From Paragordius varius (taxonomy: Eukaryota; Animalia; Nematomorpha): a stretch of DNA of 64,000 nucleotides. The translations under genes and the position numbers were made by a program. The notes under the pieces were generated by a model that saw only the letters and a program-made list of their open reading frames with translations, made no database searches and was not told the origin of the DNA. The stretch covers positions 3,658,001 to 3,722,000 of the forward strand of contig OZ176053.1 in NCBI GenBank assembly GCA_964247055.1. The letters are read 5' to 3'. Shown here piece by piece: positions 1 to 64,000 of the stretch; within the stretch, counting starts at the first letter, position 1, and every line of letters starts with the position of its first letter.

Positions 1-3000
1 TACCATCTACTGTAAAAGCTACCCAATTTAGGGACAATGTTATTGGAACTTCAAAGTCGGACACCTATGCATTAATGAACGAAAAAAAGTACGTGGTAAA
101 AAGGGAATTTAGATGGCTACTGACATAAATAATTATTATCAGTAAACTATTATTTTTGAAACATAATATTTTACCTCCTTTTCTTTGTTTAATAATGATT
201 TTTTTGTGGCAAGTTTTTTATTTCAGTTGGGGCAAAAATAATAATACATTTTATATATTTTGCATTTGTCATCTATTTTTTTTCGTAAATTATCATAAGT
301 TTTTTACAAAAAAAAAGTTGTACTATAATCCATTGGTGCAAAATTATTAATTTATGTTTTTTCATCTTGATAGAAAGAAATCGTTCACACACACGGAGGG
401 AAGGCAGAGTACTTTGCAAAAGCATCGAAAACACTGGACCAAAAAGATATCCCCGTTATATTACATCTTTGCTGCACTTGTTAACGTTATTATACGTCAA
501 ACTTATGTCATATCTTTGATTCTCATGATGGTATGATAATATCATTAAAACTTTTTAAATCATTTAGAGATTATTGTTTAAAATTTTATGAAAAACGGTT
601 CTATAAAAATCGCTCAGTCAATCTAAACGTTTCTCATCATTCATATTGATCGAGAAAATGTTTATATTCAATAGGAAAACGATTTGATTGAACAAAAAAA
701 AGTATGATTAGTTATTGGTAAACCGTTTTTAGAGTGTAAAAAGGTATATTACAACATTATTGCTTTTTAAATAGGTATGGGCCATAACATATCATTCATG
801 GTTGACATTTGTCTTCTTGATTTGGGCATGTATTGTATGGATTACACCCAATAGTCGAACGGCTTGTCTGTATAGTTCACCCTTTTTCGTAGCATATGCT
901 ATGATTCTCATCCTTCTTCAATACATATATGGCTTAAAATTAACCAATTCTGAACTCCCTTCAGGGAGTTATCATGATTTCCCACTCACCCAATTCGGGC
1001 TGATAAAGTATCGATACCCTTGTTTGCCTTTAGCTCTAAAGACTATATACACTTGCTTGTTTTGGATAACTATGCGACAATTCATTATTGAAAAGAAGGA
1101 AGCTAATGTCACCAAAGTCGTAAGTATAGATGGACAACATTCTCAATTCATACGGGGTTCGCTTAAACCATCAGATATTGCTTCACAAGATGGGACACGC
1201 ATTACATCACGTCTCGGGGATATGGCTTATTGGTTGTGCGTTAAATATTGGATCCTTATATGTTGTGGTTTCCTACTCTTTATGGGTATATCATCATCCA
1301 ATGTTGTCCTCTACCGCATTGGATACGTTATGTTTTTCGTATTTTTTCTCATCGTTTTCCAAATTGCTTACAGGGTATGGCGCCTAACTATGTACGCTTT
1401 TTGGCTCTTTCTCATAGGCTATTCCATGATAATCCTAATCCTTATTTACACGTATCAATTCGAAAATTTCCCTGAGTTTTGGCACAATCGTACCCGATTA
1501 TCGTATGAATTCTTGAGGGATGTTGGCCTTGAACAATACGATACAAAAATGTTGTTTGTTCGACTGTTTACACCTACGGCCTTCATTGTCATCATTATAT
1601 TGCAAGTCCATTATTTTCATAAACCGTTTATGGAATGGTGTGATGTGGAGAAAAGAGCAACCGTTTCCCTAGACAGCAAAGATGACCTGCTAAGGTTGCG
1701 TGCCTCCGAACGCCGACTCCAAATAAACTTGAAGGAGAAAGAGGTGTTAGTCTATTACTTTTATTGGTTTTTGGGACGACTTGCCTATTACTGGCGTATT
1801 GGTGCACGTTATGCTTGGAGAGCTGCTCATATCCATTGCTTTAAACTTGTGGCTCTTGCGCTCATGTTTTTGGCCATTTACGAGGTAGCATTACATATAA
1901 TTTTTATCATTTTAATTCAATCGTAACATTTAATATATGTTTTAATTTGATATATCTACCGTAAATTTATTAATAAATATACTGAATAAATTGCTTAGTT
2001 TACTTATCATTTGCATATGTTCGAGACTAAAGTTTATATATACCACATAATCATTTTTAATCTCGTTTAAGCACCTTTTACTTATTTTTATTTAATTTAA
2101 ATTCAAAATTATTTTATAAGCATATAAATTGTAATTTAAATGCCTATTGATTTAGCCACAAGCCGTTAATGTTCCCTTTGTGATACTTGTTGTGATAGGA
2201 TTGGGTCTAAGTCCATTACAAACCCTAGTCTCATGTATAGCATCCATATGGGTCGGATGTCTCATTATCTCTAAAATGAGTTACCAACTCTCATACTTCA
2301 AAATTGAATATTTCGTCTCTAATTGCACGGTTTATATTTATATGTTACTAGAAATTAGGTTTACAAATTATATTTCCGAGTATTTTATGTTATCATTCAC
2401 ATTTATAGGGTAAACCTGGAGTTAATACTATGGTTGATAATGCTTTATGGCTTGGTTATTATAAAGTACCGAAAATTGCGCCATATATTAAGGTAATACA
2501 TAAATTGTAAATCCCTTTTTTATATAGCATAACTATATGATTATTGCTTTTATTTAGGGATATTTATGCTTACTTTTCTTATTGGCCTTCCAAAAAATTG
2601 TTCGATTACACGATCGAAAATTGCGAAATTCTTTGGCTACCCCGCCTCCAATGACACATTCACAACAATCAGGTTTTGGATTATAAGTTGTTTCATAGAA
2701 TTCAATTTTTATGTGGGCTTAAATCTGTCTCCGTATACTTTATATATATATCTTATATTCCGGTCTGGTTGTTTTTACTAAAAACGTTTTACTTCACTCT
2801 CAAAAATGGAAATAAATTTAATAGATTATATATAAAACTATAATTAAACATCAAATGTGCAAATCTCCATCTAAAAAATGTAATATTTAGCGTCACGTAT
2901 AATAAACGGCGATCCAATAATTAAAGCCAGACAAGATTATATGTATACAAATCCATTTACTAATTTAAAAATTAAACTGCATAGGAGGCAATAAAACAGT

Positions 3001-6000
3001 CCACATTACATCATACCTTAAAAATGTTGATCAAAGAGACCCAGGTCAAACCTCAAATGTCGCAACTTCTAAGGTTATTCCCCCTCATCTTACAACAACA
3101 AGTGGTGGGATAGGGGTCCAATCTATGGCTTACACAGTTTATGAATATATGATGTATTATGGTATTTTGTTTCCTGGTATAAATCGTCGACAAGCCGATT
3201 TGAGTGTCACGTATCTCCTCAAATATCTCGTCAATTTTTGTTTCTTCAAGTTTGGGATTGAGGTTTTAAGTTATTATTATTATTATGTTTATGAAATTTA
3301 TTTTTGTCCTAAAGATTTTTAGAAATAAAATTAACAAGCTTTGTTTGTTAGAACACATATTAACTTTATACATGGGGTATAGATAACTTTGATGAGTATA
3401 ATTGCAACTATTGGACTGAGGTGGGACGCTTGGTCAGTGATATATAGCGTATGGTTGGGTATTTTATTATTTCCATCCCGAAAACAATTAGCTATGATAT
3501 GGCCATTCTATGTCATGTTTTTGATTGTTGTCATACCACTCCAATACCTCTCTACGATTGGTATGCCGCCTGGATTATGTTTGGGTAAATAATATTAAAA
3601 GTTGAAAATAAAATTGAAGAAGCATTTTTTATTGTAAATTATGTTGCAAAATTTTCCAACTTGATAAAACTGATAACCGCAGAGATTTAAACAAGTGGTG
3701 AACCCTTGGTCAATATTAATCATAGTCTAGGGGTTTTCATATATATAGTGTGTATATATTACTATAATATAATTTTATTCCGTTTTACATTAACTAAAAT
3801 AAATAATTGGACTAAATAATATAACTCAGAATACAGCTAAATACTAGCATAATATTTATTTATAGACGTAAGGCTTATAAATTTTTTAAAATTTTATGTA
3901 CACTAAAGTTTTTAAAATATAATTATGATTAATCTTAAATATATATATTAATTTTATTTGTTAATTTAGAATACCCCTGGACGAACTCCATCAAACCTAC
4001 CTTAAGAAATTGGTTGTTTTTACCAGACTTTATCGTCTCACCCAGTAGCTATAAATTATCAAGTATGACTCTAATTTAATTTAATTTTTCATATTACATA
4101 ATAATTTATGTGATTCAATAGTTTTTGAATGACAAAAGTCGACAATTTATATACCAAGTATATATATGTACATTTTTAGCTGATTTCTTTCAACTCTTGT
4201 TTGCTACGTGTCAGTTAATGGTGTTTAAAATTGATTATGGGCCACACTCTGATATGCCTCCATCACCGTATGCTCTTGGGAGCAGTACTGCAACTGCTAA
4301 AGCAAATACTGATGATACCGAGGGTGGTCAAGTTACACCCGATTATGAATCACCACACATTACGAGTTATAATGGTTTACTGGGTGAACCTAAACATCAT
4401 GCCTCTATCTTCACCAAGGGCCTGGAACACTTTAAAAGTTTCTCGACAAACCTTGCCACCAACATAAGGAAGGGCAAAGCAGGAGCTTGGGCTACGCATA
4501 AAAAATCATCGCCCACACTCTTACCTACATCGGCTACCTCGAGAGGTTCACTCGATCAAGGTTTAGATTCTGTACGACGGGTCAGTGGTGGCTTAGGAGG
4601 GTACGTTTTAGATTATAATACTTTCCTAAAGTTTTTTTGTCCATAACATTTTATTAATTTGTCAATGCCATGTTTCTTGATAAGTTTCGGGGATAGTGGG
4701 TTAAAGTTTAAGTAAAGCCTTAAAGATTTTGGTCAAAATGGTTTTGATTAAGGTAGCGTAGCGTTAGGTATAACAGGTTTGGCTATCTCCCCTATTTTTA
4801 ATGTATCTCTCCCATTATGCCGAGATTTATCACCACATTATTTATGTATTAGGAATTATTTGTACAAAACAGGGCAGGGCCTTTAATTTTATTTGAATGC
4901 CTTATGAACATAATTGATTGTTTTTTTGGATATGGCATTTTGATATAAATCATGATTTTGTAGAAAGTGTTTTAATCAAATGAAAATTCAACTGTAAAAT
5001 ATTCTTCAGATTTTGCATTTAACAATTCACATATTTCACAATAATACTAAACTAATATATCATTGATATAAATTAGTATGCTTATTATTAAATATTTATT
5101 CTTATTATATCTATAATCCACCATTTTCTTAATATATTTTAAATTATCCATATGATTTGTGTTATTCACGATTGTGTAAATGTTTCTGGAAATTTAAAAA
5201 TTTTGTTTTAGGAAAAAAATGAATCCTTATAATACAGATAAGGAAGTTAGTTATGTTTAAATGCAGAAAAATTATATTAATTACCCTTTAAAATTTTTGT
5301 GGTTATTACTAGACGATTTATGATTGATAAAAATATATTTTATATCATCATTTGTGTAGAGAACTCAAAAGGACCGAATCAACGCGCAGTAAATCGTTTC
5401 ACTTTTTGTTTGATCGTAAACATTTGCACAGACCATCATTTTTCGGGCGAAGTGCCCCAACCTATTGGGTTCAAGATTATGAGGGTGGAAGTAATCGCGA
5501 AATTTGGAAATTAGAAAATCAAGACATACAAAACCCTATCCCTGATTATGTCACGCACACAAGGTAAGCAAATTTTTATTAAACTTTGCTCATTTTTAGC
5601 TAATTTTTTATCAGAAAATTATTTTTTAATGCATATTTTTTACATATAGCATACATAAGTAAAGCTTTTTGGCATTATTCTAAATTTTCAAAAATATTTT
5701 AGAACTCTGTTGGACAAATTGAAATTTGCCTTTTTCTCCTATTCATATTGGATAACTTTAACCATTATCCTTATTACGGCAACTAATCGTGTAAGCCTAT
5801 TTTGTATGGGCTATTTGATTGCATCCTTCTTTTTTTTGTGGTATGGGAACGAGCTTTTCCTTAAACCCCTTAAAACGATCCAACATTTGTAAGATTTTTA
5901 ATTGTTTACTAATGTACAGTATAGTAATTATTAATTAATTTTCTATATTTATATAGTTGGACTTTTCTGATAGCATACAATTTCTGTGTTATATTCATCA

Positions 6001-9000
6001 AAGCCTTCTTACAGGTATATTTATATTTTTTCAATAATCTTTTTTTTAAATCTTTTTTTCGTATAGGTTATTGGCTGTGTATATATGAAATCGTTGGAGG
6101 GAAATTTATGTTGGTTAGTTCAACTTTTAAGCATTGCATGTTTAAAAGCTGGATTTGGGACATCGCGAGGTATATTTTATAATAAAAAAAGGCATTTTGC
6201 CTAATTTTTAAATAAATACACAAAAGATTATTTATTATTATCACTTTATTCCCCATTTGATTAACTGGAAATCGTTTAATTCATTGGGAGAAGATATTAA
6301 TTTTTTTATTAAAACAAGATTTGAACGTTTCTGAGGAATGTACCGTACCCGTGGAACAGGCTGGAATCCTGTGGGATGGTATTTGTTTTGCATTTCTCAT
6401 TATGCAAAAGCGTATTTTCGGCAGTTTTTATTTTAAACACATCATTACTGAAATTTATGCTCAACAGCTTTTGGCTTCCAGGTTAGATTGATTTATGTAT
6501 ATTGGGTTAAAAATTTACTTTTTAGATATTTACAGTAAAAATTGGAATTATACGGACAAAACGTAATATAAAGACAAATATTTTTTTCTCAAAAGACAAC
6601 CATACTTTTTTAAAACTTAATTTTTATTATATAAATTATATAACTACATTTGTAAATTATATAATTGATTGTTTTACCACTTTATATATCAATTTTTACT
6701 TTGCAGTTTAAAACCATGAGTTATATTTAAAAAATCTTAGATTTAAAAAGTATGGTTGTCTAGAAAAAAATATTTGTCTCTATATATTTACGTTTTGTTC
6801 GTATAATTTCAGTTTTTACTGTAATTTTTGGACTTTTAAACGTTAATTTTTGAACTTATTTCAACTTTTTACTTTTTAGGGGAGCTGAATTGGTTAACCA
6901 AATAAAATGGAAAGAGGTCAACGAACAAGAAAAACGTGAAATCGAAGTTATGCAAAAGATTAAGAAAAAGATGGAACAAATTAAAAACCAGAACCTTAAA
7001 ATGCAAAGGAAACTCACAAGTGAACCTAATGAACATTTTCAAGGTAATAAATTTACATAAATAGGGATACATATATTTATTACAAATTCAAACGTAATAA
7101 TATAAAACGAATATTTAATTTTTTTATATATATAAAAGATTGGAATAACCATTTTAATATAAACACTTTTTTCATATATTACATCTTATTCGAAAGCGCC
7201 AAAAATATCTGAACAAAAATTAAAACAAAACATATCAAATTTTGGTGTTTTGAGCCGATATGTTAAACAAACACTCTATTATTCCAAACCTAATCCACCC
7301 ATCGTTTCATCATCCATACACCCCAGTATTTATCCCAAAAGCCACGGTTTTTATGGTGGTGACGAACAAAACAACAAACCTACAACCATATCAAGATCAA
7401 AATCGATTGATCTTGGAATTATATTTATAGGATTGGAACGAATCACTGAAGAAAATGAAACATCTTTCCGGGAAACTTTAGATTCAAACACTTTTAGCAG
7501 CTTGCATAAAAAACGGTTTCGTAGCCAAAGTCTTGAAGATTTAATACTCGATTCCAATGATATCCCATACCTCAAATGGCAAATGGGGGAAAAATTGTTG
7601 GATATAAGTCTTGATCGAACATCTGACATACTTTCACCACGTACGAAAAAGAAATTATTTAGTTCAACCTTAACTAGTACATCTACAAAGAAAAGATTAG
7701 GATCTTTAATTTCAACAGCTGATTCTAAAGGTTTAAGAAGCATGGCCAAAAAAGCTCATCCGCCATTATCCCGACACCAATGTAATTATCGGTGTTGCTT
7801 GTCCAAAATTTAATCATGAGTGAGAAAAAAATGAAAAATCCTAATTTCATAATGCTTTCAGACATTTGATATTAGGTGTAAATACTTTTTATCTATGCAT
7901 TTTGAAATGATATGGACAAATCATTTTGAAATCGTTAGATAAATTCATGTTCCAATTTATACTCATTCCATGATTAACATTTATCACTGATTAATCCTGC
8001 AATGACATTAGTTTTTTCCAAAAAATACCCCCTTAATATGGGCTACTATTCCCATATAGGGTGTCGTACAATGATGTATAGTTCTTACAACCTATAGTTA
8101 TAGAAAAACTATATGATATTTGTCCTTTGCCTAAAAAATAATGTTCAGTTTTAATTCGGAAAAAACTGGATTTATTCGTCCTTCTGGTTTGTGTATTAGG
8201 TATGTACCTGAAAAAAAATTTCCGCATTGGAATTTTTGTCAAAAGATTTGTGTTATACTTGCTTCGCGATTAGGATTAATTCGTTTGTATTTTTCAGTTT
8301 TCATTTATTTTTGTGCATGTTATGCATGTGTGAATTTCAAACAATTAATTTGTATGCAATAATGATATAATATAATTATTTAATCAATTTAGCTATCCGT
8401 TCTGGCGATTATTACATGTTTGATGATGTTTCCGATGAAGACTCCGATAACGCCCTGGCAGAATTGGAATACAAAGAACCGGAACCACTTGAAGGGGATG
8501 AAGCAAGCACTGGGATAGGGCCAATTGAGGTTTAAAAAATTAACGCGTATATCAAAATATAATGTAAAAACGGTTAATTAATTTTAATAATTTGCATTAT
8601 ATCTCTAATTTTTGGTTGTTATGGAGTTAAATTATTACTTAACTCGAACGATTTTATTCCCTATTAAATCATTTATTTATCGATTATGTTTTGGTTTTGA
8701 AATTGCTAGGTTAGGTATAACTTTATTTAATATTTGATAAAGTAAAAATTATTTTTGTTATAAAAAGTTTAATATATGGGCCAAATTAAAAATTTCACAG
8801 GTTTAAACACCAATCTTCCTATTTTTGTTCTCAATCTAATTATTAATTGATATTTTAGCTCCTGAATGTGGCATTAACCAAGGGTGGTATTAAGGGGGCC
8901 GTTCAAGAGGGTCGTCAACGCGAACAATCCCTAAGCCTTAGTCGCGAGGGTAGTATTGCCTCCACATCAAAGAATGATGAATATATTTTAACTGGTAAGT

Positions 9001-12000
9001 AACACTTTTTAGATAATCCTTTTTTATCTGGAAATAAAATTTTGGTTTCTTTTTTCGATTCGATAAGAACATAATATATTTAGCTTTAAGTAAGAATCAT
9101 ATTTTTCTATTTAAATCAAGTATTACTGATAAATTATATTCCATTTGTATGTAAAATAATAAAATAACCAAATATCATGATAATTTATCATGGTTTTATT
9201 GTGACGCCATTTAATACAACATAGGTGCTGGTACACGACCAACGCATGGTGGTGGAGGTCGCCAGAGTCGTATCAGTATTTTGGAACCGATTCAATCAAG
9301 CGATGATGAGGATGAGCCTGAGATCACTAATGTAATACATTTTGTCCAGTTTTTACCCAATAATTTCTATGTAAAAAAGTTGTTTTTGAATAAAAAAATG
9401 ATGTTTTTGATGAGAAAAAATGTTATTTTTAGCATTTGAATTAAAAGTGTGTTGCTATTGAATTTCAAAAGTAATGTTACTAAAAAAAATTGGTATATCA
9501 TACAGATTTTAGAGTATAATCCTATTTTACAAATATTTATTTAAATAATGCTTTTGTTACTGTTCTAATTTGTAATTACACAATATAACACAGTAAAAAA
9601 ATTATCCCAAATATATATATAATATAGGCAAACCCTCGACAACCTGCCATAGTAACAAGCGCACAGGATACTTCGGAAAGGCAAATAGTATTGTGGTCGA
9701 GGGATCAACCCAACAGAAATATCAATGATGATGGAAATGAAAGACCACCTCCATATAACTCTAATACTGACAACCAAAATATAGATAATGATGTAAACGG
9801 TGAAGATCAAGAAGGCGAAAAAACTGGTTTAATTAATAAATTATGCTTGAAACAGAAATACTTTTTAATTTTGAGGTTTTAAAAAAAAATTTTGTTAAGT
9901 CAGGTCAGGTTAACTTTCATCAAAAGGCAAGAAAAAATTTACCATATTTTATATTTGATATTTTGTTATCTGATTTCAGGATTTAATGACTACTTTTTAA
10001 AATTTTAGTATTGATTTTTCATATCTTATTATAAAATCAGCTTGAGATTGTAAAATTAATTTTGAACCGAACGCAAATGAACATTTTTATTAAAAATCAA
10101 TTTTGGCGTTTTTTAAGAAAAAATTCTACCATCAAAATCAGTGATTAATTTGATTTAATTTTTTACATCTAATTGTATTAAGGTAATGGTATATGTGCCA
10201 AAATTCATGATTTTTTCCATTTTATGCTTCTATTCTTCTATGGGCTATTGGAAAGTGCAACGCAACAATTGAATCGTATTTCACGGGATTATCGGTAAAA
10301 TATATTTTTTATAATCAGATTACTCATTCACGAGATATTTGTTATTTTATTACTAAACGATAAGTTTTTATATGCATCTGTTAAAATTTTAAATTTATTT
10401 TGTAACCATATAATTTACAAATCTTTGCGCAACAATATTATCGATACATAAAATTAAATATATTATCCATTAATATACCTTTAGTTACATAGCTAACATT
10501 CTATCCTATGAAAAAGGACAACGCAAAGAAGAAGAAAGGGTATATATTTGCAAAATCAATTTTTCATTTTATAGATTAATTTTGACTTATATTTTTATTT
10601 TGTTAATTTAGCAACGTCGTATGCAAACTCAAATACCGGAAACAATAAAATCGGTAGAAATACCCATGGACACAAATAGGTTAAGAAAAGATCTCATCTA
10701 ATTTTTAAATTAATAACCAAATATTTTTAATAAAATAATTATCATCAAAGCAGAGGTTCTTCAGAGTTGAAGGTAGCTGATTTGAGATAAGTTTTTATTG
10801 CTGTTTTTTAATTTTTTCTATTTTCCGCATCTTCTATTTTTAATTTGGTCTTATAAAAATAATATTAACCATATTAATTGGAAATATATATAATTTAGAC
10901 TGAGCTTACAAAATGGAACCGAAGAAATGAATGATGATTTGGGTTGGAAAACGCCATATAAAACGTATTTTTTGGAATTAAACAATAAAATATCGCTTTT
11001 CTTATTTACCTTGTTACTATTCATTATATCTTTATGCTTAGATGATATCTTTTATGATAATATTCCTCATCTTCTGTTAATATGTTAGATATGAAACATT
11101 TACTCAAGACGAAACAGCTCAGCTCAAACCTGACCGTAGTATTGTGATCAAATTCCTAACTGCCCTGTATTACGTTTTTATTTCTCGGTCTGAATTAGTT
11201 TGCTATTTTCTAGTCGTGCTCAATATGTTACAAACGGCATCTATACTGGCTATGCCGCCCCCTTTTATGGTCTTTTTATGGGGTTAGAGAAATCTATAAT
11301 AATTTTTTTAGCCAATTTATTTTCATATGTAATTGTTTTGCAACATTAAATAAATCGTTACTTGTTATACATAGATCTCATCTAAATTCAATTTATTTAT
11401 CAATAATCTTTGTGTTTAGGAACATTATCAATCCCAAGACCATCAAAAACGTTTTGGGTCAGCCTTATAACTTATGTTGAGGTAAATATTTTTTCCAACG
11501 ATTTTTAACACATCATTTAATTTCCACATCGATTTTTTATTAGAGATTTATATAAATAAAAAGATCAAATTATCAGGTGACGTAAACCTCAAAGACCAAT
11601 CTTTTTTAAAAACGCAATCCTACTTTTTTTAAACCTTTCTAAATGATTACATTGTGATATGTAATTAAGATAATAATTTTCGCAACCAAAACTTTAGATT
11701 ATTATATAAAAAATATCAACTTTTATAAAAGTATACGAATATCTTTTATAAAAATATATTTGTCTCTTATATAAATTTTTACTGTAATAACAATTATAAA
11801 TTGTTTGTAGGCCGTGGTTATAATCAAATACCTTTTCCAATTTGGATTCTTTCCGTGGGTCGGCCAAGAACGTGCTAAAAATCCCCTTTGGCCACCCCGA
11901 ATCATTGGGATTGAAAAGAAACAACATTATGCCGTATATGATTTGGTACTTTTGTTGGTACTCTTTTTCCATCGCTCTATATTGAAGGTTAGCGAATTTG

Positions 12001-15000
12001 ATCTTTTTTCGGAAAGCGTGTTTATAATAGTTATTATAACTAGATTACGAATGTTTATAATAATTCTTTTCATTTATTACCTCCATTTTTATACAATATG
12101 AATTATTTTTAACATTTTTGGTAAGTATTCGTTTAATAGATACTATTTTTATTAGTTACGGTAAACTATAATTTAAAACCTATAAATATTGTATTGGATT
12201 ATAAACACTTTATATAATGTTGGCATACGAAATATAGAGTTTGGGTCTTTGGAAGGATAACATAAAAGTACGTACCGGATCTAGAGATTATTTCAAAACT
12301 ATGGCTGGTAAGTGTTTGAAATTTGCTAATATACTTTATAACATATATATACCATTTACAGTTCAAATTCACTCTTAACCAATTCATTCACCCTAAAAAT
12401 AATTTATGTGTTTTCGGCTAATATAACTACTCATCATTAATATTAAATATGTCTTGATGGGATAGTCATTATTCTTTCTGTATTATTTTGATTTTGAGCA
12501 AAATTACATTTTTAAAAATATTTAAGTAATTTTTAATCTTAAAAAACACCTGATTTATTTTAGGGTGAATTTAAATTGTTTAAGGGTGATTTTGAACTGT
12601 AAATGGTATATATATATATATATATAAATTATTCTATTATTTAATAGAAGATCAAAATGGGGCTGAAAATACCTCCATTAGTAAGTCAGAAAATACGCCG
12701 ATATTAAAGGATAAAAATATGTTTTCGAATAACGGGAATCAAAATGGGCTAAGACAGCGAAGAAATAACAATTCCAATAATAATATAAATAACAAAATGG
12801 TAAAAATCAAATAATTAATTATCTCATAAAACTTTAATTAATACTTTCATCATTTTTTAAAAAACATTGTTTATATTCTTTTGAATTTGTTAACAATGTA
12901 CTCTGGCCATATAAAAATCGAATTATTTTTTGGTTTAGTAAAAACATATATTTTCATCGGTTAGAAAGATGATTTCTTATGACCATTAATGATTTCATTA
13001 ATAAGCAATCAAACTTATCATTTTTAACCGGTTAATATCTAATTCTATCCTAACCATATCTATCACTTTTTACAAAAATTTAATCATTGACCCCTTTATA
13101 AAAAAAGCAACATTGATTGTACATATTACATATATTGATATTTTTAGGAGCAAATTAATCCAGGTTTTCAATCAGACTCTCCCAGGACAACTAATGTTTC
13201 TGTTGCTCAAACTTCAGTCACCTTATCTTCTTCTAATGCGACGACTCCAACCGATTTAATTAACACATCCACAACAAATCATGGCGTTGCAAATTTAAAT
13301 AGAAACAACAATAATAATAATAACAATAACAATAGTATTAACAGTAATAACACATTATCCATAATGAACGGAGAAGATATAAATAATAATAATACATTAC
13401 AAGGTGATATATCGACAACATCAATGTTACCAAAAAAAGCTCCTCTCCTACTCATGACTTGTGAATTTTCGCATTACTTTAAAACGTTTTGGAATTTTTA
13501 TGACAAAGTTTTACATCCACAGTTCCGTGTAACGGTCGATGTTTATGCGCCCATGTTCCTGTGTGATTTCATAACTTTCCTCATTGTCGTGTTTGGGTAA
13601 TATAAATAATTAGCTAACACAAATATTTTTGCTAATATATAAATTTCATTTTATTTTTTATCAGAGTGCTATATTTTGTAGTTGTTTATCTCTCTATGTT
13701 TTTTTTTCTTGGTAATAATTAGTTTTTAAGATTAAAGGAATCAACAGATTTATGGTATAATTTTAATATTAATTGAATCCAATGGTAATGTGTTTCAACC
13801 GCTACAATATTTAATTTTATTTGTTTAATTTAATTTTTTTTTCTTTACACAATTTCATAAAAAAGTCATTTGTTTAGAGAATTTTTTGTTTAACCAAACT
13901 CGGCATTGTATGATAATTTACCAATTGTGCCTCATTTTACAATTTGTTAATGTATTTTTTTCCATAGATAAGGCTTGATATCTATTACTAAATCTCACAT
14001 AATATTACTTTTTTTTGAATCATGATTATAGATATTCGGCATTTGGTTCAGGCACGCCCGAGGACGGAGATGTTACAAGTTATATAAAACAGGATAAAAT
14101 TCCCATTCCTTTTCTCATAATGTTGGTCGTTCAATTCGCCCTTATTATAGTGGATCGGGCACTTTTTCTCCGTAAAAATTTATTGGGAAAATTAGTCTTT
14201 CAATTCATATTGGTAATCGTTGTACATATTTGGATGTTTTTCCTGCTACCCGCATTCACTGACAATGAATTTTACAATGTAAGTGTGATGTAATTTTGTC
14301 TTTAAATGCATTAATTTATAGTGCAAAAATGGGCGAATTTTCAATTAATTTTTTCTGTACGTAAGATGTATAATTACTTTATTTAACAGTAAGTTGTACA
14401 AAAAATTAATATATTTATAAACAAACTGCTATATTAGATATTTTTGGAGATAATTGTAATATATTTAACATTGTAGAACATACCTGCCAGATTATGGTAT
14501 TTTTCAAAATGTTGCTACTTCCTTCTATCATCTTATCAAATACGGAGTGGTTATCCCACCAGAATTCTTGGGAATTTCCTCACTAAAAAATATAATTATT
14601 CCAACCTTATCCTATTTAAAGGGTATTATATATTTAATATATTTTTCTATATTTATACTAATTTAAAAAATTTGTGCCGGCAACATCACATTACTAAATA
14701 ATGAATGCTACAACGTTTTCCCCTTATTTAATTTTTTGTCCTTAAATTTCCGAAAATATTTTTATGGTAAATTTGGTGCCTTTGATTTTCATACCACGAT
14801 TATAAATTTTCTATACTATATACTTGGGTATTATATGGTTTTTTTTAAATATATATTTGATTCAATAAGCTTTACTATAATTCCATTTTTGTGGGAACTG
14901 CGGGCCTTAATGGATTGGATGTGGACCGATACTTGTATGTCACTCAATTCTTGGTTAATCATGGAGGATATTTATGCCAGCATCTTTTTGTTAAAATGTG

Positions 15001-18000
15001 GCCGGAGAATTGAATCAGTTTACACAATAAGAATGTCTAGAAAATGCGAAATCAAAATACTCAGCAAAACATTGGAATTTTATTGATTAAAAATGAGTTT
15101 TCGTTAGAGATAATGTTAAAAAAACGATTTGTAAATTATAAAACCATTGTTTGCTGAGTTTTTTGATTCGTCAGATAATATGCAGTTCGCTTGTTATTGT
15201 GATTGTCCGATTTATTTGAGTAAAATGAGATGACTTCTTCAAGCTTTGTCCCATAAAAATCTTGATATGATCCATTCATATAAGATTTGTCTCATTAAGA
15301 CCAGATATGTGTAAATTTGGTTAAAGTATAAACCAAATTCGTTTTTGTATATATCTTAGTCATCCATCTTTAAGTATTTGTTTTTGTATTTCTTTTATTT
15401 ATGGAAAAAAATTGTTTCCATAAATTGTTGATTTATATTTGCTTCTTTAGCTCTGCAAATGAGCTAAGTTACCAATATTAATATTATAGATGTTGAGTAC
15501 GTTTTGCTCTTAGTTATTATATAAATTTTTGCACATTTAAACATTTTGTTATATTGAACCATGCAAAATGTTTAAATATGCGTTAATATGTGGTATTTGT
15601 CTTTTTTTTGTGTGTGTAATTGAATCACACTTGTTACCTTTTGTGGTGTATAACAATAGATTTAGTTTTATTCCATTCCTATGGGAACTAAGGACCATAA
15701 TGGATTGGATGTGGACTGATACAACGTTAACCATGTTTTATTGGATTAAACTTGAGGATATATATGCAAACATATTTGTCCTCAAGTGTTGGCGTCGTTC
15801 AGAAGTGGTATGTTACCCCCATTGCTTTTTTCCATATTTTTGAAACGATTAAAGTTAAGGCAAAATTTTGTGTTTTAAGATTTTTTGCACGCATTTTTTA
15901 ATTTATTTGTGTTGCACGAAATTGTAATATATTTTGAGAAATTTTTTGTTTCTTTATAACGATATATATAATATATATAACATAGGATTATCCAACACCC
16001 CGAGGTGTTAAAAAACCCTCATGTATGAAATACTTATTGGGTGGCTCCCTTTTATTCGTCCTTATAATTATTATTTGGTTTCCACTTGTACTGTTTGCTC
16101 TTACCAATCAAGTTGGATCCAAAAATTTGCCATACGATTGTACCATGCAAATTAGTATTGGGGGATATGTGGTATGATTTTAGCGAAATATAAAAAAACT
16201 TATGAAGAAAACTATATTTTTGATCCTTGATTTTTTCCTATGTAACCTAAGTGATTATGTTTGCGAAATGTATAATTGACTGTGTTAAAAAATTATAAAT
16301 ATCTTATTTCAAGGCCCAAAACGATAGGTTGTACTCCTTCAAAAAATCTGGGTTTAAAAAAGATGTGTTTTCCACTTTTTTTCAATTTTATATGAATTCT
16401 TGATGTATAAGGGAAGTAAGATACTATAATTTTCAAATTTATGTATTTTATGGTTGTAGCCTCTGTTTCGTATGAGCGCACGGAACCAATTTATCAAACC
16501 CTTCACAGAAAATGAATATCGGTTATTAATGGAGAGGAATCTGAAAAATAAGGTATAATCTTGTGATATTTTCTCTTATATATTGGTTTTTTTTTCGAAT
16601 CGTAACTTAAAAAACTTATTTTCCTTTAGGCAGCACAAGTATTCCTAAGCAACTATGAAGTGGGAAATGTGCTGGAAATAAGTCTTTTAAACAATTCAAC
16701 TGATATCTGGACAATAAGCCCTCCAAGTTTAAACACTCTCAAAGAAGTTTTATTAAGCAATAACACTGTCGAAATGCGTATTATGTGGAGTTTTACCCGG
16801 TTTTTCAAATACATTTCTTATATTGTAGCAATATTTTTTATTTCCTCTTAATTATTAATTACATATGTATATTATATAATATAATCATTATTAACCGATA
16901 TTTTTACATTAGTTCTACTTCAAGCAAATTAGTAGAACCTACTGTCTCTGATGAAAACATTGTTAACCTGGAGCCAGGAACGAAATCACGGGCCGAATTT
17001 GCTGAAATGTTAAGAGGCAATTTTTCAAAACCAATGTATGTCACATTTTCATTTATTTATACATAAAATTTTATTTTTCCATATTTTTTGTTAAATTTTT
17101 TGTGATTAATAGTTTAATACCCCGAGCATTTCCTAAATATGTGAGGATACCCGCAAAAGATAAGCCTAGTTATGTTCGACCTTTAGTTCCAAGTAATTAG
17201 TTTTGCCTAAAAAATATCCATTCATTTTTATTTTTAATGTATTTTTGATATACTAAACGAATTTTTTTACAATAAAATAATTTCATATTTTCTTACATAC
17301 CAACATTTTTATAGGAAAAAATATTAGTTTATTTACTATACTTATTTTTTTGATTTTAACAGATGGTGTGATAAGTTTCCGTGACATAACAATTAAATTA
17401 CAACACCAAATATTTGAGGGTACACGAGTGCATTGGTGGGAAGTTAGAGAAATCCCAATGGAAACACCCGGATCTCTCAAATATTACAAGCCTGGTTTCA
17501 TTACTATAATTGGGTTTTCGGATTTGGTGTTTTACGGAGCCTTTTCATTCTTTGCTCAATACGGGTAATTTAATTTTAAAATGCGCCTATTAAATATATA
17601 CAAAAAGCTTCATACCAAACGTATTTTAATTTTTTTAGTTTAACGTCTAATTTAAGATTTTATGGTGTAGTCATTAACTTTTTAATCAAGGTTATATACA
17701 TTTAAAAAATTTTAACTGTTTATTACTTGACATTTATACTATATTAACGGACATTAAATAATTAAATAGTTATTTCATTCAAATAATTTTTTTTCATAAA
17801 ATTTTACAGTATCATTGGTATGTATGTGTCCTTGGTGCTTGTTATTGGTCGCTTTGTGAGATCGTTTGTTAGCGGTTTGGATAGTCGCATTATGTTTGAT
17901 GAATTACCCAACGTTGATCGTGTCCTACAACTATGCCTCGATATCTATCTGGTGAGGGAGAGCGGAGAATTCAAGCTTGAAGAGGAATTATTCGCAAAAC

Positions 18001-18062
18001 TTATTTTCCTTTACCGATCACCCGAAACATTAATTAAATGGACCAAAGAAAAAATTACATAA
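1..18062 (+). CDS. Piezo: Piezo mechanosensitive cation channel, multi-exon, 5' part outside the window
   Basis: More than 35 exons join in frame at GT-AG sites, e.g. 374-530, 775-1884, 2156-2329, 4180-4600, 5360-5563, 8393-8529, 14477-14622 and 17810-18062 (stop). Family motifs: VWAITYHSWLTFV, AIRSGDYYMF, PRPSKTFW, GYPTRILGNFLT, PFLWELR..MDWMWTDT, IMFDELPNVDRVLQLCLDIYLVRE..LEEELFAKLIFLYRSPETLIKWT. Confidence 0.97.
7197..7781 (+). CDS. Piezo: Candidate alternative Piezo exon (cassette, or alternative first exon), 585 nt
   Basis: Stop-free frame 7163-7813 lies inside the intron between EPNEHFQ (ends 7043, phase 1) and AIRSGDYY (starts 8393). An AAG acceptor ends at 7196 and a GTAATT donor starts at 7782; both are phase 1 and the length is 195 codons. 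Confidence 0.6.
14870..15017 (+). CDS. Piezo: Piezo anchor-domain exon, mutually exclusive copy A
   Basis: AAG acceptor, GTTTAC donor, 148 nt, phase 2 to 0. Encodes FTIIPFLWELRALMDWMWTDTCMSLNSWLIMEDIYASIFLLKCGRRIES. Confidence 0.85.
15660..15807 (+). CDS. Piezo: Piezo anchor-domain exon, mutually exclusive copy B
   Basis: TAG acceptor, GTATGT donor, 148 nt, phase 2 to 0. Encodes FSFIPFLWELRTIMDWMWTDTTLTMFYWIKLEDIYANIFVLKCWRRSEV. Confidence 0.88.
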
Positions 18063-18666
18063 TTTACTTTATATATTATGTTAGACAACAATGCCGAAAA
18101 ATATTATTATTATTGCACTACATATATTTGTAATCGATAAATGAAGAATGGATGTAGAAACAACAAGTGTTTTATAGATTAAATAACCTTAATGCGTACA
18201 AAAATTATATAGATTTATTTAGAGACATAAAGTGCATTTTTGAATATTATAAATTTAATATATTACCACACACCTTTCCTTCAATTTTATTATCAATGTA
18301 ATTATCCAACAACTAATCTATTCTAACTGATTACTTAATAAACTTAAATTATTTAAAGTGGAATATTGATTTATTTATATTGAATAATAAAAATTTCAAA
18401 TACGCAATTTATATATAGTTTGTCAATAATAAATTTTTAAATTGCATCGTATGTTGTGTTATGTATGGATTTGTAGAAAATTTGCGTTGCGAGTATCAAA
18501 CAATATTGCATATGTTAAAAATGTTAATTGATATTAATATAAATTTGTTAAATAAAATTTTCTTAGGATGACTAGGATTTAATGCAAACATTTAGAATTA
18601 TTATTAGAATATAATTCAATCATAATAATGTCTCGAACAAAAAGCAATTTCAACTCTATATATAAA

Positions 18667-19986
18667 TTAAAGTTTAAATTTTTCTTGTGCCTTGTCAACA
18701 ACGACCTTGGATATGGCGAGTGAGGATGTGGCCGCCGGTGAAGGGGCATTACGGACATGAAGTGTCCGTTCACCCAATTTCCCTTTTCCGCTATCAAAGA
18801 CGAAATCGTCGACTAAATCACCTTTTTCATCTAAAGCTTGCGCTCTAACCCCAGAAGGACCTGGACTTACATCAGCCACCGAAATTTCCGGTATATAACG
18901 TTGCAAAGCCTTAAGTTTTGCCCTAACAAAAAATGATTCATACATTTCACGCATTCCAGGTGCCATATATTTGAAAGAAAGTTTACGGAACCCGGAAAAC
19001 GTCATGTAATCCCAAATATCTTTGATATTCATGTCGGAGAAGGAATAACCTTCACGGCTAAAAGCTAGCACGGCATTTGGACCAAGCCAGACACTCCCAT
19101 CCATACGAGGTGTAAAATGCACTCCAAGGAAAGGAAACCGCGGATCAGGCACTGGATATATATTACCTTTAACTAAGTGTCGTTTTTCGGGCGATAAAAG
19201 CATGTATTCTCCCCTGAAAGGGACTATTTTGGGAACATTAGAACAACCGGATAATTTTGCGATTTGATCGGAATACAAACCGGCGCAAGTAATAACAAAT
19301 TTTGATTTAAAATGGTTGTTTGCCTGTTGGTTTGCATCATGAGTTATTATCTCAAGAGGGTGAGAATCATTATCGTTATAGGCAAATGATGTTACCTTAT
19401 TGTTCAAAAATATTTTTCCACCAGCTTTTTCAAAATTTTCCCCGTATTTCAAACTAACTCTCCGCCAATCTACTATACCAGTATTTGGTGAATGTAATGC
19501 ACGAAGACCTTTGCAGTAAGGTTCAATTTTGTGAATATCTTTTCCTTCTATAATCGCTAAATCTTTAACATTATTTTTGGTTCCGCGCTCATAAAGATCA
19601 TCCAATAATTTCAATTCTTTTTCAGTTACCGCAACAATTAATTTACCACATTTGTTGTAAGGAATACCATTTTTATCACAAAAATCATAAGCCATGTTCA
19701 TACCTTGAACGCATAACTTTGCCTTTAAAGATCCGGGTTTATAATATACACCAGCATGAATAACACCACTATTGTGCCCGCTTTGATGGGAGGCCAATTC
19801 CTTCTCCTTTTCTACAACTGCAATTTTAAGCGAGGGAAATCTCGTTATCATTTCTTGTGCGGTTGCTAAACCCACAATCCCACCACCAACTATTGTTAAA
19901 TCATAATGATCGTTATTAGTCGCAAACATTCGCAAAGAGAAATGCAAAGCCCCTTTAAGGGGAAAAAATTTGGATACCAACTTCAT
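18667..19986 (-). CDS. L2HGDH: L-2-hydroxyglutarate dehydrogenase, mitochondrial, single exon
   Basis: 439-aa ORF with a presequence-like N-terminus, FAD motif VGGGIVG, HQSGHNSGVIHAGVYYKPGSLKAKLC, PDPRFPFLGVHFTPRMDG and C-terminal HVRNAPSPAATSSLAI. Confidence 0.96.
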   Translation of the reverse strand: MKLVSKFFPLKGALHFSLRMFATNNDHYDLTIVGGGIVGLATAQEMITRFPSLKIAVVEKEKELASHQSGHNSGVIHAGVYYKPGSLKAKLCVQGMNMAYDFCDKNGIPYNKCGKLIVAVTEKELKLLDDLYERGTKNNVKDLAIIEGKDIHKIEPYCKGLRALHSPNTGIVDWRRVSLKYGENFEKAGGKIFLNNKVTSFAYNDNDSHPLEIITHDANQQANNHFKSKFVITCAGLYSDQIAKLSGCSNVPKIVPFRGEYMLLSPEKRHLVKGNIYPVPDPRFPFLGVHFTPRMDGSVWLGPNAVLAFSREGYSFSDMNIKDIWDYMTFSGFRKLSFKYMAPGMREMYESFFVRAKLKALQRYIPEISVADVSPGPSGVRAQALDEKGDLVDDFVFDSGKGKLGERTLHVRNAPSPAATSSLAISKVVVDKAQEKFKL

Positions 19987-20850
19987 GTCATCTTAAATAG
20001 CACCACGTAACTAAGCCATATGTATAAAATATATTTTCCTTATCTGTTATATGGTTTTTTATAGTATCGATTTAAAGTATAAAAATTAATATAAGGAAGT
20101 ACGTCTAATTGATAAGTAAATTAAAAAATAACAGTACATTATCTTTGATTTTTATGAGAATGCGATATCGGGTATTTTATATCGCAAGGGTTTAAAAATA
20201 TGATAAATACTTTGCTCAAAGATATTACTAATCCAATAATTTTTTGTAGAAAAGTCTCCCTTCTATGCTCTTTTAAATCCTATTATATAATCAAAATGAT
20301 GCTGCCATATTTCATGCATTTTTAGATGTTGCTGTATTTATGCCGTTAAGATTTTAATTGCTTATATTCTTCAGTAAGATGTGGTCGAATTTTCAAAGTT
20401 ATTTGATCTAACATATAATATAGGATGAATTTAATGCAAACAATTAAATAAAAATTAGCTTAAACTCATGTCGACCGTAACCAGCATGCTTTAACATATT
20501 TTCTTAGGGTTCAAATAAATGGCGAAATCAGGATTTGCATTTTTCGATGACACATAATCATGAAAAAATAAAAAATTTATTAAGTATTGCAATATTTGTG
20601 ATTATTTTAAGACAACTATCCCTTTTAGACTGTGAAAGACTCGGTCTTTATATTTTACTAATATTTCACAAATATTTTAGAATATATTATATGTATGAAT
20701 TTTCGAACGGTGCAATAACGACATAGTTTTTCACTGAAGATAACGATTTATACTAGGGTCTTGTTTTGTACCACAATTATATTTAAGTTATTAAATTAGG
20801 ATTAACATACATTATCATATATTTTGATAAAAGGGTTATATGTTTTAGAG

Positions 20851-21148
20851 CAGGGTTGAATGCCCCTCGGGACCCGCATGTTGGCCATCCAAAAAAACTT
20901 CTCCAGCCCGCGAGAAATTTGAATACCAAATAAAAAAAATTTAACAGATTTTCTTTTCATTAAACTAACAAAATAGATTTTCTAAATGATTCCGTATTTA
21001 AGCAATGAGTTAGCAGAAAGTGTTAAAATAAATAGCAGTTATATTGTGTTCGTAATTTTCATATAGTCTACGTTTGAAACCTAATAAAATATTTGTTGAT
21101 CCCAATATATTTTGCGAATGCGGCCCACGATGTGCAGGACACCCCTAG
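20851..21148. mobile_element. Degenerate hAT-type MITE
   Basis: CAGGGTTG at the left end; GCGGCCCAC...GGACACCCCTAG at the right end. Same end motifs as the elements at 22582 and 42394. Confidence 0.45.
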
Positions 21149-22581
21149 AGTATGGTGACTTCAGTCTAAAATTTGGAGCATTCAAAGTAAGTTGAAAGGA
21201 AAAGCTGAAAAATTAAAAATTGACATTTGATATTTTATTGAAATCGAAAGTATTTTATTTAATTTCTTTTTAAATAAAATTTTTTTTCCAATTTTTACCA
21301 TTTAACACTTTATTACCTTTTCGGATAGTTTTATACCTTGGCCCTATTTTTAATTCGATTCTCTAAAAATATTTTTAAGATATTGAGCCAAATTGAAATA
21401 CATACTACCTTTTGCCTTTTAGACGCATAAATCAAAATATATGTTATCGTAAAAAAATCCTATGTGAAATTTTTCGTCGCCATTTCTTTAGATTTTAATC
21501 GCTAAAATAAGCGATTGTATATTATATTATAAATCTAAATTTGAAAGTCTTTTACATTTTATCATCAAATTTAGGAAATATATAAATTTTAGTATCAGGT
21601 GTTGTTACAATTAGATTTTAAATCTACCTCTAGGACTCTTGAAATTAAAGAGCTGTAAAAAATAGCCTTTTTATAATACATAGGAAAATGCTTATTAATT
21701 AAATTTTAAATAAATAGCTTTCATATTGTAGCATATTTTCAATCTGTGGTGCAAAACTGATTAAAAATTTAATTGTCTACACAAAATTTACATTAAGTGT
21801 TAAATGGTTAATAGTTTTAGATGATAATTTTTAAACAATAAAACATTTTTTATAATATTTTTATATAATGCGCTTAATATACAAGGATTTTAGAGTATAG
21901 CCTAATAAGTTTTCAAGAAATTTTTTCCTGCAACCGGTCGAGGTAAAATAATTCAAAGGTAAAGAAAAAGTGGAAATATTTTTTTTTAATTACTTTTAAA
22001 ACCAAAAGTACCATGAAAATACATTTATCTATCAGAATAATATATTTTATTAGGATTAATATTACAGGGTAATATCAATTTATTACAGATTACCTAATAA
22101 GGTTTTAATACAAAATATGTTTGCGCCTTAAGAATATTTAAAATATTTAAAATTGGTTAGAATATAATATCATAATGGAAAAATTGCACCGAGAACATTG
22201 TAATATTCAGTTCACAATTTGTGAATTAGTCTATTAATACCACAACAAATCTATCTTAAATGGCTATATTTTAGCTTTCTGGTTAATTATGTATAATAAA
22301 TTTTCATAAAATTCGTATTTGTTAAATCACACAATATATCTAACAATATTTACCTGATATAAAGTTTAGGCTATTTACTGAATTTCAATTCAATTTTGAC
22401 TAATTTTAAAAATATCAGTTTTTGGTGCCACTAAATAACACACCGTTTTAATCTTAATATATGCTTGAAATTAAATTTGTATAACATATCAAATACATTA
22501 TATTAATCAAGTTACCCTAAACGAAAGTAATAGTGCGTTTGTCGAATTCAAAATAAGGTATAATATAAATATATGATAAAG

Positions 22582-23017
22582 CAGGGGTGTTCAACACAAA
22601 TAAGTTTCGCAAGCCGCATATTCGACTCAAAAATTGGCTGGGCCGCAAAAAAAAGGGGTATTCATAAATATTTTATTAGATTTCAAGACTGTAAAATGGA
22701 ATCACATTATAACATTTTTATATACTTATCCAATTGGATAGACTTGTTAAAAATTTGTTTTAAAATATAAATTTTATTAAGATTTGAGATTATAAGTAAG
22801 AAAATTTTGGATTTTTAATTTTTTTACGGGTTACACAATTTCTTGATGGACCGCATGGGGACTTTATTTGGAAAACAAAGAGGATACATTCAGTTCTGAA
22901 CAATGCTAGAAAATGTTTTGTAGGAGCGCGTTTTCGGGTATTTGTATCATACTATTAAACCCGACTAAAAACAATATATATACATGAGTCAATACCGCTA
23001 AATATGTACAACCCTTG
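22582..23017. mobile_element. Degenerate hAT-type MITE
   Basis: Left end CAGGGGTGTTCAAC followed by GCCGCA/GGGCCGCA subterminal motifs. The right end (TGTACAACCCTTG) is uncertain. Confidence 0.4.
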
Positions 23018-24758
23018 GCCATAAAGTCTCTTTGCTTATTTTAAAACCAGGTTTTATTGACTTAAATGGTTCTTCTACTGTGTGCAAATAAAATTTTGAT
23101 ATGGTGAGAGTTTCAAATGTTTTATTGCGAAATACCCCAATTATATCCATGCAATTAAGGTGAATTCGTTTAAATAGGAAGCCTTTTTTATAAATTTATC
23201 TTGTATAAAAGCAAATCATTATAGAACATTTTATTTTTACAAGATCTTACCAAAAAACTTTTAATCCATATCGAATATATGCCAGTTTTTATAAATATTA
23301 AAAAACTGATTCATATATATAATTTTTATAATTATAAATTGATTGACAAAAGAGTAGCATGGGTGGAGTACACTTGCACTTTAATTTATCATTTTTATTT
23401 AACATTTATTTAGGCCATGCTATTACATTGACCTATATAAAAATAGATTAAATATTTGTCATTTAGAGTACACAATGAGAAAAACCAGGCCAAGCATTTA
23501 GATAGAGTAAAATAGGCATAAGCAGAACTTTAAATTTTCAAAATATAGAAGGCTAACAATTATGTGCTTCAATCATTTATTTAACGAATAATATTAATTT
23601 GTGGGTCCGTCAAAATTTAAAAAATTTAATTTTTTTGATATGATGACTGGTAACTTGTTAGGACAAAAAACTATTTAGTGCTCCTGTCTATATTGAGAAG
23701 CTGTGCGCAATAAGTTTTGCATGCCTCTCCGGCCATATTTATTATAATGATCATTTAACTTAATAATGACTTATGTAGCACTTATTATAATTATAAATGT
23801 ATCGTAATTTTAAAATTTTGCAAAACTAGGGTTGTCAGTTCCAAACCTGGCTGATGGAGTCCGTCAGCTCTCCACGGTGTGTTCGATGCGTTTGGGCCTT
23901 TGGCGGATTGATGTAACTCTTGAAAGCGCTCATTTCTTGTGAATGATCAAATATATCTAACAATTTTGTGTTAAGAAAGGTACTTTAATAAAATTATATG
24001 TATTAAATTTACCATTAAATTAAAAAATAAAATTTTAGTGGGTGGAAATCTAAAATAATTAATCATGATGGAAAATGCATTGAAATAGCCAATTATATAA
24101 TCAATTTTAAAAGTAGTTACCAACCGTCTATACATATACCCATATATTGCAATGGAAAAATAAATTATATTTTTTACCACCCTAATATAGAGAAAATTAA
24201 AAGTATGGTTGCTATTTTAAAATTAAATATTAAAATGCAAGATTATATAAATTCTTATCGTTTTCATAATAAGATTTGACACACTTTCATATTTTTTCTG
24301 TATTTTTGCAACATAAGAGAAAATTAATATTGTGCACTACTAGTAAAAATTTTAATAATTATAAAAATATTATTTAATTGCTCTAATTCATAAAGTAAAA
24401 ACTTTGTGTTTTACATTGTCTTCCCTACATATGCTACATTAATCCCATAATCTAAGGCGTAAAATTATATTTTAATGCAGGCAGGCATAAATTATAGTTG
24501 GAATTATAATAAAAGTGAAATGTAGAAAATATAATAATATAAGGCGGAAATGGGAGGATGGATACTTTTCAAATGCTGCTAAATTACCTTGCCAACGATT
24601 CATTTATATATGCATAAAAAAATATTTAAAGCTCATAAAATTATTTTTTTTTGGTTTAACAAAATATTTTTAAATAATAGTTTGTTATATAAAGCAATTG
24701 ATTACATCGCGACATAAAAATTTATTTGTTATAGTTAAACATACATTTTGGTAACTAA

Positions 24759-27700
24759 ATGGGAGATACGGAAAAAATTACCGATGAATATGGAGTCGGA
24801 TATGATAATTGTTCACTCGATAGCTATGAGGGAAATGGCTCACCCAATAGAGCCCGTTCAGACTTCAAATCGTTCTGCAAATCTATGCTTATGGGCATAG
24901 TAATGTCGGCATGTTTAGGGTTTTGTTTAATCTTACCCATTTTTTACCTGAGACTCGATCAACTTGAAGCCACACACGACTTCAAAGTCGACAAATTGGT
25001 GGATGAAATACGTAACAAGAAAGACGAAATGTACTATATTAATTCGGGATTGCTTCAATTAAAGGTAACGCCATATTTGTTGTACTAATTATTTTGGTAT
25101 TACTCTTACCTAATTAAATATTTGTTCAACTGATATAATACGATGATTTGGTAAATTCCTTTAGAATGATCTCGATACCATGGCTACCAACAAAGATAAA
25201 CAGGACGAAATCGAAAAAAAGTATATGGATCAAACTTATGTGGAATCCTTGACACGAAAAATCAATAAAGAACATGAAAGAATTATGCAGAGGTCCAAAA
25301 GATCATATCCTGGTGTCTATAGTACGGAAGCCCCATCCGCTCAACAAGGTATTATTACTTTTCATATTTACATCTAGAGTACTATTAACTTTTTGATTTA
25401 CACTAATATGCTATACCCTACTATTGTAATATTTGGTCAAAAAAATAAATATTTTCTGTGCCTAGATTGCTGTATTCAAGGCAGTCCTGGACCAAAAGGT
25501 CCCAAAGGTCGAGACGGACATCCCGGTCCTCCGGGAAGAATCGGTCCACCAGGGAGAGATGGAGACCCTGGAGATCCAGGAAACGATGGGGAAAACGGAC
25601 AAAACGGAGAACCGGTAGAATATTTGTAAATAAACTGAGGAAGGGTTTAGTGAATTTTAAGTTTTATGTAGTAGTATGAAAGAGCTCTTTTTATTGTATC
25701 CAACAATGAAATACAAAATTCAGTTATCAATTCATTTTAATATATGTTACGAAACACCCTTTTCCTTATTTAAATAGAATGGCCAAACATTTATTTAATT
25801 TTTTGGATAGGGTGACCCTGGAAACCCTGGTCCTAATGGACAACCAGGTCGCCCAGGCAGGGATGGACAGCCTGGATTTCCTGGCAGAGATGGCTCTCCA
25901 GGCCCGGACGGAAAACCCGGTCTTGATGGAGATGATGTAATTTGTGTTTTCATCCGCACGTTTTCTTAAAATTGGATGACAAATATTCAATATGATACTG
26001 TTTTTAAATTAAAAAGTTCTATAAAAAAATAATTTTCTTTAACTAATTATTTTCGCGTCATTTTAAGGCAAATGCAATTTCATTATAAATTTATTATAAA
26101 TAGGGACCACCAGGTATAGATGGTGCCCCCGGGAAGGATGGTGAAAAGGGTGAGCCTGGAACCCCGGGCCGTGATGGCAATGACGGTTTACCTGGCATTG
26201 ATGGAAGACCTGGAAGTCCTGGATTGCCAGTAATCTTGAAAAAAATATATTTAAAATTCAATTAAAACACTGAGCGGTATGCGGTATTACAGCATTGCGT
26301 TTTATAAATTAATATTCTAAGGATTTTTCATTTAATCTAAAAGTTTCTTTAAATTTAAGGGTGATCCCGGAGAAGCTGGAAGAGATGGCGTTCCTGGTCC
26401 CCCAGGAGATGATGGCTCCCCAGGTGTCGATGGGGCTCCTGGGAGCCCTGGTCCCGATGGAAAACCTGGTCAGGATGCAACTTCCCCGGTAATATTTTTA
26501 AATTGATTTGTCAGCTGAGAAATATTGATACTATTAGGCAAACATTTTAGCCATAGCGAAGCTATTTATAATTTAAACTTGATTCCACTTATGCTCTATA
26601 TGCATACTATTGATATGAAATTGCATATTGTATATTGTGCTAAAGGGACCGCCAGGAGATCCTGGATTCGCTGGAAAAGATGGAAGACCAGGATCCCCCG
26701 GAGCAGATGGTCGACCTGGACCAGATGGTTTGCCGGGATCTGACGGATTGCCAGGAGAACCAGGGGACGCGGTAAATTTGGATATACCTATTTTTTTTAA
26801 AAAAATATTAGCAAAATTATATTTGATATATTTACAGTTACAGAAAAAGTTCATAACTAAATGGCAAATATATTCTTAAAAATAATAGGGGAAAATATAT
26901 TTAATACATATATAATTATGTTTGAAATTATACCGAGAAGAAAGGTAAAAGATATATATTTTCTTAAAAAAGACAACAAAAATATTTAACCTTGATTTTT
27001 TCAAAAACTCATCCTTTTGTATATCAAACTCAATATATTTAAAAATTGTAAGTATACAGCTGGACTAATAAACATTAAGGTTTGTTATCTTTTAAAAAAT
27101 ATTTGTCGTTTAGTTTTATCGTTTTACTATATTTCAATTTTTACTGTAAATATGAATGTTTTATTTTAGGGAGATCCAGGAGAACCAGGGGAAGATGCTG
27201 ATCATGGCAGACTTGGAGTTCATGGAGAAAAGGGTAAAGATGGACGACCCGGGAACCCTGGGCAAGATGGTAACCCTGGAAGAGATGGAATACCGGTAAG
27301 TCAGTAAACGTATACTAATAATTATTGTCAAAGCTTTTCTCCTTTCGCAGATGCTCTATTGATTAGGCTAATTAAATATTTCCTTTCAAGTTGGTAATGC
27401 TACTTATGCATTCTAGTATATGTTGTTTTGGTCAATGTTTTATTATATGCCTAAATTTACATGTTTTATTAAATTCAAAAAAAAATTAGTAATAGGTAGG
27501 CAATCAGACACCCTATTGTTTAATCTTATAAAACTACGAATATTGTGTTGACAAATATTGAATAATAAAATAAAAACTTATCTTCTCACACTATATTATT
27601 ATGTTTTATCAGGGAAGACCCGGAGAACCTGGTAGAGATGGTAAAGACGGATCTCCCGGAGATCCAGGACGTGATGGATTTGATGGTTTACCCGGACGCC

Positions 27701-29872
27701 CTGGTAGAGATGGCAGACCTGGAAACGATGGGCCAAAAGTATGAAACATTTTAAATCTGATTAGTTCATTTCATTTATAATGTTTAGATATGATAAAAGC
27801 AATTTCCTCATGCTAAAATTAAACTATTTGTTTAGGGTCCGCCTGGGTCCCCAGGAATTGATGGTACACCTGGTAAACCAGGTATTGACGGGAAAGATGG
27901 TGTGGCTGGTATTCCTGGGACCCCTGGAAAAGATGGACAACCAAATTTTACGCCTGGACCACCGGTATGTTCATTAAAAATAAGCTTTATACCAAAATAT
28001 TCCAACTTACATATATCATGTTTTATTTTTTACAAAGTTTATATCTGATATTACAAATATATAAATTTGAAAAATCCCATATAGGGTATTCAAGGCCAGC
28101 CCGGATTCCCAGGTCTTCCGGGAGAAGATGGGCGGCCAGGAGAACTAGGAGAGGCTGGAGACGCGGGCGAAAAAGGATTTTCTGGGCCACCTGGCATCGA
28201 TGGAGCCCCCGGATCACCTGGTCAGGACGGTGAGCCTGGAAACCGAGGTCCAACTGGTGTCAAAGGTCACCCAGGGCGATCTGGAGAAGATGGTATATAA
28301 TTTTTTTTTCGATATCATTAACGTTTTTTTTATTACCAAATTTTTTTTTGAAAATATATATAAACTGACATTTATAACTAATATCGAATATCAGGGAGCT
28401 TTACACCTTATTTTATTACCACAAATATCGGCTATTTTATTTACCATAAACGTGTGCTATAGAAAATAAGTTTAAAACTGGTGGTTAATTTACATTTTAT
28501 TTTGTTTTAGGACCACCAGGGCAACAAGGTCCACAAGGACATCAAGGTCCGCAAGGGCCCGAAGGTGAACAAGGTGCCTCTGGACCTCCAGGGAATCCTG
28601 GTGAGCCTGGAAAGCCTGGTAATGCCGGTGTCTGTCAAGAGATAACTTGCCAAGGTATTTACAGCAAATTTTCTGAAATTAATTAACAATCATAGTCAAA
28701 GTTTTAATTAAATTCTACTAGTCTTTATTCGGATTAGGGTTGAAGCGGAACCATTTTTTTAAAAGAAAACCGCATTTTCAAACGCTTCCAAAATATGTTT
28801 GTTTCTAATTTTCATACAAATTAATCTTATATTTTGATAATAATTTTTAATTTATATGAATATTAATATTCAAAGAAAAAAACATAAAATAATTTGCATT
28901 TTTGCAGTGTATTTAAATAAGGTTATGTGTTAATATAATAATGGGAAAACTAGAACAATTTTACCAAACATTGGATCCCAAAAAAAGTTTGGTTTTTATA
29001 AAGAATTTAGTAGAACCGGAACCATACCAAAGACAAAATTACAATTTTGGTCTCATTCCTTGGTTTACAATGGACATCTTGTAAAAATATTTGAAAAATA
29101 GGATTGTATACTAGCCTTTGTATTTATCTCATTAGTTATGGTAACAAAATTTCGGCACATTTTTGTATATATTCGGTTAAATGTCTTTGACAAAATTTAA
29201 TATATGTACTCTGAAAAAGAATCCTCGGATTTTATTTTCGAGTGTTTCTGAATTTACATTTTTTCAATTTATATTTATATGGTCTAATAAATAACAGCTC
29301 AAGCCGTAACAAACGAATGTAGTGGTATCGTTTTCACTCGATGGGGACAAACAACTTGTCCATCAAATGCCATTATTGTGTACTCGGGTAAGGTTGTTGG
29401 TGGAAGTAACAAAGATACTGGAGGCGGTTTTAATTACTTATGTCTCCCCAATCGTATTCAGGGCAATAACTTTGGTATAACCGGTCGAACCGTTTCCAAA
29501 ATCTATGGTGCTCAATTCCATTTCTATCCTCAGGGCGGTCCGTTTGCCAGTACGGCTGCAGATTTACATTTGGCGGCTTGTTCGGTGTGTTTAAGGCGTG
29601 GCCATTGTGTTTTCGTTATGTTAGCAGCTTTGACCCAATGTCCCCCGGGTTGGTTGGAGGAATACAAGGGCTACCTCATGTCCATAGACAATGAAAAGGC
29701 CCGAGCCGAATATATTTGTGTGGATGAAACTCCTGAAGGATTTGACATTGGAGGTGAACAACACTACCATGGCGCATCAGGATTGTGGCCAGTTGAATCC
29801 AAGTGTGGAATTCTCCCTTGCAATACTTACTATGATGGTCGTGAACTTCCTTGCATAGTTTGCAGTCGTTAA
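24759..29872 (+). CDS. Type II membrane / cuticle-type collagen with about 150 Gly-X-Y triplets and a C-terminal short-chain collagen C4 (spongin/NC1-related) domain; 13 exons
   Basis: Exons: 24759-25064, 25165-25348, 25466-25614, 25811-25936, 26104-26229, 26360-26488, 26646-26771, 27170-27295, 27613-27738, 27836-27964, 28085-28292, 28511-28654, 29298-29872. Features in order: TM helix [21 protein letters not shown], furin site RSKR, DCCIQG-Gly-[10 protein letters not shown], then [10 protein letters not shown]...YSGKVVGG...[10 protein letters not shown]...[19 protein letters not shown]. Confidence 0.93.
28736..29030. mobile_element. Transposon remnant with GAACC/AAACCG subterminal motifs, in the last collagen intron
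   Basis: Starts TAGGGTTGAAGCGGAACC. Related GGTTCC-rich stretches occur at about 53665-53730 (opposite orientation) and 57330-57480. Confidence 0.35.
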
Positions 29873-30424
29873 TCCGTCAATCTTTAACATTACTATTTTT
29901 TAAATAAACTATAAAGCCAAACTTAGTTTTAATTTTTGCATTTCATCATTGTTTTGAGATTGCATAATTGCAACAATATTTTATATTTTTAAAATAGAAA
30001 ATAAATGATTTAATTTTTATCGTATATAAGATGACTAACTATTTATTTTGTGGTGCTTATCGAATGCATTAGCAATGCGATTTATATTTTTTTATTGGAC
30101 ATCAAACAAATTTAGGCTTTAAGACGACTCTAACATTCCAAATTTAACGTTAGCACATAAAAAATTAATTAAACAATAAAGCAACGCTAGTTTTAGTATT
30201 ATTAATAAATAAGGTGCTGGATTTAGGTCAAAAATATAGCGTATCTAATGTTCCTATTAGTGGAGTGAATCGCAAGGGCTTTCGGAATATAAAAAAATTG
30301 GATTTCATTTCCATATAAGAAAATAAACTCCAAAAACTGATTTTAAGCGCCTAGTTATATTTAAAGATTTTTTATTTTAAAATTTTTATTCATAAAAATT
30401 GCTAATTATGCAAATAGTTTATAG

Positions 30425-30580
30425 CAGTGGTAGTACTCACCAAAAAAAGGCCGCAAAGAATATTTATCTTGTGTCAAGGGCCGAGCACCATGATCGATCA
30501 ATATTTCATAGCTGTTTTACACATGCCTATATTTAACCTCATAAATAGAAATACAAAAATAATTTAGGGCTATAAATTAA
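30425..30580 (+). mobile_element. Partial copy of the hAT MITE at 53441
   Basis: Shares GTACTCAC..AAAGGCCGCA..AATATTTA.CTTGT.TCA.GGG..GCACCAT.ATC...AATATTTCATAGCTGTT with 53441-53600. Confidence 0.6.
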
Positions 30581-30786
30581 GATAGTGTTTAGATAACATT
30601 AGAAGAATGATTCATAGCCTCAAATAACATCATTTAGAGTTCATATCATTAATAATCCCGCCCTAACTAAGCTATTTCTATGATAAAAGTTAAATCAGGC
30701 AGGCTACAAAATTATACTAATATATTTTGTTGATATAAATCTAACACATGAACGTTGCAATACATTTAACAATCCTTATGGTTTAA

Positions 30787-31876
30787 AGGCCCCAAATTAA
30801 GGCTAATAAAAAAACGCCTGACCTTAATTTTCTTGTTAGGGGTATTCAAGCTTTTAATGAGCTCGTATGGCTTCATAATTTTTCTGTAAATTAGCTCCAA
30901 AACACAATTTCTATATAGTGGCACAGTTTTTGGCGGGTAGCTTCTTGCTCAGCGGCACGTATAAAAAAGCATTGGGCAAAATTTTTGCCTTTATATGGGG
31001 TATGGTGGCGCGTTTTTCAGGGCGTAAAACTTTACTTAGCGGCTCATTAAAATAACCCCTTATACTAAAATATTTGTTTTTTAAGGGGTAATAAATATTT
31101 TAGGTCCTTAGTGAACTCACATAGTCGCATAGGTTTTCTGTAATTTGTCTCCAAGTCATGTTGTATCGATATGCTGACGCAGTTTTACGCGGGTAGCCCC
31201 CTAATCAGAGGCCAATAAAATGACGTTCGATTAAAATTGTCTTTATAGGGGAATACCTAGAATCATCATTCATTCCATATGTTCTTAATAGTTTTTGGAA
31301 GAATGGCTACAAAACAAAATAATAGTTTAATGATAGCGCATTTTTTAGGGCGTAAAGGGCCTAATTAAAGGTTAAAAAACCCCTCGACTTAAATTTTTAC
31401 CTTTTTACGAGTAATATTTCGGGCCCTTATTGAACTTATATGGCCGTTTTCTGAAAATTAACTCCAGAGGCACGAAATTTCGATATGACGCGGCAGTTTT
31501 TAGCGGGATCTGTTTACCCAGCAGCCAATATAAAAAACGCACGACTTTTTTCCTTTTAAGAGGAAATACCTGGAATCCTCATTAAATTTTTACGGTCTCA
31601 TACCTTGGGCGAAAAATAGATTTAAAAAATTTTTGTGGTCTTAGTTTTTTTAAAAAAATGGCATTTACGGGGGGAGCGGGTAAAAAGAGGGCCTAAAAAA
31701 GCGCGACTACGTTCGGCGCAATCAAAAAAAAGTAAAAAAAAAATCATATTTGAAATCAAATGATCCAACACGTTTCCCGGAAAATTGTCTCAAAGACACA
31801 ATTTTTGTGGACTAATGTTTTCAGGGGCCTGAACTGGGGGCCTAATTCAAAAAAGGGCGAAGCTATTGTCGGGCAT
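30787..31876 (+). mobile_element. Non-autonomous TTAA-flanked DNA element with about 3 degenerate internal repeats of 250-330 bp (copy 1)
   Basis: ttaa|AGGCC at the left end and GGGCAT at the right end; GC-richer than its flanks. Internal units recur near 30790, 31030 and 31355. Homologous in reverse to 35195-36068. Confidence 0.6.
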
Positions 31877-33606
31877 TCATTGATAATATTTTTCTAAACA
31901 TTTGGATTTGAATGATACCGGTTTTCCTGAAACAGATCACAAAGCCAGAATTTTCCTTTTTTATAAATATATAGAATAATATCGTTAAGCATGAAAATTG
32001 GTACCGTTCGAAACTTAGATTTATTCGAGGTTTTTATACCCCCTGGGCAACACAAAAAATATGTCATGTAAAATTGCAAAAAAACCTCATCTAAATTTTT
32101 AGCCGTCAAATATTTTTTTATATCATTCGCTAAAATACTGCGGTATATTAAAGTTAAGTAACTTTATAATGCTTTTGATTATATTTTGGCATTATTTCAA
32201 ACATTATTTACAAGCTAATTGATTTAGGATCTAAGAGCCATTTTTAATATTTAGCCTTTCACTTAAAAAACTGCAAAGAACAGCATTTAAATTTGATTTC
32301 AATATAAAATTATAATTGTGATTATTATGTAGCAACAATATCTTTCAAAATTAAACTCTTTAAACTCAAAACTCTGTGACAAAAAAACACTCCATTAGGT
32401 ATTCATCAATGAACTTAGAAGATGAGAGCATTGAACGAGACGTTTCCCATCAAATTGTTTAAAATTTATATTTTACAGAAGGGGAAAACAGAAGAAGCTG
32501 CTGTTTTATATGCAAGTTAGTCGATACTCGATCATTCCAGTTTTAGAACAATAGGATTTTATTGGAAAAAACTGTCTTAAGCTACTTCATCTTATATTAG
32601 AAATAAAGGGCCTAACACATGGTGAAAATTGGTGAAAATTTAGATAAAACAGCTATATAGCTAAGAGGCAAAAAATTATATCAAGAACTATGCAAAATTC
32701 CGATGGCAATGCAACATAGACAAATTATTGTAAATTAAAATAATTATAGAATCAGCTTGCCTCGTAAAATTACATATTCTATGACATGAAATGCCCTAAT
32801 AAGGAGGTGTAAGATTTAGGTATTTTGTATTTAAGTAATAAGTTATTTAAAGATTTTTATATGTTTTATTATATTCATATGTGATATAATGTAAAATTAC
32901 AAATCTAATATTTTTTTGATGTTAAATTGGTTAACTATCTTTTTCAAGTCTCACATAGTATTAAATTATTGGGTGTACATTTTCATAGGCAAAAACCAAT
33001 AAATAATAAGTATGGGAAAGGTAAAAAGTAGTACAACATTTTATATTTACTTAGTACCTACGTAAAAGTTGTATTAATAGTATGGAATAGATAGTATGGT
33101 GTGTGTGATTTATTGTGGTGCTATATATTATTATGACATAGATACTTTGTGAATTTGGACGAACGTCATAGAACCCCCTTTTAATACCTATATTTTATGA
33201 TGTGTGGTTTGATGGGGGAAGGTGGAATCAATCTTAATTATTTTTTAAAATAAAAATTCCAAACATACTGCCTACACCATATTGATGGACCCATCATAGT
33301 CATATCTTAGCAATTAAAAACTTATGTGGCTAAAACTTATTTATTCCAAATTTAATGTGGATTTCCAAAGAAAATGAACGCAAATCAAAGCAAATTCGAT
33401 ATGCATTATGACGAAAGAAATATGATAATTAGTTTTTACCAAATGGACAAAGAGATGTATCTTATACAATTAATAAAATTTTAATTAATAAATGATAGAG
33501 TACCACCTATTATTCTCGTGGAGAACTTCATATAAATAATGCATGTTCCCAGGGTATATAAAGGAATGAATCCTCTTTATAAAAAAAAGTATAAAAAATT
33601 TGAACG

Positions 33607-35031
33607 ATGAATTTCTTTGAAATTTATATTCTGCCAATTTTCATATTCTTAGGAATTTTGGGCAACTTATGTTATTTCATATGTACGTTAAAAATTCGGA
33701 AAAGACCTCACTTTTACATTTACATATATTGTATCATGATTGCGGATATGTTATCCATATTTCATCTAATATGTTGGCCCCTAACCTTTTTTCGCGTAGG
33801 GAACCGAGTTATGCATTACAAATTTTATCTCATTTACATTGGCAAAATACAACCGTGGTTTATGGAACTGAGTGCAGCTTCTGTCAATTGGACCACTGCA
33901 GTGCTGAGCGTGGATCGTTGGTTTGCCATAAGCAAACCCCATCTGTATCAACAATGGTACAGAAAAGATAAGATTGTTAAAATATGTATCGGGATTGTGG
34001 TTGTCAACATGTTGATTGCCATTCCATATTCACAAATAAGAGAGCTTGATTCCTCCTCCATCACTAACGATTTCGGGGCAAAAGAAATGAAGGCGCGGAG
34101 ATTCCTAGATTTTATCACCCAAAAAGATTTGATACATAATAGTGTGAGTAAATCTACGCCTTTAGTTTACCCGGTATGGCCAACTGTTACACACCCAAGC
34201 GTTGGGACTAAAACAAAATTAGAAACATTAGTTAGCCACTCAAAGGAATTGGAGATAATTTTAGCCATTGAAGAATTAGATAAATTTAGCAAGTACTATG
34301 ATACCATCATAGTTACTATTAATTACTTGATTCCCATCTTAATGTGTATCGTCTGTAATATACTTATTGTTTACCCACCTATAAATGACAAATTATTTAA
34401 TATGTTTGAAACGATTCAATCAAAACAGCCCAATAAGATTATGGACACTCAAACAACTCCGGCGATTGCTGTAACAAAATCATCCAGGTTATGTCCCTTG
34501 ATGAAATTTAATTTGGGTGCAAAACAATTTATGCAAAAGCTTAACCAAAAAATTAGTTGTACCAATGATTGTGAAATATTTTTTTGTGAAATGTGTCAAA
34601 TGCCAACTACGAACCCACCAACAGCCCATATAAATCAATGTAATAATGATTCAAATTTGACCATAAATGCAATGAGTCAAAATAACAAATGTTTTAATGA
34701 AAAAAATGCGTTAACTAGCGTTGGATCCGCGCGATACAGGAGTCGAATGATTAAGCGCCGAATAAAAAGTTTAATAACTGCTCAAAGCATTCACATTTTT
34801 CTAACCAATATGCCTTTCATTATATTCGTTTACTTTACTGGATATTTTTACTGCTCTGACGCCCGTTCTAAATACTGGTTAGCTCAGCTCGTGGTCCATC
34901 ATTTGAAACACATGAATCCCTTGCTTGGTGTTTATGTTAACTTTTTATTTGATAAAAATGTGAGATTTATATTAAATCATATTAGGTTTCATCGTATAAT
35001 ACCACAACATCATACTTGTGAAACGGCATAA
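33607..35031 (+). CDS. Class A (rhodopsin-like) GPCR, peptide-receptor-like, single exon
   Basis: 474-aa ORF with 7 hydrophobic segments: LGILGN (TM1), IADML (TM2), LSVDRWFAISKP (TM3), LIPILM (TM5), TNMPF (TM6), MNPLLGVY (TM7). ECL2 and ICL3 are long. Confidence 0.88.
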   Translation: MNFFEIYILPIFIFLGILGNLCYFICTLKIRKRPHFYIYIYCIMIADMLSIFHLICWPLTFFRVGNRVMHYKFYLIYIGKIQPWFMELSAASVNWTTAVLSVDRWFAISKPHLYQQWYRKDKIVKICIGIVVVNMLIAIPYSQIRELDSSSITNDFGAKEMKARRFLDFITQKDLIHNSVSKSTPLVYPVWPTVTHPSVGTKTKLETLVSHSKELEIILAIEELDKFSKYYDTIIVTINYLIPILMCIVCNILIVYPPINDKLFNMFETIQSKQPNKIMDTQTTPAIAVTKSSRLCPLMKFNLGAKQFMQKLNQKISCTNDCEIFFCEMCQMPTTNPPTAHINQCNNDSNLTINAMSQNNKCFNEKNALTSVGSARYRSRMIKRRIKSLITAQSIHIFLTNMPFIIFVYFTGYFYCSDARSKYWLAQLVVHHLKHMNPLLGVYVNFLFDKNVRFILNHIRFHRIIPQHHTCETA

Positions 35032-35194
35032 TGTGTTAAATCAAAAAAGTGATGTTCATAAACTATCCGGCATTTTCGTTTGCTAATAAATATATAATTA
35101 TTCTATAAAATAATATGAGACAAATGGATAATGTTGGGCTTTAAGACATAAGGTCCATTTGAATTCAAAAGTCAGAAATTTTATCAGTTTATAA

Positions 35195-36068
35195 ATGCCC
35201 CAATTATAGTGGACGCTATGACGACCTAGGTTAGGCCCCGCCCCGTGAACTAATGGTTTTTCCAAAAAAGAGCGATCCCCAAAGCTTTTTCTATAATTAC
35301 ACGGAAAATATATAGGAACCCATTCGATTACAATAAATAAAGTTTTTATATTTGCAAAGAATGCGCCGAACCTAGTCGGTTCACTTTTTTAATATAACCC
35401 TATATTTGGCCGCTTTACCCGTAAAATGTTAAAAAAGATATGTTTTGACAACAAATTTTCGCACAAATTATGCTACTATATAAAATCAGTGTTGAAGGTA
35501 TTCTCAGCATAAAGAAAATTTCGGCCTAGTCCTTTTTTAATGAGCCGTTGGGTATGGATCCACCTTCTGTCACGCCACCATACAAGAATAAGACAGCTTT
35601 CCAAATTTTCTGAAAACCCATGATACCATATGGGTTCAACAATGCTCTTTCCAGCATAAAGGCAAAATTTTGTTTGCTGTAACCGCTGGGTAGAGCTCTT
35701 CCCTCTAATGTGCCATAATGCAAAAATAACGTGGCTTTTAAACAATTTTTTGCCAAGTTATGAGACTATAACCAATCAAAAGTGGTCTTAGGTTTTATTA
35801 CTATAAAGGCATATATTTTGCTTAGCGTTTTTTAGAAGCTGAGTAGAGTTTGAGCCTCCGTAAAATGCGACATTAGAAAAAAGTAACCTGGCTTTAAAGC
35901 TAAATTTCAAAGTGGAATTTTCCGCATTAAGGCAAAAATTGTCCAAAAGACGATAAGGATTCAATACCTCTAAGTATTTTGTTTCAAGGCAAAATGATAT
36001 CTTTTTTAAGTTAATCTGGGTACATCCTAACCCTTTTTTATAAGACACCTTAAAAAATACCATGGCCT
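35195..36068 (-). mobile_element. Inverted second copy of the TTAA element, with degenerate internal repeats of about 145 bp
   Basis: TGCGCCGAACCTAGTCGG (about 35370) is the reverse complement of CGACTACGTTCGGCGCA (about 31705). CATAAAGGCAAAATTTTG-like units recur near 35505, 35650, 35800 and 35925. Ends GGCCT|ttaa. Confidence 0.6.
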
Positions 36069-37271
36069 TTAAACTTTTCTAAAAACCTAATATAAATAAT
36101 TGTTTTAGATATTTCCCGTAAAATAAAAAAAAATTGGCCAACATATTTTTATAAATTAGGGTGGATCTCACCCTATGTAAATTATCTCTCCATATAAGAA
36201 ACATTTCTTTGTAGTTTCATACCATATAAATTCGATATCTTATAGGGTTTTCCTTATAAATTAATCTCGTTAAAGCCACTCTTTTTGATTACCAGGATTT
36301 TTGCTTGTTTATGTTTACACTAACTTTATTAAGGTACCAATTATTTTATATTAATAAACCTTACAACAACACACTTCTCTTATTTTTCTCATAACCCACC
36401 ATTAATATTTAGGATGGTTTTCTAACCCAGGTTGTAATTATTTTAATTTTAACCATTAAAAAATGTTGTAAAAATATAAAATTGCAAATATATTAAGCAG
36501 CAAACATTTAGCTGAAAATATTTTCTCACTAAAAAACTGGTGTATGAAAAAATATTGGGACGAAAAATAAATTTAATTAACTTTAAAATTCGTTAAAATT
36601 TGATTCAAGTTTGTGTTCCAATTGGATTATGATTCATCCAAGTTTTGAACTGGTTACAAAACTGTAAACCTTTTAAACCTATTGAGGATATATTTAATTT
36701 ATGAATGTGCTGAACGTGGTTGAACCATTTTTTTGTCTTAACCCCTCAGCTTGGCCCCCACCCCTTGTGAAAAAAAGGTTTTTAAAATTCCTATGTTTCT
36801 GGAAAACGGGAAGCAAATTGATAAAAATATATATTTATTTCATTTTGAATGCGCTTGACTCAGACATTATCTGCAATGTAAACTTATAATCTTTATTGCC
36901 CCAATATTTTAATATAATTAATTTTGCTTAGTTACGCGACGCGTGACAGGGGATGGTTAGTATAAATGCTACTATAGATACTAAAATATATACTAAAAAA
37001 GAATTCTTGGCATCCACTAACTGCGTCCAGAATCGGGAAGTATAAAAAATAGCATGAAAATATATATTCATCAGGATTATCTTGGTACTTTTGGTCTTCT
37101 TTACGAATGATAATAAGTTGTGATAGCTCCATTTAATAAAATGGCAAAATTAGCACACATTTTGTTAAACAAAATTATTTGTGAAAGCAAATATTAATTT
37201 TAAAAAATCACTAAATATATAACACAATACATATAAAAATCAAAAATATTTAATTTTTAATTTTTAGATGT

Positions 37272-37905
37272 GGGCTCCAAAAGTCCCAAATTGTTTCGCT
37301 TTTCTAAAATGGGCTTTAAAGGTTATAAACACAAAAATGCCGAGATTGCGCAGGAAATTTTGAAATATGTGCAAAATTTGATATTAACCAAAAATATTTT
37401 TTAACAAAAATGTATAAATTACAATTTATTTAGCAAAATTTTGTTGGATCATACTTCATACTTTTTTGAGACATGATCGAAACGTTATATTAACGCATTA
37501 AGTAATATTAAAATTTTTATATCAATCAACGATGCCAAACATTTCTATCGCCTTTTTAAAGGTTTTGCTTTTAAATTTTGGTGAATTTTTGTAAAAAATG
37601 TTTTAATTACATAAATTTGAAGACGAACGAATATTTTAAAATTCTGAGGTTATAGAAATGTGTTCTGCATGATTGAATAATGTAAAGTGATTTTATGATA
37701 TATTAAAGCGTTTATAATACCGCTTCCCTATGTCTCAAAATACTATGTACAATTATTTGCTAAAAATAAATATTTAAAGAAGGATGCATTTTTAAAAAAT
37801 ATCATTATTTGATAACATATCGCGCAATCTCGGCATTTTTGCGTTTATATAAAAAGAGCTAGCTCATTTTAGAAGTGTGAAATAATTTGGGACTATCGGA
37901 GCCCC
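37272..37905. mobile_element. MITE with terminal inverted repeats of about 150 bp
   Basis: GGGCTCCAAAAGTCCCAAATT pairs with AATTTGGGACTATCGGAGCCC, and AAAAATGCCGAGATTGCGC pairs with GCGCAATCTCGGCATTTTT. Confidence 0.8.
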
Positions 37906-39329
37906 TAAAAATTATTTTTTTAAAAATATTGTTATGTAGTTTATCATATGTTTTAGTATTATTTTTGGAGCAAACCATTTTTTCACCAAAAAAAATTTCT
38001 TCTAAATGTGTGCAAATTTTGCCATTTTCTGATATGGAGCAGTGTCCATAAAATTGTATATACCTTTTTTACATCACTCCTAAGGGCCAAAATTAAAAGC
38101 ACCATTATGATCCTGATATATTTTCCTATCAGAATATATATATTTCATCAGGTTATTTTTTTGGACACTGTGTATATACCAACACATGCATAATTTCAAA
38201 ATTATTTTTATAATCCTTTAAGTTAAAGTTTCGATTTTCGCATAACTATATATCATTAATATATTAACTCTTGTAAGCTATGCTATTCCATTATCTCTGG
38301 TAACATTTGTGACGGGATACTTCCCATTTATCGAAGCTAAGAACGGCATACCATATTTTGACTGGTCAATATTAAAATGTATATCTAATTTTTGCAGGCC
38401 AGGCCACATATGACTGATTTTTTGCATTTAAGGCATAACTTAAAGATGTTAAGAAAAATTTATATGCAATATTTTTTGTTTTAAGCTATTTCAAGAAAGT
38501 TATTTACAGAAACAATTCTTCTTATGAGTGATTTTTTGTAATAAACTTTTTTTCTAACTCTCCTTTGTTTGATAAAATTCTCTCAATCTTTAATTTATGC
38601 ATATTTTCCGGCCATATAGGTGCTTAAATTCAATTAGAATTTACTATTCCATGGTGAGATATATTATTTTTCTCATTATTAATAAACGATAACTTGAATG
38701 CCTTGGTTTTCAATAGGTTTAAAGGGTTAATTTTTTGATGCTATTTAAGCTTCTATAATCCCTAATTTGATAATAGGGTTATAATTTAATTTGGGGCAGC
38801 ATTCATGAGCTTAACTCAATAACTTTACTAGGTACATATCGTATCATCATTAAATATTTATCCAAAAAATGTAAATTTTGAACTATTTAGGAAAGCGGGC
38901 CCCAATCCTGTAAGGTAAATGTGAAAAACATGGCATTATTATAGGGAAAAAAGCAAACTCGTATTCGGAAATCTGATGCCTACTTAAATCATTTATAGCA
39001 CATAGCAAAATATATTTTTTTATTTAAAATATTAAATTACTTTTTTGAAAGATAAAATACGCTGTTTTTTATTATGGAGTTCAGTTAAGGGTAATTTAAA
39101 TGGCGAAGCGTAGAAAAGTCAAAAAACAGTTTATTCGATTTTTTTAATAAAAGTATAATATATCCGTATTTTATGGCCATTATATATCATTCAAATGGAA
39201 ACTTATCATATGTATTGTTTCATCTTAGGTGTTTAAATAAGCTTTTTTTAGCATTGTATTGGAAAAAGCAGCATTTGCTTTAGCCATTGTATTTATCGCC
39301 AATTTTTTCTATACGCTATATACTAGGTG

Positions 39330-40455
39330 CAAAAAAGAGGGTTATTTAACAAAAATTTTCATGAGATGGCCAGCGAATTCATTTGCCTCAAAATATTTAA
39401 TTGCTGACGACCTAGTTTTTGAAATAGTAAAACAAAATTAACCAAAAAGTGAAATAAAGATAATTAAAATAATGAAAACTTAGTTATGGTTTATTACCAT
39501 TTTAGCTGATATTTACACTTTATAAATAGCCTAAAATCATAAAGTTAGGTTTTTAACTAGAAAAAAATTCTCGTTTTTCTTTTTACATACTAAAAAACAA
39601 ATTTTTTTATAAAACCATAATAAAATAATTTTTTTCAATTATTTCTAACTCACTATTATAAATTTATCATTCATATATTATTCAGTAAAAAAACTTGTAT
39701 ATTAAAATAAAACTAAAAAGTTTTGTTTTTTATCTTTTCATTTTTTTGTCATCTGGTTTATGAGTGTATAAAAAGTTTACTGTATTTTGGAATCTAACAT
39801 GAGCGGCAATAAAGTATATAAATTTATTCATAGAATTAAAAGTAGTTGAATATCAACTAAAAATCCGCACAAATCCTGTAACAGGTTTGCTTTAACACAA
39901 ATTAATGTTTTTACTGGGATTTGTACGGATTTTACATAATATTCCACTACTTGTGAATCATATTTCGTATTAAACTATATAATAACAGCTTATGTAAGAT
40001 TTCAAAATAGTACAATAAATTTTTTTTAAACTCATAAACAGATGACAAAAAAATGGAAAAATAAGAAACATTTTTTTTATTTTTATTTTAATATATAAGT
40101 TTTTTACTTAATAAAGAATGTTAAGATATTAATAGAGTTTAGAAAATAATTAAAAAAATTATTATAATATAGTTTCATAAAAAAAATTGTCTTTTTGTTA
40201 AAAGAACGCCATCTTTTGAAGATTTTTATAATAACCCTAACTATATAATTTTTGGTATTTAATTGTAAATATCTGCTAAAATGAAAATAAACTATAACTT
40301 AAGTTTTATCATTATTTTTTTAATTATCCTTAATTTTCACTTTTTGCCCAATTTTGATTTTCTCTCAATTCAAAAACTAGGTCAACAAAATATTTTGCGG
40401 CAAATGAATTAGCTTGGTCATAAGCTATCTCATAAAAAAAAATTTTGCACACAGT
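39330..40455. repeat. Long imperfect palindrome (foldback-like), arms about 550 bp, spacer about 25 bp
   Basis: Paired blocks: AATTCATTTGCCTCAAAATATTT / AAATATTTTGCGGCAAATGAATT; GACCTAGTTTTTGAA / TTCAAAAACTAGGTC; TTTTTTTGTCATCTG / CAGATGACAAAAAAA; AAAATCCGCACAAATCC / GGATTTGTACGGATTTT. Confidence 0.85.
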
Positions 40456-41818
40456 GTTGAATATTAGAATGTTTTTTTATATTTCTCGTTGTTCTGAAGA
40501 TTTGTTAGTGCAAGGCAGTTTATAATATTAACTCACCATATCATTATAATATAATCATGCATTAATGTTCAATATATAATTAAAATTGTCAGGTTGAATA
40601 AATTAAAACATTTGTTGCGAAAATCATCACCCATAAATTAATGTAAACTATGCAGATATTAGCGTATAGTATGTCTTTTTGTTTGCAAAATAATATAATA
40701 ATAAAGTACAGTAAAAATTATTAAAAAACCATTTCTAATTTTAAACCTACTGCAAGAGAAATTTAATGTATCCTAATTTGAGACCAATTTTCGGATTGCA
40801 TGGTATGTATACATTGCTTTTTCATTTATTAGTGCCAGATATCATATTTAGCAAAGGAAAATATTTTTGGTTTAAAGTTATTTTTTCAATTTTTACAATA
40901 ATTAGCCAATACGATTGCTCTTTGATATATATGTTGTTTTAATATTTAATTAAAAACTAGCAGTCTATACTTAATCATACTATATAAGGATACAAAATAG
41001 TCAAAACCCTCGTGCAATACTTCAAAATTATTTATTAATCAAAATAATTACTTGAACTAAAATCATAATATTTGTGGGTAATGTTTGTGTTTTTGTTCAT
41101 CCAAAACTACTAATTATAGCATAAATTAAGCAATAAAGATAAATAGAGATTTAGTGGAATGAATATATAGAATGTGCTTTGGGAGAAATGGAATGTTTTT
41201 CGATATATATTATGGATGTTTGAGAGAGAGACTTTTAACAAGGCAGTTAAATTATATTATACTTTTGTGTGTTTATACTATAAATGTATGGATGTCATTT
41301 TTTGGAAAATTTTATGCAGTTGCTACGAATCAATTCCAAAAGACTACTTTTAAAAGTTGTGCTATAAACTACTTACATCATAATCTTAACACCAAAATAA
41401 TTGGTGTGTGCGCTGTATGTTAGTTAATTTTGAAGCAAAATATATATTATAATTACAACTTAATGAAATGACTAAATTTGATATAATGTATGAGAAAATG
41501 TCATGTCATAAAATAAATGAAGGTGATAAGCAATTAAAGCGTCACCCAATCCATATGCCAATAAGTCTGACAAATAAAATGTTAAAATTTCCAAAAATAT
41601 ATGGAATGTTTGTGTTAACAGGTCCAATAAAATAGTTACATGTATGTATATAATAAAAAAAATAATTTTAATCAATTGATTAATAATTTTAAAGTCATCA
41701 AAAAAAGAAGAGATAGTGGCTAGATAAAGGGAGAGAAATGACGTAGAAAATATGGTAAATTGCGATTTTCTAAACATATATTGGGCTATCATTATATGTG
41801 AAATATGGAACAAGCGCT

Positions 41819-44590
41819 TTAGATGGCGGATAAGCTGCTTTGCTTGTAAAAGGCCTTCTCCTAAAAAAGTGTTAAATAAAAGCAATATATGATTAACCAT
41901 AAAAGATATATCAAAATTCGAAGCCACAAAATATTTTTTAAGCTATAAAATAACTATTTTTACCTCGCCATTCTCAGAAAGAAGATAGGTGTTAGCATAT
42001 CTTCCAGTTCCGAAATCAGTGTAAGCGACTAATTCCGAGGGTGGTCTATTTTGACCATTGCTGTTTTTAGCCCAAAGCTATATAATAACAAACAATGATA
42101 TAATATTAAATATAAACCAATTTTTTTAGCCCATGATTTTTAATGATTTTCATACCTTAAGAGACTTTTCGGATTTGATCGCGGTGTTTGGTGGGAAGGT
42201 GTAAGTAATTTCGGGTCCATCCTCGACTCGACGTTTAATGGTCCAACCGGATATATCTTGATCCTAAATATGTTAAAATGTTTATAATATGTTTAAATAT
42301 TGGGTTTTTACATTAAAAAACGTTTAAAAGGAAACATTATCGTATTAGAACAAAAAACAAATTTATAGCCCCTTAAATTAGAATGTTTTGAACCAGGGGT
42401 GTCAACTCCTGGCCGGTAGGGGCCATGCGCACCTTCGACCTATTATTTGCGGTCCGCGAATTCGGAAATCCATAATGGGCAAATATATGCTCACAAAATC
42501 TTAGTAAAATTGATATTTTTAAAACAAAATTTAAGAATAAGGCTATTTTCAATTGAAATCGTACAATAAAAAATTGTTATATTAGTGTAAATTTTACAGT
42601 CGCTTATCTGAAAACTATTAATATATTTATTAATGCCCATCAATACTTTAAATGCGACCCGCCGGAATTCTTGAAAACGCGGCCCACGAAGTCATTTGAA
42701 AGAAATTTGATTAGCCTTTAACGAATAATATATTTTTCATTTAAATATTTATTATTTTTTAACCCCGTTAAAGTTCTAAATTAATGTAAGTCCTAAATAA
42801 TTAGCCCACATGGAAAAATAGATTTTTTCCTTTTTCCAAATCAGACGCAATCAGCGTCGATAAAAAACCTTGATTCTAGAACCATTCTCCAAAACAATAT
42901 AACTCCCATCAGCATCGATATCGGCGAAAGCAATATTTCCTCTGGCACTTCGTTGAACGTTTGTTTTGCTGGAACTTTCTTTCTGGACCATACGACTGCT
43001 ATAATAACGTTGTCCGCCTGATGCACCCCCACCACTACCACCGCCTAATAATAATCAATTTAATAAATGCATTTTTAAAATCAATTTACTGCATTTTATC
43101 AAGTATAATTAATAGTTAATAGCATAAAAATCTAAAAAATATGGGGGGGTAAAAGGTTAACAGTAAATGAATCTACATAAAAAATGTTTGTTCTTATTAT
43201 TTGTAAAGCCGGCAATAATTAATGGACTTAATATTTGGGGATATAAAACAATTAGAGGCTCTTTGAAAAGTCAAGACTCAAAAAATATAAAAGATATCAA
43301 AAATCAAACTAAGTAAGTCTTTTTCATATTTTAGATTTTATAATTTCAAAATTTCAATATAAATAAAAGATTTTTTAAGCATTTAAAATTTTTAAATCTA
43401 AAAAAGTTATAAATATTTATACCATATCGCATTGAGCTGCTGCTCGTATATCGGCCACCACCTGCACTGCTATCAAAGTTGACTTCATCGATAATTTGTT
43501 GGACAGCGGCCAATTTATCCGTAGCTTCTCGAATTCTATCAAAAATAAAATGTAATTTAAAATTTTTCAAAACGTTTAAAAAAGCATTAATAGTGACAAA
43601 AACAAAAGCGTTTAAATCATAAATAAAATCCGGGTAACTAAAATAAGGATAGCTGCATGCAATGTACATATGGACACACATGTCAAAACTCGAAAAATAT
43701 ATTTTTTTATATCTCAAAAATGTCTGAAAATGCAATTCAAAACTGTAAAGCAGCAATCTCCCTCCCTTTTTATACTGCTTTGGACAAGTCATAAAATAGC
43801 GAAAATACGATTTTTGCGTACTCAATATCAGATACATAATAATTTATTTGTTAAAAAAGCGGACTGTACAAAATGATGAGTTGGCCACATTAATCGTTTA
43901 CCTTGATTGTTCGGATAACATGGCATTGGCAATCGTAAAATCGATTGGCCTTTAACAAAAAAAATTAATTTATATTATTTTTGTAAATTCATGAATTAAT
44001 TGCAATTATCTGCAGTATAAATATTTCAATCATATTATGCGTAATAAATTTTAGATATTTCAAGGTATATCATCTATCTTGGCTAAAACTAATTATTTAC
44101 ATTCATTATAATTTGCGTATGTTTTATTAAAATGACCATGAAATTTTTATTTTTATGATATATATATCCAAAAATTTATTTAAATATCATCACTCAAAAC
44201 AACCATACTATCATAACAGGTAATTATAAATTAATTTTTCGGCAAGTAATAGAGAGATAGGTAAAGCTATAAAATTTTATAGTAAACCACGCTATATTGG
44301 CTACCATTAAAGGACAAATCTTTATAACAGACAAATTTTTAATTTTTATTAGTAAAAAATATATAATTTGGACGTGCTTTTCTGCGAAAAACACTAAATA
44401 TTTATATATATATAATGTTTTGTAATTATACATAATAACGTATATGAGATAAACAGTTTGTCATATCAAGGTAAAATTTATCTATCTCTATATTCATTAT
44501 TTTTTTATTGTTTTATTGAGGATGAGAAAAATAAAAACAATAAAAATAATTTTTGAATATGTTTTACAAACTAATATATATTAATTTGGC

Positions 44591-44631
<41 letters not shown>

Positions 44632-47600
44632 TATTTTACATTAATATTTGTCATTGTTGTTTTCTAAATATTGGCACATTGATGATGAATATATTATTAT
44701 AATTATGCCTATATCATAAAAAATATAACTAATCATATAATTAACAAAATATAATGTTTAAGTTAATACTTAATTTTCATAGCATAGCTTTGATTAATTT
44801 ATAGAATCTTATTCAAAAATATTTAGTTAAAGGTATTATAACTAGATAATTAAAAACCCGTAGATAAAGTCATATAGTTATTCAAACCATTGAACTTATA
44901 AAAAAAATGATTTAAGGTGATTTAATGAAGTTAAATGAGATACGGTTTTAAAAGGGATTTTAACTAAATTTTAATCAATTTATCAAAAAAATGATTTTTA
45001 TTTTACATTAGATTCTAAAATTACTACGAACCTAGTTTCCTCTTCTTCAAGCAAGCGTCTATAAACTTGGATTTCTCTTTCCAACGATAGTTTATGATCC
45101 AACATTTCCCTCAATTCCTCCATTTGACTTTCGAGTTTGGCCCGTAACTCATCAAGAGCCCGGTCTCGACTATTAAGGATATCACGATGGTGTTGACTAT
45201 CACTTTGGAACATGGTTTCCAACTCTTTCAATCGTTCACCCAAATGTCCATTCTACAAAAGAAGGGATATTTATATTTGACTTACTGTAGCCAAGCACGG
45301 TATAATGGTGGTTAACATATTCAGAAAATTATAAATTCCATTTAAAAAACTAGCAATCAATATGAATGACAGAAAAATCGAAAGCTTGGCCTTTAAAAAT
45401 ACACTACAAAAAACGAAAATCGTCTTGTAGAGGACCCTCCCTCCCGTCATGCAGTGTTAAATATAGACATGAATTAAATACCTCAGTTCTAAGAGTTAAA
45501 AGTTCACGGTTCAATTCGGTGACTTTGTCGCGAGCTTTTCGAGAATCTTCTTTAGCTGTAATTTCTTCTTGGGCTTTGCGGTTAGTCATGCTCATCATTT
45601 CTTGAATCTTGATAAAAATTAAAGTGTTTTTATATAGATTTTTTTTAAATTTGAATCGATTATTTTTTTATAATTTTGAATGCGATTAGGTTTATATTAA
45701 AGTATAGTATTAGGTTCTTACAATATATCTGGTAGGGTATAACTTATAGTATTAAACATAAAATTATTTAACCAATGTCCAAACTTTATATCTATCTAAT
45801 GCTTGTACATTATAAATATATATTGATTTTTTAGTTAACTCTCCTTTCTTTACCACAACTCTGTGTAAAATTATATGTAACTAAGTAAGATATTAACTTT
45901 GGTTTGGTAATAGGTGTCAGTGTCTGGTCTCTGTTTTGCCATATTTTCGTATTCTATACGTATCTCCTTAAGAGCATCAGATAATTCATTGTGGAAAATG
46001 TTTCTGTATTGATCCGTATCGTCCTTCAAAAACTTGTCCAACAATTCTTTCAATTCCTAGATACACGCACACGCCATAAACGATAGTTAGTTTTAGCGAT
46101 GGCTTAATCGATTTTTTGATCAATAAATGTAGGGTTTGTTTTTTTCAATTTAATATGTGGTCAAACTTTAACATCCGTATATTTCCGAAACATTGATTAA
46201 TTTTTATTTAACTGGAATGTTTTTAGCCTAGTTTGCTCATTTAGCGCAAATTTTTTTTTAAATAAATCAAAAATTTAATTTAAATTTAATATAATTATAT
46301 ACAATTATCCATCATGACCATTTTTAATTTGATAGTTTTTGGCATCTAATGCCAAACGATTACTATCATAAATCTTATGTTTTCATTTTATAATGAGTAA
46401 GTAAGTAAGGTTCATTAAAATAAAAAAAAAGATAATAATAAAAACAATTTTCAAGGTCGTATACGAGCAGTTTTGCCTAATACGTATGTATATAGCAGCT
46501 TTATCCTTATTGTTTACTTGTTTAATTCGTAAACTCATTAAAAGACAAATTCTACTCTTTTTGAAAAATTATAATTGACAATTAAAAACTTTAAAGTAGT
46601 CCATAATTTTTTAGGACTCAATTTCTATCTAAATAAAATATTTTTAAATCATTATATAATTTGACATTTAGGGGATAAAAATAAAAAGTAAATATATTAT
46701 CCAGACCAAAATTGACAGTCTTGACAAAAGCAAAAAAGTTGTTTTGGGTTTTTGCAAGTGTCAAATTCGAACACGCAAACCATCATTTAATTTATACATT
46801 TATAATTAAACAAAAATATTTTTTGGAGAAAAAAATAGGCCCCAGGTGAATATTATGGGAAAACAAAAAAAAATATATAAAACAATACAAATAATCTCTT
46901 TGAAGCAGAAAACTTTAATACATAATCTGCACTTTATCATATATCATAACATAAATTATATATGATGTGATTATGTATTCCAAATACGCATTTCTCTACC
47001 ATGAATACATAATTACATAATCCATAAAAATTTTGCAAAAACCTCTTTTACAAAATTGTATTGTATCTATTAAGCCAAGTTATTTTTTAACAAAGTTTGG
47101 TGACCAGAAAAGTTTTTCAAAAGTATGAAACAAAAGTTATTTTAGGATACTATACTTGTTGATGGACTTGGTTCTGGAAATCTAATTCATCTTCCAAAGT
47201 TTGGATCTTAGTTTCCAAATCTGCACGGAGCATACGTTCCTCATCTGTATTCTATATAAGCATCAATATATGTAAAATTTTTTGACTTTTTTAAGCCTCA
47301 AAGTTAGTGTAATATGTGTCAACTACCAACTACACATCACTAAAAGAAAGGCATATAATGGGATAAAGTTTTACATTGCAACATAATGCAATGGGAATGA
47401 AAAAAAGGTTAAATTATATATTTTCCAAATGATTGCTTTTTGCTTTTTTGGATAATAACGGAAAAATCAATATAACACAATAATTATGATTATTAATGAT
47501 TATAATAACAAATGATTAGTTTTGTAAAAATCAATGCGAAAAAATGAATAATATAGAGAGCTAGCTTTACAAATTAACGCTAATAAAAACTATTAATTTT

Positions 47601-49448
47601 CATTTTTCACACATAGATTTCATATTGGGTGTGAGAAGTTAAATTATGTTAAGAGTTAAGCTTAAAAAACAAAAAAAACAGTTAACCATTTGAACATTGC
47701 CAAGTTGCATTTGTAAGTTTTGTATTTCCTTCTTGTATCTGTGTAAATCGCCTTCAATAGCTTCGAGCTTACGTGTTAGGGCTTCCATCTGACCAATCTT
47801 CATAGCAAGTTCAACCTCAATCTGAACCAATTGGTTTTTATCGGTTTCTCGGAGACGGAAAACTTCCTCATACCTAAGGAGAAGAATTTATAATTGAAAC
47901 CCTTAAATTTTGTTAGCGCATTTAACTAATATTTTTAAATCCGAAAGAGATATTCAAAGACAGAATTATCTTTGTCTACCTTATAAATAATTTATAAAAT
48001 TGGAAAGAAAGAAAGCATTTATGTATGTATCTCACCAATAAACTACAAAATGCTAAATTTTATAATCATAAGTTATAATAGCTTTAAATGATCATATTTA
48101 TTGTTTCTATATGATTTACATTATAGGGTATGCAAAGATGATGTAAATTATCCCGTATGATAATTATCAAATCCAATCACTAATTACCTAAATACACATT
48201 TAGATATTGCCATAAATTTTTTTGCCTTATATATTCCTCTCTAAGGATTATCTGTAAAAATTTTGACTATATTTGTAAGGTTCAAACACGATCTGACTGT
48301 ATACACAATGGTCATTCAACTTTGCAATCAATCTTGTTTTATGTATATCTGTATATATTTTTTAATCTTAATTTAATGATTCTTAGGTGTATATTTATTA
48401 TTTTTGGTGTTTCAGAAAAAAAATTATCTATAAAAAGATAAACAGCTTAACACATTTTTAGGTAGTGAGTCACATGTTTAGACTGAGGTTAGGTTTATTA
48501 TGGATAAATACATTTTCTAAAATATCAGGCTATAATTATATAAAAGTGCATCTTATTTGTACGAAATTGTATAAATTATCTATCTTTAAGTATCAAAGAT
48601 GAGAAATATTTATATAATATATTTTATGTAATTAAAAAATTATTGTTATGCGTAGTCTAGACCACTTTAAGGCATATCTACATCTTACGTAAAAAAATTC
48701 CAAGAAACGAAATATGTTTTATTTACATAAAATAATATATGCATTGGTGGCTTAAATGTCGCATAAAAATTTTGAACATAAGACTCAATATTTTCATGGA
48801 AATACCTAGTGAGTCACATAGAGGCATTTTAAGCAATATTTAGAAATTAAAAATGGCAGTCATAAAAATAGAAAATGCATACTTATTTTTCCAATCATTC
48901 AAGTTATCATCGAGTTTGTGGCGTTTATCCTCGAGTCTTTCCCTTTCACGGTTATTTTCTTCCGTGACTTTACGGGCTTGGTTGAGTTCGGCCTCAAACA
49001 TACCCCGTAACATGTTTGAAATCTTTTCCAACTTCTCACGGTACAGTCCAATGTCGGCGGCCAATTTTTTGTTTTGGGCCTCCAAGAATCGCACATTCTC
49101 AATGTAATGAGCCAATCTATCATTCAAATCTTGCAAATCACGCTTCTCCTTTTCCCGTGAAGCAACTACACTAGCAATCGTAGTGTCTCCACTCTCAGTA
49201 TGTATGGTAGTTAGTCCATGTTGAGGAAATCTTCTAGGGCTCATAAAACGCGCCCCACCTCCAAAACCTGACCCACCGCCACCGCCACCTGAGCCAAAGG
49301 TTTTGTAGGTCGAAATTCGTGAATACCCACTACTACCGCCCCCATAGGTTGGGGAACCGGCCCGAGTTATAACGGCTCTCCTTGGTGTTATGCTTGAACG
49401 GTAAGTTCGGGTTTCTTCAACCGTGTGCGAAGATTTTGATTTAGACAT
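41819..49448 (-). CDS. Cytoplasmic intermediate filament protein (protostome type: long coil 1b, lamin-tail domain, no CaaX)
   Basis: Exons: 49448-48883, 47873-47687, 47251-47156, 46056-45898, 45607-45482, 45252-45032, (43949-43902), 43535-43423, 43044-42869, 42263-42156, 42077-41964, 41860-41819. Rod start EKRDLQDLNDRLAHYIENVRFLEAQN, rod end LEREIQVYRRLLEEEETR, LTD QRSARGNI..IVLEN..DISGWTIKRR..YTFP..LWA. Ends LSAI*, so no CaaX. Confidence 0.93.
42394..42720. mobile_element. hAT-type MITE inside an intermediate filament intron
   Basis: Left end CAGGGGTGTCAACTCC; subterminal GCGGTCCGCG, GCGACCCGCC and GCGGCCCACG motifs; right end decayed. Confidence 0.55.
44594..44626. repeat. (AT)n microsatellite
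   Basis: Pure AT run. Similar runs occur near 12608, 51600, 52138, 53157, 54341, 56080 and 57676. Confidence 0.9.
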
Positions 49449-49456
49449 TTGTTGTT

Positions 49457-50292
49457 CTAACAAAAAGAGATAGAGAGAAATAGGTGAAAAAATAATAAAT
49501 CTAGGATTAAGAGATGTTGTGATATTAAATTTATATTTTTAATCTTTATATGTGTATAATCGATTTTGAACCAATTATTTAACTCACAAACTATTTGGTT
49601 TTTAAACTATAAAATTGTTAATTTTTTAATAACGTCCGTAAAATGCTTTAGAGCATTGTAATTATTTGAAACTCTAATTTCCTCGTACATTTATATAAAA
49701 AAAGGTCAAAATTAAAGCCTGTCCTCTCATTTATAATTTTCGGCATAATTAAATTACATTAAAAATATTCATATCCATTTCTACCTTATATTGTAATTTT
49801 CTAACATGTGCAAAACCAAGGATAATGTAAAACGACGCACGAAATTGTTTAGAAAATTAGCCTAATACGCATATAAAAATGTTCTTTGTTTTAATAGGCC
49901 GCCTCCGACCGCATAGTTAAATTTTATAGTGTAGTAAAAGTTTTCCTCTTTGCAAAAAATGGTTTATAGATTTTTTATAACTATGAAAATTTTCACACAT
50001 GCTTAACAGGAATTTCCCCAACAATATATGTGTAAAAATAACATGTTGAGGTCTTTAAGCACAAGACTTATAAAAAATGTTTAAACATAGATATATTGAT
50101 TTTGAAATTTTTAGATACTGTTTCTTTCTAAACTTTAAAAATATTTGACTAGAGCCATTTTTTTATTTAAATATTGTTTTGTATTAAAATATAAAATTTT
50201 TTTTACCGACTTTAACAAAATTAAAATGGATATTATTAAAAAAAATTAAACATATTAATTAATTTAATGAAATAAAAAAATAATATTCTTAC
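49457..50292 (-). other. Probable 5'-UTR intron of the intermediate filament gene
   Basis: On the minus strand, an AAG|GTAAGA donor at 50292 and a pyrimidine-rich TTAG acceptor 8 nt upstream of the ATG. Confidence 0.5.
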
Positions 50293-52134
50293 CTTATTAC
50301 GTGAGCGATGAAGCGAATAATCAAGTTTTTTTAGTCGCAGAAAAAAAGATATTCAAAAATAAAAAATTATTTTTATTTCTAAAGATTAGTATAAATAATA
50401 CCAAAAACAACAATAAAGGTAGATAAACAGAGTACAAACGTTGTTAAAAGAAAACAAACTGTAAAATGAAATATGGTCAGCCTCTAAGGCTAAAAACAAA
50501 CAATACCAAATTTATTGCATATTTACAGTAGCGTTAGCCAACAAACAACAAATAGTTAAATTTAAACAATTTTTATCCTATGTTTTAACATTAATGTTGT
50601 ATATATTAATTATGGACAAACCATAATTATGCCATACTCTACTGTTATGAGCTTATTTAATAATTTCATACCCTCTGAAAAAAGATTGTCACATAACACT
50701 TGAATATTTTAAATTATTTTTTATAATTATATTAAACCCTAAAATTTTTGTGTTTATATCAAAATTCAAATATTTTTATAGAGTTTATAGAACAATTGTA
50801 AATATTAAAGAAGTATGTCGCGTAATTAAGTAAATTCAGAGGGTAAATAGTGACAATGATAAAATTATTAGGTATATTAAATTAATTAGGTTATTTTTAG
50901 CAACGTCTGTATAATCAATTAAAAGGGTTTTTAATTTATAAAAGCTATACTCGAAATATATTGTAAAACCTAGTGTTTATGGATTAATCGTATAATTAAA
51001 AGTTGTATGACTGCTTTTATAAAATTGCAAAGTTAAATATATATATAAAATTGAAATGTGCAAACCCTAAATCATATTATATTTGTGTCGTACTGAGGAG
51101 AGTTATAAAATAGTCTGCGTATCAGTAAACGTTTTTACATACTGATGATTTCAACAAATTTAATTTATGTTTAATTTTTGTTTTGCAAATTACGGAGAGG
51201 TTTTATAATATAGAATTAATCCCGTTTTATAACTTTTTTAAGCAATATTAATTATTATTATCAAATGTTAGTAAAATTAATTTGCAAAACTATTTATCAT
51301 CATTAAACCTTCAATCTTATTATTTATTCGAATATCCATAAAAATGTCTAAGGTCATTCATTTCAATACATACTATTTACTATATTTTATAAAGGCTAAA
51401 TTTTATTGGATAATTTTTAAACGCACTCTATTTTTTGGATTTAAATACTTTTAAATTATGTGGCTGTTAAAAATATAAAAAACTTATTGTTACCAATATC
51501 TTCACTGCTACTGCTTAGGCTGTGGTTTTCAACCAGTTTTTTCCGTGTTAAGGTAGAAAACATATTTGGTTTTAGGCGATTGATTGATTATTTATTGTTT
51601 ATATATATATATATATAATAGATTTATTATGATTATCTGCTTCCAAAGAGATTGAGCGAGATTGTTTTGTTTAATTTTAATATGTAATTACCGATTTTTT
51701 GGCATTAATCGATAAATATACATGTATGATAATATAGGTAGGTAAAGATTATCACCGAAATTAATAATCAGTTTGTTTTATTAAATAAATGAAATAAAAA
51801 ATTTGTCAAACATCCAAAAATAGGGGTAGTAATGAATAATAATTTGGTATGACCGAAAAATAAAATTATTACTAATTAAAATTAATAATTAAATTAAATT
51901 GGAAGCCAATTTGTAGGTTGTCGCCACTCTGTTTTATATTTATTTAGCTGTAGACATGGAGATGATTTGTCGAGACGATAAATTTATTTCAAAAAACAAT
52001 AATTTTGATATATGTCTAAATATAACTTTTTTTGCAGGTGTTAAGATCAAATGATTTTTATAAATTTTAAATTAAAATAGCTAACCCCTATTTACCAATT
52101 CATATATTTATAGTTTTCAACTATTGTTCCACTT

Positions 52135-52165
<31 letters not shown>

Positions 52166-53440
52166 AATTAACGAACGGTTTTTTGCTTCCTTATACAGGT
52201 ATATATATAAAAATTGTGCACATTATGTAAGGTTGACCTCGTTAATATTATATTATGTATAACAAACATATCAGGCAACACACAATTTGAATAATATAGC
52301 TAAAAACGCATTTAAAATTTAAAATATCATTAAAATCAAACCTTAAGAAATTATAAAAAAATTAAAATTAATATAAAATTATTTTGCATTTTGAATCCAA
52401 TTAAAGCCCCGCTCCCTATAAACGTGACTTTTAACATATGAATGATAACACAAGCAGACTATATTATTGTTAAAATTATTTATACCACACCATAATTTCT
52501 TTTTACAAAATTTACCTGTATAAATGGGATATTAGATGGATGAGCAAATAATTTATTTACGTGAATAATTAAAGAAAAAAATCGAATTTATTTGAATGAA
52601 TGCTATAATCGAATATATAAAGGTAGACAGAAAAGGTGCGCAAAAATAGCGGTTTTATGGAAGATGCGTATTTATAGCCAAAAAATTATTTATGTATGCT
52701 TTAAATTTTGTATATTTTTTTATTACAAATATATATGTCTATGTGTGTTTTTACGCGTAAAAATTAAGGATTTCTACTGTTTTAAGGATATAATATATAG
52801 CGTGTATGTTTTGTGTGTGTATATTAGAGATATATATTTATATTATATATATATTATTTTTTAGCTATATAAAAATTTTATTTACGGCAATATGTATTTT
52901 ATAAATAAATATGGTATAGTTAAATATAGCGGTAAACAACACGAGCAATATGAGAAAAATAGTGTTATAATTGTAAAGATTATAGGTTTGAAAGAATTTT
53001 AAAATTTGTAGACACAGTTTAAAACATTTTTCTTGGGCTCATTAATTTTGAAATTTTGAATTTTACCAAATCTAGAGATATATGATTTAGTTAATTACAA
53101 AATAAACTTTCATTAATGCGAAATATTACATTTTATAATACGGGTAAAAAATTTGTAATATATATATATATATATATATATATGAAAAAATTAATCAAGA
53201 TAACGGTTGAAAGGGCGTTTTGCACATTTTGATACATTGATAGTGATATTTAATTAATTTTTTATAATTTATTATATCACTATACTGATTCACATTTACA
53301 AATAGATTTTTTTAGTTTAAAAATTAATTAAAACGAAAACATTGATGAACAATACTATAAATTCCATGCCTTGAATAACAATACTTAATTAATATGGCGG
53401 GTAAAGTTAAAAAGTCGAAGGTAAAGGTATTAGTTAAAAC

Positions 53441-53654
53441 CACTGGTACTCACAAAAAATTTAAAGGGCCGCATAAAATATTTACCTTGTCTCAGGGGAC
53501 ACGCACCATATCGAAAATATTTCATAGCTGTTAGACACATTTGCAGATATTTATACTCAAAATAGATGCATCAATTAATAAGTAATTAAGGGCCATTAAA
53601 AGGCACTTTTAGGGCCGCATGTAGCTCGTGGGCCATGCGGCTGTAGTACCAAAG
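53441..53654. mobile_element. 214-bp hAT MITE with 8-bp target site duplication
   Basis: Ends CACTGGTACT...AGTACCAAAG, flanked by GTTAAAAC and GTTTAAAC (7 of 8 identical); internal GGGCCGCAT repeats. Confidence 0.75.
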
Positions 53655-54339
53655 GTTTAAACTGTTTTGGTTCCGGTTCCATATGTTTTTTAAAAAAACG
53701 GTTTCGGAAGTAATAGTTCCGGTTTCAAAAAATTATTTCTCAATTGACATAATTAGGTTTTAATTTCCGTTACCATCTTTTTTGATCAAGTCACGATTTT
53801 GGTTTTCTTTTTTAGAAAATTTACAGATATTCTATTTTTTGGTAGTTTGAATAAATAGCCGCAGAAATATGAAAATATAAGCCGCAAAAAAATTTTTTGA
53901 GCTATCCTCTGACATAAAAATACAGCTTTATGATTTAGGTATTAGAAAACAATGTAATCTATATAGTCATTGTGAATCAAATGATGAAAATAAAGATTCT
54001 TTATTCAACTGTTGATATTGCGGTTTAAATATTTTTGATATAAATATGGCGGTTTCTCAAACTTTTTAGATCTATCATATACTTAAAATATATTTTTTAA
54101 AGGCGTAATGTTCAGCAGTGCATTCACACCTATATACTAAAACAATTAAATTTAGGATTTACCAGCGAATTTGGAAAATTTTGCTAAGATACAAAGACTA
54201 AATTTTAAATCAATAAATAGTCCTACATTTTTAAAGTTCTTACATATGAACAATTTTAGCTTTTATGGCCAAGTTGAATGAAATATCTTGCATGGGTCTT
54301 AGTTAGCTTTTATAAGATATATTCAACAATAATAGATAG

Positions 54340-54379
<40 letters not shown>

Positions 54380-56055
54380 AACCCCCCAAAACATTTTTGA
54401 CAAAATTAAAATATTATTGGAGCCATATCAAAAGTTTTAAATTTATCATGCTCATATAATATTAATAAAGGGGAATTTAGGGGTTTAAATTCATGTATTG
54501 AAAGTATTAGTCAAAATGTAATCAACTAAAATTTAGTGTTTTTACATATTTTATCTCTTATATGGTGTTAAACTCCGAATTCTTTAGAATTGTGTACATT
54601 TCACTTTAAAAATTCAAGTCTCCGAAAACGAATAAACGGAGCCAAAAAGTTGACCTAAATTTCTGTTGAGGTTTATGAATTTAATAAGGATTGGAATGAA
54701 TCATTATCTCATGAAACCCTATATCCAAAGGTTCCGGAGCTATTTTTAATAATTTAAAAATTATTTATTTTTTTAAATTTTTTAAACCTTTTTTAGAATT
54801 ACTATATTTGGAACAGGTTCCATTTTGGTTTCTGATTTTTTATTAAATATTTTCGTACATGTTAACTATTTTTGATAGTGCGAGCAACAACGTATATTAA
54901 TACCGAAAACTAGGATATTAAACAAATATGTTAAATAAAGTGTAACACTATATAAAATGGCAAGATCCTTGTTTTTTATCATATTGGCACATAGTTCTGA
55001 CATAATATTGTGTTGTGAGTCCCAATATCTACCGTTGATGTAACCTTACATGATAAATTTCTAATGTGGCCCTTGGGTGGCGTGGCGGTTTGAGTACCTT
55101 ACGGTTAATTGATTGTGGACGCTATAGTTTTTGGTTTTTATCCCATGATGGATAAATATGTTATTGTGCATGATATTAACTTTTCTTTTTATTTCCATCT
55201 AATCAAAAGATTAAGCGTTTTATGTAGAATTAAGATGATCAAAAAAATGACAACAGACTACTGCTTTTATTGTAACATTTAATGGGTTAGGATGTATGAT
55301 AAGCCTAGATATTTATTTGAAACTATTAGCAAAAATGTGACCAACATTTAAACGCGACACAGCTTCACAAAATTTTTTTGGTTATCCAGTATAACAAAAA
55401 ATTCTTTTAATGTATTTAATTTTTATTATATTTTTCCCATTTTTTATTGATTTTATTTAATTTAATTTATTTTTTTATAGATCAACTACTCAACAACACG
55501 CGACACCAATCCTAATAAATGTTATACACCATTACTTTGCGAACATCATTGTAGAAAAAAAAACTAAGAGACCATTGCAAACCACAATGTGGTTGATTAA
55601 ACCCAGTTTAAAAATAAAGAAAGAATGTCTAGCAACAATACAATATTTAACCATGGAAAATTGGTTAAAAATTAAATTTTTTACATGATAAAAATAAATA
55701 TCCTTGCTTCTTCCTTGTATTTAACAGTAGTTATTGTACATTTTTTTACGTTTTTTGATCTCTAGGATCTGCTCATAAAAACATGGAAAAAAATTTAACT
55801 TATACATCCTTGTTTTTGTTGGTTGGATTATATAACTTCGTTACCTTCGCAGGATGCTATAAAACATCATTGATGTTACATTCACAAAAGCTGTCTGTGG
55901 CTATAAACAAACTGGTGATTTTAACATGAAAAACATTGATAAAATTATATTTTAGTTTATCTAATAATATGAAATACAAAAAAATGATAACAAATTAATA
56001 ATAGGTGTCCCCTAACTACAAGGATACATACATAACAATAACGGACGGACACACT

Positions 56056-56091
<36 letters not shown>

Positions 56092-57672
56092 CGAAAATAA
56101 TGAATGCTTTTTTTTTCATTATTGATAAAACACACATCTTTTGGTTTTTAGTAGCTAACATCATAACAAGAATAATACATTATTTTATTTTATTTTATTT
56201 CGTATAAATAGAACCACCACTACGATTAATATTAACAAGAATAATAATAATAATAAAACTGTCGCGTTCGCAAGGACATTTGCTCAAAAAAACGAATTTA
56301 TTATTAAATTGCCTAAAAACGACAAATAAATTTTATGGACAAAAATAATCAATGTACAAAAAGAATATTTACCAAGACAAAACCATTATTATTGATATAT
56401 TTAATAAATTGTCGGAATATATTTTGGTATATCTATTATCTTAAAAAGTCGTCTTTGTAGTTATCAAACTCACATTTTAAAATAATAAGCTTGATGTAAC
56501 CAATGGTTAGTATTCGTAAATAATATATTAGGTTAAATATAAAGCGGACACGCACTCATGATTCCGATTAGGGGGGAAAATATTGAATAATTAAAAAATT
56601 AGAAAACATAAATTTTATCATTGCTTATTATCAAGCCCCGAAACCCACAATGGTAAGTTTCGGAAAAAGTCTACATCAATTATAACCTAAAAAGTATAAC
56701 CTTATATAATAATCAGAAAACTGCATGCATGGCCTATTAGTTTATAGGCGCTTTAAATATTTATTATGAGGGGAAGGATTCATTTATAGTCCAGGTCCAC
56801 TGTAATCATTTTTATTAGATTGACGAAAACTTGTATAATTTGGTCACTTTATATTTCCTAGTGTTATAATAATATTTCAAAACTATATATTTTTAAGTAA
56901 ATAAGCTTTTTTAATAAAAATGCAAATTTTGGTTACTGTAATTCTAACTAAATAATTATTTACATTATTTGGTAGCAGAACTTAAAGTTCCAAATAATTT
57001 GTTTTTATTTGATATTATATAATAATCATTTTACAAAATAGGATGGTTGGGGCAAGGATTTTCTATAAATGTAATACCAATTCATATTCATGTTGACAGG
57101 ATTGGGATGCATTATCGTTTTGAAAAAAAGGTCACATATAATTACTGTGCTCCATAAAGATAAAATTTTTCGTTAAATATCATATTCTGTGATCGAAAAT
57201 TAGTTAAAATTTTAATAGATAGAGTTACTAAAAAAAGACTAAAAAAGATCCATTTAAACAATACATGCACCCATTTAAAGTTTAATTTTAACCTTTACTT
57301 TAACAACAGTATCAATTAGATTTACGGCTTTAGCAGAACCTGAAATTAGAAACCCATTTCTGTTTAAGCTGAACCGTTTCAATTGGTGGAAACACCCTAG
57401 CCTTATATTTTCTCAAGAACAAATCAGTTTAGTTCCAAAATTTTAACTCCCATTTTTTAATATTAGAACCAAACCGATTCTGATTTAAATCGTCTTGCAA
57501 ACCTTACCACGGTTCATAACCAAAATAAGCAAAACCCGCATGATCCATGAGAATAAAAAAGAAATGTGTAGAATTTTGCAGGAATTATCAACACCCAAGA
57601 TTATTATTTTAAAAAAAAGTTTATTTAATTGCTAACATAAATAAATTATAGCACTGCGCGCCAAAACTAACA

Positions 57673-57709
<37 letters not shown>

Positions 57710-58337
57710 ATTAGAAACAATTTAACTAATAATTCGAATTATCTTACACGAGACATAATTTAACTTATTGATTATTAAATGTATTTAAAATAATTTTAAT
57801 AAAAGGCTTTTCTTATATTCACCCCTAATGATTTATAAATTTTGATTGACAATAACAAAAGGGCCAATTCTGTACTTTATAAACGTTTAGCCAAAAAAAC
57901 TAATATTATTTTTAAATCATAGAAGTGTTATTATAAATTATTATAAAACTTTCTAAACACAAAACACCCAGTGTTGATTAATAATTTTATGTTCTCTTAC
58001 GTATAAATATTTTGTATCTGAATAGAATTTTAACTTAAACTAAAAAAATTTAAATTTATGAATCGGAAAAACAATTATGTACTATTTTTAAAGTTAAATG
58101 CAGTGGTTTTTGACAATGAAATTTGGATATAATATTGTACACAAAAAATCCCAATGAAATATATATGATAGAAAAAGGTTTTAAGATGATATGGTGCTTT
58201 TGGTTCGTATGATATAAGGAAGTATTACCACTTTTGTGGTAACTACTTCATATTAGAAAATAATTATTTTTGTGAAAGCTAAATGCTTCATTCCAAAATA
58301 TATAAAACAATATTTTTATTAATTAAATTATAGATGT

Positions 58338-59020
58338 AGGCCTCAAACTAAAATTTTCGGGCCCGGCAAAATAGGCAAGTTTTCTTACTGTAAAAATACC
58401 AAGATTGAATGATAGAATTGTAAAATGTATGCTAAAATTTTGACATCACAAAATCTTTTAGCGAAAAAATGGTTCTGTTTAAAAAATTAATTTATAGCGA
58501 ATTTGGTGAAGCGTTTTAATAGTATTTTTAAGCATAGTAGAAACGATTTAATGCTTCAAGATATTATATAAACGCTCTTTCAATATAATTCGAATTTTCT
58601 TAACATTTTAATCATTTAAAGCAAGGGTGTTAACTCGCCCGCCCAATTTTCGAGTTAAGGCCTTTATGTTAAACACCCTAGATTTAAAGGTTTGTCTGCA
58701 TTTAAATATGGGATTATTGTAAAAAATTATATTTAATATAAATTTGAAGACCAAATTTTATTAATCGAAATTTAAAGGTGATAAATATGTTTATCATCAT
58801 CAAATTATATCGAATATTTATATACAAAGCTTTTTTTACTGTTTCAAGGATGCCTCAAAAAGAAGCACTCTTTAATAAAAATTTTTTAAAAATTAAGTTT
58901 TTTAAAGTATGTTTTAAAAAATATTTTTTTTGATACCAAATCTAGCATACATTAAAAATTTCATTGCAAAATTCGGCATTTTTGCGTTTATTTTAAAAAA
59001 CCAGCCAATTAAGATTTTTT
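58338..59020. mobile_element. Older second copy of the 37272 MITE family
   Basis: AAAAATACCAAGATTG (about 58395) and TCGGCATTTTTGCGTTTAT (about 58975) match the two arms of 37272-37905. Boundaries are approximate. Confidence 0.55.
58622..58681. mobile_element. 60-bp hAT-type mini-element
   Basis: TIRs CAAGGGTGTTAAC / GTTAAACACCCTAG with a perfect 8-bp TSD, ATTTAAAG, on both sides. Confidence 0.8.
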
Positions 59021-59239
59021 TAAGAAAGCATAGCATTCATTATTCACCAAAAAATTTTATTTAATACGCGTTATACAAGGATATCTAGCTATCAAATAAC
59101 CTTCTTATACACTCTTAAGCCCCAACACCAAAATCACCATGTTTTGATACCTCTCTTTATTAGAATATATCTATTTCATCATAATATTTTTTATATGTCC
59201 CATTTCGTTTGCAGCGCTTATATTCCAATTAATATTTAA

Positions 59240-60401
59240 CACTTGGATACAACACACTCATTTTAGTTCTTCGATTTAAATTGGGGTAGTTGGATACCCC
59301 AAGCCTGTTTAAAATCAAATACTTTAAAAAGTATGGAAGGAATCGAAACCATGGCAAAATTTTGCACTTATATAACATTAATAAACCAAAATATAAAAAA
59401 AATTTATTCAAAAATACTTGATATTACATATTTTAAGCTAAAACCGAATGGTAAAAATTTCGTCACTGTGACATAAGTCAAATTGTAAATTAAAAAATAA
59501 TACAAAAAACCACTTTTTCTATTTCTATCAATGTTAGATGTAATTTATATAAAAAATTATCTTTAGTTTTACCCTTAACACTTCGATTCAAATTGGGGTA
59601 TCTAAATACCCCAGACTAAATTTAAATTAATATTTTTAAAAAAGTATTGCAGAAAACGGTCCCAATTTAAATTTATGCTTCTATCCTGATAAAAATTATA
59701 TAAATATGCCAAAATAGCTTGATAAAGTTTTGTCTTGAAAAAAAAGTTCCATCTCAAACTACTTCTAGGCCATTTTTATTTTTACAAAATTTTTACAAAA
59801 TATCGTCTTCATTTAATTTTAAGGGTAAACAAAAGCTAATTTTTTATATAAATTACATTTAAAATTGATAGAGATAGAAAAAGCGGTGTCTTTTGCTTTA
59901 TTTTTAATTTTACAATTTCACACATGTCACGTTGGCGAAATTTTTACCTTTCGGTTTCAGCCAAAAATAAGTAATATCAAGTATTTTTGAATAATTTTTT
60001 TTATATATTTCGGTTTATTAATGTTATATAAAAGCAAAATTTTGCCATGGTTTGGATTCCTTCCATATTTTTTAAAATATTTGATTTTGAACAGGCCTGG
60101 GGTATCCAACTACCCCAATTTGAATCGAAGGACTAAAATGAGTGTGTTGTATCCAAGTGTTAAAATTAAACGAAGACGATATTTTGCAAAAATTGTGTGA
60201 AATAAAAATGGCGTCGAAGTAGTTTGAGATGGAACTTTTTTTTCAAAACAAAATTTTATCAAGATATTTTGGCATATTTATATAATTTTATTAGGATAGA
60301 AGCATAAATTTAAATTGGGACCGTTTTCTTCATTAGTTTTTTAAAAATATTTATTTAAATTTAGTCTGGGGTATTTAGATACCCCAATTTGTATCGAAGT
60401 G
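59240..60401 (+). mobile_element. piggyBac-like MITE of about 580 bp (outer copy), interrupted by an inverted copy of itself
   Basis: ttaa|CACTTGGATAC ... GTATCGAAGTG|ttaa; 11-bp TIR with one mismatch; subterminal repeat TTCGATT.AAATTGGGGTA with asymmetric spacing. Confidence 0.85.
59579..60159 (-). mobile_element. piggyBac-like MITE, inner inverted copy (581 bp)
   Basis: Flanked by TTAA at 59575-59578 and 60160-60163. It keeps the intact central site TTAATT-TTAA-GGGTAAA that is split in the outer copy. Confidence 0.85.
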
Positions 60402-60527
60402 TTAATATAAAATTTCTACAATCTTGCTGATACTCAATACTCAAAATTTATTAAAAAATCAAATTTCACAATCAACACATTTTTTTGTAGAGTTAGTAAA
60501 ACACGCTGTAATTTTTAGAACTATAGA

Positions 60528-61763
60528 ATGTCGACCAATGATAAGGAAAATTACGTTTTTAAAGCTAAAATAGCTGAACAAGCGGAAAGATACGATGAAA
60601 TGGTTGAATATATGAAACATGTTTTTCAAGGAAACCATGAATTAACAGTAATTAAATATTTTATTTTAGACTGAAGAACGAAATTTATTATCTGTTGCTT
60701 ACAAAAATGTCATAGGAGCTCGACGTGCATCCTGGCGCATCGTTAATAATTTAGAACAAAAGGATGAGTCAAAGTTGGGATCAGAAAAAATATCAATAAT
60801 TAAAAATTATCGCATTCATATTGAAGATGAACTGAAGAAAATAGGTGATGAAATACTTAATGCCCTTGATCAATACCTAATACCCAATGCGTCCAGCGAT
60901 GAATCCAAAGTATTCTATTACAAAATGAAAGGGGATTATGAAAGATACCTAGCAGAGTTTGCTACAGGTGACGCTCGTAAAAAGGCTGCAGACGAAAGTT
61001 TAGCCGCATATAAAATGGCAAGTGACATCTCAAACACTAAATTATCTCCAACTCACCCAATACGATTGGGTTTGGCTCTTAATTTTTCTGTCTTCTATTA
61101 CGAGATTATGGGGAGTCCTGAAAAGGCATGTAAATTGGCCAAAACTGCGTTTGACGATGCCATATCTGAACTTGATACGTTGTCGGAAGAAAGTTACAAA
61201 GATTCTACTCTTATCATGCAATTGTTACGGGATAATCTAACGTTGTGGAACTCTGACATGCAACAAAAGGAACAGGCCGAAGCATCTCCAAATAGTATAA
61301 TTTTTTAATTAACTACTTACTTCATAGCGTATAATAAAATTAATATACAATTAAACTTTTTAATCAGAAATATTATCGAATATTGAGGATTCATACGAAT
61401 CCATCATCAAACACGGCAAATAATTGTTGGTGTCTTTTTTATAAATTTTTAAAATATGAGAAATATAAAAAAAATTTCCTTTTGTTGTCTTATTGTGAAT
61501 AAATTAAGCTATTTTTATAGCTGAAAATTTAACATTGATAAAACTCAGCGTTTAGCATACTACCTAATTTTTATAAAAAAATTTTAAAAGACGAGCGGCG
61601 AATCGAATAGGTGTTATTTGGCGAAAAATTACATATATATAAATTTAAAAATTATATTTAATGATTTTTAGCTAAAGCTACCGTTTCTTCCCAAGGTAAT
61701 GATTCCCCTACTGCAGTTCACCCACCGCAACAACCTGAAACTCAAAATGCTGCTTTAGTCTAG
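60528..61763 (+). CDS. YWHAE: 14-3-3 protein, epsilon-like
   Basis: Exons 60528-60647, 60670-61294 and 61672-61763 (or read-through to the stop at 61308). Motifs [94 protein letters not shown]. The epsilon assignment comes from LAEFATG/SEESYK/SDMQ and is tentative. Confidence 0.93.
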
Positions 61764-63514
61764 CCTTTTTAACATATGTGTTTTGAAACGTTGCAATTTA
61801 ATTTACTTGATTATGTATTTTTAAAATTACCATTTGTCTCCTTATATTTATAAGCTTATAAACACATTTTGCAATTAATATATTTTATTATAAATTTTTT
61901 ATATTGTTTAATGTTGGTTATCAATTATATACTAATTTTTTTTGCATGCACATTTCATAACATTACAGCGCAAACTCACCATTTATCTTGTCGCATTTAA
62001 TATAATCTAGTCTTGATGATACCAAACCCGAAATATATTTAATGCTCATTCACTTATTTATTCATAAGAAACTGCTTTTTAACACTCATTTATATCTTTG
62101 TAAATTTTTGTAATTAGCTAAATTTTTATCAAATAAATTTGTATATCACAATTTTATTTAATTAATTAGGTGTTTTTATTGCCGTTCGATTTCAAAGTAA
62201 ATGTTATGATACGTTGGTTTCTGCCAAATGCATGAGAAATTTTGTTCAACTTTTTTTCATTCTATTATGATAAATCCAATTATAGGAAAACCTATTACAC
62301 CAAATTAAAGTTTAACCGCGTAATAATTTAAAGGATTAATTGATTTAAATGTTTATGATCCCTGATTTTAAACTTTTTATTTAAAATCGTTGGTAAAATT
62401 AAGGGAAAAACATTTTTAAAAGGGTACACATAATAAAATGTGTAATAATATATTTTTATACAAGAAATTGAATAAATGTTAAGAATGTTATATATGAATA
62501 GTTAATGAAAATAGAATTAAATCCGCATTAATTAAAAGGGATTACCCTGAATCCATACAAAATGTGCCGTTCAAAATTATATTATGAAAGCACTAGCATT
62601 TTGCATTCGATTTTATATACCAAACACATTATAATCCAAAATAAAAGTTTTTGGCGAAAAAAAAGAAAAACTATAAGAGAAGTTTATTTCTTTGTGAATT
62701 TTATCGTTATTTAATCCTCGGTCGTCATATCTATAAAATTATGATCGGAATAAAAGCTGTTTTTCAAAAGCATATAAATTTTTGCCGGTTCAAAAACCGG
62801 AACTGGGGCACATATATAATTTTCCTTTTATTTCTTTCCTCTATACATTGTAAACTTCATTTAGCATGTTTTCTTTATTAAATTAGGATAAGTTTGACGT
62901 AGCGTTAATATGGTTGTATTAATTAATCTTATAATTAATAATATATGAAACCGAAAACAGAACCATTAGACTAAAAATCAATGGAAACAAAATGATAATC
63001 AAATAATTTTGGAATAATTATTTTTTAAAAACATTTGCATGGGGCTCTTTTCAAAACAAATTATAGAATCTTGTTTTACAGCATGGTTTAACAATCCGCT
63101 CAGGTACAACAAAAACTATTTTTATTATAGAAATGTTTACATATATTATTCAAATAAAATGTGTATATATTTTGCAACACAGATATATGATACACTTCTC
63201 AAATTTACGAAAATTGGAATTCAACAAAATGAATTCGGGTTAAGTCAAATACTGAAATTTAATAATCAATCAATTATAGCCTAAATGTAATATAATATAT
63301 ATTTAAAGCGTCGGATTCGTTCGATTTACCATTTTAAAGTAAAAAACTTTTTTAAAGCATAACTAGAAAATATTTCGCATCCTTAATAATCTAATCGATA
63401 AATAGTATTTTTAAGGTAAAATTTTATATAACAAATATACGTACAAGAACAAACAATTTATTAATAAAATGATATAAAAGCGACGACTAACATTACAAAA
63501 ATCATTAAGTAAAA

Positions 63515-63587
63515 TTATTTCTTGAGAGTTGATACACCTGCGGCTAACATCTCGTCCACCAACAGAATATTGCCAGCAATGACGGTA
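63515..63587 (-). CDS. CCT6: Last coding exon of chaperonin CCT subunit zeta (rest of gene beyond the window)
   Basis: TTTTTTAG acceptor, then TVIAGNILLVDEMLAAGVSTLKK*, which matches the CCT6 C-terminal pattern TVIAxNILLVDE..RAG.S.LK. Confidence 0.75.
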
Positions 63588-64000
63588 CTAAAAAATAGCC
63601 ATAAAATATTATATCCAAAATAAATAATTTATATACAAAACAAATGCCAAGATTAATTTTTTAAGGCCAACAAAGTCCTATTGCCACCTCTCAGCGGTGT
63701 TAAATCATTAGTTGTACACAAGGGCATGTGTTACGTAAAAAATCGCCTCAGATAACCATAAAGGATAAATATCATAAATATAAATTAAAAGCTCCGCGTA
63801 GCCCTACCCTATTTGCATACTACTATGTTTTCATTTTTGTATTAATAATTTGTTCAACCAACATTAGTGTAAATACTAACCAGAATATTTTCATATATAT
63901 ATATATGTTTTTAAATTTTATATCTAAAATTTCTTAAAACCTAAATTGTGGGATATTAACCGTAAAAACCGGTCTAAGCGCTTATTGCAATTCACGGGCA

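Follow-up and report, generated by a model that had tools for sequence, protein, structure and literature searches.

A candidate cassette exon between beam and plug in the sole Piezo gene of Paragordius varius

Does the Piezo channel of the nematomorph Paragordius varius come in two forms that differ by a long segment just ahead of its lateral plug? The question is raised by a long stop-free frame inside an intron of the Piezo gene, found in a stretch of 64,000 nucleotides, the whole of which we analysed and call the window here. In the plug-and-latch model, leverage by the beam unplugs three lateral portals of the channel (PMC9256749), and the beam-plug-latch part of Piezo is known as a site of natural splicing that tolerates variation (PMC8924262, PMC9256749, PMC12951647). 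In Piezo1.1 (Geng et al. 2020), natural splicing removes the plug exon and alters the seating of the lateral plug, and with it conductance and mechanosensitivity, according to the passages on this variant in PMC9256749 and PMC12951647. When IDR3, a disordered region next to the plug, is deleted from PIEZO2, the plug is displaced and the unitary conductance goes up (PMC8924262). An additional exon at this place would touch a gating hot-spot of the channel, and we asked whether the frame is coding, where in the channel its product would lie, and how it is most probably spliced.

Results

A frame-preserving segment in a Piezo intron

The host gene is a Piezo channel gene, as blade, anchor and cap domains follow each other in order on one strand. 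Its Pfam matches are, in order, Piezo_TM1-24 (E = 1.6e-105), Piezo_TM25-28, Piezo_THU9_anchor (1.1e-17) and Piezo_cap (5.8e-46). The larger part of the gene lies on the plus strand of the window, with domain-matching open frames from 775 to 18059. Only one cap-domain locus was found in the 110.5-Mb genome, and this is the sole Piezo locus of the assembly. Long loop exons that lack conservation occur elsewhere in the gene (4180-4630 and 13148-13596), and two alternative anchor exons lie further down, at 14870 and 15660. The DNA of the window is very AT-rich. The neighbouring gene is L2HGDH (DAO), a single-exon gene on the minus strand (18670-19992); its best protein match is in Gordionus sp. 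m RMFG-2023 (70% identity, against at most 62% in other animals), which points to a nematomorph outside that genus. In the annotated Gordionus genome L2HGDH has a proteasome gene on one side and a BTB gene on the other, and Piezo is not adjacent to it there.

The initial annotation had described a 195-codon stop-free segment in one of the introns, with phase-1 splice sites that match both neighbouring exons, and we verified its coordinates and phases (Table 1). On the acceptor side the segment begins gaaag/CG, with whole codons from 7199, and it ends CAA T/gtaatt. It is thus bounded by AG and GT, has a length divisible by three and lies in phase 1 on either side, as do the donor at 7043 and the acceptor at 8393; inclusion and skipping therefore both preserve the reading frame. 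Inclusion reads ...HFQ-A-PKISEQ... at the first junction and ...SRHQ-S-IRSGDYY at the second, and skipping reads ...HFQ-A-IRSGDYY. Its G+C content is 34.7%, against the values for the two flanking introns given in Table 1. When the frame of the upstream exon is read into intron a, a stop follows after 5 codons. The downstream exon, which holds the plug motif, cannot itself be skipped in frame because of its length.

Table 1. Features at and around the candidate exon (window coordinates; a slash marks a splice boundary)
Feature	Position	Strand	Length	Details
Upstream Piezo exon, end of beam helix	6880-7043	+		phase-1 donor CAAG/gtaataaa, score 6.3; leaves one base (G) of the split codon
Intron a (if the candidate exon is used)	7044-7196	+	153 nt	16% G+C
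Whole stop-free frame holding the candidate exon	7163-7810	+	216 codons	
Candidate cassette exon	7197-7781	+	585 nt (195 codons)	phase 1 at both ends
Possible shorter form	7431-7781	+	351 nt (117 codons)	in-phase TAG acceptor tatttatag/GA, score 2.9
Earliest in-frame ATG	7583-7585	+		context caaATGg
Antisense open frame, not a gene	7354-7755	-	134 codons	third codon positions in common with the sense frame; no Pfam match
Intron b	7782-8392	+	611 nt	27.5% G+C
Downstream Piezo exon with plug motif	8393-8529	+	137 nt	acceptor tttag/CT ATC CGT; A-IRSGDYYMFDD, then an acidic run

Two further in-phase acceptors lie inside the open frame, at 7431 and at 7701 (score 4.0). Both are stronger than the one at 7197 and could give rise to shorter versions of the exon. 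The match of phases is weak evidence when taken alone, because 19% of the window's arbitrary open frames with 45 codons or more likewise have an AG close to their start and a GT close to their end, both in phase 1.

It had also been proposed that the end of the candidate exon mimics the end of the upstream exon. This likeness dissolved on comparison: the common part consists only of CAA and GTAAT, that is, a glutamine codon and the donor consensus, and the alignment scores were at or below the mean of shuffled sequences. We rejected an origin by duplication of the exon ends, as there was no similarity above shuffles in either DNA or protein.

The insert would lie in the beam-to-plug linker

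The plug of mouse Piezo1 lies at about residues 1382-1405. In the order of parts described for the Piezo channel, the beam is followed by a 44-residue linker that is the lateral plug (encoded in PIEZO2 by exon 33, which is alternatively spliced), then by the latch, IDR3 and the clasp (PMC8924262). Two alignments anchor the worm protein on this order at the beam: the upstream exon aligns to residues 1320-1367 of the PDB Piezo chain 9w7x_B (2551 residues) and to positions 190-236 of Pfam PF15917 (Piezo_TM25-28). Searched against solved Piezo chains with 45- and 22-residue queries, the downstream exon gave no match. We matched its IRSGDYYMFDD motif and acidic run by eye with human IHSGDYFLFESDSEEEEE (PMC12524981). 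Human PIEZO1, in the sequence printed in the same paper, runs ...LASRGFALYN...RIRAKQEK...(linker)...HATVIHSGDYFLFESDSEEEEE... (PMC12524981). Counted by eye between LASR and I(R/H)SGDY(Y/F), there are 89 residues in the human protein, 55 in the worm protein with the exon skipped and 250 with it included.

Taken with the human comparison, the published order of beam, linker and latch thus puts the insert directly on the N-terminal side of the plug motif, within the beam-to-plug linker. The earlier placement at the junction of plug and latch has to be corrected accordingly: the insert comes after the last part of the beam and before I(R/H)SGDY(Y/F), a motif of the beam-to-latch linker that makes up the lateral plug, and a cassette here would not separate the plug from the latch, as had been suggested, but would increase the distance of both from the beam. 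The candidate exon does not encode the plug, whose motif is in the next exon, and the insert has no similarity to the plug or to any other part of a Piezo protein.

The open frame is most likely coding

The open frame is the fifth longest in the six frames of the 64-kb window. When its own letters were shuffled, none of 5,000 shuffles reached 216 codons (maximum 152), and neither did any of 2,000 shuffles of the whole intron (maximum 153). The other open frames of at least 193 codons in the window include a 7TM receptor, L2HGDH, a large Piezo exon, an intermediate filament gene and a 14-3-3 gene; a further one, at 29291-29869, has no Pfam match. The candidate frame is on the Piezo strand and within a Piezo intron, which we counted in favour of its being a coding exon. 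The candidate exon runs for 128 codons before its first in-frame ATG, and a maintained frame therefore needs to be joined to an upstream coding exon.

Codon usage could not tell the sense from the antisense direction, since the log-odds per codon were 0.098 in the sense frame and 0.121 in one of the antisense frames. We also ran an exon-chain model, which combines codon log-odds from the known genes of the window with GT..AG introns and bookkeeping of phases, and to which splice-site matrices were later added. This model, which is ab initio and crude, returned exactly 7197-7781. With splice matrices and an intron penalty of 14 nats the exon was retained, and spurious exons in 8012-8351 were lost.

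Polymorphisms point to constraint on the frame

Four public sequencing runs cover the stretch. They come from pooled or variable material with differences of roughly 2-3%, and we take them to be DNA because introns are covered like exons. The joints listed from these DNA runs all fall within a repeat at 6530-6830, and none joins exon to exon. Five runs that are possibly RNA and carry the same species label contained no words of the stretch, not even of the flanking constitutive exons.

Among the 16 SNPs listed in the candidate exon, which come from a longer list, nine are synonymous in the proposed frame, compared with three and four in the other two sense frames. When the types of mutation were placed at random on matching bases, 4.7 synonymous changes were expected (P = 0.018 for nine or more), and none of the 16 listed SNPs creates a stop codon in the proposed frame. 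The method behaves properly in the undoubted upstream exon, where all three of the listed SNPs are synonymous. An open frame on the opposite strand could mimic the synonymous pattern, because its third codon positions coincide with those of the sense frame. It is not the constrained one, as the change G>C at 7559 makes a TGA in it; C is the only base in the single X2 contig at this position and has about half of the X1 depth. The SNP pattern is therefore moderate evidence that the proposed sense frame is constrained or translated. Indels show a contrast that is suggestive only: among the best-supported rows there are none in the 585-nt exon and six, each of 1 nt, in the 611-nt intron b. Sequences under a second organism label (X5) are nearly identical to the stretch, with introns as similar as exons, and for that reason say nothing about conservation.

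These data also bear on a proposal of the initial annotation that the frame is an alternative first exon. On this reading a promoter in the intron would drive a short Piezo from the ATG at 7583, without THU1-7 and the beam. The in-frame ATG is indeed present, in good context, and short PEZO-1 isoforms that lack the blade exist in C. elegans (PMC12951647). It is not the first ATG, however: off-frame ATGs at 7260, 7353, 7455, 7557 and 7576 precede it, so that transcription would have to begin no more than about 6 nt away from the ATG at 7583. It would also leave the 128 open codons upstream of this ATG unexplained, and in these codons 8 of the 12 listed SNPs are synonymous. We consider an internal start here very improbable.

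Taken together, the length of the frame, the polymorphisms, the lack of an early ATG and the exon chain provide indirect evidence that 7197-7781 most likely serves as a translated exon of Piezo, with a frame-preserving cassette as the best reading. To this extent the initial reading as a Piezo exon stands, and it is the location at plug and latch, the first exon and the mimicry of exon ends that find no support.

Weak splice sites between strong neighbours

To judge the strength of the splice sites, we left the candidate out and derived matrices from the remaining 30 introns predicted in the Piezo gene. Its acceptor, cttattcgaaag/C, scores 1.6 and is the weakest of the 31 (the 30 others have a median of 5.6 and a minimum of 1.9); the score is no better than that of 30% of all AGs in the gene region. 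The candidate acceptor ends in AAG, and 26 of the 30 others end in TAG. This is not disqualifying, because AAG is also found at 6319, the start of what appears to be an ordinary conserved exon, and at 14870, the first of the alternative anchor exons. The candidate donor (AAT/gtaatt) scores 3.7, which places it in the lowest sixth, as only 4 of the 30 others score lower. Skipping would bring together two sites that rank among the gene's strongest: the donor at 7043 scores 6.3, and the acceptor at 8393, with 8.6, is the top acceptor in the gene. Weak sites flanked by strong ones, phases that are symmetric and skipping that would yield the canonical arrangement are what usually marks a cassette exon.

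The same exon might instead be constitutive, its 195 codons always being part of Piezo as a long, lineage-specific loop between beam and plug, without any switch between isoforms. All of the coding evidence given above applies equally to this reading, the AAG acceptor recurs at the probably ordinary exon at 6319, and the gene has the other long, unconserved loop exons already described. It is harder to reconcile with an acceptor that is the weakest of the gene and is flanked by very strong sites, with an exon that is symmetric and a multiple of three in length, and with a skipped form that is the canonical arrangement, its 55 residues comparing with 89 in human. On balance we regard constitutive use as unlikely, if well worth keeping in mind. 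Splicing of the segment into Piezo mRNA, and its alternative rather than constitutive use, is what we infer from these patterns.

The insert is probably disordered and has no known relatives

The insert is rich in Ser, Lys and Thr, with 31 S, 21 L, 20 K, 16 I, 14 T and 11 R. It is basic (31 K+R against 19 D+E), 67% of its residues favour disorder, and it lacks a hydrophobic run of the length that a membrane span requires. Four RxxS sites are present, which is not a significant excess over shuffles (P = 0.07). A single-sequence AlphaFold model of the insert had a mean pLDDT of 34.7, a value that fits disorder and proves nothing. From its composition the insert is probably disordered.

All protein searches were made exon by exon. 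The insert had no match in Pfam or PDB, and a search of 1.84 billion representative proteins turned up no homologue. Two matches there, to SAXO and to Kelch/DUF11 repeat proteins, are due to chance, since internal repetition inflates a short chance match. A length-limited word search returned no match for the insert, and the best score in the ESM Atlas was 0.78, below a useful level. The lack of a match in Gordionus weakly suggests that an equivalent insert is missing from the annotated Piezo there or has diverged too far to be recognised, provided that the library includes the Piezo of that worm. A search of the introns against Rfam for non-coding RNA gave no match at E <= 0.1. The candidate exon is single copy in the genome; an origin as a transposon was rejected, the frame being single copy and free of any transposon domain. 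The 585-base frame looks like a real coding exon that is specific to a group of species.

The segment could also lie outside the mature Piezo mRNA, as an exon that was recently retired, as the exon of a nested gene on the same strand, or as a remnant of captured or mobile DNA. Such origins would go with the lack of homologues in the protein searches, with the weak acceptor, with codon usage that is uninformative and with SNP evidence that is moderately strong (P = 0.018). They do not readily account for a frame far beyond the length expected by chance in AT-rich intron DNA, which is single copy, carries neither a transposon nor any other domain, lacks an early ATG of its own, and has kept an excess of synonymous changes, with no stop and no listed indel, despite a diversity of about 2-3%. 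We think it rather doubtful that the segment is foreign to the mature mRNA.

Discussion

Our favoured reading is that 7197-7781 is a genuine coding exon of the single Piezo gene of this worm and most likely a cassette included in part of the transcripts; as a whole we give this reading a probability of roughly 45%, which falls a little short of even odds. If the exon is used in this way, inclusion would separate the C-terminal end of the beam from the conserved IRSGDYY plug motif by a further 195 residues. A longer, flexible tether would be expected to loosen the coupling of beam to plug, because the published model has the beam act as a lever that frees the ion portals of the lateral plug. 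Alternatively, the insert may add a loop for regulation, phosphorylation or docking beside the portal. In either case it would leave the acidic plug, the latch, the anchor and the pore intact. We infer any effect on gating from the position and composition of the insert alone.

A close known parallel to the putative worm cassette is Piezo1.1, which arises by natural alternative splicing in the beam-plug-latch segment. The two differ in direction: Piezo1.1 deletes the plug exon, and the worm would add a 195-codon exon ahead of the plug motif. In addition, the plug exon of the worm cannot be left out in frame. The worm insert shares with PIEZO2 exon 33 and the disordered regions of that channel (PMC8924262) that it would be intracellular and probably a disordered tether adjoining the plug. 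There is, however, no sequence similarity between PIEZO2 exon 33 and the worm exon, which is far longer and lies on the beam side of the plug. C. elegans pezo-1 (PMC12951647) is likewise a single invertebrate Piezo gene, which diversifies by splicing and by alternative starts. Its short forms come from internal starts, whereas an internal start in the Paragordius gene is disfavoured by the off-frame ATGs and by the constrained codons upstream.

In a bolder version of the cassette reading, a phosphorylatable tether of 195 residues would be switched in and out and, together with the two anchor exons, would give four channel types from one locus. We hold this to be improbable. If it were true, the plug would be decoupled from the leverage of the beam and recoupled to it, unlike in mammals, where the plug is deleted.

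What the exon means depends on how it is used. Should splicing always skip it, only a curiosity of intron evolution would be left, and constitutive use would make it one more disordered loop peculiar to the lineage. A cassette would mean that nature has made the same channel with a stretch of 55 or of 250 residues from LASR to IRSGDYY, a natural experiment on the plug-and-latch model and a direct test of whether the opening of the lateral portals needs leverage by the beam through a short linker. An exon that is really used would fit a known theme, splicing in the beam-plug-latch hot-spot of Piezo, and what would be new is that it does so by insertion. As a cassette it would also show that, in invertebrates that have just one Piezo gene, the gating hot-spot spliced in mammals is diversified too, by inserting sequence rather than by deleting it.

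Splice signals of the Piezo gene

Among the 30 Piezo acceptors other than that of the candidate exon (7197-7781), 26 read TAG and only one reads CAG; so strong a bias towards T at acceptor position -3 is unusual in animals. AAG acceptors are rare in this gene; besides that of the candidate exon, they include the one at the earlier copy of its two alternative anchor exons. The exon carrying the plug motif differs from its mammalian counterpart: the mammalian plug exon can be skipped in frame, whereas skipping of the worm exon always shifts the frame, given its length and phases.

Features of the window
Feature	Position	Strand	Description
AAG acceptors	6319, 7197, 10183, 14870		rare in this Piezo gene
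MITE-like element	6530-6824		Piezo intron preceding exon 6880; terminal and inner inverted repeats
Plug-motif exon	8393-8529		137 nt; phase 1 in, phase 0 out
L2HGDH	18670-19992	minus	single uninterrupted 441-codon frame
7TM receptor frame	33604-35028		single open frame of 475 codons; weak rhodopsin-family match (E = 2.2e-7)

An abundant repeat and diverse DNA runs

The terminal inverted repeats of the MITE-like element, which also has inner ones, are 37 nt long (6530-6566 versus 6788-6824) and 92% complementary. Its summed contig depth reached 10^5 to 10^6 in three runs, compared with ~10^2 to 10^3 elsewhere, and the element therefore belongs to an extremely abundant repeat family of the P. 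varius genome. All read-contig joints listed for the DNA runs fall within it.

Between 5000 and 10000, nucleotide diversity was high both within and between the pooled public DNA runs X1-X3 and X5, with blocks of 2-5% difference adjoining identical blocks. X5 is labelled as a different organism, but its introns are as similar as its exons, which suggests that these runs may represent one species complex or a mislabelling rather than two distant taxa.

Neighbouring genes

The 7TM receptor frame looks like an intronless, fast-evolving candidate GPCR gene. L2HGDH lies tail-to-tail with Piezo, ~600 nt from its end. The Gordionus orthologue (493 residues, 70% identical) spans 7.2 kb (L004, the genomic stretch around that gene, 10001-17178) and must therefore contain introns; it is flanked by a proteasome gene on one side and a BTB gene on the other. 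Set against this gene and its different neighbours, the uninterrupted P. varius frame suggests that introns were lost or that the gene is a retrogene-like copy, and that a rearrangement also took place.

Follow-up and report, generated by a model that had tools for sequence, protein, structure and literature searches.

What kind of collagen is encoded by a gene whose two ends appear to belong to different families? The question is raised by a locus in a window of 64,000 nucleotides, the whole stretch of DNA analyzed here, from the horsehair worm Paragordius varius (Nematomorpha; assembly GCA_964247055.1, contig OZ176053.1, positions 3,658,001 to 3,722,000 of the forward strand). An earlier note had read this locus as the N-terminus of a nematode cuticle collagen joined to a spongin-type C-terminal domain, possibly an intermediate between the two. 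Our analysis leads to a different reading, to which we assign a probability of roughly 0.8: this is a horsehair-worm (Nematomorpha) gene for a type II membrane-anchored, protease-releasable collagen related to the spongin short-chain collagens.

The locus (24759-29872, + strand) comprises 13 exons that encode 817 aa; all of its introns are GT/AG with compatible phases, and the CDS of 2454 nt has a single terminal stop. The features are as follows.

24759-25064, +: exon 1 (306 nt, ending in phase 0), with the start codon, cytosolic tail, predicted anchor helix (24885-24950) and the beginning of the spacer; a stop codon lies directly 5' of the ATG and the donor is AAG/GTAACG
25165-25348, +: exon 2 (184 nt), with the remainder of the Pro/Gly-poor spacer, the RSKR motif (25291-25302) and a Tyr-containing telopeptide of 15 aa; acceptor TTTAG/, donor AAG/GTATTA
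25466-25614, +: exon 3 (149 nt), with the Cys pair (25468-25473), after which the triple helix begins at 25480; its phase-1 junction creates the sequence D-C-C-I-Q-G (Pfam Collagen E 1.8e-9)
25811-27964, +: exons 4-10, seven phase-0 collagen exons, each opened by a Gly codon
25811-25936, 26104-26229, 26360-26488 and 26646-26771, +: exons 4-7 (126, 126, 129 and 126 nt)
27170-27295, 27613-27738 and 27836-27964, +: exons 8-10 (126, 126 and 129 nt)
28085-28292, +: exon 11 (208 nt), collagen (Pfam Collagen E 2.6e-20)
28511-28654, +: exon 12 (144 nt, ending in phase 1), with the end of the helix (28626) and the CQEITC cap (28633-28650)
29298-29872, +: exon 13 (575 nt including the stop), with a short linker and the spongin-type C4/NC1-like domain (29327-29869)

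The Pfam, fold and library searches described below were made on single exons or on relatives.

The locus is an intact functional gene, and its reading frame is under purifying selection. Comparison with the DNA of other individuals gave 16 best-supported exonic differences, distributed over exons 1, 2, 3, 7, 9, 11, 12 and 13, and all but one of these (15/16) are synonymous, the remaining one being an E to D replacement. Within single exons, six of the seven differences from other individuals' DNA in exon 1 are synonymous, as are both of the exon 12 differences from run X5 and the sole difference listed for exon 13. A run search placed the locus in five DNA runs and in zero RNA runs; when two presumed-RNA runs were mapped, one gave nothing and the other yielded just cross-matches of 18-34 nt from transcripts of different collagens. 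Contamination can be rejected, since the introns have the same AT-rich composition as the remainder of the window and the locus is present in the DNA runs of two studies.

The encoded protein has every element that had been listed for it previously, each at its given coordinates, although the anchor, coiled coil and cleavage site are predictions from the sequence. A putative cytosolic tail (residues 1-42) is followed by a hydrophobic helix of 22 aa (residues 43-64; mean Kyte-Doolittle value 2.42) and then by a spacer (residues 65-144) in which there is one Pro/Gly in 77 residues, 42% of the residues are charged and the heptad signal is weak, being matched by 58 of 1000 shuffles. The furin-type site RSKR (145-148) is followed by SY, and the Cys pair C165 and C166 (DCCIQG) stands directly ahead of the collagen helix. 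This helix consists of 147 Gly-X-Y triplets in four blocks separated by three interruptions of 1-4 residues; its Y position is occupied by Pro in 50% and by Asp in 27% of the triplets, and the Pfam Collagen matches to its exons have E values of 1e-8 to 1e-20. A C-x4-C cap (GVCQEITC; C620 and C625) leads to the end domain of about 190 aa, with 12 Cys, which is encoded entirely by the single last exon.

The assignment of this end domain is firm: it belongs to the spongin short-chain collagen-related family and adopts an NC1-type fold. The last exon has 2259 library relatives (1208 of them at E <= 1e-10), and in phmmer searches exon 13 matches named short-chain collagen C4(-like) proteins from Nematostella, Acropora, Lingula, Octopus, Owenia and Branchiostoma with E values of about 1e-31 to 1e-33 and 40-44% identity. 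The Cys framework of the spongin family is described as seven residues common to collagen IV plus three that are spongin-specific (PMC5395295); our 45-sequence alignment contains eight invariant and two near-invariant Cys columns, defined by that alignment and not matched individually to the published figure, and all ten are occupied in the window protein. The AF2 model of the domain has a mean pLDDT of 90.5 and superimposes on Atlas models of the family with TM scores of 0.85-0.91 and an rmsd of about 2 Å. Its best 42 PDB matches are all collagen IV NC1 domains (best Foldseek E 6.6e-6), comparison with collagen IV NC1 by VIA gave Z 8.4 and 4.3 Å over 148 residues, and the top fold matches as a whole are either collagen IV NC1 or short-chain collagen C4-like. 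Sequence E values, Cys framework and fold matches agree in upholding the earlier claim of a spongin-family, NC1-type C-terminal domain. The window protein and the spongin family have in common a domain of about 185 aa, the same ten Cys, the RWG.T.CP motif and a helix separated from the domain by no more than a short, Cys-capped linker; the window protein differs in its additional C-x4-C cap and in two additional Cys (domain positions 7 and 103).

The rest of the architecture can also be found in other animals. About 40 amphioxus proteins and the protein P0040 of the annelid Owenia have an apparent anchor, coiled coil, furin site, Cys, GRDG-rich helix and C4 domain, and relatives carry R-x-K/R-R at the corresponding place in the layout. 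Corals have a version that begins with a signal peptide; in Tegillarca and Nymphon the anchor, furin site and C4 domain occur without a helix. In all of the helix-bearing relatives inspected, the helix is followed by a C4-like domain, either directly or via a short linker. The order anchor-furin-Cys-helix-C4 is the regular arrangement in one subgroup of the spongin family, whose members are membrane-anchored, and we found no description of such a membrane-anchored, furin-releasable subgroup in the papers searched. Since this order is common to amphioxus and an annelid, it is an old design and not a hybrid with a nematode cuticle collagen; the architecture goes back to an ancestor early in animal history and has been kept, and lengthened, in the horsehair worm. 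The spacers of the relatives match only generic coiled-coil Pfam families, and the N-terminal 168 aa (spliced) had zero phmmer matches at E <= 10 among some 270 relatives, including protein P0084 of Gordionus, so that it is the layout that argues for shared descent of the N-terminal module. In a tree of the end domain, the window protein and Gordionus form a pair (89/52) that adjoins the sea spider Nymphon (92/87), an ecdysozoan grouping that unites long branches. Word-index searches led from Gordionus P0084 to two proteins and from Nymphon P0004 to six, and are uninformative on other ecdysozoans.

What has changed in this lineage is the helix. The 147 triplets of the window protein compare with 17-56 in the amphioxus proteins inspected and with 15-26 in the counted representatives from Acropora, Owenia, Lingula and Amphiura, so that the helix is three to eight times the length of its relatives'. 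The collagenous domain is not the short one after which the spongin family is named, but this is a departure of length and not of kind. The Gordionus paralogue P0084 is likewise long, combining 143 triplets with an anchor and a C4-like domain, and its collagen exons form a matching run of 126-138 nt, five of the seven being exactly 126 nt, after which come exons of about 228 and 138 nt. The earlier claim of an unusually long helix is confirmed by both proteins, and the lineage-specific change is a lengthening of the helix to 147 triplets by exon modules of 14 triplets (126 nt). The similarity in register among the seven exons of about 126 nt (0.31) is scarcely higher than that of shifted controls (0.23 ± 0.07), so recent exon duplication is not supported.

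A collagen of this kind could work as follows. The chain would be inserted into the ER membrane so that its N-terminus faces the cytosol, and three chains would join via the helical spacer next to the membrane, via the C-terminal NC1-like domain or via the two together, whereupon the helix of about 450 residues would fold. Disulfide knots at the two helix ends (CC and C-x4-C) may then lock the trimer. A furin-type convertase would cut after RSKR148 and release the ectodomain to the matrix, where the NC1-like domain might drive end-to-end or lateral association. Furin-dependent release is known for the transmembrane cuticle collagens of C. elegans and for the MACITs (PMC10538796).

Among the alternatives, the one that survives best, unlikely as we consider it, is that the gene is an evolutionary intermediate, with an N-terminal half homologous to Col_cuticle_N and with the nematode cuticle collagens as its descendants minus the C4 domain. 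Nematomorpha is the sister phylum of Nematoda, which counts in favor of this idea. There is also a generic likeness, in the type II anchor, the coiled-coil-like spacer, the dibasic site and the Cys knots at either end of the helix; the furin-type site and the Cys clusters around Gly-X-Y that characterize cuticle collagens have their counterparts in RSKR, CC and C-x4-C, and the two kinds of protein are probably alike in working, each having an anchor or signal of type II, a furin-type site ahead of the helix and knots on either side of it. About two thirds of the C. elegans cuticle collagens have those features (PMC10538796). The same anchor and furin site, however, occur in MACITs, and also in spongin-family members from outside Ecdysozoa. 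FACIT collagens bear the same C-x4-C knot, so that none of these features is diagnostic. The layout, moreover, is not specific to nematoids, and the idea that it represents a nematode signature fused to a foreign domain fails on the amphioxus proteins and Owenia, with the same order, and on the signal-peptide version in corals.

Nor was the proposed Col_cuticle_N terminus recovered: PF01484 had zero matches at E <= 1 in the window exons (exons 1-3 included) or in Gordionus P0084, and was not one of the families that recurred across 37 spongin-family N-termini (36 relatives plus the window protein), its sole trace being 13.1 bits, against a cut-off of 23.5, on the hydrophobic helix of Nymphon. 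The N-termini of the family diverge beyond recognition even among paralogues, so this absence is weak negative evidence, a point that favors the intermediate. The earlier note had itself named, as grounds for giving up its reading, a lack of Col_cuticle_N similarity together with the same architecture being common in lophotrochozoans or cnidarians, and this is largely what was found: the similarity was unseen, and the architecture is present in amphioxus and an annelid. Nematode cuticle collagens, of about 300 aa in total, are also without a large globular C-terminal domain, whereas the window protein has 817 aa and a 190-aa end domain that is modeled as folded; its gene, in contrast to theirs, is multi-exon with 126-nt modules, and their helices are about a third as long.

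Less probable still is a MACIT-type collagen (the XIII/XXIII/XXV and COL-99 lineage) that secondarily gained a C4-like domain. MACITs (XIII, XXIII and XXV; COL-99 in C. elegans) resemble the window protein in their type II orientation, membrane-proximal helical region and shedding at a dibasic site, as well as in having an interrupted helix, but this is a likeness of layout only and no sequence evidence links the two. The full architecture with short helices exists across the spongin family, and the interruptions in the window helix are of only 1-4 residues and are not NC domains; the window protein is without the long non-collagenous interruptions of MACITs and has, instead, the NC1(IV)-like end domain.

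We give equally little credence to an artefact of the gene model, in which the collagen gene would end at exon 12 and what is taken for its last exon would be a dead fragment or belong to another gene. No intron of the gene is longer than the last (643 nt), and zero RNA reads cross this one. Exon 12, however, runs without a stop to a good donor in phase 1, and exon 13 opens in the same phase at its acceptor (AACAG/). Upstream from exon 13 the frame meets a stop after 7 nt, and no ATG in frame precedes the domain, so that the exon cannot stand alone, and a stand-alone C4 gene is rejected for its missing start codon. The synonymous exon 13 difference and the consistent order of helix and C4-like domain in the helix-bearing relatives argue in the same direction.

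Collagen IV proper is rejected, because PF01413 (Pfam C4) had zero matches at E <= 1 in the window exons and the 7S region is absent. Sequence searches of the end domain against solved NC1 domains gave only E values of 0.03-0.4; a 10-residue segment aligns with FTRHSQTT..CP of alpha3(IV), and the window protein has no HSQ motif. The modeled end domain has the fold class of collagen IV NC1 but is about 40 residues shorter, and the window helix is a third of the length of that of collagen IV. The tie to collagen IV is at the level of fold only.

The preferred reading, of an anchored and releasable spongin-type collagen, has consequences for the history of the family. Reviews of matrix evolution treat the spongin-type family as lost from Ecdysozoa, where it has been stated to be missing (PMC5395295), as the earlier note had correctly said of model ecdysozoans; that view was based on the fly and C. 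elegans. Contrary to published statements, the family is present in an ecdysozoan phylum, and the window gene, its Gordionus paralogue and the sea-spider relative show that it has persisted in two or more lineages of ecdysozoans. A membrane-anchored subgroup of the family that appears releasable by furin also emerges from the data. What is new here is modest, namely the ecdysozoan occurrence and the helix lengthened with 126-nt exons. It is a long shot, in our opinion, that the expanded long-helix, furin-released spongin-type collagens build the giant crossed cuticle fibers of horsehair worms and that nematode cuticle collagens are shortened descendants that have lost C4, the collagen cuticle of nematodes and nematomorphs having started from anchored spongin-type forms. 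The family does, however, appear to be multi-copy in horsehair worms, and this, with the lengthening by 14-triplet exon modules, makes its members obvious candidates for the little-studied collagen fibers of the nematomorph cuticle. These genes also offer a concrete, testable entry point to the origin of the nematode cuticle collagens.

Three-frame translation of 24700-29950 revealed successive open segments on the + strand, whose ends were set by eye and then checked with a script. The resulting model of the collagen gene has 13 exons; all its introns are GT...AG with compatible phases, its coding sequence of 2454 nt (817 aa) has a single terminal stop, and a further stop codon lies immediately 5' of the ATG at 24759. 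Seven successive helix exons, each 126 or 129 nt long and in phase 0, begin with a Gly codon. All of the elements listed in the earlier note (anchor helix, spacer, RSKR, CC, Gly-X-Y repeats, GVCQEITC and Cys-rich end domain) were recovered in the script-checked translation. The gene is present once in the window; its two flanking genes are both unrelated to it and single-exon, and there is no head-to-head pairing with another collagen.

Features of the locus and, in N- to C-terminal order, of the translated gene model
18667-19986, - strand: FAD-dependent oxidoreductase, intronless, 439 aa (PF01266, E 1e-56)
24759-29872, + strand: the collagen gene, encoding
N-terminal, + strand: cytosolic-type tail of 42 aa
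after the tail, + strand: hydrophobic helix of 22 residues, ending in CLILPIFYL
after the hydrophobic helix, + strand: spacer of 80 residues, one Pro/Gly, 42% charged
between spacer and triple helix, + strand: RSKR, a Tyr-containing stretch of 16 residues, then CC
triple helix, + strand: four blocks totalling 147 Gly-X-Y triplets, separated by three interruptions of 1-4 residues
3' of the helix, + strand: GVCQEITC, a short linker and a C-terminal domain of ~180 residues
33607-35031, + strand: rhodopsin-family receptor, intronless, 474 aa (PF00001, E 2e-7)

The Y positions of the helix are occupied by Pro (50%) and Asp (27%), and the heptad signal of the spacer is weak, being matched by 58 of 1000 shuffles.

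The possibility that the last exon is an independent gene can be dismissed: its frame is closed by a stop 7 nt upstream of the acceptor, the domain begins without any ATG ahead of it, and the phase of the exon (1) agrees with the exon 12 donor. The sequencing runs that match the locus are all DNA, with contigs spanning both introns and exons; no RNA run containing the locus was among those returned. When the window was compared with the DNA of other individuals, 16 of the differences with the best support fell within modelled exons (1, 2, 3, 7, 9, 11, 12 and 13). Fifteen of these are synonymous and the other is a Glu to Asp change, which strongly indicates purifying selection on the modelled frame, including its last exon. 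One run (X1) contains two haplotypes of roughly equal depth, whose introns differ by small indels and by substitutions that fall in clusters (26557-26640, 25678-25683 and 27603-27609), which suggests that the locus is highly heterozygous. In a run of the same species guessed to be RNA, a 2525-nt contig of depth 684 matches the helix exons (27867-27943) over only 18-34 nt, and hence a different collagen was very highly expressed in that sample.

No Pfam model exists for the C-terminal domain, and PF01413 gave no match at E <= 1; according to a sponge genome paper (PMC12749355), spongins likewise have no Pfam domain model. A phmmer search of a library of 1.84 billion proteins with the last exon found 2259 representatives at E <= 1e-3 (1208 at E <= 1e-10). 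Source names were looked up for 30 matches, and ~110 more were obtained through a word search: among them are proteins called "short-chain collagen C4(-like)" from Branchiostoma, Octopus, Tegillarca, Lingula, Acropora, Actinia, Montipora and Nematostella, and unnamed ones from Owenia, Amphiura, Antedon and Saccoglossus. Of the cysteines in a 45-sequence alignment, eight are invariant and two nearly so; the window protein has all ten, together with two extra ones. The AlphaFold2 model built from this alignment (mean pLDDT 90.5, pTM 0.86) superimposes on Atlas models of the cnidarian and molluscan short-chain collagen C4-like clusters with TM 0.85-0.91 (~2 Å), versus TM 0.60 for a collagen IV cluster. 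The matches, the cysteine set and the agreement of predicted folds together make membership in the spongin family firm, as the earlier note had proposed.

Against solved structures, the best 42 Foldseek matches of the model were all collagen IV NC1 domains (top E 6.6e-6, with a sharp drop thereafter), and VIA-align gave Z 8.4 and an rmsd of 4.3 Å over 148 residues. Comparison by sequence alone was marginal (E 0.03-0.4), with NC1 chains still ranked first. The predicted model thus places the kinship with collagen IV at the level of the fold, in line with the published view.

The N-terminal half had been read as that of a nematode cuticle collagen, and the gene as a possible intermediate. This layout, however, is widespread in the spongin family. 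Some 40 amphioxus proteins start with a cytosolic tail of 20-30 residues and a hydrophobic helix; a long coiled coil leads to R-x-K/R-R and one or two Cys, and a GRDG-rich helix of 10-56 triplets then precedes the C4-like domain. The order is identical in a protein of the annelid Owenia (P0040). In corals a cleavable-looking signal peptide replaces the anchor, followed by RERR, a short coiled coil, helix and C4. The proteins of Tegillarca and the sea spider Nymphon have no helix but possess the anchor, the coiled coil, a furin site and C4. Col_cuticle_N (PF01484) has no match at E <= 1 in exons 1-3, and none in the whole Gordionus paralogue (P0084) or its N-terminal 420 residues. Single scans of 37 family N-termini repeatedly hit coiled-coil families of a generic kind (tropomyosin, ATG16, Rab11-FIP3 etc.), and PF01484 was not among the recurring matches; its sole trace, 13.1 bits (cut-off 23.5) in the hydrophobic helix of the Nymphon protein, is read as composition. 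We therefore reject the chimera, and an evolutionary intermediate is not demonstrated. No retrieved relative resembles the window protein in sequence over its first 168 residues. It is thus from layout that the anchor modules are inferred to share an origin, and the lack of a PF01484 match is likewise no strong argument against a distant kinship with nematode collagens.

By analogy with the transmembrane cuticle collagens of C. elegans and the MACITs, in which the ectodomain is released at a dibasic site and secretion requires BLI-4 (PMC10538796), the window protein would insert into the membrane and its chains would trimerise, disulfides locking the trimer at both ends of the helix; a furin-type protease would cut after Arg148, and the NC1-like domain would mediate assembly into the matrix.

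Tandem arrays of the C4-like domain also occur without collagen, and perhaps in non-animals: nine full copies in the choanoflagellate Choanoeca perplexa (P0001, 3949 aa), three in an Ancoracysta twista transcript (P0014, 956 aa) and nine with Cys-rich spacers in P0269; neither these nor P0002 contain Gly-X-Y repeats. In the hemichordate Saccoglossus kowalevskii (XP_077866475.1, P0098) a kringle-like Cys-rich segment, judged by eye, appears to be joined to it.

Among the inspected matches, a long helix and the C4-like domain occur together, besides the window protein, only in Gordionus sp. CAK9299716.1 (P0084; 1185 aa, anchor at ~residue 73, 143 triplets). Its locus shares the helix-exon plan and the low G+C (27%) of the window gene, with a run of 126-138 nt exons (five of seven exactly 126 nt) followed by ~228 and 138 nt. 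Its C4-like domain is broken by basic low-complexity stretches (residues ~960-1015 and 1098-1125; L001:38299-39785) that divide the HMM match into three pieces and may be introns left unspliced by the annotation. The Nymphon striatum protein (KAG1684939.1, P0004) is made up of two nearly identical units that have no helix and each comprise an anchor, a coiled coil, an NRAKRQ site and a C4-like domain; annotation has probably merged two tandem genes. The earlier note had called for a phylogeny of the C-terminal domain, and in a maximum-likelihood tree the two horsehair-worm sequences pair (89/52) and adjoin Nymphon (92/87), a grouping that is suggestive only, as all three are on long branches.

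We found no paper linking the spongin family, which is stated to be missing from Ecdysozoa (PMC5395295), to that group or to hairworms. The family itself is known, but the phylum is unexpected and the helix of this variant unusually long. Nymphon provides a second ecdysozoan lineage that carries the C4-like domain.
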